IMG/VR virus record: IMGVR_UViG_3300032286_001250
Coordinates: 1 to 52,226 of that record
DNA: 52,226 nucleotides
Direction: 5' to 3' (one strand)
From: a virus
Lineage: Duplodnaviria; Caudoviricetes
Under the pieces are notes generated by a model. That model was not told the origin of the DNA. It saw only the letters and a program-made list of their open reading frames with translations, and did no database searches. Numbering within the stretch: position 1 is the first letter of the stretch; the number at the start of each line of letters is the position of its first letter. Positions 1-52,226 of this stretch are shown one piece after another. A program made the position numbers and the translations under genes.

Positions 1-291
1 CCCCCCCCCCCCGCCCCCCCCCCCGCGCGGGGGAGTCCTCCGATGCGGAGAGGTGGGCGAACTGCCACTGGCCGTCACCGATCTGACGCACGGGGATGAC
101 CGGCGGCTCGATGCTGGGGTCGCACTCGCTGAGACTCACAAGAGTCAGGTAGGGAGTGAGGTGGGCCAGGTGTGGCGCAGCCACGACGGCCTCGAACTGG
201 TGGTCCAGATCGGGGTCGTAGAGGGTGAGGACCGCCGGGGCGTCAGGTTGGTTCCCAGGGAACTGCAGTCCTTGGAAACGGAAATAAACAC
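1..291 (-). CDS. partial hypothetical protein running off the window end
   Basis: Not in the ORF track. Open minus frame from GTG at 291 (VFISVSKDCSSLGTNLTTPAVLTLYDPDLDHQFEAVV...) with no stop before base 1; C-ending codons like other minus-strand genes. Confidence 0.4.
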
Positions 292-406
292 AATCTACGG
301 CGAGAGTCTTAGGTGAGTCTCTTATTAAGAGGTTGTTGTGGGACATCAAGCTGCGGCATGAATGAGGCATTACGCCTCACCATTACCGCACAGGATAGGG
401 GGAAAG

Positions 407-1123
407 TCAACCTATTCTGGTGAGAAGCTCGGCTTCAGATGAGCAGCCGCCCAGGGCTGCGGTCATGGCGGTGATGGCAGGGAGCTCCAGCTCGAGTTCG
501 TCTGTAGTCCAGACCGCCGTCGCCCTAATGACTGCAAAGAGTTTGTCGACTCTCTTGTCGTCTCCAGCTGGGTAATGTCTGTGTATGACGCTCTCGAGGT
601 CATCAATGACGTCGATGTTGGCTTCGACCATCAGACGTCGGATGTATCGCGCCCAGGCTTTGCTGAAATGGGTCGCTGAGTCTTCAGTGAAGAAAGTGAC
701 GCGGAGGTCAATGTCTTTAGGGATCCTGTAGCCGCAGAAAACTTCAGTCCACCAGCCGAGCGGTGGAGGCAGGCCGTCCTCGGTGATGGCGTAGGCGTCT
801 TGGTAGAAGTTGCTGCTGGGTGTGTTGGGGATTAGTTGTCTTGTCGTGTTGTAGCGGTGGATGTAGTAATTCAGGCGCTCGATGGCGATGAAGGTGCGGG
901 GGCCTGGGCTTCGGAGCTTGCCGTGACGGAGGCCGCTGATCTGACTGCTGTGGAGCCACGCTGCACCGTTGAGTGAAGCCTTACCAAGAGTCACCATGAC
1001 TGGGTGGGACCATTGATTGGTGTCCATCCAGCGCGTAAAAAGCAGTGAGAAGGTTCTAATGCCACCCTCAAAACGGCTGTTCTCGTCGAGGTTCTCGACG
1101 TTTTGGCGAGTCTCAGTGTCCAT
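407..1123 (-). CDS. hypothetical protein, possible XRE-like HTH regulator (repressor candidate)
   Basis: 238 aa ORF divergent from the replication operon; LHSSQISGLRHGKLRSPGPRTFIAI resembles an XRE recognition helix and its follow-on. Confidence 0.5.
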   Translation of the reverse strand: MDTETRQNVENLDENSRFEGGIRTFSLLFTRWMDTNQWSHPVMVTLGKASLNGAAWLHSSQISGLRHGKLRSPGPRTFIAIERLNYYIHRYNTTRQLIPNTPSSNFYQDAYAITEDGLPPPLGWWTEVFCGYRIPKDIDLRVTFFTEDSATHFSKAWARYIRRLMVEANIDVIDDLESVIHRHYPAGDDKRVDKLFAVIRATAVWTTDELELELPAITAMTAALGGCSSEAELLTRIG

Positions 1124-1417
1124 GGTTCATGTTTGTGTAAGCATTCAGGTAGCGAATGCTGCAGTGTGACGCCCTATTCCATAGTAGAGCGTACGTCAAC
1201 CGTTTTTGATGCAGTCCGCCCAGCGCTGCGCTTTTGCGGCGTACCAACAGCGGATATGCGCAGTATGTGTCCCAAAAAGGACAGCTGCGCTTTGTGACCA
1301 AATCAGGTTGCAGCGTTTACGGTGGCCCATGGATTCGCGTCAGCCGCTCAGGCCTCCAGTGATACCAGGGGCTTTGAGCGGATTATGCGCATTCTGCATA
1401 AACCGGAAAATTACCGC

Positions 1418-4012
1418 ATGACTGAGGTCACAAAGGCGACAAGTGAACGCGACCTGAACGGAAGAGCGATTGAGCTGCTGCAGCGGGGGGTGTTCCCGGA
1501 ATGGTGGGCGTTGATCCCGGTGGCGGGGAAGAAGACGTTCGTCAAGGCGTGGGCGTCGACTCCGTTGAGCCGGAAGGCCTGTGAGGAGATGTACTGCCAG
1601 AGCACGACCTACCACGGCCTCGGGGTGGTGACGGGGGAGTTCTCGGGGGGCCTGATCGCCTTGGACATCGATGGGCCGGACGCTGATGAGCGGCTGCGCC
1701 TCGCCCTCGGAGACGCCTTTGAGGAGCGGGGGAAGGAAACGACGATGTCGTGGACCAGTGGCAAGGCGGGCCGGCGCCAGGTGCTGTATCGGGTGCCGGC
1801 CTCGGTGGTGCCCGAGTTGCGGCACGTCACCACGGTGATCCTGCGGGAGGACGGCGAGTGGCACCTCGGCAAAGGCGACGAAGACCGCATAGGCGCCAGA
1901 GGCGCCAAGGCCGGCCCGGAGGGGCAGGAGGCACAGGCCGAGGTTCCCCCGAAGGGGGAATATCAGGAGGTGGTGTTGAGGTTCAACCAGTGCCAGAGCG
2001 TGCTGCCGGGCAGTCCGCACCCGGAGAAGGGGCGGTTCTACGAGTTCCTGAACTACAACGGCGGCGAGGTCGCCATGGCGCCGGATTGGGTGATGGAGGT
2101 GCTGCGCACCGTGCGCAAGCCGGTGCAGTGGCTCAGCGACGCGGATCAGAAGGCGCTGGATGAGGCCCTCGGGGAGACGGCGATTCCCAGTCGCCAGATC
2201 CGGGGCTGGTTCTTCAAGGAAGAGGTGCAGGACAAGCTGCGACCGCGCTTCCGGGAGCTGATTTTCAACCACCCGAAATTCGGTGATTACGACTGGTTCG
2301 AGCGCGATGGGGCGAAGCCCCAGTCGGTCTGTGGGTGCCCTTGGCATGGGGGGACCAGCGGGACCAGCTTCCAGTATTCGGTCGAGAGCGGCTGCTGGGA
2401 CTGCAAGGCGTGCGGGATTGGCGGGGACGTCCTGGACTTCGTCCACAAGACCCGGACCAACAACATGCACGCCACCAGGCCCCAGGGGCCGGACCTCGAG
2501 GTCTATGTGGCGGAGATCGCGACCGCCCTCGGGTACAACTACCCGGACTGCGCCAAGGGGACGGAGCAGGTCGTGCGCGAGGCGCCCTACGTGACGATGG
2601 GGTCCGACGACTTCTTCAAGGCGCTCGGCGAGATCTACGACAAGGTGTCGAACCCGGCGACCCGATTTGACCGGATGGCGCTGCTTGCTTCTCAGACCGG
2701 CCGGCGGATGACCGGGAAGGACTGCGAAGCCGCCCTGATGGAGCACCGGTACTACGAGGAGGCGAGGAAACAGTCGACCTCGGGGGACTGGATCCGCAAG
2801 GTGGAGCCGCTGAAGAACACGGTGGCGAACCTACTGAAGCGGCCGTCACAGGTGATCCTGCATGCGGCCGGGGGCGTAGGGAAGACCAGTGCGTGTCTGG
2901 GCCTGGCCAAGATCGTCGGGACCGGCGGGACGATGCGGATCCGCGGGGTCGACGTGCCGGTGGACCAGGGGCCTGTCCTCTGGATCCAAAGCGACCAAAG
3001 CGTGGCGAAGCTGAAGGCCGACCTCGAGGACAACGGGATCGATCCCAGCGAGAAGGACTCCTGGTTCCACCTGAGGACGGGCTTCCAGCTGAACCACACC
3101 CGAGAGATGACCGAGTGGGTGCGGGAGATCAAGCCGGCGTTGGTGGTGGTCGATTCGATCGGAAGCTGCAGCAGCCGCATGCAGGTCTCGGAGATCGAGA
3201 AGGCGTTTGCCATGCCGCTGTACCTGTACAGCGAGCTCAATGGGGGCCTGACGAAGGACTCGTTCCCGGCGACCACGATCATCTGGATCCACCACGACAA
3301 CGCCAACGGCGAGGTCCGGGGCAGCCGGTATCTGATCAATGCGGTGGACGAGCAGTGGCACCTCAGGAAGCTCTCCGACGAGGAGCGGGGCGAGTTCCGC
3401 ACTCGGGGGGAGGACGTCGACTCGCTGCGGCTGATCCAGATCAAGAAGAGCCGGGCCGGCCGGGAGGGGGATCTGTTGCTGGTGAGGCGGGACGAGAACT
3501 TCGCGTTCTCGGTGGCGGACTACACCCCGACGGTGCGGCGCACGGATGGAGGGACTGGGGATGAGGATCCCTTCACCCTGGTCCTGGGCCTGTTGAAGGA
3601 GGCCGATGGGCCGTTGACGGCGGAGGAAGTGTGGACCGCCCTCGGGGAGCGGATGTTTGGGCAGAACAGGAAGTCTCCGTCGAGGCGGACGGTCGATCGG
3701 TGGCTGATTCGCTGGAAGAACGAGGGGATGCTGGAAGCTCGGAGGCGACCCTCCCAGGGTGTAAAAGGTGGTCGACCTGACGTCGTCTACACCCTGTCGA
3801 GCGCTGGGGAAGGGGTAGCTGCGGCAGAAACGTCCTCGGGGGAGCCTGGGGGGCTTCCGGCGGTGCCGGTGGCCGCTGATGTCGCCAGGGCCGTCCTGGA
3901 GGATCTGGGGGCGCCGCCGGCTCCGCAGGAGGTGGCTCCGTCCTCGGGGGATGAGTTCGTGCCTCGGGCGGTGTCCTACTCCGACGACGACATCCCGGAG
4001 GAGTGCCGCTGA
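1418..4012 (+). CDS. Prim-Pol primase / CHC2-type Zn finger / RecA-like (AAA_25/RepA) helicase fusion with C-terminal wHTH-like region
   Basis: GLGVVTG..ALDID and SPHP Prim-Pol motifs; CPWH...CKAC Zn finger; Walker A AAGGVGKT, Walker B VVVDS, IHH, KSR. ATG at 1418 chosen over GTG at 1322. Confidence 0.85.
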   Translation: MTEVTKATSERDLNGRAIELLQRGVFPEWWALIPVAGKKTFVKAWASTPLSRKACEEMYCQSTTYHGLGVVTGEFSGGLIALDIDGPDADERLRLALGDAFEERGKETTMSWTSGKAGRRQVLYRVPASVVPELRHVTTVILREDGEWHLGKGDEDRIGARGAKAGPEGQEAQAEVPPKGEYQEVVLRFNQCQSVLPGSPHPEKGRFYEFLNYNGGEVAMAPDWVMEVLRTVRKPVQWLSDADQKALDEALGETAIPSRQIRGWFFKEEVQDKLRPRFRELIFNHPKFGDYDWFERDGAKPQSVCGCPWHGGTSGTSFQYSVESGCWDCKACGIGGDVLDFVHKTRTNNMHATRPQGPDLEVYVAEIATALGYNYPDCAKGTEQVVREAPYVTMGSDDFFKALGEIYDKVSNPATRFDRMALLASQTGRRMTGKDCEAALMEHRYYEEARKQSTSGDWIRKVEPLKNTVANLLKRPSQVILHAAGGVGKTSACLGLAKIVGTGGTMRIRGVDVPVDQGPVLWIQSDQSVAKLKADLEDNGIDPSEKDSWFHLRTGFQLNHTREMTEWVREIKPALVVVDSIGSCSSRMQVSEIEKAFAMPLYLYSELNGGLTKDSFPATTIIWIHHDNANGEVRGSRYLINAVDEQWHLRKLSDEERGEFRTRGEDVDSLRLIQIKKSRAGREGDLLLVRRDENFAFSVADYTPTVRRTDGGTGDEDPFTLVLGLLKEADGPLTAEEVWTALGERMFGQNRKSPSRRTVDRWLIRWKNEGMLEARRRPSQGVKGGRPDVVYTLSSAGEGVAAAETSSGEPGGLPAVPVAADVARAVLEDLGAPPAPQEVAPSSGDEFVPRAVSYSDDDIPEECR

Positions 4013-4086
4013 CCGGTTCAGGAGGGGGTTACTCCCCTCCCCCCTTTGGAAGGGGTGGGTATGTGTACGCGTGCGTTGCGTCTGAT

Positions 4087-4282
4087 TTTTGGCCAGTTGA
4101 CCAAAACCCCCCGAGATCGCCCTGATACCAAGGGATGAGGTTTTGGTCAAACGCGAGAATTTAGCGGTTTGACCAAAACCTCCCAACACCCGCGGAGGTT
4201 TTGGTCAAACCGGGAATCTCAGCGAGATGACCAAAACCCAAAAGCCAGTCCCCGAGGGCGATGTCGGGGGGTTTTGGTCAAA
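4087..4282. repeat. array of alternating inverted repeats (GGTTTTGGTCAAA / TTTGACCAAAACC), putative replication-origin iterons
   Basis: Copies at about 4097, 4137, 4166, 4194, 4228 and 4270 in alternating orientation; 4166-4183 and 4194-4211 are perfect 18-bp reverse complements; intergenic between primase-helicase and helicase. Confidence 0.75.
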
Positions 4283-4445
4283 TTCCCCCCAAGCGGGCAC
4301 ATCACGCGCACGCGTGCGCGACCCCCCCCCCCGAGGGCGGCTGACTGCATTTGGTCGGGCTGTGTAGTTGACCTGACCTGTTTTGGTTGATAGGATCAAG
4401 GGGCAGCTATCGGGCCATGTGCGAGCTGCCCCCTCCTTTACAGGT

Positions 4446-5915
4446 ATGACCGTGACAATCGCTCCATCGCGTCTCGATGTCGGCAGTGCTCTTGAGGCTG
4501 TCGAAAAAATTGGTGCTGACCTAGGTCAGCCGAAGTTGACAGCTCCTCAACGGGAGTTCGTTGTAAACACGCTGACCCCGCTAATCCGCAACGAGCTAAA
4601 GGGGTTTATGACTTTGGAAGGAGCTGCAGGGTGCGGTAAGACCGTCACACTGGTGTCTCTGATTTTGGCGGCGTGCGAACTCGATCTGTCAGTCGCCATC
4701 GTCGCACCCACGCATAAAGCTTCTAGTGTTCTGCGCAAGAAACTTGATAAGTTCAGGGGACGTTACGATAATCTCCCTCAACCTGGGACGATTCATAGTT
4801 TGTTAAAACTCAAGCCGGCAAAAGTCCTACCCGGTAAACCTGAGACGTTTAGACAAGTAGGTACGCCGCGGCTCGGGCATTACGACTTGATTCTTATAGA
4901 TGAGTGTTCTATGGTCGGTAGTGAACTGTTAAAATTCATTATCGGTGCCTCTAAAACCTTTTCTATACCTGTGGTTTTTTGCGGTGACCCGCATCAGCTG
5001 GCACCCGTTAATGAACGGGGTAAGTCTCAGACTTTTGATGCTCCGGTCAAATACCAGTTGACCGAAGTGTTGCGCCACGACGGGGCGGTGCTTAATCTTG
5101 CTACACGAATTCGGACCTTGCAGTTTGTACCGCAGATCGGTCCAGACGAAGGTGGCGGTTCACGAATCTGTACTTACACAGACTCAACACAGCTTGAAGA
5201 ACAGTGGTTAAACAAGCTGGCGAGTATTGATTCTATGGAGAATCCGAATGAAGTCATAATGCTGAGTTGGAAAAACGTTAATAGGCGAGCTTTCAATGAT
5301 CGAGCCCGTAAACGGCTATTCGGCCCCGACGTACCCCGATTTATGAGCGGCGATGTAGTCGTGACGATGTCTGCATTTGAGCGTGATGGTGAATGCTTGT
5401 ACAACAACAACCAGGATCTCACGATTGAAAAAGCCGAGTTTATAGAAGCGTTAAAACCTATAGACTCTCTTGATCTTACGTTTGCGAGTTGGTTGCTGAC
5501 CATCACAGACAGTAATGTGATACCTGTCCTTGATGATGCAGAGATTGGGCGGTTTAAGTCCTCTGTACGATTATTGGGAAGTTCCATAAAGGCCGAGCAT
5601 GACGCTCTTATGCAGCGTGTTAAAGAGCTTAAGTACGATCGACCTGATGATCGTATGGCAATTGGTTCGGCCCGTCATGCTGCTGAAACTGCTCACTCTA
5701 AGTGGTCTACTCAGTATTACGCGCTAAAAAGTTTCTTTGCTGACGTCGACTTCCGTTACGCCTTGACTGTGCATAAAAGTCAAGGCAGTGAGTACGGCGA
5801 TGTATTCATTCACGACGACTACCTTGAGAACTCAAGGGAGTGTGTGCAGCTGCTTTACGTTGCCGCAACTAGGGCAGAAAAAGCAGTCCATCACTTGCAC
5901 ACCAGGCGGGAGTAG
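4446..5915 (+). CDS. Dda/RecD-like superfamily 1B DNA helicase
   Basis: GAAGCGKT, APTHKA, TIHS, IDECSM, GDPHQLAPV, LTEVLRH, YALTVHKSQGSEY and LYVAATRA motifs. ATG at 4446 preferred to 4383. Confidence 0.9.
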   Translation: MTVTIAPSRLDVGSALEAVEKIGADLGQPKLTAPQREFVVNTLTPLIRNELKGFMTLEGAAGCGKTVTLVSLILAACELDLSVAIVAPTHKASSVLRKKLDKFRGRYDNLPQPGTIHSLLKLKPAKVLPGKPETFRQVGTPRLGHYDLILIDECSMVGSELLKFIIGASKTFSIPVVFCGDPHQLAPVNERGKSQTFDAPVKYQLTEVLRHDGAVLNLATRIRTLQFVPQIGPDEGGGSRICTYTDSTQLEEQWLNKLASIDSMENPNEVIMLSWKNVNRRAFNDRARKRLFGPDVPRFMSGDVVVTMSAFERDGECLYNNNQDLTIEKAEFIEALKPIDSLDLTFASWLLTITDSNVIPVLDDAEIGRFKSSVRLLGSSIKAEHDALMQRVKELKYDRPDDRMAIGSARHAAETAHSKWSTQYYALKSFFADVDFRYALTVHKSQGSEYGDVFIHDDYLENSRECVQLLYVAATRAEKAVHHLHTRRE

Positions 5916-6117
5916 TTCCCCCCGAGGACGGCTTGCCCTTGGGTAGCTGCTCCTTCATCAAATCTGCAATAAACTGCTGGTTCATGTAAAAGCTCTGGGC
6001 CAGCATTTTTGTGAGCTGTTTTAGCTCTTCGACGTTTGTGCAGTCGTGTATCCCCCTCACCATCCTTTCTTGAGCAAACTTCAATGACAGAGGTTCCATC
6101 AGATCCGAGTGGCTCAA
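5869..6117 (-). CDS. small helical protein, possibly NblA-like
   Basis: 82 aa; PLSLKFAQERMVRGI..C...EELKQLTKMLAQSFYMNQQFIADLMK gives a two-helix pattern reminiscent of NblA; fills the gap between helicase and polymerase on the opposite strand. Confidence 0.4.
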   Translation of the reverse strand: MSHSDLMEPLSLKFAQERMVRGIHDCTNVEELKQLTKMLAQSFYMNQQFIADLMKEQLPKGKPSSGGTTPAWCASDGLLFLP

Positions 6118-6122
6118 CCACT

Positions 6123-8075
6123 ATGACGCCGATTGATCAGAAGGCGGTGGCCCGTATTCTTGATCGGATCGATTACGACTTCATCGAAGGGCCGGCGCAG
6201 GCGAAAGCACTGGCCCGACGGGTGGAGGAGTTGGTCGCCCTCGGGGGGTTCCTAGGGGTCGACACGGAGACCACGGGCTTGGACCCGCGCAAGCATCAGG
6301 TGCGCCTGATCCAGATCGGCTCCACGGACTTCGCCTTGGTGGTGGATCTGAACGGGTGGCGCACCGATGGGAAGCGCCAGGTCGACTGGTCCAGTCCTGG
6401 GCTGCGGGAACTGAAAGCCCTGCTGGAGTCCAATCAGCCAAAGGTGCTGCAAAATGCCGCGTTTGACCTGAACTTTTTGATTGGGGAGCAGGTCAACCTC
6501 GGGGGCTACATCTTCGACACCATGATCGCCGCCAAGATCATCAACAACGGTATGGGGGCCAAGAATGACCTCGGGTCGATCGCCCACCGGGAGCTGGGGT
6601 TGCCGTTGGAGAAGCAGCTGCAGAAGTCCGACTGGTCCGGTGAGCTGACACCCGAGCAGGTCAAATACGCGGCGCGAGATGTGGTGTGCTTGCCCTGGAT
6701 CCAGATCAGCCTGCTGGCGAAGCTGAAAGCTGCTCGGTTCGTGCCGACCGTCTCGCTGAACGATGTGTTTCAGTTGGAGATGAAGGCGCTGCGGCCCATC
6801 ACCATGATGCAGTGGCATGGGTTTGGCTTCGATGTGGTGAAGGCCCATGCCTTGAAGCTCGCTTTGCAGGAGCGGGCGGGGGAGCTCAAGCTCGCGTTCC
6901 TCGAGGCCCTGGACGAGGCGATCAAAACACGGTTCCCCACCGAGCCCGATGTGTGGCTGCCTCGGAACGCGGATGGCTCCTACAACACCAACGAGAAGGA
7001 GGTCGGCAGCATCCGGCTGGGCACCAAGGTCTATGCCGGGTTCAATCCCCGCAGCGTGCAGCAGATGGCCACGCGCTTCGAGCAGGCCGGGATCATCCTC
7101 CCGAAAGACAAGGCTGGCAAGCCGGTCATGGATCAGAACCTGCTGGCGTTCCTGCGGGCCGACTTCAAGCTGATCCGGGAGTACCTCGACTGGAAGGAGG
7201 TTGCGACTCGTGGGTCGGCGGTCGAGACGCTGATCAAGTCCGTCGGTGGTGACGGGCGGATCCACGCCTCGTACCGGCAGCTTGGGGCGGAGACGGGCCG
7301 GCTCAGCTGCGTCGGGCCGAACCTCCAGCAAGTCCCCCGAGAGCGGGAGTTCCGTGAACTGTTCGTCGCGGGTGAGGGCAACGTCCTCGTGGTGGCCGAC
7401 TTTAGTCAGGTCGAGCTGCGGGTGGCGGCTGAACTATCTGGCGAGCCCAGGATGTTGGAGGCGTACCTGGCCGGCCGTGACCTCCACACCGAGACCGCGG
7501 CGCTGATGCGTGGGGTGCCCCTGGATCAGGTGACCAAGGCCGACAGAACCTCCGCGAAGGTGGCAAACTTCGGATTGCTCTATGGCGCGGGGCCGGCAAC
7601 CCTCCGCAAACAGGCCGTGTCCCAGTACGGGATCGACATGACCATCGGCGAGGCTCGCGAGATCGTCGAAAACTTCAGGAGGGCTTATCCCCGTCTATAC
7701 GACTACCAGCGTGGGGTTGGTGAAGCTGTTACTAACTGCATTTATACCAAGTATGGGCGGCGTCGTATTGTTGTTGGTACTTTCAACGATAAGTTCACAG
7801 TAAGGAACAACACGCCTGTGCAAGGCACCGCTGGAGATATTGCCAAGATCGCGATGGCTAAACTGTGGGAGTATCTGGTGCAGGCGCAGCCTGGTGAAGC
7901 GCGTTTGATCGCGATGGTTCACGATGAGATCGTGCTCGAAGTGCGTGCTGATGTGAAGGATCGGTGGTCGGAAACAGTTGTTTCGTGCATGGAGAGCGCT
8001 GGTGCGTTGGTGTGCCAGCGTGTTCCAATCGTCGCGGAAGTCTCGAGTGGTACGACGTGGGCCGACGCAAAATGA
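6123..8075 (+). CDS. polA: family A DNA polymerase (3'-5' exonuclease + polymerase)
   Basis: ExoI DTETTGLD, ExoII NAAFD, ExoIII YAARD; TGRLS, motif A DFSQVELR, motif B RTSAKVANFGLLYG (Phe at the E. coli 762-equivalent site), motif C VHDE. Start uncertain (6036-6123). Confidence 0.95.
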   Translation: MTPIDQKAVARILDRIDYDFIEGPAQAKALARRVEELVALGGFLGVDTETTGLDPRKHQVRLIQIGSTDFALVVDLNGWRTDGKRQVDWSSPGLRELKALLESNQPKVLQNAAFDLNFLIGEQVNLGGYIFDTMIAAKIINNGMGAKNDLGSIAHRELGLPLEKQLQKSDWSGELTPEQVKYAARDVVCLPWIQISLLAKLKAARFVPTVSLNDVFQLEMKALRPITMMQWHGFGFDVVKAHALKLALQERAGELKLAFLEALDEAIKTRFPTEPDVWLPRNADGSYNTNEKEVGSIRLGTKVYAGFNPRSVQQMATRFEQAGIILPKDKAGKPVMDQNLLAFLRADFKLIREYLDWKEVATRGSAVETLIKSVGGDGRIHASYRQLGAETGRLSCVGPNLQQVPREREFRELFVAGEGNVLVVADFSQVELRVAAELSGEPRMLEAYLAGRDLHTETAALMRGVPLDQVTKADRTSAKVANFGLLYGAGPATLRKQAVSQYGIDMTIGEAREIVENFRRAYPRLYDYQRGVGEAVTNCIYTKYGRRRIVVGTFNDKFTVRNNTPVQGTAGDIAKIAMAKLWEYLVQAQPGEARLIAMVHDEIVLEVRADVKDRWSETVVSCMESAGALVCQRVPIVAEVSSGTTWADAK

Positions 8076-8149
8076 GCGCTACCTGACCCGTACGGGTTAC
8101 ACCTTCGGGGAACCTGCTTAGGATATTTGGGTAGTCGCAATCACTCATC

Positions 8150-8542
8150 GTGCTCCAAGGCAAGGAACTCATCTCGTTTGTCAACGAGAACGAAGACACC
8201 ATGAACCAGACCGAGCTTGCGCGTGGCGCGGGTTACACCCGTGTCAAAGAAGACGGCAAGACCCTGACTCTGGTCAAGAAGTTCAACGACGCTCTGCTTC
8301 GGGCGATGGGGGTCAACATTTTGACCAGCCGCTCGCCCGGTAAAACGGCGCAGTTCGAGACCACTGTGCATCGTTCCGGCATCGTCCTCGTGGGTAAGAC
8401 CTACGTCGAGAAGTTCGGTCTGAAGGCCGGCGACAGCCTGGACATTGTCCTCGATGACGAGTTCATCAAGCTGGTGCCCAAGGCTGCCGACCAGGCCGCT
8501 GCCGCTGTTGAAACGGCTCAGAAGGTTGCCGTTGCTGCCTGA
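8150..8542 (+). CDS. cyanobacterial AbrB-like (cyAbrB) transcriptional regulator
   Basis: L.GKEL...ELARGAGY...F..ALL.A.G...TTVH.SGIVLVGKTYVEKFGLK.GD...I...IKLVP matches the cyAbrB family pattern. Confidence 0.85.
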   Translation: MLQGKELISFVNENEDTMNQTELARGAGYTRVKEDGKTLTLVKKFNDALLRAMGVNILTSRSPGKTAQFETTVHRSGIVLVGKTYVEKFGLKAGDSLDIVLDDEFIKLVPKAADQAAAAVETAQKVAVAA

Positions 8543-8783
8543 CGGGCTGACGCCGGTTGAGCAGCGCTCGCGTTATCTGGCTCAGCTCGAACGCATCGCT
8601 GCTCGACTCCCTAATGGGCTCCTCCACCGTCTTGTGGAGGATGCCCAATTTTTTGATGACTGGAATATCGGAAAGAAGACTGCAAGGCGGAACTCGCGCC
8701 TGGCGCAGACGAAACGGCACGTTGCAGCGCTCGAAGATCGCCAGTGGAATCGGGCGATGAAAGAGAAAGGCCTCAGCGCGTAG
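8445..8783 (+). CDS. hypothetical basic protein (true start probably near 8540-8560)
   Basis: Open frame filling the gap after cyAbrB; helical, basic C-terminal part. Confidence 0.5.
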   Translation: MSSMTSSSSWCPRLPTRPLPLLKRLRRLPLLPDGLTPVEQRSRYLAQLERIAARLPNGLLHRLVEDAQFFDDWNIGKKTARRNSRLAQTKRHVAALEDRQWNRAMKEKGLSA

Positions 8784-9051
8784 CTGACCTGTTCAGGAAC
8801 TGGTCAACAGCCTGGCGGCGGTGGAAGCGGTAGCGGGGCCGGGCTGCGGTGCCGATGTTGCGCACCGCTTTCCCCTTGAGGACGCCCTGGGACATCAGGT
8901 AGGAGAGGGACTTGCGATCGGCCAGGCCCACCAGGCGGCAAAACTCGGTGCTGTCCACCCAATCACCCTGTGGGGCTGTGGTGTCGACGGCGGCCAAGAT
9001 GCGGTCGAGCTTGCGCTCCAGGGTTTCGATGCGGTTCAGAAGCTCATCCAT
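8773..9051 (-). CDS. excisionase-like (MerR-type HTH) protein
   Basis: WVDSTEFCRLVGL..RKSLSYLMSQG...YRFH is an Xis-like winged HTH; directly downstream of the integrase. Confidence 0.6.
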   Translation of the reverse strand: MDELLNRIETLERKLDRILAAVDTTAPQGDWVDSTEFCRLVGLADRKSLSYLMSQGVLKGKAVRNIGTAARPRYRFHRRQAVDQFLNRSATR

Positions 9052-9097
9052 CTGGGCCTAACTGGATCTGGTTAGAGCCTAGCGTGTCCTAGGCGGG

Positions 9098-10144
9098 TCA
9101 GAGCTTGAATTTGCCTCGAAGGGCGGTGAGTTTCTCGGCCTGGAGCCAGCGGCGGTACGTCCTCGTGTGGATCTCGAGGGAGTGGCCCATCAGCTGGCAG
9201 CCGATGTCCGCGGGGACACCGACGGTGATCAGGCGGATGGCGTAGGCGTGCCTCAGGGTGTAGAGACCCCAGGGGATGGGGCCTCGATCGTGCAGGGCGT
9301 CGTTGGCCACCTTGGCGATGGTCTCTTTGCCTTGGGGCGGCCGCGGTAGCCCCCCGAGGTCGAACCGATCGATCCAGCGCTGGGGGACCGGCCAGGCGAT
9401 CCGGTTTCCGGTCTTGGTGTCGTCGGCGATGACGCAGTTTCCCTCGCGGTCGAGCTCGGATTGGACGGCTTCGTGGGGCCTGATGCCGAAGGTGGCGCAC
9501 ATCCCGTAGAGCCAGCGCCAGTGGGGCAGCTTGATCAGGGAGTAGAGGCGCTCTATCTCGAGGTCGCTGGGGATGTCGCGGGGGGTGAGGTTGGCGGAGG
9601 TGTAGCCCCGGCCGGCGGCCTGGACGTTCTCGGGGGGAATTCCGGTGGCCTTGCAGATCTGGGCCAGGATGTTGGCGGTGTCCCGGCGGCCGGCGGTGCC
9701 CTCAGGGAGGGTGCGGACGATGCGGAGGGCCACTGCCTCGGTGACGGCCCCGCTGGGGGGCAGCTTGTTGAGGGCGGGGCGCCACTTCTTGATCCAAGAG
9801 GTCTCGGTTTTGAAGCGCTGCTCGTAGAGGCGGCGGCCGGCCTCGCGGAAGGCCTCGACCGTCAGGACGTCGACGTCCTCGGGGGATTCCCAGAGGTGCC
9901 AGGCGAAGCTGTTGGTGCGGAGCTGGTGGGCCAGCTCGATGGCGCGGCGTTCGGCCTCGGGGAGAGCGGAGTAGTCCGCGTTTAGTCCCAGGGCGATCCG
10001 CTGCTGGCGTTTTCGGGTCGGATCCTCGCGCTCGGGGAGGGTGGTGCGGAGGTAGATGGAGTCCCGGCGGCGCTCGACGCAGCAGCGGTGATGGCCGGCC
10101 TTGAGGCGGGCGTTGAGGTCGGCCAAGGCGGCATCCAGGGACAC
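9098..10144 (-). CDS. int: tyrosine integrase
   Basis: FGIRPHE (Arg), TKTG (Lys), YTLRHAYA (HxxR-type box), LMGHS...Y catalytic motifs; adjacent to attP. Confidence 0.92.
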   Translation of the reverse strand: MSLDAALADLNARLKAGHHRCCVERRRDSIYLRTTLPEREDPTRKRQQRIALGLNADYSALPEAERRAIELAHQLRTNSFAWHLWESPEDVDVLTVEAFREAGRRLYEQRFKTETSWIKKWRPALNKLPPSGAVTEAVALRIVRTLPEGTAGRRDTANILAQICKATGIPPENVQAAGRGYTSANLTPRDIPSDLEIERLYSLIKLPHWRWLYGMCATFGIRPHEAVQSELDREGNCVIADDTKTGNRIAWPVPQRWIDRFDLGGLPRPPQGKETIAKVANDALHDRGPIPWGLYTLRHAYAIRLITVGVPADIGCQLMGHSLEIHTRTYRRWLQAEKLTALRGKFKL

Positions 10145-10146
10145 GG

Positions 10147-10168
10147 GCGTGGACTAAAGCGTGGACTG
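10147..10168. promoter_or_regulatory. putative integrase arm-type sites (GCGTGGACT x2)
   Basis: Direct repeats at 10147 and 10159; a similar pair (GTGTGGACTA / GGAGGACTAA) at 10378-10399 lies on the other side of the att core with matching 12-bp spacing. Confidence 0.6.
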
Positions 10169-10215
10169 ATTCTGCCGCGTGTCTTGGCCTAGACAGGCCT
10201 AACGAGGTCCGAAAC

Positions 10216-10244
10216 AAAAAAGCCGCCTCTGGTGAGAAGCGGCT
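10216..10244 (-). terminator. Rho-independent terminator downstream of the tRNA fragment
   Basis: Minus strand AGCCGCTTCT-CACC-AGAGGCGGCT followed by TTTTT. Confidence 0.75.
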
Positions 10245-10274
10245 CTATGACTGGGATTCAAGGCTGGAACTGAA

Positions 10275-10316
10275 TCGGAGCGACAGGATTTGAACCTGCG
10301 ACCCCCACTACCCCAA
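10275..10316 (-). other. attP: attP core: 3' half of tRNA-Pro(GGG)
   Basis: Minus strand TTGGGGT-AGTGG-GGGTC-GCAGG-TTCAAAT-CCTGT-CGCTCCG-A = anticodon loop, 3' anticodon stem, T arm and acceptor 3' strand; 5' half absent; next to int. Confidence 0.88.
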
Positions 10317-10422
10317 CGGGGCGGGCTGCGCTTGAAAAGCACTGGGGTGGCTGGGTTTTTGGAGTCTGTAGTGGGGGGTGTGGACTACAGGAGGACTAAG
10401 CTGGGAGGTACGACCCTTGGCT

Positions 10423-11700
10423 ATGGCTTCCCTGGTTTCGGATGCTGCAGTGGATTCGCTGCGGCCCCTGCTTGAGTTCATCTATGCGGGGGAGGGGGGC
10501 TACGACAGCTACAACCGCGGGGTAGCCGGCGACTCCCCGAGCCCGTACCCCCATGGGGGCCTGCAGAAGCTGTCGATCGCCCAGGTGATGGCCAAGCAGG
10601 CCAACGGCGAGCTGTTTGCGGTGGGGGCGGCCCAGTTCATCCCTGACACGCTGCGAATGGCGGTGGACACCCTCGGGGTGGACATCACGGACAAGTTCAA
10701 TGCGGCAAACCAGGACCGCCTGGCGGTGGCATTGCTGATCGGCGGGAAACGGCCGGCGCTGGCGACCTACCTGCTGGGCAAGAGCAACGACCTGGCCAAG
10801 GCCCAGCTGGATCTGGCCAAGGAGTGGGCCAGCATCCCAGGCCCCGATGGCCGGGGTTTCTACGACGGGGACTCCGCCGGCAACAGGGCCACCCAGAAGG
10901 TCCAGGCAGTGAAGGCGGCGCTTCGCGCTGGCAGGGAGGGCCTGCGGCCGAAGGCTGCGCCAACTCAAGTCGCGGATGCGACGCATGAGACGCCTCAGGC
11001 GCCGAAGGCGCAGGCGCAGGCGCAGGCGCTGTTCGAGCTGAAAGCTCTGCAGGACACCTGGCTGAAGAAGCGGCCCGTGCCGTCAGGGGAGCTCAAGGCA
11101 GAGGAGAAGGTGGCGGTCCCCCGAGGGCGGGTCTACGGGGTGGCGTCTCTGAAGGAGGTGCCAGCGGATGGGCATGCCCAGGTCGTCCTCGGGGGAGACG
11201 CGGGGGAGTGGTTCGTGTTCGAGCCTCATTGGCGGCAGGGCCAGGCGGTGGGGGAGGCCCTGCCGAAGGTAGTGGACTGGGGTGATATGAACTGCCTGGT
11301 GACGCCGAATCTGACGGTGGGGGAGGTGCTGCAGTGGGACGCCCGCCGGGCGCCAGCCGCCAACTCGGCGGACATCCGCAGGATCCTGGACACCGCGGCC
11401 CAGTACCAAAGGGTGCGGGATGCCTGGGGGGCGCCGCTGGGCGTGACGAGCTTCTACCGGCCAGAGCCGTTCAACTCCGAGGTCGGTGGGGTGAGGGGGA
11501 GCCAGCACATTGCTGGCAATGCGATGGACGTGTACCCGATCGGCCGGGATCTGCGGTCGTTCTACGACTGGATCCGGGGCCGGTGGACTGGGGGCCTGGG
11601 CGATGGCCGGAACAAGGGGTTCATCCACCTCGATCGGCGCGGCGGCGGGGGCTTCGTGCCTGGGGCAGGGGCCAGGCCGGCGGCCGAGTGGCTCTATTGA
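10423..11700 (+). CDS. endolysin: lysozyme-like N-terminal domain + central region + peptidase M15 domain
   Basis: GEGGY...AVGAAQF..NQD..EWASIP (lambda-lysozyme-like); SFYR..N..VGG..SQH..GNAMD...FIHLD (M15 Zn peptidase). Confidence 0.85.
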   Translation: MASLVSDAAVDSLRPLLEFIYAGEGGYDSYNRGVAGDSPSPYPHGGLQKLSIAQVMAKQANGELFAVGAAQFIPDTLRMAVDTLGVDITDKFNAANQDRLAVALLIGGKRPALATYLLGKSNDLAKAQLDLAKEWASIPGPDGRGFYDGDSAGNRATQKVQAVKAALRAGREGLRPKAAPTQVADATHETPQAPKAQAQAQALFELKALQDTWLKKRPVPSGELKAEEKVAVPRGRVYGVASLKEVPADGHAQVVLGGDAGEWFVFEPHWRQGQAVGEALPKVVDWGDMNCLVTPNLTVGEVLQWDARRAPAANSADIRRILDTAAQYQRVRDAWGAPLGVTSFYRPEPFNSEVGGVRGSQHIAGNAMDVYPIGRDLRSFYDWIRGRWTGGLGDGRNKGFIHLDRRGGGGFVPGAGARPAAEWLY

Positions 11701-11969
11701 GGGTCGCCCTCGGGGGAGAATCGGCCGTTTTCGTCGCGGCGGCGCTTGGGTGCGGGGGGTTGGAGCCAGGGGTTGATGGTGTTCAGGCCCAGGCCGGTGG
11801 CGCCGCCGCCGAAAAACAAGGCTTGGGCCGTTTGCCACTGGGGCTCGCATTGGCCGGAGACCTTGGCGCGGAGTTCACAGGTGCTGACGTAGACGATTCC
11901 GAAGGCGATCTGGCCGATGGCTAGGGCCGAGACGGTAGCTGCCGGGAGGGTGAGGTTCGAGATTTTCAT
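11694..11969 (-). CDS. small membrane protein, holin/lysis accessory candidate
   Basis: Two hydrophobic segments and a charged tail; abuts the endolysin. Confidence 0.5.
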   Translation of the reverse strand: MKISNLTLPAATVSALAIGQIAFGIVYVSTCELRAKVSGQCEPQWQTAQALFFGGGATGLGLNTINPWLQPPAPKRRRDENGRFSPEGDPQ

Positions 11970-12364
11970 CGGGGGCGCTCTTGTCGTAGTTGTTCTTGGT
12001 CAATTTTGACTAAGCGTTCGCGGTTGATTCCGACTCCGACTAAGGCGATCAGAGCGATGATGACTGCGGCAAGGTTGATGGCTTGACTGAAAGACCAACC
12101 AGCCATACCGAGGCCGCCCCGTTGTCGTGCTTCTGACGCTATAAGGTCATCAACTTTCTCGGAGAGCTCGCGCATATCGTCGCGAGTCACTTGACACTTC
12201 TCGAGCTCGATCTGACGTTGTTCGAGTCTCTCGACTCGGGCCATGAAAGAAGTGACCTGGCTTTGAGACTGGACGATAGAGTTTTGGAGGCCTAGAAGCA
12301 TGCCCTCGAGCTTGGCCAGCCGGTCGATGAGGGTTATGAGGCTGATCTCACCGGACTCGGGCAT
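11966..12364 (-). CDS. coiled-coil protein with C-terminal TM helix (XhlA/holin-like)
   Basis: Heptad N-terminus, then NLAAVIIALIALVGVGI TM segment. Confidence 0.55.
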   Translation of the reverse strand: MPESGEISLITLIDRLAKLEGMLLGLQNSIVQSQSQVTSFMARVERLEQRQIELEKCQVTRDDMRELSEKVDDLIASEARQRGGLGMAGWSFSQAINLAAVIIALIALVGVGINRERLVKIDQEQLRQERPR

Positions 12365-12410
12365 GAACCTGGGGCAACGGGGCGTCTAAAGGAAGCGTAG
12401 CGATCTGCGA

Positions 12411-12731
12411 TCAGGTCACAGTGGCATCCGTACCTGCAAAAACTCGCACAGGGTTACGGGGCTGTACTAGGTATTGCTCCAGTTCAGGCGGCAAGGTGTC
12501 AGCGGCGTAGTTGGCGTGCCAGCCGGGCAGGATGGTGGGTGGGACCAGTTCAGCACCGGTCTGTTGATCCCAGACGCCACCTCGCGAGATGGTGCCGATC
12601 ACGTCCAGCGCCCAGGTGTGCGTGGCGGTGATGACGATAGTGGCGCCGGAGTCGTCAACGGTGGTGAAGCCGGCGGCCTCTAGTGCTGCCATGCCGGTGG
12701 GCTCGTCGGGGAAGCGCAGGTAGTGGGTCAT
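12411..12731 (-). CDS. putative fibre assembly/chaperone protein
   Basis: YLRF.DE...GWHAN...P.NPVRVFAG pattern seen in small proteins that follow phage fibre genes; overlaps the stop of the fibre gene. Confidence 0.55.
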   Translation of the reverse strand: MTHYLRFPDEPTGMAALEAAGFTTVDDSGATIVITATHTWALDVIGTISRGGVWDQQTGAELVPPTILPGWHANYAADTLPPELEQYLVQPRNPVRVFAGTDATVT

Positions 12732-14029
12732 CGGGTGAGCGCCTGGAGAATGCGGTTGGGGAGGCGTTGTGGCCAGTAGGTAATGCGTTTGTATGTTCTG
12801 TTGCCGTAATAAACGTTATTTACCCTTGCTCCAATGCGAAGCAAAGTTGCGGGGACAGTATCTGTAAGAGCACTTGTCAAAATGTTGCCTCCGTTTGCGC
12901 TGGCTGCAATTCCTTGTGCCACGGAATAGTTAGTGGCAAAGCGATTAGCAACTAAGCTTAAAGTTAAACTTACACTACCTACCTGCACGTTATTTATCAG
13001 GTGAGTGAAGGATGCAAATGTTGTGCCATTTCTCCAGAATCTTATTTCATCAATGTTTGAGTTTCCTTGGAGTGTTAAATACGCCTGAAAAGGTACATAA
13101 GCAGATGGTTCTGCGGCGTCTATGAACACCGTTCCTTCATCCTGTCGATACCAACTGCTAAATGCTGCTCCCGTGATGCTGGCTACATCTGCGCTGCGGG
13201 TTACGGTGGCGCCGGAGGTGGGGATGTAAGAAGATGGGTAAGTTGCTACTTCAGCTTGAACCCCTGCAATAATTATGTTATCACCTGCGGTCGCATATAG
13301 ATTAGAGCCTATTCCTACTAGAAAACCTTGTCCATTCCCTGTTATTATAGAGTAGCATCTGTACCACCCATTCCCGTAGTTTATTATTTTGCTTGTGCCA
13401 AAGTCATCTCTAGTGACAGATGCGGAGCTTAAATTCCATGTCGCAAAGCTGCTAGTCCCAAGCCTTAAAAAGATCGAATCCCCTTGAGATCCAAGTCTAG
13501 CAAAAAAAGAATAAGCAAAGGTTGATCCTGAGGTGGCAATTCCTATGGTAATTCTTTGATCACTACCACTATTGTTCGCGGCCAACCTTCTGCCAGTAGA
13601 AAAAATGCCTGGCAAACCTGTTGCTAAAGTGTTTGTAATTCCAGTCCCGCCACTGGTTGTAGGCATGGAATCTGTCAATGTATTTGTCCTCGCCTCCTCC
13701 ACCAGCAGCCCCAGACTTTCCCCGGTAGTCGGGTTGTGATCAAAGCGCGGCTCGTTGACTGCTGCTGTTTTGAGCAAGCCGTCGCCAGCCACATAGGTGC
13801 CAGTGCTGGCGCGGGTGAAGGTGATTAGGTTCTGGCCGGTGACGGCATCGTTCAGCGTCTTGCTTTCGGCAAAGCGCAGATCAAGTGATGGGATGTGCCC
13901 CGCTCGCAGCCATAGGTCGCTGGTTTGCGGCCAACTGCGCTCTGTCTGCAACGTCCGTTGCTTGGGCCAGGCGTCATTGGTACGGATGATCCAACCAGGA
14001 TCCGGCCATTGGCGGGGCGACTGGTTCAC
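12728..14029 (-). CDS. fibre/spike protein with carbohydrate-binding-like domains
   Basis: TFTRASTGTY...PRFDH.P.TGESLGLLVEEARTN, NGWYRC and SSYIPT..ATVTRSAD motifs of phage spike/fibre proteins. Confidence 0.75.
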   Translation of the reverse strand: MNQSPRQWPDPGWIIRTNDAWPKQRTLQTERSWPQTSDLWLRAGHIPSLDLRFAESKTLNDAVTGQNLITFTRASTGTYVAGDGLLKTAAVNEPRFDHNPTTGESLGLLVEEARTNTLTDSMPTTSGGTGITNTLATGLPGIFSTGRRLAANNSGSDQRITIGIATSGSTFAYSFFARLGSQGDSIFLRLGTSSFATWNLSSASVTRDDFGTSKIINYGNGWYRCYSIITGNGQGFLVGIGSNLYATAGDNIIIAGVQAEVATYPSSYIPTSGATVTRSADVASITGAAFSSWYRQDEGTVFIDAAEPSAYVPFQAYLTLQGNSNIDEIRFWRNGTTFASFTHLINNVQVGSVSLTLSLVANRFATNYSVAQGIAASANGGNILTSALTDTVPATLLRIGARVNNVYYGNRTYKRITYWPQRLPNRILQALTR

Positions 14030-14412
14030 GTCAAGTCAGCCCCCAGGGCAAACACCCGCGTCGCCTGCGCGATCGTCGTGGTGCAGCCTACCTTCCACGA
14101 TGCACTGGGCAGTACCAAATTGGTGTAGGTGCTGAAGTTGCGGTTGCCCTTGACGGTGGTGCTGACCGTGGCCGCTGTGATGGCGATCTGATCGAACAGA
14201 TGCCAGTTGGCGCCGTCGTACAGGAACAGGTTGATCAGCGCAGCGGCCGAGGTGGCGGAACACTGCGCGTTGATTTCCAGGACTCTGGTGCCGGCAGTGA
14301 CACCAGTCAAAAGGTCTGTGATCGTGCCGGTGCCGTCAATTGCCGTGTTGGCTGATGACACACTGGCAACGCCGATGCGCGGCGTGGAAATGAAGGCGGG
14401 TGAAGTGGCCAT
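14026..14412 (-). CDS. virion structural protein (fibre-associated)
   Basis: 128 aa beta-rich ORF coupled to its neighbours in the tail operon. Confidence 0.6.
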   Translation of the reverse strand: MATSPAFISTPRIGVASVSSANTAIDGTGTITDLLTGVTAGTRVLEINAQCSATSAAALINLFLYDGANWHLFDQIAITAATVSTTVKGNRNFSTYTNLVLPSASWKVGCTTTIAQATRVFALGADLT

Positions 14413-14415
14413 GGT

Positions 14416-15882
14416 TCAGATGTAGTAAGCGGACAGGACAAGAGCGTTGACTGCCCGTGTCTGGGCAAGGCTGGTTGCTGCTGAGCTGGCCGATGTGGCC
14501 GCATTGCTGGCCTGAGTGCTGGCCGTGCTCGCGCTGCCAGAGGCAGCTGTAGCGGAAGTCGCAGAATTGGTGGCACTGGTAGCGGCAGCCGTGGCTGAGC
14601 TGGCTGCATTGGTCGCAGACGTGGCGGCGTTGCCGGCTTGGGTGGTGGCGGTGCTTGCCGAACCACTGGCGCTGGTTGCTGAACTGGCGGCGTTGGTTGC
14701 AGACGTGGCGGCCTCGGTAGCCTTGGTGGTGGCGGTGGTCGCAGAGCCTGCTGCTGCAGTGGCCGAAGTGGAAGCCTCGCTGGCCTTGGTTGTTGCTGTC
14801 GTGGCAGAGCCGCTGGCACTGGTGGCGCTTGTCGCTGCATCTGTGGCGGAGGTGCTCGCCTCTGCCGCCTTGGTGGTGGCCGTTCCGGCCGAGGTGCTCC
14901 CCGAGATCGCACTGTTTGCAGCGTTGGTGGCCTGAGTTGAAGCTGTGGTGGCGGAGCCGCTTGCGGCCGTGGCGCTCGCTGCAGCGGCGGTAGCACTGCC
15001 GGCAGCTGCCGTGGCACTGGTCGAGGCGTCGCTCGCCTTGGTGGTGGCGGTCGCCGCAGAGGTGTTGGCTTCGCCAGCTTTCGTTGTGGCCGTGATGGCG
15101 GAGCCGCTGGCGCTGGTGGCGCTGCTCAGAGCTTCGCTGGCCTTGGTCGTCGCCGTTCCGGCGGAGCCGGCCGCACTCGTGGCCGATGACGCTGCCTCAG
15201 AGGCTTTGGTGGTGGCTGTTCCGGCAGAGCCGCTCGCTGAGGTGGCTGAACCCGAGGCCGCTGTCGCTGAAGTTGCGGCCTCGGAGGCTTTCGTTGTGGC
15301 GGTTGCGGCGGAAGCGCTGGCGCTGGTTGCGGAGGTGGAGGCGTTGGTTGCTGATGCAGCGGCCTCGGAGGCTTTGGTTGTGGCGGTGGAAGCACTGCCG
15401 GCCGCGCTGGTCGCACTGGAAGTAGCTTCGCTGGCCTTGGTGGAAGCTGTAGTGGCGGAGCCACTGGCGTCACTCGCTTTGGTCGTGGCGGTGCTTGCGG
15501 AAGCGCCGGCGTTTGAGGCGCTTGTGGCTGCTTCTGCAGCCTTGGTCGTCGCAGTGGTGGCGGAGCCGGCCGCGTTGGTGGCGCTGGTGCTGGCCTGGGT
15601 CGCCTTGGTCGTGGCTGTGGCGGCTGACCCACTGGCACTGGTTGCGGAGCTGGCCGCTTGCGAAGCGGACGTGCCGGCATTCTGGGCGTAGCCCATGGCA
15701 ATGCCGTTGGCCTCTGCCGCCAAGCTGGCCAGCCATTGAGCCTCGGTGCCGACAAAGCCCTGTTCGACGGCGACGTCGTAGGCCGAGTGTCCGATCGGCC
15801 CCTGGAGGCCGGGGACGATGACTTCGACCGTCGAGACGCCCTCGGGGGCGCCAAGGGTGGCAAACTCAACGATGTAATTCAT
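14416..15882 (-). CDS. Ala/Ser/Thr-repeat coiled-coil tail fibre (Stf-like shaft)
   Basis: About 400 aa of ~21-aa repeats such as ATTKASEAATSATSASGSAxT after a GxxG/AYDVAV..GFVGTEAQWLASL N-terminus. Confidence 0.75.
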   Translation of the reverse strand: MNYIVEFATLGAPEGVSTVEVIVPGLQGPIGHSAYDVAVEQGFVGTEAQWLASLAAEANGIAMGYAQNAGTSASQAASSATSASGSAATATTKATQASTSATNAAGSATTATTKAAEAATSASNAGASASTATTKASDASGSATTASTKASEATSSATSAAGSASTATTKASEAAASATNASTSATSASASAATATTKASEAATSATAASGSATSASGSAGTATTKASEAASSATSAAGSAGTATTKASEALSSATSASGSAITATTKAGEANTSAATATTKASDASTSATAAAGSATAAAASATAASGSATTASTQATNAANSAISGSTSAGTATTKAAEASTSATDAATSATSASGSATTATTKASEASTSATAAAGSATTATTKATEAATSATNAASSATSASGSASTATTQAGNAATSATNAASSATAAATSATNSATSATAASGSASTASTQASNAATSASSAATSLAQTRAVNALVLSAYYI

Positions 15883-16238
15883 GTTTCCCCCGAGTACGTG
15901 ATGTCGTTGGTCACTGGACCGCGCAGGGGGTAGAAGGCCAGGGCCGCAGGATCAGGGGGATCGAGGCGGAGATCCCACCAAGCGTCCTCGGGGATGGAGA
16001 GCGAGGAGGCCTCGGGGAGCGTCAGCTGGATGTGCCACTGGGTGGCCGGGGTGGTGATGACGCGGTTCAGCCAGGTCAGCGTGATGTCGAAGTATTTGAC
16101 GGTGCGCTCTTGGTTCCAGATCTGGGCGGCAGCGGTGTAACCCGTAAGGTCGGCATATTGTGTATCTGATTTCAAACGGAAGAGCTTGCGCAGTCCGACT
16201 CGCTGGGGGATTTCGAGTGGTGCGTAGGCGGCGCCCAT
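15879..16238 (-). CDS. hypothetical tail/baseplate-associated protein
   Basis: DLTGYTAAAQIW...WDL..PLRG.V pattern common upstream of fibre genes. Confidence 0.55.
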   Translation of the reverse strand: MGAAYAPLEIPQRVGLRKLFRLKSDTQYADLTGYTAAAQIWNQERTVKYFDITLTWLNRVITTPATQWHIQLTLPEASSLSIPEDAWWDLRLDPPDPAALAFYPLRGPVTNDITYSGET

Positions 16239-16284
16239 TCCGAGGATGCTCGATTGGCCAGTTTAGAGCTGCCTGTTGGAAGGG

Positions 16285-17133
16285 TCAGCTGATCTCGGTG
16301 CGGAGCCGGACAGGGCTGTTGATCACGAAGTTGGCGGAGCCCCGGAGGAGATCGTCGGGCGAGACAGCCAAGGAAGATTCAGTCAAAAGAATGGTGGCGC
16401 TGTAGTATAGACCACCGTTGAAAAAGGTACGAGTGTCGCCGCTACAAGGTTGCAAAGCAGAGCTGCGCTTCATGATGAACTTGGCTTCGGCTTTAGCGCC
16501 TCTGGAGAGCATCATGACCAGGCGCAGGAGCTCGTCGGAGCTGAAGCTCGAGCCCCCGGTGTAGCTGCGCAGTAGGAAGTCGAGGGAGCCGGAGCCGGAA
16601 ACGATCACTTTCTCCGAGGACGAGTAGTTGTCACCGACGGCGCTGGCCTCGACGGTGGGGCTGGAGATGTTGAGGCTCCACTTGTTGAGGTCCGCTGGGA
16701 TGACCCAGGCCTGAGCGGTGGCAGCTGCGCTGTAGGCGGTCGCCACCGAGGGGTAGGCCCGTATCGGGGTTTCGTAGGAGACGGTCGTGGATAGCAGCGG
16801 GCTGAGGGCCGTGAGCTGGCCGGCGGAGGCGTGGCCGCAGATGACCAGGGGGCCGGCCGTCAGGCTGGAAAGGCTGAGGCGGCTGGAAGCCGTGTTGTTG
16901 AGAGCGCCCTCGGGGGTGCTGTGGAAGTAAAGGCGGTCGAGAGGGTCGCGGTAGATGTAGGCGTCCAGGGAGCCGCCGCCGTGGACCACGGTGATTGCGT
17001 CGCAGGGCCACCAGTCCGGGCCGTTGACCGTGATGTAGGAGCCAGAGACACTCAGCGCTGCGGCCGGCAGTAGTAGGGGTTCAGGAGCTTCGCGGCGGAA
17101 CTCCAGCCCGCCTTGACGACCGAGGAGATTCAT
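16285..17133 (-). CDS. tail protein with C-terminal tube-like domain
   Basis: WSLNIS..TVEASAVGD...SGSGS...ILLTESSL..SPDD resembles 17617..18057 and tail-tube folds. Confidence 0.55.
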   Translation of the reverse strand: MNLLGRQGGLEFRREAPEPLLLPAAALSVSGSYITVNGPDWWPCDAITVVHGGGSLDAYIYRDPLDRLYFHSTPEGALNNTASSRLSLSSLTAGPLVICGHASAGQLTALSPLLSTTVSYETPIRAYPSVATAYSAAATAQAWVIPADLNKWSLNISSPTVEASAVGDNYSSSEKVIVSGSGSLDFLLRSYTGGSSFSSDELLRLVMMLSRGAKAEAKFIMKRSSALQPCSGDTRTFFNGGLYYSATILLTESSLAVSPDDLLRGSANFVINSPVRLRTEIS

Positions 17134-17147
17134 GGTGCGTCGGTGGA

Positions 17148-17567
17148 TTAAGTGTTACTGATGGTCAGGACCGACGCAGCCACCGAGAACGTGCCTCCGG
17201 CACTCGTTTTGTCCACTGTGAAGTCGTTGTAGCCAATGATTTCATCTGCAGAGCTAGCCCCTCCGCGGGATTTGTAGTAGACAGCGCCACGGGCTGTGAT
17301 GGTGCTGGAAGCCCAGGATGCTGCAGCGAAGGTGAGTGTGACCGCGTGAGTTGAAGTGTTTTTAGCTACAGTACACGTAACGGTTGTGCCCCCTGCGGTG
17401 TAACCGGTTCCAGTCACTTCATTCGTGACATCGGATCGTTTAAGGTGTGTACCTTTGTTCGGGGTGTAGGAGCTCGTAACGAGCAAGACCTTAAAAGTAT
17501 CAGCGTCCGAATCGATAGCTCCTGTAACAAGGTCGTACAGGGCGCTGTCGTAAATGAGGCTGGCCAT
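17148..17567 (-). CDS. virion structural protein
   Basis: DTFKVLLVTSSYTP...NEVTGTGYTAGG...ITARGAVYY, a pattern recurrent in phage tail-region proteins. Confidence 0.65.
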   Translation of the reverse strand: MASLIYDSALYDLVTGAIDSDADTFKVLLVTSSYTPNKGTHLKRSDVTNEVTGTGYTAGGTTVTCTVAKNTSTHAVTLTFAAASWASSTITARGAVYYKSRGGASSADEIIGYNDFTVDKTSAGGTFSVAASVLTISNT

Positions 17568-17616
17568 TGAGCGACGTGCTTATGCACCAGGCTAGCGCTC
17601 AGAATCGGGCGGGTAA

Positions 17617-18057
17617 TCAGGTAGGACGACTGAAAGTGCCTGTGGGTTTACCTGTAACCTGCATCGAGACTTGGACTGCAATGAGATCGCCGAAGGCGAT
17701 GCCAGTTGAGACGCTGGTAATTAAGCAGCTGCATTCCAGGGCTAGGGCCTTGGCTGCGAGATGGTTAGCCGGGACTACACCGCTATAAAGCCGGTCGAAG
17801 ACCACGGTGATCCCCGAGGGCGAGGGTTGATCCGCAAGAATGGTGTTGAAAAGGGTTACGGCGGTTGCGTCCTCGGGGTCAAACAGGATGGTGGCCGAGA
17901 TGGTGCTGGTGCGGAGGCCGTTGGTGAAGGTATTGTCCCAGGAATCTAGGGTTGTTGTTTCAAGGGCGGCTCGGTTGATTTGGGGCTGGATGTTGCGGAC
18001 TTTGCCGATGCGAGTGCCGTTCAGACGGAGCTCGGCTGTTGCGCTGGAGAGGATCAT
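17617..18057 (-). CDS. tail-tube-like minor tail protein
   Basis: IGKVRN..ALETTTLD..GLR..CLITSVS...GDL..VSMQVTG tube-protein pattern. Confidence 0.6.
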   Translation of the reverse strand: MILSSATAELRLNGTRIGKVRNIQPQINRAALETTTLDSWDNTFTNGLRTSTISATILFDPEDATAVTLFNTILADQPSPSGITVVFDRLYSGVVPANHLAAKALALECSCLITSVSTGIAFGDLIAVQVSMQVTGKPTGTFSRPT

Positions 18058-18060
18058 GAT

Positions 18061-19434
18061 CTAGCTGTCAGGGAAGGCTGCGGTGGACGGGGTGAAGTTG
18101 CTGGTGTATCTGGCCACTCCTTTGGTAATGCGAAGATCATCGATGTAGCCAGAGAAATCCCTACCTTCGAGCGGGCTGTAATACTGGTCCCGGCCGATAT
18201 AAATACTGCCAGCGATGTCTGCAATAGTGCCAGACCATGTAGCGGTAGCCCTGGACGTTCCGTCCACATAGATGGCCCAACTGCTGCCGTTTCTCACCAC
18301 CGCTATGTGGTGCCAGTTGTCGTCGCGCACGCTGACACCAGTAGTTGCCAGCAGTGGCGATCCGCCTGAATAATCAGCAACGTATAGTGCCACGTTGCCA
18401 GATGTTGCTGACGATTGATTGAGCATCAAACTCCACATACCACTGCTGAATGGATTCGGCGTCCTGGAATACAGGGTTGCGCAACTGTTTGATGCTGTTG
18501 TTTTGATCCACATCTCCCAGGTCAGATCGGATGATCCCGGCTCCATTGCCGCAGCATCGCCGACGGTAAGGTAATCGCCAGATCCATCAAATAAGCCAGA
18601 TGCTCCTCCAAACTTGGATTGAGCCGTGCTGATTTGGGCATTGCCAACCGCAGTGACTGTGCGAGATCCGCTGCTGCTGTCGGTGAAGGTTGTGCTGCCA
18701 TTACTGCCGTCCATGTGGAGCAGTAGGGACACGCTGGAAAAGTCTGGGTCACTAACGCCGGTTGTCGTTGCTAGTCCCCCTGCGAATGCAACTGTTGTGG
18801 TCCAGTTGACGCCATCCACGTAGGCGTTTTGCTCGATAGTGACCGCGCCGCCTGTGAAGCTGCCTGTGGCCAACCAGGAGGGGCCAATATCGGCAACGCC
18901 ACCAGTGATGGAGGCAGCGACAGTCCAGGAAGAGCCGGAAACCGGTTGGATGCCGGCACTGGCCTCCCCACCAGTCAGGGAAGCGGAAAGGCGCCAGTTG
19001 ACACCGGGGGCGAAGGCGTTCGGAGAGGCGGCGGTCGGTTGGCTGAGCTCTAAGGTTCCGCCCAGGCGGACCTGAGCTGTGCAGATGCCTGGGACGATGG
19101 AGTCCACCGAGGGCGGTTCAAGCCAGCGCCAAACCATGGCGCCGCCGTCGCGGATACGGGAGGACAGGGCGGAGTCGCTGATGCCGGCGACGGCCTCGGG
19201 GGGAAGCGCCAGGGGGTGGAAGCCGGATCGGCTGGAGCGGTAGCAGTTCAACAACAGGGCGCCCTGGTCGTCGGTGATGTTGCGGAAGGTCAGCGATAGC
19301 TGGGCGTCGAAGGGTTGGGACCCGAGCAGCCGGGGGTAAGACGAGCCGTCGCGGGAGCGCCCTTCCAGGACGGGGTAGCCCCCGGCGTCGAAGGAGCGGC
19401 TGCTGGGTTTGAGGGCGGGAAAAGATATTGTCAT
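18061..19434 (-). CDS. distal-tail-like N-domain + repeats + LamG/ConA-like domain
   Basis: N-terminus paralogous to 19431..20645; C-terminal VSLLLH.DG...WHHIAVVR..IYVDG...GYIDDLRITKGVARY LamG signature. Confidence 0.75.
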   Translation of the reverse strand: MTISFPALKPSSRSFDAGGYPVLEGRSRDGSSYPRLLGSQPFDAQLSLTFRNITDDQGALLLNCYRSSRSGFHPLALPPEAVAGISDSALSSRIRDGGAMVWRWLEPPSVDSIVPGICTAQVRLGGTLELSQPTAASPNAFAPGVNWRLSASLTGGEASAGIQPVSGSSWTVAASITGGVADIGPSWLATGSFTGGAVTIEQNAYVDGVNWTTTVAFAGGLATTTGVSDPDFSSVSLLLHMDGSNGSTTFTDSSSGSRTVTAVGNAQISTAQSKFGGASGLFDGSGDYLTVGDAAAMEPGSSDLTWEMWIKTTASNSCATLYSRTPNPFSSGMWSLMLNQSSATSGNVALYVADYSGGSPLLATTGVSVRDDNWHHIAVVRNGSSWAIYVDGTSRATATWSGTIADIAGSIYIGRDQYYSPLEGRDFSGYIDDLRITKGVARYTSNFTPSTAAFPDS

Positions 19435-20645
19435 CGTGTAAACGAAACCGCCGACATTATTGTGGCGCCAGCACCGTAGGTTCCATCTGTGCCGCCACCA
19501 AATACAAATCGGCCTGTTGCTGGCAATGTCACACCTGTGACCGTAATTTTAAGTGACGTATTTTTGTATACCTTGACGGTCATGTTGGTGCGGTCTGTTC
19601 CTGCGTACACAATCCTCCAGTCGTTCGTGCCGTAAACAGGTTCATTGACAAAGTTCGTGCCACCAGACCATGTTGTAATAATTTCACCTGCTTTTTTGAC
19701 GTAGATACCTTGAGTGGCTGTCTGATAAGCGCCCGCACCGTAAGCGTTGAACGATATGAAATGAGGGCTTGACGATGAATTGTAGATGCCGACAGAAGCG
19801 AACCCTATTCCAGATCCGATGTAAGAAGAGTCCGTCGCTGAATAATCAAGAATGCCGAAGCCTACAGCGCCTCCTATCACATCAGAATAGGGTAGATTAA
19901 GGGTGAATGCTATGGTGAGCCCATCGTACAATGAAGATGGAGTGGAAACGTTTGTGACTATGGACTCCGTTAGATTGCCACTAGCTTGTAGAAGCTGCGC
20001 TTCGACAAGTTCACCACTGCTGTTGGTTGTTAAGTAGCCGTAGATGCCGTTCTTTTGCCATTGGTCATAGGTAAGTTGAGTTGATGATCCGGCAGTGACT
20101 GCGCCTCCAGCGAAAGAGGCTTTTACCTTCCACCTGGCACCGAGAGCGTTCGGGTTGAGGAGGCAGGCGTAGCCGTTGACCACGTTGGGACCGGAGGGTG
20201 GAGTGATTGTGGTGGAGCCGATCTCGGGGGGAGTGAAGGCTGGGACCAGGCGGGCTCGTAGAGCGACGCTGACGGTGGAGCGGCCGGGGACGGTGGACTC
20301 GAGGGATGGGCGGCCCATGAAGTACCAGCGAAGCTGGCCCGATTCATTGCGAATTAGGGTTGCCAGGTTGGTGCTGAGGCCGGCGGTAAGCGCCGAAGGC
20401 AGGGTGATCTGTTTGCGGGTGCCGTAGGCCTTGTCGTAGGTGGAGAGGATGTCCTCGGCAGAGGCGTCGGGGATGTTCTGGAACTTGAGGCGTAGTTCGG
20501 GCTCGGTGGCCTGGGCGGACAGGAGGCGGCGGACGCTGATGCCGGCCATTGTCTGGGCCTTGTTGATCGGGTGCTGGCCCTCGACGTAGCTGCGGGCGCT
20601 CGGGACCAGGGAGGGGAATGTGATGGTTTCCGGCACTGGCGTCAT
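19431..20645 (-). CDS. distal-tail-like N-domain + variable C-terminal beta domain
   Basis: FPSLVPSARSY...L.LKFQNI...WYF..P; AT-richer C-terminal half. Confidence 0.6.
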   Translation of the reverse strand: MTPVPETITFPSLVPSARSYVEGQHPINKAQTMAGISVRRLLSAQATEPELRLKFQNIPDASAEDILSTYDKAYGTRKQITLPSALTAGLSTNLATLIRNESGQLRWYFMGRPSLESTVPGRSTVSVALRARLVPAFTPPEIGSTTITPPSGPNVVNGYACLLNPNALGARWKVKASFAGGAVTAGSSTQLTYDQWQKNGIYGYLTTNSSGELVEAQLLQASGNLTESIVTNVSTPSSLYDGLTIAFTLNLPYSDVIGGAVGFGILDYSATDSSYIGSGIGFASVGIYNSSSSPHFISFNAYGAGAYQTATQGIYVKKAGEIITTWSGGTNFVNEPVYGTNDWRIVYAGTDRTNMTVKVYKNTSLKITVTGVTLPATGRFVFGGGTDGTYGAGATIMSAVSFTR

Positions 20646-20699
20646 TTGCTGTCAGAGCCTGTGCGGGACTTCCCAGAATATCGCCGGAATCGCAACCGA

Positions 20700-22865
20700 T
20701 CATCCATACTGAATCACCCAATTGTCGTCTGAGACGTAGCGCTGCTCGGTCTGACTGAAAGTTGGGAAGTTCTTGCCAATCATGGAAATGCCGTAGGCGT
20801 CGACTGGATGGTGAACGGCTTCGATGTCGATAATCCCTTCCTGGTTGATGGCAAGGGATTCGATCTTGTAGGTGCGGACTTGCTTGTCAGTCCGTTTGAT
20901 AACGAAGAGGTAGCCGGTGGGGCTGGCGCTGCCGTTGGAGGCGACCACGACTTGGCCATCGAAAACGTCCTCGGTGCCGCCGGCCCAGAGGGCTGCTGGG
21001 TAAGCGCCGGCCGGGAGGCTGTCGGGCTGGGTGGTGATCAAGGTGCCGTCCACGAGGATGGCGCCGTTGTTGAACTCGTCGTAGAAGGTGTGGTCCATGG
21101 CGACCTTGATGTAGTCCCCGGTGCCCAAGCTGCTGGTCAGGCCGTCAGGTGTAGTGGCGAATCGGATCGAGTGGGTGATCAGGCGGCGGGTGCGGATCAG
21201 GTAGCAGGCGAAGTCGATGGCGTGCTCGACATTGGTGCAGTAGGCCGAGATGTCGAAGGTCTCGATCGGGTCGGAGTAGGAGACGCGGTCGCGCTCGGTG
21301 ACCAGGACTTCGCGTTCGGTGGGGAAGAAGCCAGAGCTGGTGTAGTCGGGGCGGGAGCGCTCTTCGCGCCATTTGACGCTGGCCTGGATCGGGAGGCGAT
21401 CCTCCTGGTTGAGGAACTCCAGGGAGAAGCTGTTCTCGATGGTGTTGCCGGCGGTGAACAGCGCCTTGATTGGGACGGGGCCGACCTCGGGGAAATAGAT
21501 GGCCGGGCTGAAGGCCCACTTGCCGCCTTTCTGGCAGAGCTCGAGGAGCATGGTCCCGGCGATGTCGGCTGCGAACTGGCGGAGGTTGACTTTCTTGGTG
21601 ATACCGACGTCGTAGAAGTAGCGGCGGTTTTGGCACCACTGAGCTGCCTGGGCAAACGACGTGTCGTCAATCTGCATCTCGGTGTAGGAACTGCCGGCTC
21701 CGTAAGTGGGGGACAGGAGCATGTCGCGCAGGATCCAGGGGAAAAGGTTTGTTGTAGTGATTGTGCCGTTGACACAGGAGGTGTGGCCCTCGGTGACATA
21801 AGCACTGAACTGGTCCAGTTGACTGATGTCGGTGCCGGCCTGGATGTTGAGGCCGACGGTGGCGATGCCGTCGTACTCAGGGGTGGTTTCGTTCTCGGAG
21901 AGGATGTTGATGTAGGCGATCTCGTGTTCGGGGCCGCCTGCGACCGTGGTTTGAAGTTCGCTGTAGACGAAGGCTTCGGCGGTGCGTGCCCAGTCGTCGA
22001 GGACAGTGTCGTTATCTGTCCAGCCGATGCTGGGGCGGTTGGATGGCTCCAGCGACGGGATGCGGAAGTTGGATTTTGTGCGGGTTATTGATGTGCCAGT
22101 CCAGAAAATACTGATACCAGTGTTACCGAGTGCGATGGCTTCTTTGGTGCTGACGTGTGAGTCAAGGATGATGAGAGGCGTTTTGATGCCGCCCGATCCA
22201 ATGTTATTGCGCATCTCCCAACCGGAGATGGGCTCAAACATAAGCTCCCAGCGGCGAGATTCCGGTAGCTCGAAGCGGATGGCGTTGTAAACGACGGCGC
22301 TGGTTTGACTGCGGACGGCCACGGTGCAGTCAAAATCTGCCCAGTCCGGGGTGCTGCTGTTCTCCGCTCGGCGGTAAATGCGAAAGAAGCTATAGCGTGT
22401 TTCGGCGCGAGAAATGGAGCCAGATTGGTAGATAGAGGTTCCTAGCTTCTCGTCTTTGTCGTAGTTGTTCTCGTTATAGCGGTTCCCCGCCTCGTTGTTG
22501 ACGGTACGCAAGTCTGGGACGTCGCGGAAGTTGCAGAGGCCGCTGACCTGGATGCCGACGGTGGAGCGAAGGCCGACCTCAAAGACTCTGGCGGCACGGG
22601 TGAGGGCCACCGTGGCGATGGCGCAGCGGAAGATCTGGGGAAAGGAGGTGGCGGTCTCGAAGGTCTCCGGTGGGTCGATGTTGCCTAGGTCTGAGCTTCT
22701 GTTCCACTGCGGGGGCTTGATCGTCTTGTTAGTCCAACCAGGCGCAAAGTTGCCGGGGGGCATGGTGCGGACTTCGCCAGCCCGGACGACTCGGAACTGA
22801 TAGGCCTTGCCATTGCCTCCTCTGACGGGCTCGTTGTCGACTTCGCTGATGAAGATTTCGGCCAT
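20700..22865 (-). CDS. tail tip / host-specificity protein (gpJ-like), C-terminal part
   Basis: ILRDMLL...GAG...IDDTSF..A..C and LFTAGN motifs; position after the gpL/gpK-like genes. Confidence 0.7.
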   Translation of the reverse strand: MAEIFISEVDNEPVRGGNGKAYQFRVVRAGEVRTMPPGNFAPGWTNKTIKPPQWNRSSDLGNIDPPETFETATSFPQIFRCAIATVALTRAARVFEVGLRSTVGIQVSGLCNFRDVPDLRTVNNEAGNRYNENNYDKDEKLGTSIYQSGSISRAETRYSFFRIYRRAENSSTPDWADFDCTVAVRSQTSAVVYNAIRFELPESRRWELMFEPISGWEMRNNIGSGGIKTPLIILDSHVSTKEAIALGNTGISIFWTGTSITRTKSNFRIPSLEPSNRPSIGWTDNDTVLDDWARTAEAFVYSELQTTVAGGPEHEIAYINILSENETTPEYDGIATVGLNIQAGTDISQLDQFSAYVTEGHTSCVNGTITTTNLFPWILRDMLLSPTYGAGSSYTEMQIDDTSFAQAAQWCQNRRYFYDVGITKKVNLRQFAADIAGTMLLELCQKGGKWAFSPAIYFPEVGPVPIKALFTAGNTIENSFSLEFLNQEDRLPIQASVKWREERSRPDYTSSGFFPTEREVLVTERDRVSYSDPIETFDISAYCTNVEHAIDFACYLIRTRRLITHSIRFATTPDGLTSSLGTGDYIKVAMDHTFYDEFNNGAILVDGTLITTQPDSLPAGAYPAALWAGGTEDVFDGQVVVASNGSASPTGYLFVIKRTDKQVRTYKIESLAINQEGIIDIEAVHHPVDAYGISMIGKNFPTFSQTEQRYVSDDNWVIQYG

Positions 22866-22872
22866 GACTGGT

Positions 22873-24174
22873 TTAGAGGTTGTAGTCCCGGTTGATCAGA
22901 ATGCAGAGACAGCTGCCCGCTTTGTAGAGCTCGCCTGCGATTAAGGCATCGTCGGCGGCGCGTTGACGTGAGGCGACGGCAGAAGCGATGTCACTGCAAC
23001 GGGCTTCGCCATTGCTGTCGTTCTTGTCAATGTCGGTGTTACTTGAGTCAAACCTGATGATTGTATTGCCGTCGCTTTCGCGCTCGAGCTTGTAAATGAA
23101 GGTGTCGCCAGGGGACAGGCTGTTGCCGCTGCTGGTGGAGTAGATGCCAGCACGACAGCTCCAGTGGTACTTGTACTTCCAGAAGTCGGCGAGAGCCTGC
23201 GGATCGTCGTCGCATAGGGCTTTCATGTAGTTGCCGCTCTTGCCAGTTGGTACAACGCGCAGCGTCACTGTGGGGCGGATCCTGGGATTCACCCTGTAGC
23301 TCATGTTGTTGGGGATATGTGAGAACAAACCGAACTTGGTGGAGTTTGAGGGGCGGAAGGTGTAACAGAAGTCAGATTTGAATTGATTGCCCTGGCTGCG
23401 CAGCTGGTAAACATCGGCGGCCCCCTCGAGCTCGGAGTTGCCGGTGGTGTCGTTGGTGGCCAGGCGGCCGGTGAAGCGGTCGCTGCCGGTCAGGCGGCCC
23501 CCCGAGGGCGCGAAGTAGATGGTCATCCGGCCCACCTCCTCGTTGGAGGTCTCGTCCTCGAAGCGGTAGGCGGAGAGGCTGTTGTCACCGATGGCAAAGC
23601 CCTTGGGGTCAAGGGCGCCGATCGTGCCCTCTCCGAGCATGAAGATCGACCTCAGGAACTGATTGCCGTTGGTGCTGATCAGCTGGGACCAAAGCAGGGG
23701 GAGGTTGATGCGGACGCCGCCGTAGGTGCCGGCCGGCCTCGGGGGGATGGCGCCCCAGGGGTCGTTGGTGCTGCCACCGGCCTGTTGTGCGGGCAGGGAT
23801 TGGCGCTTGGCGTAGATCAGGGGGATGGTGGTGCCCAGCGAGGCCGGCTGCTGGACGGAGTTGAAGCCGACGCGGGGGGAGAACTTGGCGTTCTCGGTGA
23901 TGTTGTTGGCGTCCTTCGTCTTGCTATCGATGCCGCCGGTGCCGGCCTTCTGTTCTCGGGGCTTGAAAAAGCTGGCGGCGATTGTCAGGCCCACCGACAG
24001 GGCGAAGGAGGCAATCGCGATGATCTCGATGATGCCCGCCTGGGGGACCGACAGGTCGATGCGGCTCTTCTGCTTCACCTCCGTCTTGAAGCGGCGGTAG
24101 TCGTCCTCGGTGACGCCCAGGAGGTCGGCGATGTTCCGGTCGTAGGGGAGGAGGGGCGGGGTGTGCTCAGACAT
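22873..24174 (-). CDS. tail tip protein, N-terminal part (gpI/gpJ-like)
   Basis: Hydrophobic segment, then ASLGTTIPLIY...LLWS...FMLGEG typical of tip N-termini; ATG at 24174. Confidence 0.7.
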   Translation of the reverse strand: MSEHTPPLLPYDRNIADLLGVTEDDYRRFKTEVKQKSRIDLSVPQAGIIEIIAIASFALSVGLTIAASFFKPREQKAGTGGIDSKTKDANNITENAKFSPRVGFNSVQQPASLGTTIPLIYAKRQSLPAQQAGGSTNDPWGAIPPRPAGTYGGVRINLPLLWSQLISTNGNQFLRSIFMLGEGTIGALDPKGFAIGDNSLSAYRFEDETSNEEVGRMTIYFAPSGGRLTGSDRFTGRLATNDTTGNSELEGAADVYQLRSQGNQFKSDFCYTFRPSNSTKFGLFSHIPNNMSYRVNPRIRPTVTLRVVPTGKSGNYMKALCDDDPQALADFWKYKYHWSCRAGIYSTSSGNSLSPGDTFIYKLERESDGNTIIRFDSSNTDIDKNDSNGEARCSDIASAVASRQRAADDALIAGELYKAGSCLCILINRDYNL

Positions 24175-24571
24175 CACGGAGCTTGTAGAAGGCGGGGGTG
24201 CCACGGAGCGTGCGGAGTGGCAGGGCCTGCACTCCGCGACGGTGGTGGGGGATCAGCAGGAACGGGCCAGGCACCACCACCCCAAGACCGAGGGCGTACT
24301 CGCTGGTGGGGTCGCCGGTCTCGAGGAGGGTGAGGCTCCAAGGCTCGGCCGAGGGGATCTCTTCGCAGTGCCGGTAGAAGGCGTCGCGGAGCTCGTCCCA
24401 GGACTCCTGGTGGGCCAGCTCGATCCAGTCATCGATGGCGGGCATGGGGTGGCCGGCCTCGGTGAGGAGGATCTTGGTGATCACCAGACAACAGGCGGCG
24501 CCGTCAGTACGAGGATCGGCGCCGATGCGATGTGGAAGGCCAATCCACTGATGCCAGTCATGGAGATCCAT
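24167..24571 (-). CDS. NlpC/P60-like tail assembly protein (gpK-like, degenerate)
   Basis: WIGLPHRIGADP...ACC; ATG at 24571 inside the longer listed ORF; the usual catalytic His is not evident. Confidence 0.6.
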   Translation of the reverse strand: MDLHDWHQWIGLPHRIGADPRTDGAACCLVITKILLTEAGHPMPAIDDWIELAHQESWDELRDAFYRHCEEIPSAEPWSLTLLETGDPTSEYALGLGVVVPGPFLLIPHHRRGVQALPLRTLRGTPAFYKLRDV

Positions 24572-24579
24572 GGGCCAGT

Positions 24580-25062
24580 TTAGGCAGTGAAAATGGTGCC
24601 GGTAGGAGGGAGTGAGCCGACTAAATACTGTGAAAGAACGCGCTTTGGTACTTGCTCGCGGGTGGCATCCAGAGGACTGCTGAGAATTAGCGTTACTTTC
24701 TCGTAGTCGTGGGAGCCGGAGACGCAGGACCAGATTTCGGTGCTGATTGTGTAGGACTCGGAGATAGAGGCGTCCTCGGGGGTGTCGAGGATGACGGTCT
24801 GGACGTCGACGAGCCAGTGGTTGGTGGCGGCTTCGGCGATCAGGTTGACGGTGAGGGGGTTGGGGGTGGTGATCAGGCTGGACTGGCCTGTTTCGCCGCC
24901 GCGGCTGCTGCGGTTGCCGGAGAGGACGAAGGGGGCGAATTTGTAGGCGGTGCCACCGTAGGTGCGGGTTTCGCCGGGGAAGAAGTTCTGGTAGCTCTGC
25001 CCGTTGATGGCGGTGCCATCGCGGAGGGTGAAGGTGATGTAGCTGGCGACGGCGATGTCCAT
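24580..25062 (-). CDS. minor tail protein (gpL-like)
   Basis: Follows the tape measure; YQNFF...Y.FAPF...LSSPLDA..VP.R. Confidence 0.6.
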   Translation of the reverse strand: MDIAVASYITFTLRDGTAINGQSYQNFFPGETRTYGGTAYKFAPFVLSGNRSSRGGETGQSSLITTPNPLTVNLIAEAATNHWLVDVQTVILDTPEDASISESYTISTEIWSCVSGSHDYEKVTLILSSPLDATREQVPKRVLSQYLVGSLPPTGTIFTA

Positions 25063-28000
25063 CAGACTCCAAGCCTCCGGCGAGTATTGACTGAGCGCTG
25101 CAGGCCCTCGTAGGCAAGCAAACGTCCGCGTTCGGCGGCCTGTTGCATACCTTTGCGGTGCTGATCAGTGGTGACGTATTCGACGTTGTTGATGACGCGG
25201 GACTCGAAGCGGACATCGATCGGGCCGGCGGCGGCCATGGCCTGACCGTCCTCGGGGGAGGAGCGGCGGCTCCCACCGAGGGCGCTGCGGGTGCCGGCGA
25301 ACAGGTCTTCGTTGGAGGTGATCTGGCCGGAGGCGCCTGGAGTGAAGAGTTCGGGGCCGTTTTCGCCGACGATGTAGGGGCTGTTGGCGGAGACGGGGCC
25401 GCCTGCGGCGCGGGCTTTGATGCCGAAGAGCTTGCCCAGGCCCCCACCGGGGGCGAAGGATCCGGCCAGGGAGGAGATGCCGCCGAAGATGCCGGCGAGG
25501 CCCATCAACGTGTTGTAGGTGCCCCCCTTCTTCATCTGGTTGACTCCGGCGATGCCCATGCCGATTCCGGCCAGGGCGCCGACTACGCCGCCGATGGCTT
25601 GTTGCAGGCCGCCGAAGTTTTTGGGAATGTCGACGGCGCTCTCGCCGGTCTTGCGGACCACGCTGGAGGTGACCTTGCAGGAGTTGCCCAGGTCCGCCAG
25701 GTTCTGGGTGGCGTTGGCCGCTTCGGTCGCGATGGAGTCCACGGCTTTGCCAGAGCTCACGCCTGGTGTCAAGGGGACGATGCCGTTGGCGGCACCAGCG
25801 ATCTCGGTGGTCTTGCTGGTGATGGCAGTGGTGAGGCCATCGAGGGCGGTCTTGACGCTGCCGAGCGCTGTGGTGTTGGCCTCCTGGGCGATCTTGACCG
25901 GATCCTGGACGCCGAGGAAGTCCTTGAACTGCTTCTCGAGCATCTGCTGGACAGGCTTGAAGGCGGCGTCGAGCATCGAGTTGAGGATGGTGTCGGTGAT
26001 GCCCCTGAGCATTTCCTCCATGGCCTGGCCCGTGTCGCCCCCGGTGAGGGCAGCCTTGATGAAGTTCTTTTGGCCGTCGACGATCGAGCGGCTCACGTTC
26101 TGGATGAGGCTCATCGTGTTAATGAAGGCAGTCGTCTCCTTGTCCATGGCAGCCAGGCTGGCGGCCGAGTCGCGGGTTGCTTTGGCGAAAGCCTGGAACT
26201 CGGCGATCTCGCTTTCCTTCACCAGAAGGCCCTTGGCCTCGAGGTCGAGGCGACGTTCGGTGATCTTGGCTTCGGCTTCGGCACGGCGCTTGCCGTAGTA
26301 ATCGCCCTCGCCGTAGGCCGCTGCCCGCTGGCCCAGGTTGCTGGCGCGGGCCGCCTTGAGCATCAGGTCGTTCCCGGTGGTGGCGTCGTACTTGAGGCGG
26401 GCCAGCTCTGTCGTGACGTCGCTCTTGGCAGAGGCCTTGGCGGCCCTATCGAGGATGGCAAGAATGTCTTTGCCCAAGGGCGAGTCGAGGACTTTCGCCC
26501 CTGCCGGATCCATGCGCAGCTTGGCAATGATGCCTTCAAAATCAGCGGCTTTTTGAAGGTAAATGTTGTTGCCAGCCAGAATGGTTTGGACCTTGGTAAG
26601 GGTCTCGACTTCGCTTTCGCGGGTTTTTCTGGACTCGGAAGCACCGAGGGCTACGAGGTCTTGGACAGCCTTGACCTCTTTCATCCTATTGAGGAGGTCA
26701 GTTTGAGCCTTGTATTGCAGTTCTAACTGTGTGAGGCTCTTGTCACGGCGGGTGTCATAGCTTTTGATGGTGGCATCGTATTGAGCTTGAGTCATCGCGT
26801 TCTCGGGCTTGGCCTTGACCTTGTCGAGTCCTTTGATGAAGTCTTCGCGTTCGGCTGCGATCACCTTCAGTGTTTTCTGGTACTCAGCTGTGAGATTCAC
26901 TTGCTCAGGTGAGACCAACTCGATGTCTTGACCCTTAAGGGCGTTCAGCGCTTTTAGTGTCTCGTCGAGTTGGATGTTCTGGTCGCGGTACTGCTCAAGG
27001 TTGATTTCAGGGAACGCAGCTTTGGCGATGTCCTCGAACGCCTTGGCAGTGTCAGCTTTCCTGATTTCTGCTGTGATTTGGCGGGAGCGTTCCATCGCGG
27101 CCTTGAAGCCGGCCATGGCGTCGTTCATGGCGGAGATGGTCCTCTCACCGATCGAGGCGTCGAAGGTAGGGGCCGTAGGAGCTTCGACCGTGGCGGCGGC
27201 GACGGGTGACATGCCTCGGGCGCCGGCTTTCAGGTACTTGTTGGCCGTAGCCATAAGCTCTGGATGATGCTGTGAACCTCCAGGGAGAGACGGCCAAAGC
27301 CCACGAAGAGCTTTGTCAAGCCCTGCGACATTCCCTTCGGCGAACATCTTCTTGGTTTCTGGGTGCTGCTGAATGGCGTATTGGTAGGCAGCGTTTTGCG
27401 CTGTGTTGAAGTCGCCTGATAGGAACTGATCGGCCATGCCGGGTTTACCCCGCATCCGAAGATCGGTATCAGTGCTCGGGAGAAGCTGGAAGTAACCACG
27501 AGCGCCACTGTAGTTATTGACCGCTTTTGAGCCCATCTTCCCGTAGGCACCTTCAAGGTTGGAAAGGCGTTTCATGTAACCAGTGATGAAGTCATCGCTA
27601 CCAGCGCCGCCAACACCGGGTTGGAACTTGCCGTGGAGGATCTTGTAGACCTTCCCGTCAGGTGTCATGAAGGCTGTCTCGTCTCCGTTGGCAGTGCCGG
27701 GTGTGTTGCTGACCCATTTGGCACCGTTGGCAAGAGTGAGTGCTGCACCCGCACCGAAGGCATAGTCACGACCTTCATGGCTATAACCTTTACGAGGAGC
27801 GCCGATTTCTCCTCCAGCGCTAGTCTGACCTGATGACAATGGCCCGCCATTGACGCGGACGTACTGATCGAGGGCGCCTCTGTCGTAGTAGCCACCACCT
27901 GACTGGGCAATGTGGAAATGAGGTCCCGTACTCGTGGGGCCAGTGTTGCCTTGGATATAAGTGCCATCTGCCATGTCACCCGTTGCGCCGCTGGTTCGGA

Positions 28001-30833
28001 TCTTCGAGCGCAGCTCTTCCTGTCCTGTCTTGAACTGCTCCAGTTTCTTCTCGTACTCGCCGACTGCGATACGCATGTTGTAGATCTGACGCTCGGTTTC
28101 GATCTTAAAGTTGGCTAGGGCCTTCTCCATGTTGGCGAACTCGAGCTGCATGCTCTTTTTGGCGAGCTCGATGTCGAGTTCACCTTTCTTCTTGGTGCTG
28201 AGGTAGGCGACGACGGCCTCGAGGGCGGCGCGGGAGCTGCCTTGCTCACCTTCGAGCATCTTGATGTTGGCCCGCTCGACGGCCTGGATCCTGAGTTCGC
28301 CTGCGGCACGGGCGTTCTCAATCTCCTTCTGACGGGTCTCCTGCTGCTTCTGGAAGACAGCGTCCTCGAGGGAGCGTCGCTGATCACCAATGGAGTCTTC
28401 GAGCTGCTTGCGTTGCTTCTGGAGTTCGGTGATGAGGCCAATGTTTTGTTGAGCTTGGATCTTGATGCTCTCGTCCAGATTCTTCTTTTCCTGTACAAGG
28501 TCAGCTTCCTTGAGTTCCTTGTCTATTTTTGCTTTTTCGGCTTTATACCCAGGTAGATCCATTATGGCTTGACGCTGTTCTAGTATTTGAATTGTCTGAG
28601 CTCGCATGCCAGCCTTTTCATTGATAGGCTTATTGACTTTCTCCTCGGCTTCTTTTATCTTGTTGACGAGCTCCTGTAGTTTCCGTTCGTACTCACTGAT
28701 TTTTGATGTTACCAGACTTTCTGCGAACGCTTTCGACCGTTTTTCCGCAGAAGTCGAGTTCTCTCCTACATCTTTATAGACTGTAGCTAGGTCATGTAGA
28801 GCTTCACGATACCGTTTCGTCTCGTTTACTTCCGAAAGCCTCCGCTGGTAACGTCCCCAAAGGTCAATGGCAACCGTAATCGCAAGCTGTAAAGCGATCA
28901 AGCCACCCGTCATGGCGAGATTATCTACAATAAACTTCTTTATGCTTGCGCCGTTTAGGCCTTTGCCAAAATTGTTGACGGAGTTTGCGGCATTCTGGGC
29001 CTTCGTTGCAAGTGCTTGTAATGCTGCGGCATTACCTGCTAGTGCTGCGCTATTGGCGGCAGCAGCTGCAGTGCTGGCTGCAAAAGACTCAATCAAAGAG
29101 ATGAAGGCTTTTACAAGATTCCCAACGAACCTAATAGCACTGCCGATAAGCGCAACGGTCGAAGCGATACCAGCTTTGATGGCTGAGAATCCTGTAATGA
29201 TCAGCGGTAGAATTGGTTTCCAAGTCTGGACTACAAACGTTCCGACTGAAATGATGGTTGTGATGGTATTAAGGCCGGTCTGGCGCAAGAACCCGAATTG
29301 GACGTTGAGTTGAGTGATGTATTGGACTAGAGGGAGCTTCAGCAGTTCTCCGTAGACACTGAGTACGCCGGAGAACGCTGTGGCGAGGCTGGTGACAACA
29401 GGAATTAGGGTTTGGATGGTGGTCAGGATGACCTGGATGTTGCCGACTTGGAGGGAGACGAAGGCTTTGGCCAGGTCGAAGAGGCCCTTGCCGACGGTGG
29501 CGATGCTCTGGCTGATGCCGTCGAAGATCTGGGTGAGGGGGGCCATCACCCGGCTGATGGCGGATTGGATGAAGCCGAAGGCGTCGCTCAGGGCGGTCTT
29601 GGCTTTGTCCAGGGCGGGGGCGACGTCGGGGCCGCCGATGGCCTTGGCGGTTTTGGAGCCTTCGCCGATGCGTCCGAGGGTGACGGCGGCCAGGCGTCCG
29701 GTAGCGCGGCCGGCGCCTTCGGCGATTGCGAAGACTTGCTCGCGGATCTTGAAGAGGAACTCGAAGGTGCTGCTCAGGCCGTTGAGCAGGGGGTCGAGTA
29801 GGCCGGCGCCGAAGCGCTGGTTGACCAGCTCCCAGAGGTCCACGATGTTGGACATCACACCGCTGAAGCCCTCGGCGGCGATTTTCTGGCCGGCAACCGC
29901 GGAGGCGAGCTTGTCGTTGACGAACTTGATGACGCCGCCGGATTTGGTCCGGGCGTCCTGGATGTCCTTGTTGGTGATGCCCAGGGACTTCGCCAGATAG
30001 GAGTCCATGTTGATGTCGCCCCGGAGCATCGAGCCGATCTCCTGGCGGGCCTGTTCCAGGGGGAGGCCGAAGGTGCCCAGGGCCGCAGCCAGGCCGACGG
30101 CCATGTCCTCGGCTTCCTTCAGGCCCCCACCGACCTGGCCGATCTGCGAGGCGACGATGCCGAAGACCTCGATCACGTCGTTGGAGGTGACGCCCGCGAG
30201 CTCGATGGTCCGCTCTCGGATGCTGTCGATGCGCTTCTCGATTTCGCCCGTCAGGGAGACGATCTTCTGGTACGGGTCGGTGATCTCCTTGCCGTCCTTG
30301 AAGACCCGGTTGGTGCTGGCCAGGGTGGTCTGGGTCTTCAGCATCGTCTCGCGAAGCTGGATCTCCCGGCCGATCGTGTTATCGAAGAAGCCGGTGTAGG
30401 CCTGCTGCAGGACGCCCACGGTCTGCTTGACCGCAAACAAGGCGAAGCCCACACGGGCCAGCTGGTCCACCAACGAGACCGACGCCTTTTTGGCCGTGTC
30501 CATGCTGCTGGCCAGGATGTGGCCGGCGCCGGAGGCTTCCTTCAGGGCCATCGTGGCCTGCGGGGCCTTCTTGATTCCGTTGATCAGGGTGTCGATGTCC
30601 CGCAGTGGGTCACCGATGCCTGGCAGCATCTTGGCGACGCCATAGAGCGACTTGATATTGTTGGCGGCCTCGTGGATACCTGTGTTCAGGTTTTTGACTG
30701 CTGTATTGACTCCGCTTAGATCAATATCTAGCTTTCGTGTTCGTGTTGCTGTGTCGGCCGCTTTATCGACTTGGTCGAGCTTTTGCTGAGCGTCTGCAGT
30801 ATTGGCTGTGACCTTGAGGAAGTATTCAGTCAC
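25062..30833 (-). CDS. tape measure protein with internal peptidoglycan-hydrolase-like domains
   Basis: 1923 aa, largely helical; C-terminal RAAGGPV...YIVGENGPELF; internal GNTG.STGPHFH/HEGRD (M23-like) and SGARGYFQ...WPSLPG (lysozyme-like). Confidence 0.9.
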   Translation of the reverse strand: MTEYFLKVTANTADAQQKLDQVDKAADTATRTRKLDIDLSGVNTAVKNLNTGIHEAANNIKSLYGVAKMLPGIGDPLRDIDTLINGIKKAPQATMALKEASGAGHILASSMDTAKKASVSLVDQLARVGFALFAVKQTVGVLQQAYTGFFDNTIGREIQLRETMLKTQTTLASTNRVFKDGKEITDPYQKIVSLTGEIEKRIDSIRERTIELAGVTSNDVIEVFGIVASQIGQVGGGLKEAEDMAVGLAAALGTFGLPLEQARQEIGSMLRGDINMDSYLAKSLGITNKDIQDARTKSGGVIKFVNDKLASAVAGQKIAAEGFSGVMSNIVDLWELVNQRFGAGLLDPLLNGLSSTFEFLFKIREQVFAIAEGAGRATGRLAAVTLGRIGEGSKTAKAIGGPDVAPALDKAKTALSDAFGFIQSAISRVMAPLTQIFDGISQSIATVGKGLFDLAKAFVSLQVGNIQVILTTIQTLIPVVTSLATAFSGVLSVYGELLKLPLVQYITQLNVQFGFLRQTGLNTITTIISVGTFVVQTWKPILPLIITGFSAIKAGIASTVALIGSAIRFVGNLVKAFISLIESFAASTAAAAANSAALAGNAAALQALATKAQNAANSVNNFGKGLNGASIKKFIVDNLAMTGGLIALQLAITVAIDLWGRYQRRLSEVNETKRYREALHDLATVYKDVGENSTSAEKRSKAFAESLVTSKISEYERKLQELVNKIKEAEEKVNKPINEKAGMRAQTIQILEQRQAIMDLPGYKAEKAKIDKELKEADLVQEKKNLDESIKIQAQQNIGLITELQKQRKQLEDSIGDQRRSLEDAVFQKQQETRQKEIENARAAGELRIQAVERANIKMLEGEQGSSRAALEAVVAYLSTKKKGELDIELAKKSMQLEFANMEKALANFKIETERQIYNMRIAVGEYEKKLEQFKTGQEELRSKIRTSGATGDMADGTYIQGNTGPTSTGPHFHIAQSGGGYYDRGALDQYVRVNGGPLSSGQTSAGGEIGAPRKGYSHEGRDYAFGAGAALTLANGAKWVSNTPGTANGDETAFMTPDGKVYKILHGKFQPGVGGAGSDDFITGYMKRLSNLEGAYGKMGSKAVNNYSGARGYFQLLPSTDTDLRMRGKPGMADQFLSGDFNTAQNAAYQYAIQQHPETKKMFAEGNVAGLDKALRGLWPSLPGGSQHHPELMATANKYLKAGARGMSPVAAATVEAPTAPTFDASIGERTISAMNDAMAGFKAAMERSRQITAEIRKADTAKAFEDIAKAAFPEINLEQYRDQNIQLDETLKALNALKGQDIELVSPEQVNLTAEYQKTLKVIAAEREDFIKGLDKVKAKPENAMTQAQYDATIKSYDTRRDKSLTQLELQYKAQTDLLNRMKEVKAVQDLVALGASESRKTRESEVETLTKVQTILAGNNIYLQKAADFEGIIAKLRMDPAGAKVLDSPLGKDILAILDRAAKASAKSDVTTELARLKYDATTGNDLMLKAARASNLGQRAAAYGEGDYYGKRRAEAEAKITERRLDLEAKGLLVKESEIAEFQAFAKATRDSAASLAAMDKETTAFINTMSLIQNVSRSIVDGQKNFIKAALTGGDTGQAMEEMLRGITDTILNSMLDAAFKPVQQMLEKQFKDFLGVQDPVKIAQEANTTALGSVKTALDGLTTAITSKTTEIAGAANGIVPLTPGVSSGKAVDSIATEAANATQNLADLGNSCKVTSSVVRKTGESAVDIPKNFGGLQQAIGGVVGALAGIGMGIAGVNQMKKGGTYNTLMGLAGIFGGISSLAGSFAPGGGLGKLFGIKARAAGGPVSANSPYIVGENGPELFTPGASGQITSNEDLFAGTRSALGGSRRSSPEDGQAMAAAGPIDVRFESRVINNVEYVTTDQHRKGMQQAAERGRLLAYEGLQRSVNTRRRLGV

Positions 30834-30860
30834 GACCTGGGTTCTGTACTTTGTGTCATT

Positions 30861-31340
30861 TTACCCGAATTCGTCCGGGGGGCGCATCATCGCGGTGAAT
30901 ACGTGTACTGGTATCTCGTGCTTCTTGGCTAGATCAACAAGCAGTAGTTTTGTAGCTTCGTCGGCGCCGACTTTCTTGGCTTTTTCGCCCTCGGGGGTGT
31001 AGTCGGGGAAGGGGAGGAACTCTTTGGGTTGGCGGCTCTTGTTGATCTTGTCACCGAAGTGGGCGAGGGCGACCTCGTGGACCAGGGTGGCCAGGCGGGC
31101 GGCGGTCACGGAGCTGACGTTGGCGCGGGATTGGTCGTCGTCGTCCAGGCGCCGGAGGATGTCCCGCAGCACGTAGATCGGGGTGCGCAGGAACCGGTCT
31201 GGGGGGTAGTCGGGGCCGAGGGGAGAGAGTCGGATGCGGAAGTAGACGCTCTCCCAGTCGGGGTCCGGGCTGTTGAGGAAGTCCTCGCAGTCCTTCAGGA
31301 CTTCTTCTGGGGTGGGTCGCTCTCGGGGGGCTCCGTGTCG
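30861..31340 (-). CDS. tail assembly chaperone gpT part (-1 frameshift extension)
   Basis: The -1 frame is open from the G_GGA_AAC heptamer (31340-31346) through PTPEEVLKDCEDFL...VLRDILRR to the stop at 30861. Confidence 0.8.
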   Translation of the reverse strand, partial: RHGAPRERPTPEEVLKDCEDFLNSPDPDWESVYFRIRLSPLGPDYPPDRFLRTPIYVLRDILRRLDDDDQSRANVSSVTAARLATLVHEVALAHFGDKINKSRQPKEFLPFPDYTPEGEKAKKVGADEATKLLLVDLAKKHEIPVHVFTAMMRPPDEFG

Positions 31341-31885
31341 TTTCCCTCCGGGGCCGGCCAGCCGTCACGCTCCCAGAGGACCAGCTGGAAGATCTCCCCC
31401 ACGAGGTTGAGGGGGGTCTGGTCGGTGTCGGCGTCGGACCAGTCGGGCAGCTTCACCCACTCCTTGGAGCCGGGGAGCTTGGTCTCGCCGCGGAACTGGA
31501 GCAGGAGGGTGGCGAAGGCGCTTTGCTGTTCGGTGGAGCCGGGGGCCTCGTTCTGGATCTCTTCGAGGTCGCTGGCGTAGTCCAGCAGGATCTGGTTGTC
31601 CTGGCGGGAGTCGGTGTCGCTCAGGAGGTCCAGGGCCTGTTGGGTGGCGCTGAGCTTGGTGACGGTGCCGTCTTCTTCGACGGTCTCGGTGTCGGCCAGG
31701 TTCTTGTCCTTGGCGATGCGCTGGGCGAGCTTGATGGTGCGGTAGGTCGACTTCGTTTGAGCGCGGGCCAGTTTCTCGATACCTTTGGCTTCGCCTGGCA
31801 GTAGAGCGTGATAGATCGGGAACCTGAATGGACCGATCTTGTGGTACTCGTCGGTATCGAAGAGGACGCTGGCGTACTTACTCAT
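31295..31885 (-). CDS. tail assembly chaperone gpG
   Basis: Lies between tail tube and tape measure; slippery heptamer near the 3' end. Confidence 0.8.
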   Translation of the reverse strand: MSKYASVLFDTDEYHKIGPFRFPIYHALLPGEAKGIEKLARAQTKSTYRTIKLAQRIAKDKNLADTETVEEDGTVTKLSATQQALDLLSDTDSRQDNQILLDYASDLEEIQNEAPGSTEQQSAFATLLLQFRGETKLPGSKEWVKLPDWSDADTDQTPLNLVGEIFQLVLWERDGWPAPEGNDTEPPESDPPQKKS

Positions 31886-32114
31886 GGGTTATCGGGAGGG
31901 CGATCGACCAGGCTCGGGTGGGTGCGGGCTGGTTGATCGCCTCGTCGGGCAGTTGCACATCCAGATTAACGCCGTTATGCGAAAGGCGTATAAGCTGGAA
32001 GGGGTTGAGGGGTTCAACGTACAGGGCTCCACAGTGAAGGGTGGAGCCTTCTACTTTGCAATTGACTGCATAGACAGTGTGCGCGGGATCTATAAGGATG
32101 TCGTGTTGATTCAT
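31878..32114 (-). CDS. hypothetical protein
   Basis: 78 aa from ATG at 32114, overlapping the chaperone start. Confidence 0.55.
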   Translation of the reverse strand: MNQHDILIDPAHTVYAVNCKVEGSTLHCGALYVEPLNPFQLIRLSHNGVNLDVQLPDEAINQPAPTRAWSIALPITHE

Positions 32115-32121
32115 TGGCGAG

Positions 32122-32147
32122 AAAAAAGGGGCCGGTAAAGGCCCCCT
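32122..32147 (-). terminator. Rho-independent terminator after the major tail gene
   Basis: Minus strand GGGGCC-TTTACC-GGCCCC followed by TTTTTT. Confidence 0.75.
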
Positions 32148-32175
32148 TGGTTGGCTCGAACCAGTCTGACGAAGA

Positions 32176-33186
32176 TCAGGCGGTGCGGAAGGTGGTGGTG
32201 AAGCCGCCGAGAGGCCGCTTGGCGCCAGAGGCGGAAGCGGTGCCGGTGCCGTCGACAGCCTGGGTGATGGCGCCGTCGGCGACACGCAGGCGGTAGATGG
32301 TGGCAGCGCTCAGGGTGGGGGTCGGGTCGATGGTGACCACACCGCTCGACAGGGTGACGGCGGCGGGGACGGCCACGCCGGTCGAGGCGACCTCGAGGCG
32401 GAAGCCGGAGCCATCCGTCTGGCCCAGGGCCAGCTGGGTGAGGGCAGCGGTGCCGTCGCTGGTGTAGGTGACGGTGAGGTTGGAGGAGACCACGACAGCG
32501 CTGGCGTTGTCGGCCGGGCTGACGGCGTAGCGGCGGGTGCCGCTGCCGGAGGCGGTGGCCAGCAGGCCAGCCTGGACGGAGCCGAAGGTCAGGGCGGTGC
32601 TGCCGGCGTTGTAGCGGCCGAAGACGGCCTTGCCGCGGGACATGGTGTCGAACGAGATTTGGGTCAGGCCTTCGGCCGACTTGGACTCGTTGTAGTTCAT
32701 GATCACACAGTTGAAACCTGTGTAGTCATAAATGTAGTCACCGGAGGTGCCGTTGAGCGGGCCGAGTTCCTTGAGGAACTCGATGTAAATCTCGTAGTCC
32801 TTGTTGTAGCGGGCCTTCTCGATCAGGGCGAAGCCTTCCTCGTACTCGCCGCGGAATTGCGGGCAAGCCTGGCCGGCGGGAATCTCAGAGTTCTTGAGGA
32901 AATAGCCGCTGTTGCTGGCCTGGACGCGGGAACCGGTGATGACACCGTCGCCCCAGCCGCTGTCACCGAGGAGGCGGAAGCCTTGCTCGTTGTCCTGGAT
33001 CTGGAAGTTGGACTGGGTCAGGCCCTGGATCTCGACGTACTGGGAGCCAGCGTCGAGGGTGGGCAAAGTGATGAAACCGTCGCTACCACGGGTGGCGAAG
33101 TAGCGGCAGGGAGGGGTGAGGTCCACGGCACGGACGAGGGTCCGGTGAGCCTTGTGGAACGACAGCCCGATGGCGTAGTCAGCCAT
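32176..33186 (-). CDS. major tail (tube) protein with C-terminal Ig-like domain
   Basis: Gene position; strong codon bias; VSPADNA..V...VTIDPT..L.....Y.L.V..GAI Ig-like (Big_5-type) tail. Confidence 0.75.
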   Translation of the reverse strand: MADYAIGLSFHKAHRTLVRAVDLTPPCRYFATRGSDGFITLPTLDAGSQYVEIQGLTQSNFQIQDNEQGFRLLGDSGWGDGVITGSRVQASNSGYFLKNSEIPAGQACPQFRGEYEEGFALIEKARYNKDYEIYIEFLKELGPLNGTSGDYIYDYTGFNCVIMNYNESKSAEGLTQISFDTMSRGKAVFGRYNAGSTALTFGSVQAGLLATASGSGTRRYAVSPADNASAVVVSSNLTVTYTSDGTAALTQLALGQTDGSGFRLEVASTGVAVPAAVTLSSGVVTIDPTPTLSAATIYRLRVADGAITQAVDGTGTASASGAKRPLGGFTTTFRTA

Positions 33187-33199
33187 GGTTGGGGACTCC

Positions 33200-33676
33200 T
33201 TAGGGGATCGGGGGGTTCAAAACGGCGCCGCTGATGCGGGCCGTCAAGGCCTCGTAGGTGGCCTCAGTGCGGGGCAGGTACATGACCTGATCCCGCGGGA
33301 ATGTGCGAGCCAGACGGCGCCGGATGTCCAGCACCGAAATCGGCATCACAGTTCCGTCTTTGGTGCCGTAGTTGGTGAAGCGGACGAGCCACCTCTCGAG
33401 TTGCACCAGACCGGACATCGTGCCCAGGTCTGCAATGTCGTCAGGGACGTCATTGATCGTGCATTCGATACCAACAACTTTCCAGGAGGAAGGCACCATG
33501 TCTTTGCCGGTCACAAACACTGCAGGAATGCAGGTCTGGTTGGGCAGGGTGTAGTAACCGGGCCAGCTGGCCTGCGGCTTGAGCGTGACGCCATCGACCT
33601 CGTAGAGGTTGAGGAGGTGACGCTCAACGGTGCGGCGCAGGTCCAGGGCCGAGGGGCAGGGGGAGATCGTCGTCAT
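33200..33676 (-). CDS. tail terminator/completion protein (putative)
   Basis: Synteny: last neck gene before the tube gene. Confidence 0.55.
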   Translation of the reverse strand: MTTISPCPSALDLRRTVERHLLNLYEVDGVTLKPQASWPGYYTLPNQTCIPAVFVTGKDMVPSSWKVVGIECTINDVPDDIADLGTMSGLVQLERWLVRFTNYGTKDGTVMPISVLDIRRRLARTFPRDQVMYLPRTEATYEALTARISGAVLNPPIP

Positions 33677-34053
33677 CGACGTCCTCCATCTGCCAAGGCC
33701 TGGGCCAGGTACTCGCCGAACTTGGCGGGGGCCTCAGACAGGGGGGCCTGGGTCCAGGGCCGGCCGGGGAAGGCGCGGCCATCGAGGCCGACTCCGCCCT
33801 CGTGGACCTGTCCGGCGTATTCCACGGGCCAGGTGAAGGTCACAGAACCATCGAAGTTGGTGGTTCGTGTCTGGCTGGCGCGGAGGCGGCCGGTGTCAAC
33901 GACGTCCCGCAGTTGCGGAGGCGTCGGGTACTTCCACTTCACGGCAGAGATCTCCTGCGTGAAGCGGATGTCGAGGTAGTCAGCGGTTTGGGCCACAGCT
34001 TGTGCCGTCGCTCGCTTCAGCACCTCGGACAGGGGGCTCGGCTTGCTGCTCAT
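33673..34053 (-). CDS. neck protein, HK97 gp10-like
   Basis: VDTGRLRAS...YAGQVHEG...PGRPW motif. Confidence 0.75.
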   Translation of the reverse strand: MSSKPSPLSEVLKRATAQAVAQTADYLDIRFTQEISAVKWKYPTPPQLRDVVDTGRLRASQTRTTNFDGSVTFTWPVEYAGQVHEGGVGLDGRAFPGRPWTQAPLSEAPAKFGEYLAQALADGGRR

Positions 34054-34448
34054 CAGGGGCCTCCCACGACACGGAAGGTGCCAATCAGGGGTTGACGCAA
34101 ATCGCGGTAGGCGCCCTGGTTCATCGAGAGGGCGAAAGCCAACTCGAAACGGCCTCGGAGACCGTTGAGGACAGCGTCGGCCTGGCTGCCGTTCGTGATC
34201 CGCGGATCGAGAACAGCAGGGGAGAGCAGACGGCCTTGGACGGAGTAGGCCGTGGTGTCGGCACCGGGTTGGCCCTGCCAGTTGGGCTGCGCCGGCTGGA
34301 GGGAGGCCAGGTATTCCACGACCTCGGTGGCCGTGGTGGCATTGCCGGTGGTCGGATCCGTGGTGACGGCGCCCGTCGGAACCTCGAACGCCAGCGTTGC
34401 GTTCCCTACGGGGGCGTAGGCGGCGATCGTGGCGGCGGAGATGGTCAA
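34053..34448 (-). CDS. head-closure protein (putative)
   Basis: TTG start at 34448 overlapping the upstream TGA (TTGA); the longer listed 5' extension overlaps the adaptor gene. Confidence 0.55.
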   Translation of the reverse strand: MTISAATIAAYAPVGNATLAFEVPTGAVTTDPTTGNATTATEVVEYLASLQPAQPNWQGQPGADTTAYSVQGRLLSPAVLDPRITNGSQADAVLNGLRGRFELAFALSMNQGAYRDLRQPLIGTFRVVGGP

Positions 34449-34753
34449 ATTGCGAATCCGGTGAGGGCCAGGCCCCTGAACAGGCGCTCGTACTCCTGGC
34501 CGTAGAGGGTGGACTGGGTCAGCTGTCCACTGGGCGGGCCAGAGGGGGAGCCGACCTGCATGCCGATCTGCATCGTCCTCGTGGAGAGCAGATGGGCGGC
34601 CAGGTAGGACGCTCCGTCGGCGCGAACCGCTCCCCACACGGAGGGGGGAGTGGCCCGACCCGCCTCGCTCAGAGCACCGTCGACCACCGAGGGCGATTGC
34701 TCGCCGAACTCGGGGAATCGGGAGAGGAACTCGTTGCGGGTCGGGAGGGACAT
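34445..34753 (-). CDS. head-tail adaptor (DUF4054-like)
   Basis: FLSRFPEF...YLAAHLL...TLYGQEY signature. Confidence 0.8.
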   Translation of the reverse strand: MSLPTRNEFLSRFPEFGEQSPSVVDGALSEAGRATPPSVWGAVRADGASYLAAHLLSTRTMQIGMQVGSPSGPPSGQLTQSTLYGQEYERLFRGLALTGFAI

Positions 34754-35166
34754 CAGCCGGCGCCCTCGGTGATGGCACTGATGCGCTTGCTGATCGCGTT
34801 CTTCACCCGGATGCGGGACTCTTTGACGTCCCACTTACGGAGCTGCTCCAGATCGAAGGAGTCTTCGATCAGGGCTAGGGCGTCGGTCAGGGAGAGGTTG
34901 GTGATCCCCTCCTTGGCGGCGACCTCGGGGCTGACGAGCTCGGGGGACTCCTCCTCGACGATGCGCAGGGCACCGATGGTGAGGAGGGTCTTGACCACGT
35001 CGTAGCCCTTGATCTTCTCCCAGGTCTCTTCGGAGAAGTCGCGATTGACTCCGCCTGTGAGTTGGGCGTACTCCGAGTTGCCGTTGCCGTTGATGAAGCT
35101 GAAAGCAATGGTGCTCTCAGCGGCCATCGGGGGGTTTTGGAGCTCGGGACGGAAAGCGAGGATCAT
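34753..35166 (-). CDS. hypothetical protein downstream of capsid
   Basis: ATG at 35166; C-terminal ESRIRVKNAISKR helix common in post-capsid genes. Confidence 0.6.
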   Translation of the reverse strand: MILAFRPELQNPPMAAESTIAFSFINGNGNSEYAQLTGGVNRDFSEETWEKIKGYDVVKTLLTIGALRIVEEESPELVSPEVAAKEGITNLSLTDALALIEDSFDLEQLRKWDVKESRIRVKNAISKRISAITEGAG

Positions 35167-35215
35167 GATCGGGTGAAGTGAGGAGCCAACCTGTTCAGGA
35201 AGTGGATGGAGAAGG

Positions 35216-36145
35216 TCAGGCCTTTTCCATGACGATGGTGCTCTTGGGGTAGTAGAGCGCCAGGCCACCGATGCGGGAGTGGGCCGCAATGGTGAACTCG
35301 AGGCCGCGCCGCTCGGGAGGGAAGAACTCCAGGGGCTGCGGGATGTGCAGCTGGAGCTTGTCGGGCGAGCGGTCGTAGCAGATGATCCGGTCCTTGGACA
35401 GGAAGCCGAAGGACTTGGTGGCCTCGAGCTCGTTGATCGGCTCGATGCTGGTGATCATCGGGTTGGTGCGGAGGAAGAACTCCATCACCGTGGTGTCCGA
35501 CGTGGTCGAACGGGGCTTGGTCGAGATGATGCGGTACACGTTGTAGGGGACCAACATCGTGTTCGGCATCTCCTTCATGTTGGAGTTCTGGACGAGGCGG
35601 GTGGGGGCCTCGTTCAGCAGTTCCAGCATCTCGTCGGTGGTTGCGGCGTCGAACCAGACGGAGGGGACGAGCTTGTCGACCTGATCGTTGTTGAAGAAGC
35701 CCTTCATGCCCGAGGGGGAGTCACCGAAGTAGGCGATCTCCTGGACTTTCTCCTCGTAGGCGCGGCGCACGGCGTTGGCACGGCGCTGCTCCAGGTTCAT
35801 GTTGGGCACCATGGCGGCGGCCCGCGTTTCCTGGACGGAGTAGGCGAACGAGCCGCCCAGGGAGCGAACCGGGTAGTTCACTTCCTTCCGCAGGACGTCG
35901 GCGCGGGGCAGATCCTGTGCCTTGTCACCGATGATCTTCATCGAACCTTGCTTGTCGAAGATTCGATAGGTGAAGCTATCGGCGCCAGGTCCAACCTCGG
36001 AGGAGATCGGGATCAGGGTGCTGTACTTGATGTCGGCGTACTCGACCTCGAAGGTACGGGAGAGGATGGTCTCCAGTTCCCTCGCGAGAAAGACGCCGAC
36101 CTGATTGTCGAGTCGGGTGTCGTTTGTCATGGGGGTAGCCGTCAT
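35216..36145 (-). CDS. major capsid protein (DUF2184-type HK97 fold)
   Basis: FLARELE...YSVQE.RAA...A.RAYEE...AYFGD...G.KGFFN...GGL..YYP. Confidence 0.88.
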   Translation of the reverse strand: MTATPMTNDTRLDNQVGVFLARELETILSRTFEVEYADIKYSTLIPISSEVGPGADSFTYRIFDKQGSMKIIGDKAQDLPRADVLRKEVNYPVRSLGGSFAYSVQETRAAAMVPNMNLEQRRANAVRRAYEEKVQEIAYFGDSPSGMKGFFNNDQVDKLVPSVWFDAATTDEMLELLNEAPTRLVQNSNMKEMPNTMLVPYNVYRIISTKPRSTTSDTTVMEFFLRTNPMITSIEPINELEATKSFGFLSKDRIICYDRSPDKLQLHIPQPLEFFPPERRGLEFTIAAHSRIGGLALYYPKSTIVMEKA

Positions 36146-36759
36146 CAGACGTCGGCGGAGAAGGTGGCCGCGGGCAGGTCGAACTCGAGGAGAGCCAGAC
36201 CAGCAGCGGAGGTTTCGGACAGCCAGCGGGCGCCCGAGGTGACAGCGATCGTCTTGTTGGCGACCGCGGTTTTGCCCCACCGGCCCAGGTAGGCGGTGGC
36301 GATGGTGCCCGAGTGGTCCACTTTGTAGAAGCGGACGGCGTCACCGAGGCTGACGGCGACGGCGGACCACACCCAGATCACACCCTTGGAGAGGATGTTG
36401 ACCGTTTGGCCACTGGCGTAGCCCATGCGGCCATCGGAGGCCAGGGGGCTGGGGTTGGGGATGTAGGCCTGGCTGCTCGAAACGCCCTCGTGGGTGAGGG
36501 TGTCAACGGTGAGGCCGACGATGAGCGTGGCACCGGTTGCCGGCTCGATCGCGTACTGGTCGAGGCTCGTCGGGTTGTTATCGGTCATGCAGGGCACGCC
36601 GAAGGGGATGGCCGCGCCGCTCTGATTGAAGTAGCTCCGGGTCACATAGGCCTGGAGGTCGGCAATCATGCCCTCGTGGCCCACACCTTCCCGCTGGGGG
36701 TAGGTGCCTTGGGCGCCGATCGGGTTGGCGACGGTAGTGGCGGTGAAAGTAGTTGCCAT
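36145..36759 (-). CDS. capsid cement/decoration protein
   Basis: GMIAD...AIPFG...VNILSKGVIWV; lies between protease and capsid genes. Confidence 0.7.
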   Translation of the reverse strand: MATTFTATTVANPIGAQGTYPQREGVGHEGMIADLQAYVTRSYFNQSGAAIPFGVPCMTDNNPTSLDQYAIEPATGATLIVGLTVDTLTHEGVSSSQAYIPNPSPLASDGRMGYASGQTVNILSKGVIWVWSAVAVSLGDAVRFYKVDHSGTIATAYLGRWGKTAVANKTIAVTSGARWLSETSAAGLALLEFDLPAATFSADV

Positions 36760-36771
36760 GGGAGGTTCTCC

Positions 36772-38055
36772 TTACTTGGTGGCGGTGAGAGGACGCTTCC
36801 AGGCTTCCGCTTGCCGTTGCCGGTAAGCCGAGACCGGCTGGTCGGCGTCGTGACGCTGCGCTCCGCGCAGGGCGGTGCGAAGGCGGGAGGTGTGGTCGAC
36901 CGCGTCGCCGCGCTCGTCTTCACCGTCCTCGTCGTCTTCCTCTTCGTCGTCACCTTCCTCGTCTTCGAGGTCGTCCTCGGAGTCGTAGTGGGCGGCGAGC
37001 AGGCCGTCGACCACGCCGTGGACGTATTCGTCGCTGGCGTCGTCGGAGGGGGAGGAACCGGTCAGGTTCTCGAAGGCTTGGGCGTAGAGGTCGTCGTCGC
37101 CGATGCCGTCGAACTTGAAGTCAGGCTCGAAGGCGGGGGACAGGCGTTGAAGGGTGGAGAGGCGGGCAGCGACCAGTTGGTCGAGCTCCAGGGCGTCGAT
37201 GCGAGAGGCGCCTTCACCGTCGCTGTTCCCGAGAGCGTTCTCGAGGGCGTCGGCGCGGCCTTCGGCGGATTCCTTTTCGGTGGCGAGGGTTTCGAGTGCT
37301 TCCTCCAGCTCGTCAACCCTGGCTTGCAGGGCTTCGTTGTCGGAGGTGGCGGCCTGCAGCTGGCGTCCCATGTCCCTGGCGAAGGACTGGACCGCCGTAG
37401 CTGCTTCCGCGGGCAGATCGATCTCCAGGCCGTCGAGTTTGACGGTAGCCATGAGGGGAGATGCAGTTGGATTGATGGGTGACACCGAGTCGTCCTCGTG
37501 CTCGGCCACGGCGTCAGCCGCATCCATGCGATCGAGGAGAAGTCGAACCTCAGGGCCGGCACGGCCTCGGGGGACGATGGCGATGTGGTTGACCCTGATG
37601 TTGCGCTGGACGCCGTCGTAGGACTCGCCCTCGGGGGTGAATCCGGGGGTGGGGTCGAAGTCGACCTTGTAGCCGGCGGAGACCTCGGTGGCCTCTTTGC
37701 GCTTGATGCGCTCGACGGAATCTGCGTCGGTGACGACGAGAGCCACTTCTACAAAGCCATCAGAGAACTTGACTTGGGAGCCGGATGTTCCCTTGCTGAA
37801 TTCGCTGGTGTTTGTTGCGTCGAGGAGGACCGGGGGGTGGGTCCACGTCACGGGTTTCATGCCGAACGTCGCGAGGGTGTCGGGGTTGCCGACTTCCTCG
37901 GGCGGGCGATATTCCCGGACCTGGGAGCCATCAGCACGCCGGTACAGCTGTGTGCCCGTGCGAGCCGCTCGACACCAGACCCTGAGGTAGCCCTCGGGGG
38001 TGGTTTCGCTCCTGGTGATAGGGGCGAAGTCGTAGCGGCAGACTGATGCGTCCAT
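36772..38055 (-). CDS. prohead protease/scaffold (DUF2213-like)
   Basis: TPEGYL...ARTG.Q.Y...PVT.THP...EVSAGY...QRNIRVNHIAIVPRGRAG, then an acidic coiled-coil scaffold. Confidence 0.88.
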   Translation of the reverse strand: MDASVCRYDFAPITRSETTPEGYLRVWCRAARTGTQLYRRADGSQVREYRPPEEVGNPDTLATFGMKPVTWTHPPVLLDATNTSEFSKGTSGSQVKFSDGFVEVALVVTDADSVERIKRKEATEVSAGYKVDFDPTPGFTPEGESYDGVQRNIRVNHIAIVPRGRAGPEVRLLLDRMDAADAVAEHEDDSVSPINPTASPLMATVKLDGLEIDLPAEAATAVQSFARDMGRQLQAATSDNEALQARVDELEEALETLATEKESAEGRADALENALGNSDGEGASRIDALELDQLVAARLSTLQRLSPAFEPDFKFDGIGDDDLYAQAFENLTGSSPSDDASDEYVHGVVDGLLAAHYDSEDDLEDEEGDDEEEDDEDGEDERGDAVDHTSRLRTALRGAQRHDADQPVSAYRQRQAEAWKRPLTATK

Positions 38056-38117
38056 AGGGACAGATTACGCACTTCAGCTGTGGGCGTTAGCCTTACCCGC
38101 AGAGCGGATACCGTTGC

Positions 38118-38333
38118 GTGGCGATTCACAGGCAGCTTGTAATGTGTCGACGACTGCGTGTACTACGTGAGGAGAAGTTGTTGACGCAGAGTGACGTTGC
38201 AGAGAAGCTGGGGGTTAGTCAGGCTGCGTATTCAAGGCTGGAGAAAGGTGAGATTGAGGTATCGCTGAATAAGCTGATCAAGTTGAGTGAGTTGTATGGG
38301 TTGTCGCTTGCGGTGTTGTTAGAGGGGGTTTAA
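38118..38333 (+). CDS. XRE-family HTH regulator
   Basis: LRVLREEKLLTQSDVAEKLGVSQAAYSRLEKG is a canonical HTH_3 sequence. Confidence 0.85.
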   Translation: MAIHRQLVMCRRLRVLREEKLLTQSDVAEKLGVSQAAYSRLEKGEIEVSLNKLIKLSELYGLSLAVLLEGV

Positions 38334-38342
38334 GTTTTAGCT

Positions 38343-39971
38343 TTATGTAGTGGCCACTGGTGTGCCGAAAGGTTTTTTGCGCTGAGCTGCAAGACGTGCC
38401 TGGCGTTCCGGTTTAAGGGCCATGAATAAGTTTGCTGGTTTAAGTCCCATATTTTTAGCACCTTGTCTAAATAGTGTTGGATCGTTCATGTTGACCTGTT
38501 CCATAACCTGGCGTTGGAATGTATTGGCGTTGGCGGTTAGTATGCGGCGGGTGAGGCCGGGGATACGAGGCTGATCAGCGCCACTAACAAAACGAGAACG
38601 GGGTTTGCGATCATCCCACAAAAGCTCGGTTTCAATCAGATCGTGAAAACGGTTGATGGCTAGTTCGTACTTGTCCCAAGACTTATTGTAATCACGGGCT
38701 TGCGCTTCTACATTGTTAAATACCCCGGAGTATCTTTTCTGAAAATCGGTGCTGTTTAACCCTACAAAGTCTGGAAGTCTGTCCAAGTCGTACATTATGT
38801 TTTCTACGCCATCGCGGTTGTGTGCTACATGGGGAGCGTCATCGATCTGAGTTGAGTATCCAAAATCAACTAACGCTATTCTTTTGGAACGATCATTAGC
38901 CAGTATATTGCCACCATGGATGTCACCGTGTGCCAAGCCTTCTAGGTGTAGCTTGCGGAACTCTCGCAACGCTTTGACTTTGATAATGAGTGGCGCGTTG
39001 CCTAGGTTGTAACCTCCATTGGAATACACATCCGAAATTTCTTTGTAACCCTGCATGTGCCGCAAGGTCAAAGTTTCTCTAGAATAGCCGTCAGCGCTTG
39101 TGCTGCTGTTTATGGCTAAGGGCTCCGGGACGTTGACTCCTGCAGCGTGAGCTTTGCTCAGTCTGTCGAACTCCCATTCGGCCATGCCTATGTCGGGGTC
39201 CGAGTCACGAAATAGCTTAATCCCGTACTTCTCAGAACTGTGAACGAAATATGTACCAAAAGCACCAGCCCCAGCTTGACAACGCGGTGTGGGCACCATT
39301 GCGTCGAATTTAGCTGGGGCTAGTGTCTTTCCCAGGCTGCCACCGCATTTAGCTTGGGTCTCTGCTTGACGTCTAGCATTTATCTTTTCTTGAACTTCCC
39401 ACTTGTGATCGTGGGCTAAAGCCTCGTCAATAATGCGCTGATTCTCTTCGGGAGAGAGCTTGGGTGTATTGCGTGGGTTTTTAGGCGACTGACGCCACTC
39501 GTCCATGCTTTGGAATTTACGTTTTGCCAAATAAGCACCTCCAGCAATAGCTCCAGCGACAAGAGCGATTTTAGCTGCAGTTACGCCTGCGTTGTTAGTG
39601 GTAGTTCCCGCACCCTTACCGCATTTGTAGCCTTTGGGGATGTGTGAAGCCCCGCAGGGCTTGCCTTTGGCGGCCTCGGGGGAATCCTGGCGCAGCCGGG
39701 GTTTGCCTCCGGCGCCGTTGCGGGCGCGGTTGGTGGAGGGGGCTTCAAGGGTTGTGCCCCCCGAGGACGTGTGAGAGATGTCGGGGCCGCCTTTGCTGTA
39801 GATGCCGCGCCGGCGGCGCTCACGGTTCAGCGCGACACGCCGGTCGACTTCGTTGGGCTGGCGGTTGATGGCCGCCTGGTGGCGCACCTTGCGACGGCGG
39901 GCCTTGGGGTGGGTGCGGTAATAGGCCGTGGAGTCGCCCTCGGGGGCGTCGATCGTTACCAGGCCGAGGAC
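38343..39971 (-). CDS. protein-kinase-like domain protein, probably the -1 frameshift extension of 39956..40957
   Basis: GAGAFG, IKLF, WEF, HGDIHGGN and DFG kinase motifs, preceded by CGASHIPKGYKC and a hydrophobic helix; the only early start is a GTG (40025) inside the upstream gene. Confidence 0.75.
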   Translation of the reverse strand, partial: VLGLVTIDAPEGDSTAYYRTHPKARRRKVRHQAAINRQPNEVDRRVALNRERRRRGIYSKGGPDISHTSSGGTTLEAPSTNRARNGAGGKPRLRQDSPEAAKGKPCGASHIPKGYKCGKGAGTTTNNAGVTAAKIALVAGAIAGGAYLAKRKFQSMDEWRQSPKNPRNTPKLSPEENQRIIDEALAHDHKWEVQEKINARRQAETQAKCGGSLGKTLAPAKFDAMVPTPRCQAGAGAFGTYFVHSSEKYGIKLFRDSDPDIGMAEWEFDRLSKAHAAGVNVPEPLAINSSTSADGYSRETLTLRHMQGYKEISDVYSNGGYNLGNAPLIIKVKALREFRKLHLEGLAHGDIHGGNILANDRSKRIALVDFGYSTQIDDAPHVAHNRDGVENIMYDLDRLPDFVGLNSTDFQKRYSGVFNNVEAQARDYNKSWDKYELAINRFHDLIETELLWDDRKPRSRFVSGADQPRIPGLTRRILTANANTFQRQVMEQVNMNDPTLFRQGAKNMGLKPANLFMALKPERQARLAAQRKKPFGTPVATT

Positions 39972-40957
39972 TTTCCCGGCGTGAGCGCGGCGTCGCGGCG
40001 GCTGGTTTTGCCCGAGCACTTCCACTTGGCGCGGGAGAGGCAGAGGGGGGTGTTGCGCTCGGCGCCGGAGCAGTCGTAGCCCTCGGATTTCATGTCGCCG
40101 AAGGAACGGGCGCAGTAGTTATCGCCCTTGGAGGTGCCGGGGGCGATGGTGTAGCCCTTGGCGCCGTAGCGGACCTTGTTTTTGCGGCCGGTCTTGGGGT
40201 TGGTGACGACCTTGGTGTACTTCTTGCCGTCCTCGGTGTCCTTCTGAGCTTGGGCCTTTCTCAAACCTGAGGAGGTTGGGACGCAGTTGGGTACTTCGCG
40301 CTTGCCCTTGCGCTTCGTGCCAGCCTGAACGTAGCCCTCCCAGCAAGCATCGTTGCGCGAGATGGGGAAACTGCGGAGTAGCCGGGGGGTGAGGAGAGCG
40401 TCGCCTCGTGGGGTGTCTGAGAAGCGGGGCTTGCGGTAGCCGGGTTCGTAGCGGCGGCGCAGCTTCTCGATGGTGAGGTTATGCCGGCGCACACCGCTGC
40501 GGACGGAGGCACGGGCGGCTTTGCCGGACTTGTGCATGGCCGAAGCCACGGCGACGGTGCGCTCGATCTCGGCCTGGGCTGCCTTGGAGATGGCCTGCTC
40601 CGCTTCGCGGTTGGCGGACTGAGCAGCCTTGTGGAGGCGTTCAGTCTTGGACGGTGGACGCATCGTGGCGAGGGGGCCGTCCTCAGGGAAGCGCATCGAA
40701 GGTGGCTTGGCCGTGGCGCGGTGGACGGCCTCGGTGACACCCTGCTGTGCGGCGCGGCGGGCACGGCCGGGAGCGTTGAAGATGGCCTTGCGGGATCCCT
40801 TGAACAAGAGCGCACCGCCGACGGCGCCTGCGGTGAGGCCGGCGGCCAGGGCCGCTCGGCGAGGGATGGCGCCACCCTTGTGGCATGTCTTTCCCTGGGC
40901 GATGGCGCCCTGGCCACACTTCAGGTCGAGGCGGAGGGTGGAGGGGGTCAGGCTCAT
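39956..40957 (-). CDS. basic modular head-region protein
   Basis: RLD-LKCGQGAIAQGKTC, hydrophobic helix, CWEGY..PNCVP and YCARS motifs; ends just after G_GGA_AAG. Confidence 0.75.
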   Translation of the reverse strand: MSLTPSTLRLDLKCGQGAIAQGKTCHKGGAIPRRAALAAGLTAGAVGGALLFKGSRKAIFNAPGRARRAAQQGVTEAVHRATAKPPSMRFPEDGPLATMRPPSKTERLHKAAQSANREAEQAISKAAQAEIERTVAVASAMHKSGKAARASVRSGVRRHNLTIEKLRRRYEPGYRKPRFSDTPRGDALLTPRLLRSFPISRNDACWEGYVQAGTKRKGKREVPNCVPTSSGLRKAQAQKDTEDGKKYTKVVTNPKTGRKNKVRYGAKGYTIAPGTSKGDNYCARSFGDMKSEGYDCSGAERNTPLCLSRAKWKCSGKTSRRDAALTPGKSSAW

Positions 40958-41397
40958 TGCAGGTTGGTCAGCTTGTAAAGCGTGGAGTCGATCAGCTTCT
41001 GGATCGTGTCGATCTCGTTCTGGATCTCGCTGTCGTTTGCAACAGCGCCGCGGGTGTTGCGGACGTAGTTGCTCAGGGCCGTGACGAAGGGGATCGGCTG
41101 GCCTGTGGGGATGGAAGGGCCGTCGGGGTAGCTGTCGAGGACGCCGTATTTGCCCTGGTAGGCCTCGATCAGACCGTCAGTGAGTTCCTCGAGCTCGGAG
41201 TAGAAGGTGCCGAGGGCTGAATGCTGGCTAAAGCTGCGGCTCTTCAGGTGGAGGAGGTGGCCTGTGGTGACGGCGTCGAGCAGGGTTTTGAAGAACTCCC
41301 CGGCGGCCTGGGGGTCGGTGTTGCCGGCCTCGGGGGAATCGTGGCGGGTGGTGGTGGGGGCGAAGCCGGTGGCCCAGACGGAGGAGGTGCGTGTCAC
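40954..41397 (-). CDS. ferritin/Dps-like four-helix protein (DUF5856-like)
   Basis: HLLHL.SRSFSQHSALGTFYSEL..LTD.LIEAYQGKYG...QNEID.I...LYKL. Confidence 0.75.
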   Translation of the reverse strand: MTRTSSVWATGFAPTTTRHDSPEAGNTDPQAAGEFFKTLLDAVTTGHLLHLKSRSFSQHSALGTFYSELEELTDGLIEAYQGKYGVLDSYPDGPSIPTGQPIPFVTALSNYVRNTRGAVANDSEIQNEIDTIQKLIDSTLYKLTNLQ

Positions 41398-41407
41398 AGC
41401 GGTGCCC

Positions 41408-42847
41408 TCAAGCGCCGATGCGTTGGAGTGATTGAGTCACTTCGCGGGCGTGCTTGTGGCGGAGGGCCTGCATCTCACTGCGTGAGGCGCCTTTGGTACG
41501 TGCTCGCTTCAGCTCGGCTTCTTGGCGCGGGCCGAGTTTACTCATCGCAGATTGAATCTTCGCGTTATTGGCTCGTCCTGCTTGATATTGACCGCGAATA
41601 GCCTTGCCGGTCTTATAGCCCAGAGCTTCGGATGCACCTCCCAGTGCGCCAACACCAGCGCCGTAGGCAGTACCGCCTGCCGCACCAAGGAGGGCACCCT
41701 TCACAGCACCGCGACCACCGCCGGTCAATGCGCCGATCGCAGCACCCCCGAGGGCACCACCGATAGATCCACCAATCGCGCCCTGTTTCACCCCGAGTTT
41801 CGCCATCTGCTTCACGCTGGATGGGTCTACACCACGCTTCACGTAGTAGGGATGGACGGTGTTAGTAAGTCCACCGAGCGCTCCACCACCTGTCCACCTG
41901 TTCTGTGTAGGGCCTCCGCCTGCACCTTTGTGGCACTTCTCGCCTTTGGAGATGGCGCCTGCACCACACTTGATGTCTTCGCGGATCAGGCCGTCGAAGA
42001 CGGCGGCGTCAAGGGTGAAGCCGTCGGCGTACATGGAGTCTGCCCACGGGCTCTTAATGCTCCCGCCAGGGCCGAGCTTCGGTTTGGGCATCGGCTTGTT
42101 GATACGGCGGTTGACCATGCGCTCTTTGTACAGCTTGTTCTTGCCGACTTCGAGACCGACTCGGGCTTTGCGTGCCCCGGTGGCGAAGCCGCTGCGGGCG
42201 CGGCCGAGACCTGAGCTGGCGGTGCGGCGGGCCATGCCCATACCGGTGCGGGCTTTGCGCATGCCGGTGGAACCGGCGGTGCGCAGGCGGGGGGCAGCTT
42301 TGCGCAGGGCAGAGCCGGCACGACGGAAGGCGCCGCTGCGGTGTCCGCCGTAGGCCAGGGCGGCGACGCCTCCGGCGATGGCGGCCCCGGTGGCCACCCG
42401 GCGTGCGGTGCTGCCGTTGTTCTGGCTCTGGCCGCCGGAGGAGCGGAAGTCTTGGCGGAGGGCGTCCTCGGTGTCGAGGCGGGCACGGATGTAGGCCTTG
42501 GGCTTGTTCTGGATCCCGAGGTCGCAGGCGTCGAGGTACTCCTGCGGGGAGAGGGCGTCGTTGTTCATGCGGGAGTTTTTGCGACCGGGGTTGTAGAGCT
42601 CGCCAGGTCCGGCGGAGGTGTCACCTTCCTTCTTGCCCGTGCAGGGTTTGCCAGCAGCGCAGGCGGAGCAGGAGCCGTCCTTGACGGCCTTGCGGCCACG
42701 ACGACCGCGGCGTCCTTTGGACATGGGGGGCATGTCTTCGGAGCCTTCGCGCATCTGCTCGTCGGGTGATTCTGTGGACTCGTCGTCCGGGGATTCACCG
42801 GCCTCGGGGGCTGAAGGCTTGGGGCGACGGCGCATTGCGGCGGGCAT
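41408..42847 (-). CDS. basic modular head-region protein with glycine zipper
   Basis: RLD, RQD and RED sites; CGAGAISKGEKC; two Gly/Ala hydrophobic stretches. Confidence 0.7.
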   Translation of the reverse strand: MPAAMRRRPKPSAPEAGESPDDESTESPDEQMREGSEDMPPMSKGRRGRRGRKAVKDGSCSACAAGKPCTGKKEGDTSAGPGELYNPGRKNSRMNNDALSPQEYLDACDLGIQNKPKAYIRARLDTEDALRQDFRSSGGQSQNNGSTARRVATGAAIAGGVAALAYGGHRSGAFRRAGSALRKAAPRLRTAGSTGMRKARTGMGMARRTASSGLGRARSGFATGARKARVGLEVGKNKLYKERMVNRRINKPMPKPKLGPGGSIKSPWADSMYADGFTLDAAVFDGLIREDIKCGAGAISKGEKCHKGAGGGPTQNRWTGGGALGGLTNTVHPYYVKRGVDPSSVKQMAKLGVKQGAIGGSIGGALGGAAIGALTGGGRGAVKGALLGAAGGTAYGAGVGALGGASEALGYKTGKAIRGQYQAGRANNAKIQSAMSKLGPRQEAELKRARTKGASRSEMQALRHKHAREVTQSLQRIGA

Positions 42848-42883
42848 GGGCGTAGGGCGTGTGCCCGAAAGCGTTGGCCCAGA

Positions 42884-43759
42884 TTATCGCTGTAAAGGAG
42901 TGGGGGTAATCTGCTCAAAACTTGCTGGCTTGTTCAGCGGTACGGTTTCAGGGAGACGTACAGCCTTCGCAACATCTTTCTTATGTGTTTCACGCATCTT
43001 CTCGTATTCGGGATCCATTGCATTGGTGTCTTCATCCCAGGGGGCCAAATAGCACCGGCAGCGGGGATGGATGGGAACTTTGACGTCTCCGCGTTTGTAG
43101 ATGTGGCCAGCACGAGGGGCACAGTATGGGCAGCTCCTGTCATCTGCAGTCGCGTAGTACATAACCTGCGAGATGCCGCGAGCTGCGTAGTAGGTGTCTG
43201 AAGCGTTGTTGTAGGCGCGAAGCGCCTCGGTGCGGACGATGACGTTGGCGCGGGACTTGACGATGCCGAGGCGGCTGCGCATGTCCTGGACCATGGCGTC
43301 AGTGGGCCGGCCTTCGGCAATGCCTTGGGCGACGGTGGTGGCAGCGGTTTCGGCGAAGGTCTGGCCGTGCTTGGCGAGGTAGCCACGGGCCTGCTTCGCA
43401 GCCTCGACGGTGGCCTCGATGGGAATGGAGACGTCGATGCGGCCGTGGCCGGGAAAAGCGGCCTCGGTGAGATCGTTGGCAATGGCCAGGCCTTGACCTT
43501 GGGCAGAGAGGGCGAGGTTTCGGAAGATTCGGTCATAGGCGTCGACCCGATCGGGGTTGTAGGCCGGGACCAGGAGGCGGAACTCGCGCAGCAGGGACAG
43601 GTTGCGCTGGGCCGGGTCGATGATGCCGGCCTTCATCTGGGCGCGGACACGGATCACCAGGCGGCGGAACGCTGCATCGAGGACACCGTTGAGGAGGCGG
43701 ATGGTGCCGTCCTCGGTGGTGCGCAGGAGTTCGTTGTAGCGCTCAATCAGGCTGGACAC
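42884..43759 (-). CDS. minor head protein (MuF / SPP1 gp7 family)
   Basis: RANVIVRTE..RAYN...DDRSCPYC...PIHPRCRC. Confidence 0.9.
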   Translation of the reverse strand: MSSLIERYNELLRTTEDGTIRLLNGVLDAAFRRLVIRVRAQMKAGIIDPAQRNLSLLREFRLLVPAYNPDRVDAYDRIFRNLALSAQGQGLAIANDLTEAAFPGHGRIDVSIPIEATVEAAKQARGYLAKHGQTFAETAATTVAQGIAEGRPTDAMVQDMRSRLGIVKSRANVIVRTEALRAYNNASDTYYAARGISQVMYYATADDRSCPYCAPRAGHIYKRGDVKVPIHPRCRCYLAPWDEDTNAMDPEYEKMRETHKKDVAKAVRLPETVPLNKPASFEQITPTPLQR

Positions 43760-46593
43760 TTGGCAGCCTGGTAGTGGCGCTTAGCTGCTAGGAACATGCG
43801 CACACGGGGTGGTAGCTCATCCTCAGCGTCACCACGGATCATATTGCCGATGTACTCGAACTGGTTGTCCGGGATCTCAGTGAACTTACCCTGGTTTTTC
43901 AGTGCCCAGAGTTTGTCGCCTTTCAGATTGGGAAGAGCCTTAAAGCCCATCTTCTCATAGATTGATTTGCGCTTGCCGCCTTTGCCGTCAGCTTTGTGCG
44001 GCACAGCGAACAAGAAAGCGTCATCCGGTAGCATATCGAGCTGAGCACTATACATCGCTTTTGTGGTCTTGATCAGCTGCTTGGCTTGTTTGCTTGGGAT
44101 GTCTGTGGCGGCGTCGTATTTTGTATCCACAGTGAATCCAAGGCCGAATTGCTGAAACTTCCCGACGTCAGCTTTGTGCTCAGCGCCGAAGGTTAGCAGG
44201 CTGTCACCCACGGAGCCGATAGAGATGTGCCCACCACTAGGTGTGGACCATGTGGAGAAATTATTGTCGATGTCTACAGCTCTGATTTGAGCTCCCTGGG
44301 CTTTTAGTGCCATGTGGGCTGCCCCCAGCTTGGCATCACCTACAAGCCTACTGACAGGGTCACGGAAGTTCTCGGGGAGCTTGGCGATAGCCTGCTTCAC
44401 TTGTTTGGCTGAGAGACCTTGTATGGCTTGTTGACTCAGGTTAGGGACAAGTGTTGAACGATTCTTGTACACAAACAAGCTGCCTGCCGTGAGAGCAGCG
44501 GCCCCGGTGACAGCAACTACAGCCGCGGCTGTCTTTACTTTTGAACGTGTGGAACTTTCTGGTGCGCTGGGCTGTGAAGGTTCTCTCTGACTGGGCGCAG
44601 CACTGGATGAACCTGGGGTTTCACCGCATTTGTGGCCTTTAGGGATGAAGCTGCGACCACAGGGCTTGCCCGTGTGCTGCGCTGCAGTCTGGAAATCCAG
44701 GCGACGTTGGACCTCCAGGAAGGAACGCACTCGTGGGGGGAGAGCGTCGCCGCGGAGGTGGGCCTGGTCGTAAGCCGTTTCTGCAGAGCCACGACTCCCG
44801 TATATGCGCTGTTTGTCAAGTCCTTGTACCCGCTCAAGTGAGCTCACAGCTTGAGCACGAGTCTCGCGCCTGGTTACATTCTTAATGGTGACTGTTTTAT
44901 TAAAATTGATGCCGCTCAAGTCGTAGTATTGGCGACCTGACGGATTGGCTAGCTGCTGGCGCTCCCAAAGTCTAATTTTACTCTCTTTCCCTGGTACTGC
45001 GTATTCGAGGCCGGGTTGGCGTTGGATAATGCGGAATGCCTCAGCTATAGATGTTACTTTCTGGCCAGACCAGTCGGCAGCAGCTGTAAGAGCTTCGCGA
45101 TCAGTAATGGCGAAACTATTGACGCCTCTTACCTTTGTGTTGAAGAAGGCTTTGTTTACAACCACCCCAGCCGAGGATCCGGGGACGGTGAGCCGGCTAT
45201 TCATAACGGCTGCTACGTGTCGTGCATGGGCGTATTCAGCATCTTGCAGGAGTTGGGCGCGATTTCGTGCGCTGCCTTCTAATTTTGTATCTAGTTTCAA
45301 TTCATCCGCAGTACGCGCATAGAACTTGTCGAATTGACTGAGAGTATCGTTATACACACGCTTGGCTTCGCCGTTAATCACCTCTGTCCTATTCTGGAAC
45401 AATAGATAGCGTTCGACTGTGTCGACGGCGTCGCTGCGCATGCTGTCTGGGAGATGCACACCGCTCTCGGTGAGAACACTGTTTGCGAATGCTCGGCGAG
45501 TGCGCTGCCGCGTTAGATCTACGCCACGCTGTACGGCCAGTAGCTGGAGTGCGCTTGATTGATCTTGAATTTGGTCTGCCAACGCACGGACAACTGCATG
45601 ATCGGTGCTGAGCCGACTGATGTTACTACGATCGCGCAAGCTGAAAGTGTCAGCCAGGAATTCTTTGGTGGCATCGCCGCTGTACACAATACGATTCGTA
45701 GGCTTGCCGAAACGATCTTTCACGCGAATGTCAAAGAGCTTTCGTGTGCTTTCACGCAACCATTCCTGACGAGTTACGCCTGGAGTGTTTTGAGCAAGGC
45801 GCACTTCTTCGTTGATGTGGCTGCTGATTGCTGCGGAGTAGCTCGTCGTCGTCGAAATGGTGCGGGGGAGCGGGGCGCCTGGCCGCTCAATCTGAGCCAG
45901 CATCGAGGCTGGACCAACACTGTTGGTGTGACGCAGGCTTTGGGCGATGGAAGCTGCGCTCTGTCGCCCTCGGAGGCGGGTGTTTTCCCGTGGGCCGAGG
46001 GCGCTGGGATCGAAACGGCGGACCACGCCCATGACGGCGTTCTCTCCGGTATCCATTGCCCGACTGAAAGTGTCGAAAGCTGCCTTGTTAAAGGGTTGGT
46101 AGACCCGATCCCTATAAAAAGGGATATTGGCGAGACCACGGTGTGCAGCAATACCACCAGCGACGGCGGCTGTGATACCTACAATTAAACCTGTACGCTT
46201 CAGTAGCTCTTTCTGCTTCTCTTTCTTGTCTTGAATGTTGCCGGGAGTGGCTTTGACCACGCCGCGGACGATGGCGCGGCGGCCGGCGTCTACCTCGGCG
46301 ACGCTGCCTTTCTTGATGCCCTTGATGACGCGGCGGAAGCCACGCTCGATTGAGGCGGCTCCGCCGACGGGGTCGGTGGTGGCGGCGCGGAGGTGGTTGT
46401 CGGTGCCCTCACCCTTGAGGCGGCAGTCCCAGTTGGGTGGGATGCAGCGGTTGCCACAGAGTTTGTTGGGTGGGGTGCATTTGACGTTGCGGCGCGTCTT
46501 GCCGGAACGGCTGAGGCCGGGGGCGTCGAGGCGGGCCTGGGCGGCCAGGAAGGTGGCGGCGCGAATCTCGGAGCGATCTGGTGTTGTGGTCAT
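43747..46593 (-). CDS. two-module head-region polyprotein (C-terminal GNAT-like domain)
   Basis: ATG at 46593 overlaps the portal stop (ATGA); two RLD + Cys-motif + hydrophobic-helix modules. Confidence 0.75.
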   Translation of the reverse strand: MTTTPDRSEIRAATFLAAQARLDAPGLSRSGKTRRNVKCTPPNKLCGNRCIPPNWDCRLKGEGTDNHLRAATTDPVGGAASIERGFRRVIKGIKKGSVAEVDAGRRAIVRGVVKATPGNIQDKKEKQKELLKRTGLIVGITAAVAGGIAAHRGLANIPFYRDRVYQPFNKAAFDTFSRAMDTGENAVMGVVRRFDPSALGPRENTRLRGRQSAASIAQSLRHTNSVGPASMLAQIERPGAPLPRTISTTTSYSAAISSHINEEVRLAQNTPGVTRQEWLRESTRKLFDIRVKDRFGKPTNRIVYSGDATKEFLADTFSLRDRSNISRLSTDHAVVRALADQIQDQSSALQLLAVQRGVDLTRQRTRRAFANSVLTESGVHLPDSMRSDAVDTVERYLLFQNRTEVINGEAKRVYNDTLSQFDKFYARTADELKLDTKLEGSARNRAQLLQDAEYAHARHVAAVMNSRLTVPGSSAGVVVNKAFFNTKVRGVNSFAITDREALTAAADWSGQKVTSIAEAFRIIQRQPGLEYAVPGKESKIRLWERQQLANPSGRQYYDLSGINFNKTVTIKNVTRRETRAQAVSSLERVQGLDKQRIYGSRGSAETAYDQAHLRGDALPPRVRSFLEVQRRLDFQTAAQHTGKPCGRSFIPKGHKCGETPGSSSAAPSQREPSQPSAPESSTRSKVKTAAAVVAVTGAAALTAGSLFVYKNRSTLVPNLSQQAIQGLSAKQVKQAIAKLPENFRDPVSRLVGDAKLGAAHMALKAQGAQIRAVDIDNNFSTWSTPSGGHISIGSVGDSLLTFGAEHKADVGKFQQFGLGFTVDTKYDAATDIPSKQAKQLIKTTKAMYSAQLDMLPDDAFLFAVPHKADGKGGKRKSIYEKMGFKALPNLKGDKLWALKNQGKFTEIPDNQFEYIGNMIRGDAEDELPPRVRMFLAAKRHYQAAKCPA

Positions 46594-48461
46594 GCGTACA
46601 CCTCCCAACCTGCTTTGAGGGAATCGGCTTCGACCTCGGGGATAGGTGTCAGTCCTGCCACAGTTTGTCGAGGCCAGAGTTTCTCGAGTCCGCTGCGGGC
46701 GGCGCGGAGGGTGGCGAAGCCGGTGACATAGGGACCTGGGACCAGCTCGTCTGCTCGTGCGAACGACGCCCGGTAGAGGCGATAGGCGCGGGTGCGCTGC
46801 GGGCCAAGCACCAGGAGGGGAGCGTCGGCTGAGCTGTCGGTGCGCTGGCCATCGGGGCCGACGAGGTAGCCCGCCCGGACATCGCCGGCAGTGTGCGTCA
46901 CCCGGATGCGCAGGCCTCGGACTTCGTAGACATCGAAAGCGTCCTGCTTCGCGTTCGGGTCGGGCTCTGCCGGCAGGATGCCTCCACCGTTGGTGGGGTC
47001 TGGCTCCGCCGGAGCTGCTCCGCCCTCGGGGGGCTGTGGGGCGCTGGGATCAGCCGCAGGCTGAGGGTTGAGCATGGCGTCCTGCTGCGCCTGCATTGAG
47101 AGCAGGGAGTTCTGGAACTCCGCGTCGGCCTGGGTGGCCAGCTGCTCGGTGACCGCCTCGTTGAGGGTGGTTTCGGTGCTGTAGCTGGTGCCGCCGAAGC
47201 GGGACTCGCGCACTTCGATCGCCTTGAGGACACCGGAGTTGATGTATTGGACGTCGGTGGCGGCCGTGTTGGCCCGCAAGTTGGCCTTGTCCTCTTCAGT
47301 CTGGGTGAAGACGGAGGGGAAGCTGACGGCCCAGGACTCGGGGGGCTTGCCGCGGGTCGGGCCTTCCCGGCTGAGGAGGATGTAGGTGAAGGCCTCGGTG
47401 AGGGCCGGGCGGCAGTAGACCTCTTGCCATTGCTCGACGATCGAGGCCCAGACGCGCTCCTCGAAGCGGCCCTCCTTGCCCAGGCCGCCGGGCGACTCGC
47501 CCATGAGGATCGAGGCGGGCCAGCCCGTCTCGGCCTGCAGGGCGGTGACGAAAGGGTCGGTGGCCGAAGCGATGTTGCCTAGGGCGCGGCTCAAGAAGGT
47601 GACGTCCTCCTCGGTGTCGATCGCCATGCCCCCATAGAGGGAGCGGGAGAGGATGTTGGCCTCCAGGCGTTTGCGCATCCCCTCCTCGTTGCCCTGGGCG
47701 AGGCGGTTGAACAGGCCTGGGATCTTGTGGACGAACAGGTCGGCGTCGGAGACCATGTTCTCAAGGCCGGCCAGGGCCGATTCGTAGCGCTTATAGGCGT
47801 GCCACAAGAGCTGCAGGACTGACTGGCCCCAGCCTGTGTTACGGGTGCGCAGCTGCCAGGGCAGATACAGACCGTCGAAACGTGCTACACGACTGTGATG
47901 CACATGCACATCGACATACGCTTCGCGTTGTGCGTCGGTCAGCTTCTGACTGGTGGTGATCCGGTAGTGCTCAGGCTTGGAGTAATCCGCTGAGGTGAGC
48001 TCCGTCGGGATCAGCTCCCAGCGGGAGAGGGGGATGAAACCCCGGATGGCCCGGATGCGGGAGGTGTTGACCGGTTCACTCTCGGGGAGCCCGTCGTCGA
48101 TCAGCATCACCAGGCCGGCGCCGCCGTAGAGGCGCTGGAGCTTGACGACCTCGGAGTAGGCCTGGTGGAAGTTCGTGTTCTTCAGGAACTCCTCGACCTT
48201 GGTGATCACCTCGTTGTCGGTGTTGTCACCCCCGAGGGTGATGGTGACGCGGTGCCGGAGCATCTCGTCGGCGACGCTATCTACCAGGCGCCGGGGAAGT
48301 CCGTTGAGATAAAGCTGCTCAAGTTCTACGCTGCTGAGCAGCTGTTGTACATTAACTTGTGTCGCTGTAGTCCGGTCTTTCCCGGTTGTACCCATTCCCG
48401 TCAATACATTGACTAAGGAACCGTCGTTCCGGTAATCTTCAGTAGGAGCGACGGTGGGCAC
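46590..48461 (-). CDS. portal protein (DUF1073-type) with C-terminal extension
   Basis: N.LTG.G...LY....RRLVD..ADEM.R...RLYGGAG...VHHSRV..FDG...WGQSVLQ...P..ILMGESPGGL; follows terminase. Confidence 0.88.
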   Translation of the reverse strand: MPTVAPTEDYRNDGSLVNVLTGMGTTGKDRTTATQVNVQQLLSSVELEQLYLNGLPRRLVDSVADEMLRHRVTITLGGDNTDNEVITKVEEFLKNTNFHQAYSEVVKLQRLYGGAGLVMLIDDGLPESEPVNTSRIRAIRGFIPLSRWELIPTELTSADYSKPEHYRITTSQKLTDAQREAYVDVHVHHSRVARFDGLYLPWQLRTRNTGWGQSVLQLLWHAYKRYESALAGLENMVSDADLFVHKIPGLFNRLAQGNEEGMRKRLEANILSRSLYGGMAIDTEEDVTFLSRALGNIASATDPFVTALQAETGWPASILMGESPGGLGKEGRFEERVWASIVEQWQEVYCRPALTEAFTYILLSREGPTRGKPPESWAVSFPSVFTQTEEDKANLRANTAATDVQYINSGVLKAIEVRESRFGGTSYSTETTLNEAVTEQLATQADAEFQNSLLSMQAQQDAMLNPQPAADPSAPQPPEGGAAPAEPDPTNGGGILPAEPDPNAKQDAFDVYEVRGLRIRVTHTAGDVRAGYLVGPDGQRTDSSADAPLLVLGPQRTRAYRLYRASFARADELVPGPYVTGFATLRAARSGLEKLWPRQTVAGLTPIPEVEADSLKAGWEVYA

Positions 48462-48500
48462 TGCGTTATTAGCCTCTCTGAGGACAATTTAACGCTGCCA

Positions 48501-48598
48501 CACGATGATGCGGTCGCCGTTCACGAACATGCGCGTGCTACGCACAAACATGGGCAAGCTGCGCACGAACATGGGCACACCGTTCACAAACATGGGCA
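48501..48598. repeat. 21-bp-phased direct repeats (CAC[G/A]AACATG)
   Basis: Cores start at 48501 (degenerate), 48522, 48543, 48564 and 48585, exactly 21 bp apart. Confidence 0.85.
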
Positions 48599-48627
48599 GG
48601 GCGTTCGCCCGCGCAGCGGGCGGCGGG

Positions 48628-50109
48628 CTAGAGGTTGTCGAAGAGGGAGGAGATGGTCTGGGTTTCGGGGATGAGGGAGCAGGCCATGGCCAGGGCCATG
48701 ACGGTGTCGTCGTGGGTGCCGGCGGCGGCCTCGCGTGAGCCTCCCTCCTTGTGCTGGAAGGAGCGCAGCTCCGCTGGGATGATGCCTGGGGGGAAGATCA
48801 GCTCGTCGCGCTCGAGGAGGTAGAGGACGCGGTCGGTGGCGGTGAGCTTGCTCGGCCGGCTGGTGCTGAAGGTCTCGATGGCGTAGGTGGGCAGGATGCC
48901 CTGGAGGACTTCAGCGATGACCTGGCCCATCGCCTGTTTCTCCACGACGACACGCTGGGGCATGTAGTCCTCGATGAGGTTGCGGACCTTCTGGAGGCTG
49001 TATTCGGTGCTTTTACCGTTTTCGCGGAACATGCCAACGACCTCGAAGGGCGCCTTGCTGATGTCGAGGACCAGGGCGACGAAGTAGTCGTTGCCTCCGG
49101 CGTTGGGGTCGATGCCGACCACGTAGTGGCGGTTGACGACGCCACATTCGCGCCAGTGGCCGCGGGCGGCTCGGGTGACAAGTGCGGTGGGGTAGACCTG
49201 GGTGTCAGTGGCGCCGAAGGCCAGTTCGTACTCGGAGGCCCAGGCGCTGCGCGTCATGCGGCGCGACTCGCGGGTCTTGTCTGCCCAGTCGGGGTCTTTG
49301 CTGTAGACGGGGTGCTGGCTGTAGTGGATCGCGATCCGGTTCCAGTCGTCTTTGATCAGGGCGAGTTCGGTGTTGAGCCCGTCGATGTCGCCTGTCTTGA
49401 CGTGGTCGTACCAACTGGTGGGGATGCCCTGGTGCCAGAGGCCGCCGAAGAAGTCGACCTCGGTGTCGGGCGTGGAGGTGATGATCACCTTGGCGGCGTC
49501 GCCCAGCATCGAGAGGACGGGCATGGCGCCCCGGTAGATCTCGGCGGCGCCATCGAGGAAGGCCGCTTCATCCAGCCAGAGGACGGAGCCCGAAGGGATC
49601 CCTCGGGCGGCGCGGGGTGAGGCCGGCAGGAAGTAGAGGGTGCCCCGGCCCTCGAAGGCGATCTGGGTGGTGGAGTCAGTGAGGTACTTGAAGCTCTCGC
49701 CGACGATCGAGTTGGCCATGGCCCGGACCCGGCGGCCCAGCTCGCTGGCGTCGCTCTGGGTCTTGGAGAAGACGACGGCCGCGAAGCCGCGCTCGGTGAG
49801 GGCGCGACAGAGGAGGTAGCTGGCGACGGTCTCGGAGACGCCCATCTGGCGGCTCTTGTTGACGATCGTGTTGGGGGCGGCGTTGATCGCCCGGACGAGT
49901 TCGATCTGGAAGTGGTAGGGGTCGAACTGGGCGACGGTGCCGCTGGTACGGATCCAGGTCTTGCGGGCGAAGGCCGGCCAGTTGGACACGCCGGGCAGGG
50001 TGGAGACGGGCTTCGCCGCGGCGGAGTAGGTGTTGGCCCGCTGGTTCTGGCGCCGCACCTCCTCTTCGAGGCGGGCCAGGCGGGAGCGCAGCGGGGCGAG
50101 GGAGCTCAC
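48628..50109 (-). CDS. terL: terminase large subunit
   Basis: KSRQMGVS Walker A, WLDEAAF Walker B, TSTP coupling motif; GIDP, VEK and HDDTVMALA nuclease motifs. Confidence 0.93.
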   Translation of the reverse strand: MSSLAPLRSRLARLEEEVRRQNQRANTYSAAAKPVSTLPGVSNWPAFARKTWIRTSGTVAQFDPYHFQIELVRAINAAPNTIVNKSRQMGVSETVASYLLCRALTERGFAAVVFSKTQSDASELGRRVRAMANSIVGESFKYLTDSTTQIAFEGRGTLYFLPASPRAARGIPSGSVLWLDEAAFLDGAAEIYRGAMPVLSMLGDAAKVIITSTPDTEVDFFGGLWHQGIPTSWYDHVKTGDIDGLNTELALIKDDWNRIAIHYSQHPVYSKDPDWADKTRESRRMTRSAWASEYELAFGATDTQVYPTALVTRAARGHWRECGVVNRHYVVGIDPNAGGNDYFVALVLDISKAPFEVVGMFRENGKSTEYSLQKVRNLIEDYMPQRVVVEKQAMGQVIAEVLQGILPTYAIETFSTSRPSKLTATDRVLYLLERDELIFPPGIIPAELRSFQHKEGGSREAAAGTHDDTVMALAMACSLIPETQTISSLFDNL

Positions 50110-50702
50110 TGCCCCTCCACATCGATCACGGCGTCAATGGGGTCGACCTCGGGGGGATCGGTGAGCTCGTCGTCGGAGAAGCTGGCGCCTTGCATGTGGC
50201 CTTCACCGGGCTCGGGGGAGACGGCGGCGCCGAAGAGGCGGGTCTCGAGGTCGCGGATCTGGCGTTCGAGGCCCCGGCGGGCGGCGTACTCGTTGGCGGA
50301 TTGGATCAGGGTGCGGGAGGCCTGGATGCGGTCGGCGTCGCGGGAGTCGGGGCTGCTGACGATCGAGCGGAGGACAGAGACGACCTCGGGGAGGAGTTCG
50401 GCGCCGCTGCTGCCACCCTCGAAGGTCTCGATCTGGTGGGTGTAGATGGCATCTTGGACGTGGCGGCGTTGTCTGTAGTTATAGACGGTCTTTTCTGATA
50501 CACCGGCTTTGATGGCGGTGGCACGAAGAGTGTTGCCGGCTGCCAACATTTGGACGACGATGCGTTCGCGCTCGTTCAGTCCGTCATGCCAGTGAGACTT
50601 TTGTCGGCCCATTTGATGTAGGGATGGGTGCGGAAAGTTGCCCCATCCTACGGGTTTTTGCTGGCTAGGGTGTGGGCCAGAAGGCTGCACAACCTCGGGC
50701 AT
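50106..50702 (-). CDS. terminase small subunit (putative, HTH)
   Basis: LAAGNTLRATAIKAGVSEKTVYNY HTH immediately upstream of terL; start uncertain. Confidence 0.65.
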   Translation of the reverse strand: MPEVVQPSGPHPSQQKPVGWGNFPHPSLHQMGRQKSHWHDGLNERERIVVQMLAAGNTLRATAIKAGVSEKTVYNYRQRRHVQDAIYTHQIETFEGGSSGAELLPEVVSVLRSIVSSPDSRDADRIQASRTLIQSANEYAARRGLERQIRDLETRLFGAAVSPEPGEGHMQGASFSDDELTDPPEVDPIDAVIDVEGQ

Positions 50703-51009
50703 AGGTGAGCTGTTCGGACTCGGCGAAGCCTATGTCGCACTTGCCGACGCGCTCACCCTCGACGCGCTGGCGCACGGCGTGGCGAGTGAAGTGGATGCAG
50801 TCGTTGCAGGTGCGCTTGAGGGCGCCGGGTTCTAGGCGGGGGACATCGGGGAGGATGTCGTTGTTGATCATCCCGTAGCGGATCTTGCGAACGGTTTCGC
50901 GTTGTAGGCCAACACGTAGACCGATCTCTCGGTGTGACATCTCGATGGGGGACTCGAGGATGGCAAGGGTGAGAGCTTCGCGCTCTTCTGTGGTGCGGTG
51001 GGACGGCAT
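50665..51009 (-). CDS. HTH + Cys-rich protein
   Basis: SHREIGLRVGLQRETVRKIR HTH, then CNDCIHF...C...C putative Zn site. Confidence 0.6.
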   Translation of the reverse strand: MPSHRTTEEREALTLAILESPIEMSHREIGLRVGLQRETVRKIRYGMINNDILPDVPRLEPGALKRTCNDCIHFTRHAVRQRVEGERVGKCDIGFAESEQLTYARGCAAFWPTP

Positions 51010-51012
51010 TGA

Positions 51013-51237
51013 CTAGAAAGTGGGCGTGGCTTTGCCTGCTTGTTCCATGGCGGTGGCCATGACAGCAGCGGAGCGGAGGATTGTTGATAGCTTTGCTGGC
51101 TTGGCGCCCTGGCTGGCGGCGATGCGCAGGGCGAATCGAACGCCCTGGCTGATGTTGCCGTTGCCGAGCTCGAGGGCGAGCAGGCGCTCCTGGCCGGTCA
51201 GGCGGACGCCGCTGACCGCGGTTTTGCGGTCGGTCAT
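51013..51237 (-). CDS. small DNA-binding protein (RHH-like)
   Basis: VSGVRLT...LG.GNISQGVRFAL pattern. Confidence 0.5.
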   Translation of the reverse strand: MTDRKTAVSGVRLTGQERLLALELGNGNISQGVRFALRIAASQGAKPAKLSTILRSAAVMATAMEQAGKATPTF

Positions 51238-51629
51238 CGGTGGGTCCCAAGTTCGGTGCCATCTCCTAACGAACCCCTAATTTGCGCCAGATTTGGAGTT
51301 CCCCAGCGGGCGAGGACGGCGCAGGCGATCCGAAGGCAGTCAGTGATGAGCACATCTTCTATCCCAGCCTTTCGCACAGTCTTGATAATTTCCTCATTCG
51401 TCGGCCCCTCCGGATCAGAAAAGATAGAAGTCTTTTCTAAAGCAAGGCGAGCATTTCCGACAGATTCATGCATGTCTTCGTGCCACTGCTCGAAGCTTTC
51501 AATGTCGTCCATGCTTCGTCCTTTCTTTGGGAATCCATTGTCAAGCAGCATTTCCAAGCGATCAGCGACACAGCGAAGATTCGCCCGCAGAAGTTGTACT
51601 GCTTCGCGGTTTGTTTCAGGATCAGTCAT
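51234..51629 (-). CDS. hypothetical protein
   Basis: 131 aa; 4-bp overlaps with both neighbours. Confidence 0.6.
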   Translation of the reverse strand: MTDPETNREAVQLLRANLRCVADRLEMLLDNGFPKKGRSMDDIESFEQWHEDMHESVGNARLALEKTSIFSDPEGPTNEEIIKTVRKAGIEDVLITDCLRIACAVLARWGTPNLAQIRGSLGDGTELGTHR

Positions 51630-51886
51630 TCAGGTAGCGCCTCCAGCTCGGCGGCGATGGCGAGGAACTCAGCGCGGTACTGGATGTGGGCTGCCAAGAA
51701 GCCCTGGGCATACTCATCGAAGTCTTCGCATGGTGGGTGATCTGGTGAGATCACCTGATCAACAGCGGCGCGAAGGGCGGCGGCAACTGCGGCTTGGTGG
51801 ATTTGAGTTGTTATGGGCTCGTTTGGAGTGGCCCAGTAGGCATCCATCACCGCCTGCGCGGCGTAGGGGGAAAGACTACTCATCAC
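51626..51886 (-). CDS. hypothetical protein
   Basis: LSPYAAQAVMDAY...AAALRAAVDQV...FLAIAAELE, a pattern recurrent in cyanophage small ORFs. Confidence 0.6.
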   Translation of the reverse strand: MMSSLSPYAAQAVMDAYWATPNEPITTQIHQAAVAAALRAAVDQVISPDHPPCEDFDEYAQGFLAAHIQYRAEFLAIAAELEALPE

Positions 51887-52064
51887 CTTGATCCGGGAGA
51901 GGTGGGAACTGGTCCCAGGAGCAGAACATCAATAGACAATCCTCCGGGCCGACTAACATCCAGGCAGTACCGTCGTCTGCAATCGCGTGCCATTTGTGCG
52001 AGTCCTGATGGGGGCAAACTGTGTGAGTCAATGACACAATCTTGCGGGGCTTTTGCTTGCTCAC
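51876..52064 (-). CDS. hypothetical protein
   Basis: 62 aa, coupled to neighbours; AIADDGTAW...W...PPLP. Confidence 0.55.
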   Translation of the reverse strand: MSKQKPRKIVSLTHTVCPHQDSHKWHAIADDGTAWMLVGPEDCLLMFCSWDQFPPLPDQGDE

Positions 52065-52222
52065 TGCGAGAGCCTCCAGCTGATGAAGATGGTGACCAGG
52101 CTGATCAGGATGTTGAGCGTGACGAGGTTGTGGAGGTGGCGAAGGCTGGTGATGCTAACCAAGGTGGTCCGGGGGGTTCGTTGATTGAAGCGGGGCAGCT
52201 GGACCGTGTTACGGGTGTTCAT
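52061..52222 (-). CDS. small membrane peptide (53 aa)
   Basis: Not in the ORF track; ATG at 52222 to TGA at 52061, overlapping the next GTG; C-terminal LVTLNILISLVTIFISW. Confidence 0.35.
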   Translation of the reverse strand: MNTRNTVQLPRFNQRTPRTTLVSITSLRHLHNLVTLNILISLVTIFISWRLSQ

Positions 52223-52226
52223 ACGC

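Follow-up and report, generated by a model that had tools for sequence, protein, structure and literature searches.

Why do otherwise dissimilar genes between the portal and the head-maturation protease of a virus carry one and the same cysteine motif? The question is raised by positions 38,343-48,461 of the virus DNA IMGVR_UViG_3300032286_001250:1-52226 (52,226 nt; this whole stretch is termed the window in the following). A six-frame regular expression scan of the 52,226 bases for C-G-x3-I-x5-C resulted in exactly five matches, all on the minus strand, while 200 mononucleotide shuffles of the window gave a mean of 0.25 and a maximum of 2. The five copies are spread over four minus-strand ORFs with a DUF1073 portal gene on one side and a DUF2213 protease gene on the other. 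A first-pass annotation had described five motifs of equal spacing at this place, each preceded by R-x-D and followed by a Gly/Ala helix; all five were recovered at positions agreeing within about 20 bases, and the tripeptides RLD, RLD, RED, RLD, and RQD were all located in the translations. An uncharged Gly/Ala helix was found behind four of the five copies and was missing behind the remaining one, and the two helix sequences that had been quoted are present at residues 150-167 of a 560-aa ORF and residues 694-714 of a 953-aa ORF.

Gene content of the array

All genes and features located here lie on the minus strand. Upstream, the array is bordered by the portal gene (DUF1073/Phage_portal_3, 46590..48461; PF06381, E 2.7e-57; phrog_146, E 2.7e-87) and downstream by the gene for the DUF2213 head-maturation protease (36772..38055; PF09979, E 2.4e-43, residues 18-172; phrog_530, E 2.3e-81), whose designation as a protease follows annotation (phrog_530 and the record of phage S-CBS4). 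The major capsid protein is encoded at 35216..36145 (phmmer against the PDB major capsid proteins 9kmg and 8hdt, E about 3e-30). Two genes of the interval are motif-free, namely one for a MuF-like minor head protein (42884..43759; PF04233, E 9.6e-13; phrog_115, E 1.7e-23), a separate ORF of 291 aa in which the Pfam match ends at residue 238 without an extension, and a DUF5856 (Dps-like) gene within the array (40954..41397; PF19174, E 3.3e-18; phrog_858, E 6.1e-24). Synechococcus phage S-CBS4, the closest cultured relative by portal (39.5% identity), shares the gene order TerL, DUF1073 portal, MuF, inserted genes, DUF2213 protease, and capsid protein, but harbors glycosyltransferases, a methyltransferase, and an HNH gene in the interval in place of the motif-bearing genes, and no copy of the Cys motif was found in its first 22.6 kb.

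The 953-aa ORF (43747..46608), the putative core cargo protein, consists of two units with one motif copy each and matched no Pfam and no PHROG family. Unit 1 comprises, in order, R-L-D (46525-46533, residues 26-28), a 4-Cys hairpin, a helical hairpin, a hydrophobic helix (46141-46191), and an all-alpha domain of about 450 aa. Its motif (copy 1, CGNRCIPPNWDC, 46423-46458) takes the 4-Cys form once the preceding C-T-P-P-N-K-L is counted in, the other copies of the window having two Cys. Unit 2 carries R-L-D (44695-44703, residues 636-638) and an additional RGD (44746-44754, residues 619-621), followed by a 2-Cys hairpin (copy 2, CGRSFIPKGHKC, 44626-44661), a hydrophobic helix (44467-44529), and a domain of about 240 aa of unrecognised family. 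In 35 relatives, residues C24, C31, G32, C35, I36, W40, and C42 are invariant. AF2 predicted the N-terminus with a mean pLDDT of 64.8 and hairpin strands K-L-C and R-C-I, and the middle domain as all-alpha with a pLDDT of 75.6; the latter prediction revealed neither a fold match nor an enzyme signature.

The 479-aa protein (41408..42847) is composed of an acidic, Cys-rich N-terminus, a basic low-complexity stretch, motif copy 3 (CGAGAISKGEKC, 41933-41968) with its RED (41975-41983, residues 289-291), and a Gly-rich tail; behind the motif, the payload forms a cluster of one (cluster 27), and a weak match to phrog_167 (tape measure; E 0.0022, residues 228-433) spans the motif. In the 333-aa ORF (39956..40957), an 11-residue leader, M-S-L-T-P-S-T-L-R-L-D, ends in its RLD (residues 9-11) and is followed by copy 4 (CGQGAIAQGKTC, 40883-40918), a hydrophobic helix (40802-40855), and a payload (cluster 1, 31 members) with a C-W-E-G-Y...V-P-N-C-V-P stretch and a C-terminal domain common to cyanophages. 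Residues 242-327 revealed 64-69% identity to S-TIM5-type cyanophages (tblastn), and residues 200-249 matched phrog_9737 and others. The 560-aa ORF (38343..40025) starts with a domain assigned to phrog_6437 (residues 31-109, E 3.3e-20), followed by RQD (39684-39692, residues 112-114), copy 5 (CGASHIPKGYKC, 39621-39656), and the Gly/Ala helix (39525-39578). Its payload, previously noted as kinase-like, indeed matched the Pfam kinase-like families Kdo (E 9.3e-7), APH (1.6e-6), ABC1 (4.6e-5), and RIO1 (3.7e-4), whereas a GNAT-like payload, suggested at the same time, was not supported by Pfam or by a profile search of PDB sequences, neither of which returned a match. The payloads are also AT-richer, as had been noticed, with a GC content of 0.49 for the kinase payload and 0.53-0.55 for those of the 953-aa protein versus 0.65 for portal and protease.

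Shuffled cassettes in related and distant loci

In 80 portal-related IMG/VR loci (950 kb), the motif was found 278 times on the gene strand versus twice on the opposite strand; the sequences counted among these relatives share kinship, and the enrichments are not independent events. The 255 complete units were assigned to 28 payload clusters, among them kinases, LRAT/NlpC, J-domain, and lipase-like proteins as well as many unknown ones. Each locus harbors one to nine cassettes, and 50 different cassette orders occur in 81 loci, many of which are truncated contigs. One and the same 60-aa N-terminal module precedes kinase, DnaJ, and unknown payloads, which agrees with the earlier proposal of an interchangeable cassette family; invariant downstream domains had been named there as an argument against it, and the payloads proved to be diverse. 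Payload clusters appear both as separate genes and as in-frame fusions (for cluster 1, seven N-terminal and 15 internal copies). In 65 loci, cluster 0, that of the 953-aa protein, is present, and the first cassette immediately follows the portal as a core gene. Of the 255 units, 199 are followed by an uncharged hydrophobic 17-mer, versus 2 of 161 control segments. The payload of one relative showed a sub-threshold match to ATLF (17.9 bits, cut-off 27.4).

Comparison at the nucleotide level located the breaks in identity just past the motif. Among relatives, starts and ends of blastn HSPs pile up around the motif, and 24.9% of the ends lie 0-39 nt past it, versus 2.5% at random positions. Relative L002 shares 97% nucleotide identity upstream; in the gene for the 479-aa protein, this identity is lost from window position 42194, regained only over 42040-41925, i.e., over the motif, and then lost again downstream. 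L003 displays the same break pattern.

An IMG/VR-wide DNA-pattern scan, in which the portal was not used as a criterion, listed 78 new loci, 75 of which carry relatives of the core head genes of the window. A profile search in 1.84 billion proteins matched 709 clusters, metagenomic wherever checked, with up to six motif copies per protein; searches among cultured phages revealed no carrier of the motif. The expected tie to head loci was confirmed for all five copies of the window and for 9/9 and 3/3 copies in two complete genomes of another lineage (12/12 together), all within the portal-protease interval. The proposed restriction to DUF1073/DUF2213 heads did not hold, as 12 copies lie beside a Mu-like protease on one 105-kb contig devoid of DUF2213. 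True polyvalent proteins were recognised in two relatives that bear the motif, P0108 and P0079, with eight and five Pfam families, respectively, among them InPase, LPD1, ART-PolyVal, and NUDIX; inside such proteins, the motif stands between domains without any helix. P0117 and P0140 are small signal-peptide proteins consisting of little more than three tandem motif copies. Of 70 loci selected by InPase/ART homology, 69 lack the motif, which is therefore dispensable for the function of polyvalent proteins in general.

The hairpin and its R-x-D context

According to AF2, C-G-x-x-[C]-I forms part of a beta-hairpin that turns at the Gly, at a moderate pLDDT of about 70-74. A zinc ribbon or zinc knuckle has four Cys/His ligands in two knuckles; only the two Cys are invariant in 283 copies, and by themselves they would not suffice to bind zinc. 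In 88 of these copies, position 5 holds a third Cys, paired with a Cys seven residues upstream, and His is present at position 5 in 75 and at position 10 in 79, so that a 4-Cys form and a C/H/H/C-like form (CGxSHIPKxHxC) can be distinguished. The conserved C, G, I, and C make use of all their synonymous codons, which argues for selection on the peptide; likewise, the motif is retained across lineages with a GC content of 0.48 to 0.67 and unrelated flanks, and thus the peptide and not the DNA is under selection. Pfam revealed no family over the motif in the window proteins, in P0117/P0140, or in others, and profile A1 of the motif resulted in no matches to PDB sequences at E <= 10.

R-x-D was found no more than 30 aa upstream of 280 of the 283 motif copies (shuffle mean 30.7, maximum 49), and R-x-D-A was observed 260 times versus 63.8 +/- 6.5 expected. 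Stand-alone cassette genes start with an 11-residue leader, M-x-L-T-P-x-x-h-R-x-D, and in 22 of 43 motifs at ORF starts a Met is located exactly 13 residues before the first Cys. Motifs of the type G-K-P-C-G have R-L-G where others have R-x-D, with R-x-D 9-22 residues further upstream. The same tripeptide appears in the head proteins themselves. The DUF2213 protein has an acidic, scaffold-like C-terminal half and R-x-D-A at residues 176, 267, 285, 382, and 401; in its relatives, R-x-D-[A/S/T] is kept in 45/45 (end of the protease domain), 44/45, and 40/45 cases (scaffold-like tail) at the first three of these sites. The N-terminus of the capsid protein, M-T-A-T-P-M-T-N-D-T-R-L-D (RLD at 36107-36115), resembles the cassette leader, and R-x-D lies at residues 6-13 in 27 of 27 distinct N-termini of its relatives. 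In the cultured, hairpin-free S-CBS4, R-x-D-[A/S] is present in the capsid protein N-terminus and the protease tail, too. Because the conserved R-x-D-[A/S/T] stands also at the capsid N-terminus and behind the protease domain, these patterns suggest that R-x-D is a cleavage site. The R-x-D context goes together with DUF2213 (found in 4/5 contigs; Mu-like_Pro in 0/4), while an h-x-N-[S/A] context was identified upstream of the motif on the single contig with Mu-like_Pro but no DUF2213, and this one Mu-like contig suggests that the upstream context tracks the protease family.

Possible function and likeness to known systems

The motif, its context, its confinement to the portal-protease interval, the shuffling, and the diversity of payloads are established here. 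As to function, we favor, with a probability of about one half and judging from sequence features, the reading that the portal-protease interval is an array of cargo cassettes. Their proteins would probably be incorporated during procapsid assembly, undergo trimming by the DUF2213 maturation protease, and reach the host together with the DNA. In each cassette, R-x-D would close a brief leader or linker, after which come a beta-hairpin of 12 residues with a cysteine at either end (C-G-x3-I-x5-C), in most cases a Gly/Ala helix without charges, which might insert into a membrane, and a payload open to free exchange (kinases, LRAT/NlpC, J-domain and lipase-like proteins, and many unknown ones). 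R-x-D followed by A/S/T/L would be recognised and cut by the DUF2213 protease, cleavage removing the leader or separating fused cassettes, so that the hairpin would become the new N-terminus of each mature unit. The hairpin, probably a small fold that stands by itself and is under selection as a peptide, would most likely serve as a common handle by which the units dock or are retained in the prohead, or by which the protease recognises its substrate on the P' side of the cut.

Against this cargo reading, hydrophobic helices are awkward inside a capsid, and ordinary membrane proteins would fit equally well. A first alternative, which we consider rather unlikely, takes the cassettes for late-expressed non-virion membrane proteins (host takeover, superinfection exclusion, or lysis timing) gathered at a permissive site within the head operon, with hairpin and helix as a module for membrane anchoring or oligomerisation rather than a capsid tag. 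The frequent hydrophobic 17-mers point in this direction, as do the AT-richer payloads, often seen in acquired accessory genes, the glycosyltransferase, methyltransferase, and HNH genes of S-CBS4, which show that the interval tolerates insertions, and the three-hairpin signal-peptide proteins, according to which the hairpin works outside capsids. However, strict confinement to the portal-protease interval in the window and two complete genomes is unexpected of mere accessory genes, and so are R-x-D sites in common with the capsid protein and protease; a portal-adjacent core gene in 65 loci and hairpins between the domains of helix-free polyvalent proteins also speak against it.

It is quite improbable that the cassettes are structural ejection or pilot proteins forming an internal core or a trans-envelope channel (cf. 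T7 gp14-16 and P22 gp7/20/16), with the hairpin as an assembly interface and the enzymes as secondary payloads. The 953-aa protein, conserved, portal-adjacent, and with helices able to span a membrane, would suit such a role, and its middle domain was predicted as a confident all-alpha fold lacking an enzyme signature. In addition, phrog_220 ("minor head protein and DNA pilot"), a much longer profile, matches the portal, and a portal gene of 4.2 kb in the related CL131 suggests portal-pilot fusions in relatives. Yet the variable number and order of cassettes are ill-suited to a fixed stoichiometric machine, and many payloads are enzymes (kinases, LRAT/NlpC, J-domain). As regards the 953-aa core protein, the pilot and cargo explanations overlap. 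Finally, a hairpin without any targeting or processing role, i.e., a metal- or disulfide-stapled spacer kept because its coding sequence supplies junctions for homologous recombination, is hardly probable: similarity islands of about 115-145 nt over the motif between otherwise diverged cassettes, the clustered HSP ends, and the 4-Cys and C/H/H/C-like forms would be in line with it, but the full synonymous codon use, the retention across GC contents and flanks, and the Gly, Ile, and fixed place just after R-x-D, all superfluous for a pure spacer, are not.

Returning to the cargo reading, it is possible, though doubtful at present, that the R-x-D leader and Cys hairpin represent a portable, protease-coupled cargo-loading signal of DUF2213 HK97-type heads in a large clade of uncultured, probably cyanobacterial, siphoviruses, by which membrane-anchoring enzymes enter the host with the DNA. 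If so, it would be the first sequence-defined signal of this kind outside the T4 and jumbo-phage world, with a fast-changing load of kinases, J-domain proteins, and LRAT/NlpC hydrolases, and within some giant polyvalent proteins the hairpin would stand between the units and mark the points at which they are cut.

In MuF polymorphic toxins of temperate phages (Jamet et al. 2017, PMC5576092), the MuF domain itself is the carrier to which the toxin is fused. The resemblance lies in a conserved module associated with the head and encoded in the portal-MuF region, to which toxic or enzymatic domains of variable kind are attached C-terminally; unlike in these toxins, MuF stands alone in the window and the hairpin is the common module. 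The MuF-toxin class was rejected for the motif ORFs, none of which has a MuF domain.

Injected proteins of T4 share only an N-terminal leader of 10-20 residues, the CTS (PMC5694885), and in T4 internal proteins and Alt as well as in phiKZ and SPN3US ejection proteins, the prohead protease cuts the leader at a fixed tripeptide and also trims itself (PMC3012670, PMC5694885). The 11-residue leader of the 333-aa ORF, ending in R-x-D, is similar in its length and sequence pattern, and the tripeptide recurs in capsid protein and protease tail. R-x-D would presumably correspond to (L/I/A/S)-x-E in T4, phiKZ, and SPN3US, though ending in Asp instead of Glu. In contrast to T4, the protease is of the DUF2213 and not the gp21 type, the cargo bears hydrophobic helices, and the Cys hairpin, without a T4 counterpart, would stay on the mature protein; packing and processing of the cargo are deduced from sequence here. 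No PHROG or Pfam link and no sequence similarity to T4 internal proteins was found for the putative cargo proteins.

The general concept of head-borne effectors is in print: polyvalent proteins of phages and conjugative elements were predicted to be packaged, processed by peptidases, and injected (Iyer, Burroughs, Anand, de Souza, and Aravind 2017, PMC5512222), including multidomain effectors with kinases and GNATs near MuF and virion genes. The earlier view that the family is undescribed is thus limited to the delimiter module of R-x-D and Cys hairpin, which looks undescribed, as it has no Pfam family and no PDB match, and the main text of PMC5512222, supplements apart, does not mention the hairpin ("cysteine" and "linker", 0 occurrences each). 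The four window proteins and their payloads showed none of the hallmark domains (zincin-like MPTase, LPD1-40, ArdC-N, etc.) in Pfam at E <= 0.01. Differences from polyvalent proteins are that most cassettes, which contain a hydrophobic helix, form ORFs of their own or of two units and that the presumed processing enzyme is the prohead protease and not a zincin. Similarities are that all four ORFs are located among virion late genes, MuF among them, and that P0108 and P0079 carry the hallmark InPase, LPD1, and ART-PolyVal domains (PMC5512222). Two or more disparate activities in one polypeptide were observed in the multidomain P0108 and P0079; of the window proteins, the 953-aa one has two payload units, neither of a recognisable family, and the 560-aa one has a single kinase-like domain next to the phrog_6437 domain.

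Gene organization and a conserved Cys motif

The record of 52,226 bases, estimated to be 75% complete, carries its head genes on the minus strand. In coding order, the large terminase gene (48628–50109) is followed by a DUF1073-type portal gene (46590–48461), an ORF of 953 aa (43747–46608; core protein), a gene for a stand-alone MuF protein (42884–43759), an ORF of 479 aa (41408–42847), a DUF5856 gene (40954–41397), ORFs of 333 aa (39956–40957) and 560 aa (38343–40025), a DUF2213 gene (36772–38055) annotated in PHROGs as head maturation protease, an ORF of 204 aa, and the major capsid protein gene. A six-frame scan of the window revealed exactly five copies of the motif C-G-x3-I-x5-C, all in the four unnamed ORFs of 953 (two copies), 479, 333 and 560 aa, as the first-pass annotation had stated, while 200 shuffles of the window gave a mean of 0.25 matches. 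The R-x-D tripeptides and both helices quoted there were also found in these ORFs. The DUF5856 gene (phrog_858, "starvation-inducible transcriptional regulator", Dps-like) lies inside the array without carrying the motif and is kept in the related loci L002 (93% nucleotide identity), L216 and L223. Outside the array, islands of low G+C content were located at 4001–6000, 13001–14000 and 28001–29000 (0.48–0.54 vs. c. 0.62–0.67 around them), one falling within an ORF of 1923 aa (25062–30833), which, judged by size and position, probably encodes the tape measure protein.

A search for portal relatives in IMG/VR resulted in 109 hits, and 80 loci (56–99% identity) were kept. In their 950,139 bases, the gene strand carried 278 motif copies and the opposite strand two. 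Together with the window, 283 copies were compared, in which the search pattern itself imposes C, G, I, and C; further biased positions were K/P before the first Cys, S/G/R at position 4, P/S at 7, and K at 11. Every synonymous codon was used at the fixed residues (TGC 171, TGT 112; four Gly codons; ATC 200, ATT 70, ATA 13), and therefore the constraint acts on the peptide, and on these grounds a repeat or recombination site acting purely at the DNA level was rejected as a full account of the motif. R-x-D was present within 30 residues upstream of 280 of the 283 copies (shuffles 30.7, maximum 49) and R-x-D-A 260 times (63.8 ± 6.5 expected), though, the sequences being related, these figures describe conservation and not independent trials. 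An uncharged hydrophobic 17-mer followed within 130 residues of the motif in 199 of 255 complete units, compared to 2 of 161 control segments further downstream. Reading the leader as a signal peptide or lipoprotein signal was dropped, since it is charged and has no hydrophobic core. For 35 aligned N-termini of core proteins, AF2 predicted a beta-hairpin whose strands are K-L-C and R-C-I, the invariant Gly forming the turn (pLDDT c. 70–74), and behind it two helices and a long hydrophobic helix.

Many units end with a second conserved element, [D/S]-[S/A]-[V/I/M]-[W/Y]-A-[D/E]-G-F plus 2–16 residues, before the next leader or stop. It was detected in the window at 41975–42100 (S-M-Y-A-D-G-F-T-L-D, 479-aa ORF), in loci such as L004, L012, L030, and L061, where it closes cassette ORFs, and in proteins P0046, P0054, P0063, P0065, and P0069 from the profile search. 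In its strict form, [WY]A[DE]GF, it occurred 21 times in motif-bearing frames; in 19 cases the frame ended 2 or 9 residues away, and in the other two a motif lay 16 residues further on. It may be a C-terminal mark of a unit.

Exchange of cassettes and their payloads

Frames were cut at each motif and the resulting units clustered by single linkage (blastp E ≤ 1e-5, at least 50% coverage), which grouped the 255 complete units into 28 payload clusters arranged in 50 orders in 81 loci, many of them truncated contigs. The order always opens with the unit that begins the 953-aa protein (cluster 0), fused to one of clusters 2, 4, 10, or 15, and usually closes with clusters 1 (333-aa type) and 6 (kinase). 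One payload cluster may open its own ORF or sit within a longer frame, e.g., cluster 1 with 7 initial and 15 internal occurrences. The related locus L002 shared 97% DNA identity with the window from 51240 to 42194 and then diverged, with similarity returning only in three islands (116, 509, and 144 bases). The shortest two hardly exceed a motif-coding stretch each, and the 509-base island covers the DUF5856 gene and reaches as far as the following motif; L002 also harbored two extra cassettes. Over all pairs of loci, 24.9% of blastn HSP ends fell 0–39 nt beyond a motif, compared to 2.5% of random positions, and 35% of HSP starts lay within 150 nt upstream of one (9.4% for random positions). 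The interchangeable family claimed in the first-pass annotation was thus borne out, and the array is a cassette system. The number of orders and the swapping of payloads between genomes with 97% identity across c. 9 kb of common flank mark it as an arms-race locus in phages that probably infect picocyanobacteria.

With regard to the payloads, 20 of the 28 cluster representatives were scanned against Pfam and three more were seen as whole window proteins, the remaining five being singletons. Kinases were found in clusters 6, 8, and 11, LRAT/NlpC-P60 in cluster 4, and DnaJ in clusters 9 and 16. The kinase-like payload proposed before for the window was confirmed by Kdo, APH, ABC1, and RIO matches. 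Cluster 21 revealed a borderline lipase/alpha-beta hydrolase match and cluster 10 a sub-threshold ATLF row, while the other scanned clusters had no Pfam match. The payloads are indeed AT-richer (G+C 0.49–0.55 vs. 0.65). A further label, "GNAT-like", was dropped because its sole basis was an I-Y-E-K-M-G-F stretch; Pfam gave nothing, and a profile of 18 relatives resulted only in porin rows among PDB sequences (E 0.56–0.85). Using only the N-terminal 60 residues of the 333-aa ORF product as query in a word-indexed search, we obtained 18 proteins with a kinase, DnaJ, PF19197, or no Pfam domain, of which all but the window's own (17) came from metagenomic sources and were named "hypothetical protein" at most.

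The conserved middle domain of the core protein (450 residues) was modeled as a confident all-alpha fold (mean pLDDT 75.6, 181 residues ≥ 90). Foldseek against PDB and BFVD resulted in no match at E ≤ 1e-3 (best TM c. 0.1), VIA-align over 48,161 chains in a best Z of 4.6 with none ≥ 5, and ESM Atlas in no usable match, but this lack of a structural neighbor does not show a new fold. The 479-aa protein starts acidic and Cys-rich and continues strongly basic and of low complexity, a composition that gives the impression, from sequence alone, of an internal protein that may associate with DNA. In its family, the acidic stretch leads into a Cys-rich run (e.g., C-G-C-x-x-K-K-G-x-K-C-D-G-N-C-G), and a conserved block A-L-T-P-x-E-Y-L-x-A-C-D-L-G-I-Q...Y-I-R-A-R-L-D precedes the first hairpin (window 42600–42847; relatives P0046, P0057, P0065, P0069, P0105, and P0125). 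Residues 200–327 of the 333-aa ORF (39977–40360) include a stretch C-W-E-G-Y...V-P-N-C-V-P, which matched several PHROGs of unknown function, and a C-terminal Cys-rich domain. Hypothetical proteins of the cyanomyoviruses S-TIM5, S-TIM54, S-TIM61, and S-TIM66 and of Roseobacter phage CRP-212 share 64–69% identity with this domain, and Vibrio phages gave weaker matches. In L022, L024, L066, L071, L077, and L079, the domain is located upstream of the hairpin, not downstream.

Distribution across phage lineages

A profile of 36 columns (A1), built from 88 diverse motif copies and searched against 1.84 billion cluster representatives, matched 709 proteins at E ≤ 1e-3, of which 178 reached E ≤ 1e-10. 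Among the best 150 of the 709, 148 possessed 2 to 6 copies (regex relaxed at two positions), and ten of these 150 that were checked were all metagenome-only. Two proteins with five copies each, P0108 (3278 aa) and P0079 (2212 aa), are textbook polyvalent proteins with InPase, LPD1, ART-PolyVal, NUDIX, ADP-ribosyltransferase, 2H, and poly(A) polymerase/HD domains; here the hairpin sits between domains, preceded by h-x-N-[S/A]-x(0-4)-[Q/K]-P and with no helix after it. A general trait of polyvalent proteins was rejected as explanation of the motif, since among 70 IMG/VR loci picked via homology to the P0079 InPase and ART domains, 69 lacked it and only P0079's own contig harbored it. This contig of 105 kb displayed 12 copies in five ORFs, one ending in a Mu-like prophage protease domain, and no DUF2213. 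At positions 5658–6878 of this contig (L084), the Mu-like protease protein (PF10123, residues 269–404) itself has a hairpin at about residue 102; the PF10123 match contains one in-frame TGA.

A third lineage comprises relatives of P0091 (GC content 0.62–0.67) with a four-Cys form, R-[I/L]-D-A-x-[K/R]-x-K-C-x-T-G-Y-x-C-G-S-x-C-I-S-x-x-K-E-C, and a two-Cys form, C-G-G-x-W-I-D-P-x-K-x-C, and a fourth is represented by P0001. Contigs of these two lineages encoded a DUF1073 portal in 5/5 and DUF2213 in 4/5 cases, the exception being 48% complete, and a Mu-like protease in none of the four tested. Six-frame scans of two complete third-lineage genomes placed 9/9 and 3/3 motifs between portal and DUF2213 genes, an interval that takes up 20.0 kb of the 70.8-kb genome and 16.9 kb of the 67.3-kb genome, respectively. 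In the window and these genomes, the motif is thus restricted to the head locus, as the first-pass annotation had anticipated, whereas the expected DUF2213 partner is missing from the P0079 contig. Independently of the portal, we searched all of IMG/VR with a DNA pattern for the subtype D-x-K-C-G-x3-I-x2-G-x-K-C (K-type) and found at least 119 stretches; among the matches listed were 78 new loci, 75 of them with relatives of the window's core head genes and three on fragments of 1–5 kb.

The same pattern resulted in seven stretches in 185,579 species genomes, four being chance matches in short frames. The three real ones were located on a 1-kb contig (L277) binned with a Rhodoluna MAG and, in two cases (L280/L281), on a 43-kb contig of a Thermosynechococcus MAG with four modules. 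With the bin assignment as recorded, this contig, whose modules may be of the P0001 type, could derive from a phage or prophage that infects a thermophilic cyanobacterium. Among the cultured phages in INPHARED, neither megablast of window positions 36000–50200 nor tblastn of the 953-aa ORF, P0019, and a 36-aa module gave anything beyond chance rows (E 5–7); for P0053, no relative was found among the viral contigs searched. By its portal, the closest cultured phage is Synechococcus siphovirus S-CBS4 (39.5% identity). Its head gene order is that of the window, but its portal-protease gap encodes glycosyltransferases, a methyltransferase, and an HNH gene, and no hairpin was found in its first 22.6 kb; even the relaxed regex detected no motif in the first c. 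22 kb each of S-CBS4 and the related phage CL131. A cyanobacterial host is therefore likely.

Two small metagenomic proteins, P0117 (125 aa) and P0140 (100 aa), have a signal-peptide-like start and three tandem copies of K-G-V-K-C-G-D-S-Y-I-A-A-G-x-x-C-H-K, but no Pfam family (source contigs 0.9–1.3 kb). The hairpin is thus used outside phage heads as well, perhaps as a disulfide-bonded periplasmic repeat, and, given three tandem copies in such small proteins, folds on its own.

Proposed processing and relation to known systems

The concept of head-borne injected effectors is already known, e.g., from the T4 internal proteins and Alt, P1 Dar, and N4 vRNAP, and the T4 capsid targeting sequence (CTS) is in use for loading foreign proteins into capsids. 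Polyvalent proteins, described in the main text of Iyer 2017 as head-borne effectors with kinases and GNATs beside MuF and virion genes (PMC5512222), and the MuF toxins, described as injected head-borne effectors (PMC5576092), differ in that neither the hallmark domains of the former nor a MuF-toxin fusion is present in the window's proteins; with T4 CTS proteins they share the sequence pattern only. In T4, phiKZ, and SPN3US, the prohead protease is described as cutting after the Glu of a fixed tripeptide, stripping CTS leaders of 10–20 residues, trimming the capsid protein, and auto-cleaving its own C-terminus (PMC5694885; PMC3012670).

In the phages of this study, the corresponding tripeptide would be R-x-D, with sites in the cassette leader, the capsid protein, and the protease tail. 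Right behind the Pfam protease domain (window residues 176–178), R-x-D-[A/S/T] was present in 45/45 distinct aligned DUF2213 proteins, with two further sites in the coiled, acidic C-terminal half (44/45 and 40/45) and three less strict ones. Capsid proteins had R-x-D at residues 6–13 in 27/27 distinct N-termini (e.g., M-T-T-E-I-R-N-D and M-S-N-E-R-L-D; M-T-A-T-P-M-T-N-D-T-R-L-D in the window). S-CBS4 also revealed such sites, in its capsid protein (M-S-E-F-R-M-D) and as R-Q-D-A-A at residue 159, R-A-D-A-L at 246, and others. Separate cassette genes begin M-x-L-T-P-x-x-h-R-x-D-[L/K]-K-C-G, with Met exactly 13 residues before the first Cys in 22 of 43 ORF-initial copies. R-x-D is the best lead to a mechanism. 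By analogy with T4, phiKZ, and SPN3US, it would be the tripeptide after which DUF2213 proteases cut; precursor forms of the cassettes would be taken into the prohead and trimmed or separated there, and each mature unit would begin a few residues before its hairpin. The change to h-x-N-[S/A] in place of R-x-D on the contig with the Mu-like protease fits such a cleavage site, as a single case.

Overall, we propose a lineage-spanning, protease-linked cargo tag and cassette array, of which the cassette organization and the tie to the head locus are shown here, while packaging, cleavage, and delivery are plausible; to the reading as packaged and processed cargo, also put forward in the first-pass annotation, we assign a probability of about one half. 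The weakest link of this proposal is the role of the hairpin itself, possibly a docking handle, a P'-side recognition element, or a metal or disulfide staple. Complex prediction for MuF (alignment A4) and the module (A1) scored 0.00, which bears neither way on binding.

For the delimiter module itself, we could not find an earlier description in Pfam, PHROGs, PDB, or the main text on polyvalent proteins, supplements aside. No Pfam family covers the hairpin, PHROGs gave only a weak tape-measure row overlapping one copy (E 0.0022), and PDB sequences gave no match. "Cysteine", "linker", and "zinc ribbon" each have 0 occurrences in the main text of Iyer 2017 (PMC5512222), the supplementary alignments of which might name the motif otherwise. 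By title and abstract, no literature on DUF2213 dealt with cleavage specificity and none on S-CBS4 with the motif, and no named record was among the motif-bearing relatives checked. If the tag works as proposed, injected proteins of uncultured phages could be read from sequence as an R-x-D leader followed by C-G-x3-I-x5-C. Several hundred protein clusters, many without a known fold, would then be candidate injected effectors, a cleavage specificity would be predicted for the widespread, uncharacterised DUF2213 head proteases, and a short tag would be at hand to try for loading foreign proteins into siphovirus capsids.

In the 560-aa ORF, a domain matching phrog_6437, a PHROG of unknown function (E 3.3e-20; residues 31–109, 39699–39935), separates I-D-A-P-E-G from the G-K-P-C-G hairpin, while in relatives such as L013, L014, L061, and L074, R-x-D-A-P-x-G runs straight into G-K-P-C-G. 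Being flanked by two R/x-D sites, this insert could be released as a separate small peptide.

Follow-up and report, generated by a model that had tools for sequence, protein, structure and literature searches.

A probable, conserved -1 programmed ribosomal frameshift that would append a predicted protein kinase to a head-block protein of an uncultured cyanophage-like virus

The viral sequence analysed here (52,226 nucleotides, hereafter the window) very probably contains a genuine and evolutionarily conserved -1 programmed ribosomal frameshift, the predicted outcome of which is an 871-aa fusion bearing a kinase. The majority of the ribosomes translating ORF-A would terminate at the TAA at 39958, releasing a 333-aa protein, and some would slip back one base on G_GGA_AAG, with the tRNAs re-pairing from GGA/AAG to GGG/AAA, and would continue in the -1 frame. 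The fusion would consist, in this order, of ORF-A residues 1-329, the linker VLGLVTID-APEG, the phrog_6437 module, a Cys motif with a hydrophobic helix and, at the C-terminal end, a protein kinase of Kdo/RIO-like type. The shifted product would be the minor one, by analogy with lambda G/GT, which carries the same heptamer. A preliminary description of this DNA had proposed, in essence, that a -1 frameshift at this heptamer appends a kinase-bearing ORF, and conservation in relatives strongly supports that proposal. The features discussed are collected in Table 1.

Table 1. Positions of the frameshift site, the modules that it would join and the neighbouring genes in the window
Feature	Position	Strand	Remarks
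Portal	46590..48461		
MuF	42884..43759		
ORF-A, 0-frame product	39956..40957	-	333 aa
GTG 40025 and GTG 40019	40019..40027	-	sole canonical -1 ORF starts ahead of the conserved modules
Slippery heptamer G_GGA_AAG	39971..39977	-	X_XXY_YYZ phase, ORF-A codons Pro327-Gly328-Lys329
0-frame stop TAA	39956..39958	-	4 codons past the heptamer
-1 frame extension reached by the slip	38343..39971	-	542 aa, beginning with Val19 of the ORF of 560 aa
Hairpin CGCCC-CCGA-GGGCG	39935..39948	-	present; unsupported as stimulator
phrog_6437 module	39699..39935	-	-1 ORF residues 31-109; E 3.3e-20
Second unit head	39525..39692	-	junction RLRQD-SPEAAKG, Cys motif GKPCGASHIPKGYKCGKG, then Gly/Ala-rich helix AAKIALVAGAIAGGAYLA
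Kinase part	38343..39506	-	Kdo/RIO/APH-type protein-kinase-like fold; 387-aa public call from Met174
Prohead protease (DUF2213)	36772..38055		
Major capsid protein	35216..36280		
Candidate tail G/T pair	31295..31885 / 30861..31364		in-phase G_GGA_AAC at 31346
Tape-measure-sized ORF	25062..30833		own G/T-like pair nearby

The minus strand of the region 39800-40100 reads ...CTC ACG CCG GGA AAG TCC TCG GCC TGG TAA, which agrees with the limits and the end of ORF-A as first described, and the phase expected of a -1 programmed frameshift site was confirmed against the ORF-A codons. The -1 frame reads ...GKVLGLVTIDAPEG... and stays open to 38343, again as described, so that the ORF counted from GTG 40025 to that stop has 560 aa. 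With the slip placed after Lys329 and translation resumed at Val19, the fusion has 329 + 542 = 871 aa, in line with the approximately 870 aa estimated before, and its junction peptide is LTPGK/VLGLVTID, as previously written. The heptamer string is not enriched in the window: GGGAAAG occurs 10 times on both strands against 8.62 +/- 2.97 in shuffled sequences, 37 of 100 of which held at least 10 copies. One copy by itself proves nothing, and it is only because of the comparative evidence from relatives that the site is regarded as more than chance. A second in-phase G_GGA_AAG in ORF-A (40895..40889, codons Q-G-K) was set aside as a chance occurrence, since that place is occupied by ...EGEKC... 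in relatives. A search of the window for tRNA genes found none, and hence no phage tRNA-Lys that could tune the slippage.

The comparison was based on 33 related viral loci, a set carrying some ascertainment bias because part of it was found through the kinase or the motif itself. The upstream and the kinase-side frames are offset by -1 in 26 of these loci, and all 26 contain the heptamer in phase, its conservation in related phages being one of the checks proposed in the preliminary description; no locus has offset frames without it. Five others are natural in-frame fusions (L009, L012, L016, L017 and L018), none of which retains the in-phase heptamer, and the remaining two (L015 and L026) are cut off, their frame arrangement being unassessable. 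Diverged relatives thus conserve both the site and the arrangement of the frames, and in-frame fusions are the alternative. The 0-frame stop follows the heptamer immediately in seven of the 26 loci, after three codons in 13 and after four in six. The C-terminal module of ORF-A is present in 28 of the 33 loci, and in 24 of those 28 it ends in ...RRD.(A)LTPGK(SSA(W))* with the heptamer in phase and the kinase-side ORF in the -1 frame; L006 and L029, whose upstream modules differ, complete the 26. Among 22 distinct junctions GCCGGGAAAG is invariant, against a mean column identity of 78%, and even the third-position bases of the heptamer do not vary. Two natural in-frame fusions read ...LTPGKVVGL... 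(L009) and ...LTPGKVLAL... (P0009), that is, the predicted trans-frame peptide. Database homologues also occur in both forms, 33 being split and 15 fused among the 120 listed. The heptamer persists without cargo, with a -1 ORF of merely 30-31 aa, in L063 and in six contigs of one lineage (L041, L045, L048, L049, L052 and L069); therefore, part of its invariance may reflect common descent or the spread of a cassette.

No phage DNA similar to the 2.6-kb region was found in GenBank, and tblastn with the -1 ORF matched 11 Synechococcus phage records, only over residues 25-111 and with no kinase part. Judged by the portal protein, the closest relative in culture is S-CBS4 (39.5%). A scan of bacterial genomes gave one partial match, in a Synechococcus MAG contig, which is a weak hint of the host.

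The downstream ORF lies in the -1 frame, at or over the upstream stop, and appears to have no initiation signal of its own. This bears on the possibility that ORF-A and the kinase ORF are two separate genes, the latter started at GTG 40025 or 40019, with an overlap of about 70 nt with ORF-A, or at Met174, and that the heptamer is conserved only as the P-G-K or A-G-K codons of a recently shared cassette. The GTGs, which lie 48 and 42 nt before the heptamer, could in principle serve as starts, but they arise within conserved 0-frame codons of ORF-A (K-W-K-C in the window, K-W-K/R-C in general) and no purine-rich Shine-Dalgarno sequence precedes them. Eleven of the 26 offset-frame loci lack any ATG, GTG or TTG in the part of the -1 frame that runs from the preceding -1 stop to the GKPCG motif, so that no canonical start precedes the conserved Cys motif, and in several loci a -1 stop lies only 4-5 codons ahead of the heptamer. 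The start at Met174 is that of a public gene call (P0003), and an equivalent Met right after the hydrophobic helix (M(M)SMEEW) is the called start in 59 of the 120 listed homologues; however, it would leave the phrog_6437 module and the Cys motif with its helix untranslated, although residues 112-163, upstream of it, are conserved in nine of nine aligned homologues, and it is not universal, being absent from P0007 and P0021. The lineage that retains the heptamer with a 31-aa -1 ORF would suit two genes; the constancy of the third-position bases speaks against them. Two separate genes are hence improbable and, in the best reading, the kinase unit would lack its own start of translation and be made only as a C-terminal extension.

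Ribosomes that terminate at the end of ORF-A might also resume close by, on a non-canonical codon of the -1 frame, and would then give a kinase unit that is separate but translationally coupled. Coupling is common in phage late operons, and the 0-frame stop always lies within 0-4 codons of the junction, as such a process would favour. Nevertheless, a conserved ATG, GTG or TTG near the stop is absent, relatives have CTA or other codons in place of the CTG and ATC of the window, the leader discussed below would lose its L-T-P part, and the invariant in-phase heptamer would be left unexplained, which makes reinitiation very unlikely. An assembly indel in the G/A run that splits one in-frame gene, or the decay of a dying fusion, appears more unlikely still. 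L009 is in frame through one extra G relative to the other loci (GCCGGGGAAAG), as an indel would produce, but the same -1 offset recurs in 26 loci from many samples, with kinase identities of 48-67% to the window, and the downstream ORFs are unbroken, their catalytic motifs being invariant. The indel error that had been named as a possible refutation was looked for in Logan contigs from three runs, which drop rare variants, and none was present at the site: the X1 contig is identical to the window there, and an X2 variant and the X3 variant keep the site without gaps, the latter with 22 substitutions in 706 nt.

Slippage may be stimulated by a downstream structure 5-9 nt away or by an upstream Shine-Dalgarno-like sequence, and neither could be assigned here. 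The hairpin of the preliminary description does exist, 22 nt past the heptamer, but its role as a stimulator was not supported and it was rejected as such. No compensatory changes were found among relatives, RNAalifold gave -10 kcal/mol for the junction region with a covariation term of -0.15, and the 90 nt that follow the site do not exceed shuffled sequences in folding (z 0.19). The same stretch encodes the conserved DAPEG. No conserved Shine-Dalgarno-like sequence was found upstream of the heptamer, GGAG at about 14 nt being present in a subset of the relatives only. Lambda-type frameshift sites function without a strong stimulatory element. The stop codon that adjoins the heptamer in seven loci may help slippage, and G_GGA_AAG is described in a passage of PMC5009743 as highly shift-prone in E. 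coli.

Both sides of the junction are taken as real coding sequence because of the matches of the ORF-A module, of phrog_6437 and of the kinase families. The N-terminal part of ORF-A comprises the leader MSLTPSTLRLD, followed by a Cys motif (KCGQGAIAQGKTCHKG), a hydrophobic helix rich in Gly and Ala and a basic region. In its C-terminal part, a CWEGY...PNCVP module occupies about aa 200-240 and a Cys-rich module, ending in KWKCSGKTSRRD, about aa 242-327, and this C-terminal module matches cyanophage and roseophage proteins. The -1 ORF has 161 homologues at E<=0.001. Its phrog_6437 module is a separate protein of about 86 aa in other phages, and one variant from the X2 run lacks it through an in-frame skip of 264 nt (39674-39937). 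The kinase part scored above the curated cutoffs of PF06293 (28.9 bits, cutoff 21.3), PF01636 (28.5, cutoff 23.2) and PF03109 (23.1, cutoff 22.9), and its G252/G254/G257 (GxGxFG), K270, E285, H366-G-D-I-H-x-G-N373 and D387-F-G389 are invariant in nine of nine aligned homologues; its matches to kinases in the PDB are weak. By profile and motifs, it is assigned to the Protein-kinase-like (Kdo/RIO/APH) superfamily. The earlier claim that the -1 frame appends a kinase module holds, but the preceding phrog_6437 module and the Cys motif with its transmembrane helix had been missed. In relatives of 790-957 aa, a single protein unites NlpC/LRAT-like, phrog_6437 and kinase modules, and in the window the modules are distributed over several ORFs.

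The site had been called non-tail, and it does lie in the head block, between portal/MuF and the prohead protease. A tail assembly chaperone G/GT pair, expected just upstream of the tape measure gene with a small acidic G and a T extension of about 100 aa, was discarded for this reason, and the tape-measure-sized ORF has a G/T-like pair of its own. Free-standing units begin with M-x-LTP-x3-R-x-D, a pattern shown by 44 of the 1760 Met starts of the coding strand and by none of the 747 of the reverse strand. The junction rebuilds this leader, L-T-P coming from frame 0 and L-x-x-x-D from frame -1. The major capsid protein of the window carries it as well, and relatives of that protein retain only a short N-terminal peptide ending in R-x-D. 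Given the gene position between portal/MuF and the protease and the shared leader, the unit products are probably head-internal or ejected cargo; therefore, the frameshift would fix a low kinase-to-carrier ratio, in the manner of Gag-Pol. R-x-D may be a maturation cleavage site, as the leaders suggest. Its occurrences in the protease/scaffold protein itself (RMD/A near residue 178 and RHD/A near the C-terminus) were rejected as evidence, the motif being too short, and nothing on the cleavage specificity of DUF2213 was found among the papers listed for it. It is conceivable, though doubtful, that the phage follows a complete Gag-Pol-like strategy, in which leader-marked cargo of the head module would enter the procapsid and be cleaved there by the DUF2213 protease at R-x-D, and the frameshift, inside an internal copy of the leader, would append the kinase (other cargo in relatives) to the carrier, so that a small fixed number of kinases would be packaged and injected with the DNA.

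Several known systems resemble parts of this arrangement. The heptamer of lambda gpG/gpGT is itself G_GGA_AAG. Lambda-type pairs are described in part of PMC5009743 as two products with a common N-terminal part in a set ratio (30:1 in lambda). The predicted products here also share their N-terminal part, and strong RNA structure is unneeded in the lambda system, which is conserved in tailed phages; however, the lambda extension is a T domain of about 100 aa, whereas here it would be a 542-aa multi-module enzyme cargo encoded in the head block. In T7 10A/10B, a frameshift in the capsid gene gives a minor, C-terminally extended form. The major head protein of Lactobacillus phage A2 is likewise extended at the C-terminus, in a minor form, by a -1 frameshift (listed among the references of PMC10885494). 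Both share with the arrangement predicted here a head-gene -1 frameshift leading to a C-terminally extended minor form, but they join a shell protein to a short domain, and here a non-shell modular protein would be joined to an enzyme. In the Gag-Pol of retroviruses and totiviruses, the enzyme is obtained only when a -1 frameshift extends a structural or carrier protein that is abundant, and its copies per particle are thereby kept few. The same logic would apply here, where a protease gene follows too, although there is no homology.

Polyvalent proteins and MuF-linked effectors are described in sections of Iyer et al. 2017 (PMC5512222) as multi-module proteins encoded beside portal/MuF, some with Ser/Thr-type kinases, and thought to be packaged and injected; the kinase clade reported there is without a C-terminal subdomain and belongs to elements of Verrucomicrobia/Bacteroidetes. 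The word frameshift does not occur in the text of that article. The context in the window, with candidate effector modules beside virion/MuF genes, would fit such proteins, but here every unit has an ORF and a leader to itself, and one of them would be joined by recoding. In T4, the prohead protease cuts short N-terminal peptides off IPI-III and Alt, according to a passage of PMC9958956. The leader of the window is likened to the short N-terminal capsid-targeting sequence of those internal proteins.

To our knowledge, tailed phages have few conserved recoding sites apart from the tail chaperone pair. In the article texts searched, no frameshift of the same sort is described; in the sections of PMC10885494 covered, MuF-like/ADP-ribosyltransferase pairs appear only among the software 'false positives'. 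Dozens of uncultured cyanophage-like genomes conserve the recoding site, which, in the best reading, would be the sole route to the expression of an enzyme effector. Current gene callers place the start of the kinase either at -1-frame codons, which would be spurious (33 of the 120 listed homologues), or at the internal Met (59 of 120), and annotations therefore lack the predicted 871-aa product and about 0.5 kb of coding sequence. Were the fusion packaged, it would be a phage counterpart of the Gag-Pol control of stoichiometry, a natural dosing of an injected kinase. Moreover, the shared leader and the R-x-D junctions would offer a testable handle on the targeting and processing of cargo in heads with a DUF2213 protease.

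ORF-A, the 333-aa product of the 0 frame, ends shortly after the slippery heptamer G_GGA_AAG, and the -1 frame continues as ...AGK VLGLVTIDAPEG... and stays open down to 38343. On the minus strand these features, together with the hairpin CGCCC-CCGA-GGGCG, are as the preliminary description had them. A slip after Lys329 would join 329 residues of ORF-A to 542 residues of the -1 ORF (from its Val19), and the resulting 871 aa agree with the size of about 870 aa anticipated there. Sequence comparison makes it very probable that the locus is a real, conserved -1 programmed frameshift.

Coordinates in the window of the features discussed
Feature	Coordinates	Strand	Remark
ORF-A, 333 aa	39956..40957	-	ends ...CTC ACG CCG GGA AAG TCC TCG GCC TGG TAA
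Slippery heptamer G_GGA_AAG	39977..39971	-	X_XXY_YYZ phase
0-frame stop TAA of ORF-A	39958..39956	-
-1 ORF, longest version, 560 aa	38343..40025	-	start GTG 40025
Hairpin CGCCC-CCGA-GGGCG	39948..39935	-
Second in-phase G_GGA_AAG	40895..40889	-	ORF-A codons Q-G-K
Leader of ORF-A	40925-40957	-
Leader of 953-aa ORF	46608 region	-	MTTTP...ARLDAPG
Leader of major capsid protein	36145 region	-	from Met46, MTATPMTNDTRLD
Cys motif copies	46414-46458, 41924-41968, 40874-40918, 39612-39656	-
Portal	46590..48461
953-aa ORF	43747..46608		unknown
MuF-like	42884..43759		PF04233
479-aa ORF	41408..42847		unknown
DUF5856, 147 aa	40954..41397
DUF2213 protease/scaffold	36772..38055
Major capsid protein	35216..36280
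Candidate tail assembly chaperone pair	31295..31885 + 30861..31364	-	upstream of 1923-aa ORF
1923-aa ORF	25062..30833

Conservation was analyzed in 33 viral loci retrieved with a profile of the kinase ORF. The C-terminal module of ORF-A lies immediately upstream in 28 of them, and in 24 of these 28 the 0 frame ends as ...RRD.(A)LTPGK(SSA(W))* and has G_GGA_AAG in phase there, and the ORF on the kinase side goes on in -1 as GKV.GL.R.DAP.G..GKPCG...; L006 and L029 carry the same cassette with different modules upstream. Altogether 26/33 loci are of the frameshift type, five are in-frame fusions (L009, L012, L016, L017 and L018), two begin within the kinase gene (L015 and L026), and offset frames without the heptamer occur in none of the 33. 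Conservation of a slippery heptamer at this position in relatives had been proposed as a check, and it is present in all 26 frameshift-type loci; none of the five in-frame fusions has it in phase. All 22 distinct junctions that were aligned share GCCGGGAAAG without a change, even at the third codon positions of either frame, with a mean column identity of 78% across the alignment, in loci that were found through the kinase or through the motif itself. As to the fusions, L016 reads TPLTVLGL, L017 and L018 join RKD straight to the Cys motif, and L009 reads LTPGKVVGL with one extra G; the database protein P0009 has LTPGKVLAL. The predicted trans-frame junction therefore exists, in L009 and P0009, as an ordinary in-frame protein.

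Initiation signals in the -1 frame are scarce. From the preceding -1 stop to GKPCG no ATG, GTG or TTG is found in 11 of the 26 loci, where that stop is often just 4-5 codons upstream of the heptamer, and in one more locus the sole candidate start is a GTG downstream of the site. GTGs such as those at 40025 and 40019 in the window are the -1 reading of conserved 0-frame K-W-K/R-C codons. Among 120 listed database homologues, 33 have a characteristic spurious N-terminus, M/V-(E/A)-(V/L)-L-(G/R)-Q...AGKV, which arises when the last part of the upstream module is read in -1, and for 59 the gene call uses an internal Met. In-frame fusions account for 15, seven start with a short N-terminus of another kind (in some a true M-x-LTP leader) and six were unmatched by the anchor pattern. 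In the public annotation the kinase gene begins at Met174 (P0003, 387 aa; 38343-39506), so that some 465 nt of conserved coding sequence (39507-39971; phrog_6437 and the Cys motif with its helix) belong to no called gene. Translation may in addition begin internally, at the conserved M(M)SMEEW.

The heptamer alone is no more than chance. GGGAAAG is not enriched in the window (10 copies vs 8.6 expected), and a 78-aa -1 ORF (40683..40919) covers the second in-phase G_GGA_AAG of ORF-A, which is a chance site because relatives read EGEKC there; it is a useful negative control. An exact-motif scan matched 39 viral contigs, including 15 new ones. A long -1 ORF is present in four of these 15: that of L037 is window-like, that of L050 holds phrog_6437 alone (107 aa), and L058 and L061 have different cargo behind the Cys motif and helix. 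One more has a -1 ORF that reaches the contig end, and in seven it spans just 30-31 aa, with the heptamer intact at the end of an ORF-A-type module. Six of the seven form a single lineage (L041, L045, L048, L049, L052 and L069), the seventh being L063, and in six the 0 frame extends 13 codons further; they appear to be relics without their former cargo. Since the heptamer can outlast the cargo in such a putative relic lineage, descent or cassette spread contributes to its invariance. The match in L046 was set aside as chance. At L067:2467 and in L068 (complement of 293) the 13-base context ACGCCGGGAAAGT is shared with the studied site; the ORF ends ...DDEDGETPGKS*, an 82-aa -1 extension follows, and both look like ordinary tail-chaperone frameshifts.

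The studied site was itself rejected as a tail chaperone pair; a separate candidate pair elsewhere in the window consists of a 196-aa ORF with an acidic tail and a segment of 167 aa in the -1 frame, and its G_GGA_AAC at 31346 is in phase, 17 codons ahead of the stop. The studied site sits within the head block of the window, a linear virus record from IMG/VR with 52,226 bases, about 60% G+C and estimated to be 75% complete, whose closest cultured relative by portal protein is the cyanosiphovirus S-CBS4 (39.5% identity).

The hairpin, previously placed some 25 nt downstream, is present with a spacer of 22 nt, longer than usual. A stimulatory role was borne out neither for it nor for any other element. 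The pairing of the hairpin is kept in 93.6% of cells with no compensatory change, and its sequence encodes the conserved D-A-P-E/K-G, found also at junctions without frameshift. RNAalifold gave weak pairs only at the junction (covariation term -0.15), and the 90 nt downstream of the site fold with -28.1 kcal/mol vs -28.7 for shuffles (z 0.19). The 0-frame stop stands right behind the heptamer in seven of the 26 frameshift-type loci, three codons further on in 13 and four in six. According to PMC5009743, G_GGA_AAG is highly shift-prone in E. coli.

Contigs of one study were compared with the window over 38343..40957. That of sequencing run X1, which may derive from the source sample, matches at every position with 0 gaps, and variants from runs X2 and X3 (the latter with 22 substitutions in 706 nt) span the site with the heptamer unchanged and no gaps. 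An indel error joining the ORFs had been considered; no indel is listed among these contigs, which can hide rare variants. One X2 contig joins 39673 to 39938 and thereby misses 264 nt (88 codons; 39674-39937), exactly the phrog_6437 unit between two DAPEG/SPEA-type linkers, which looks like module gain or loss via recombination at linker repeats.

ORF-A opens with a leader (MSLTPSTLRLD), after which come a Cys motif with its Gly/Ala-rich hydrophobic helix, then a basic stretch and finally two small modules that marine cyanophages, roseophages and vibriophages have as stand-alone hypothetical proteins. The -1 ORF runs from VLGLVTID-APEG through a phrog_6437 module (E 3.3e-20; a small free-standing protein in P60, Syn5, S-CBS2 and others) and a second Cys motif, again followed by such a helix, to a protein-kinase-like domain. 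This domain exceeds the cutoffs of the Kdo, APH and ABC1 families in Pfam, and 9/9 aligned homologues retain its Gly-rich loop, Lys, Glu, HGDIHxGN and DFG unchanged. Kinases occur among polyvalent proteins adjoining MuF genes, as described in PMC5512222. The Cys motif, C-G-x-G/S-x-I-x3-5-C-x-K-G, is repeated in the 953-aa ORF, the 479-aa ORF, ORF-A and the -1 ORF.

Many ORFs of the head blocks of the window and of loci L001-L033 open with M-[TSA]-L-T-P-x-x-[LIV]-R-x-D, a pattern found at 44/1760 Met starts on the coding strand vs 0/747 on the reverse strand, and the cargo behind it varies (Cys motif and helix, CWEGY module, YPSAYANAW module, phrog_6437). Capsid homologues start M-(T/P)-x-x-I-R-N-D in 13 of 15 distinct relatives, for example M-T-T-E-I-R-N-D. 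The shared leader may act as a signal for targeting or cleavage, and the nearest precedent for leader-tagged cargo is that of the T4 capsid-targeting peptides, removed by gp21 according to PMC9958956. The junction ...RRD-AALTPGK/VLGLVTID-APEG repeats this leader internally. Frame 0 supplies L-T-P and frame -1 supplies L-x-x-x-D, so that the shifted reading alone restores the leader.

The mechanism itself is a classical -1 frameshift. What is new is its placement in a head-module cargo array, the location of the site within a leader-like linker and, as predicted from the reading frames, an enzyme as the product made by recoding only. No prior description of such a frameshift was found in the article texts searched; in PMC10885494 MuF-like/ADP-ribosyltransferase pairs are only listed among predicted joins. 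The shared leader, its copy at the junction, the R-x-D-A-P-E-G-type linkers that join units in relatives and the 264-nt unit skip suggest that the units may be head-internal or ejected cargo, that R-x-D could be a maturation cleavage site for the DUF2213 protease, and that the frameshift would set the dose of the kinase relative to its carrier.
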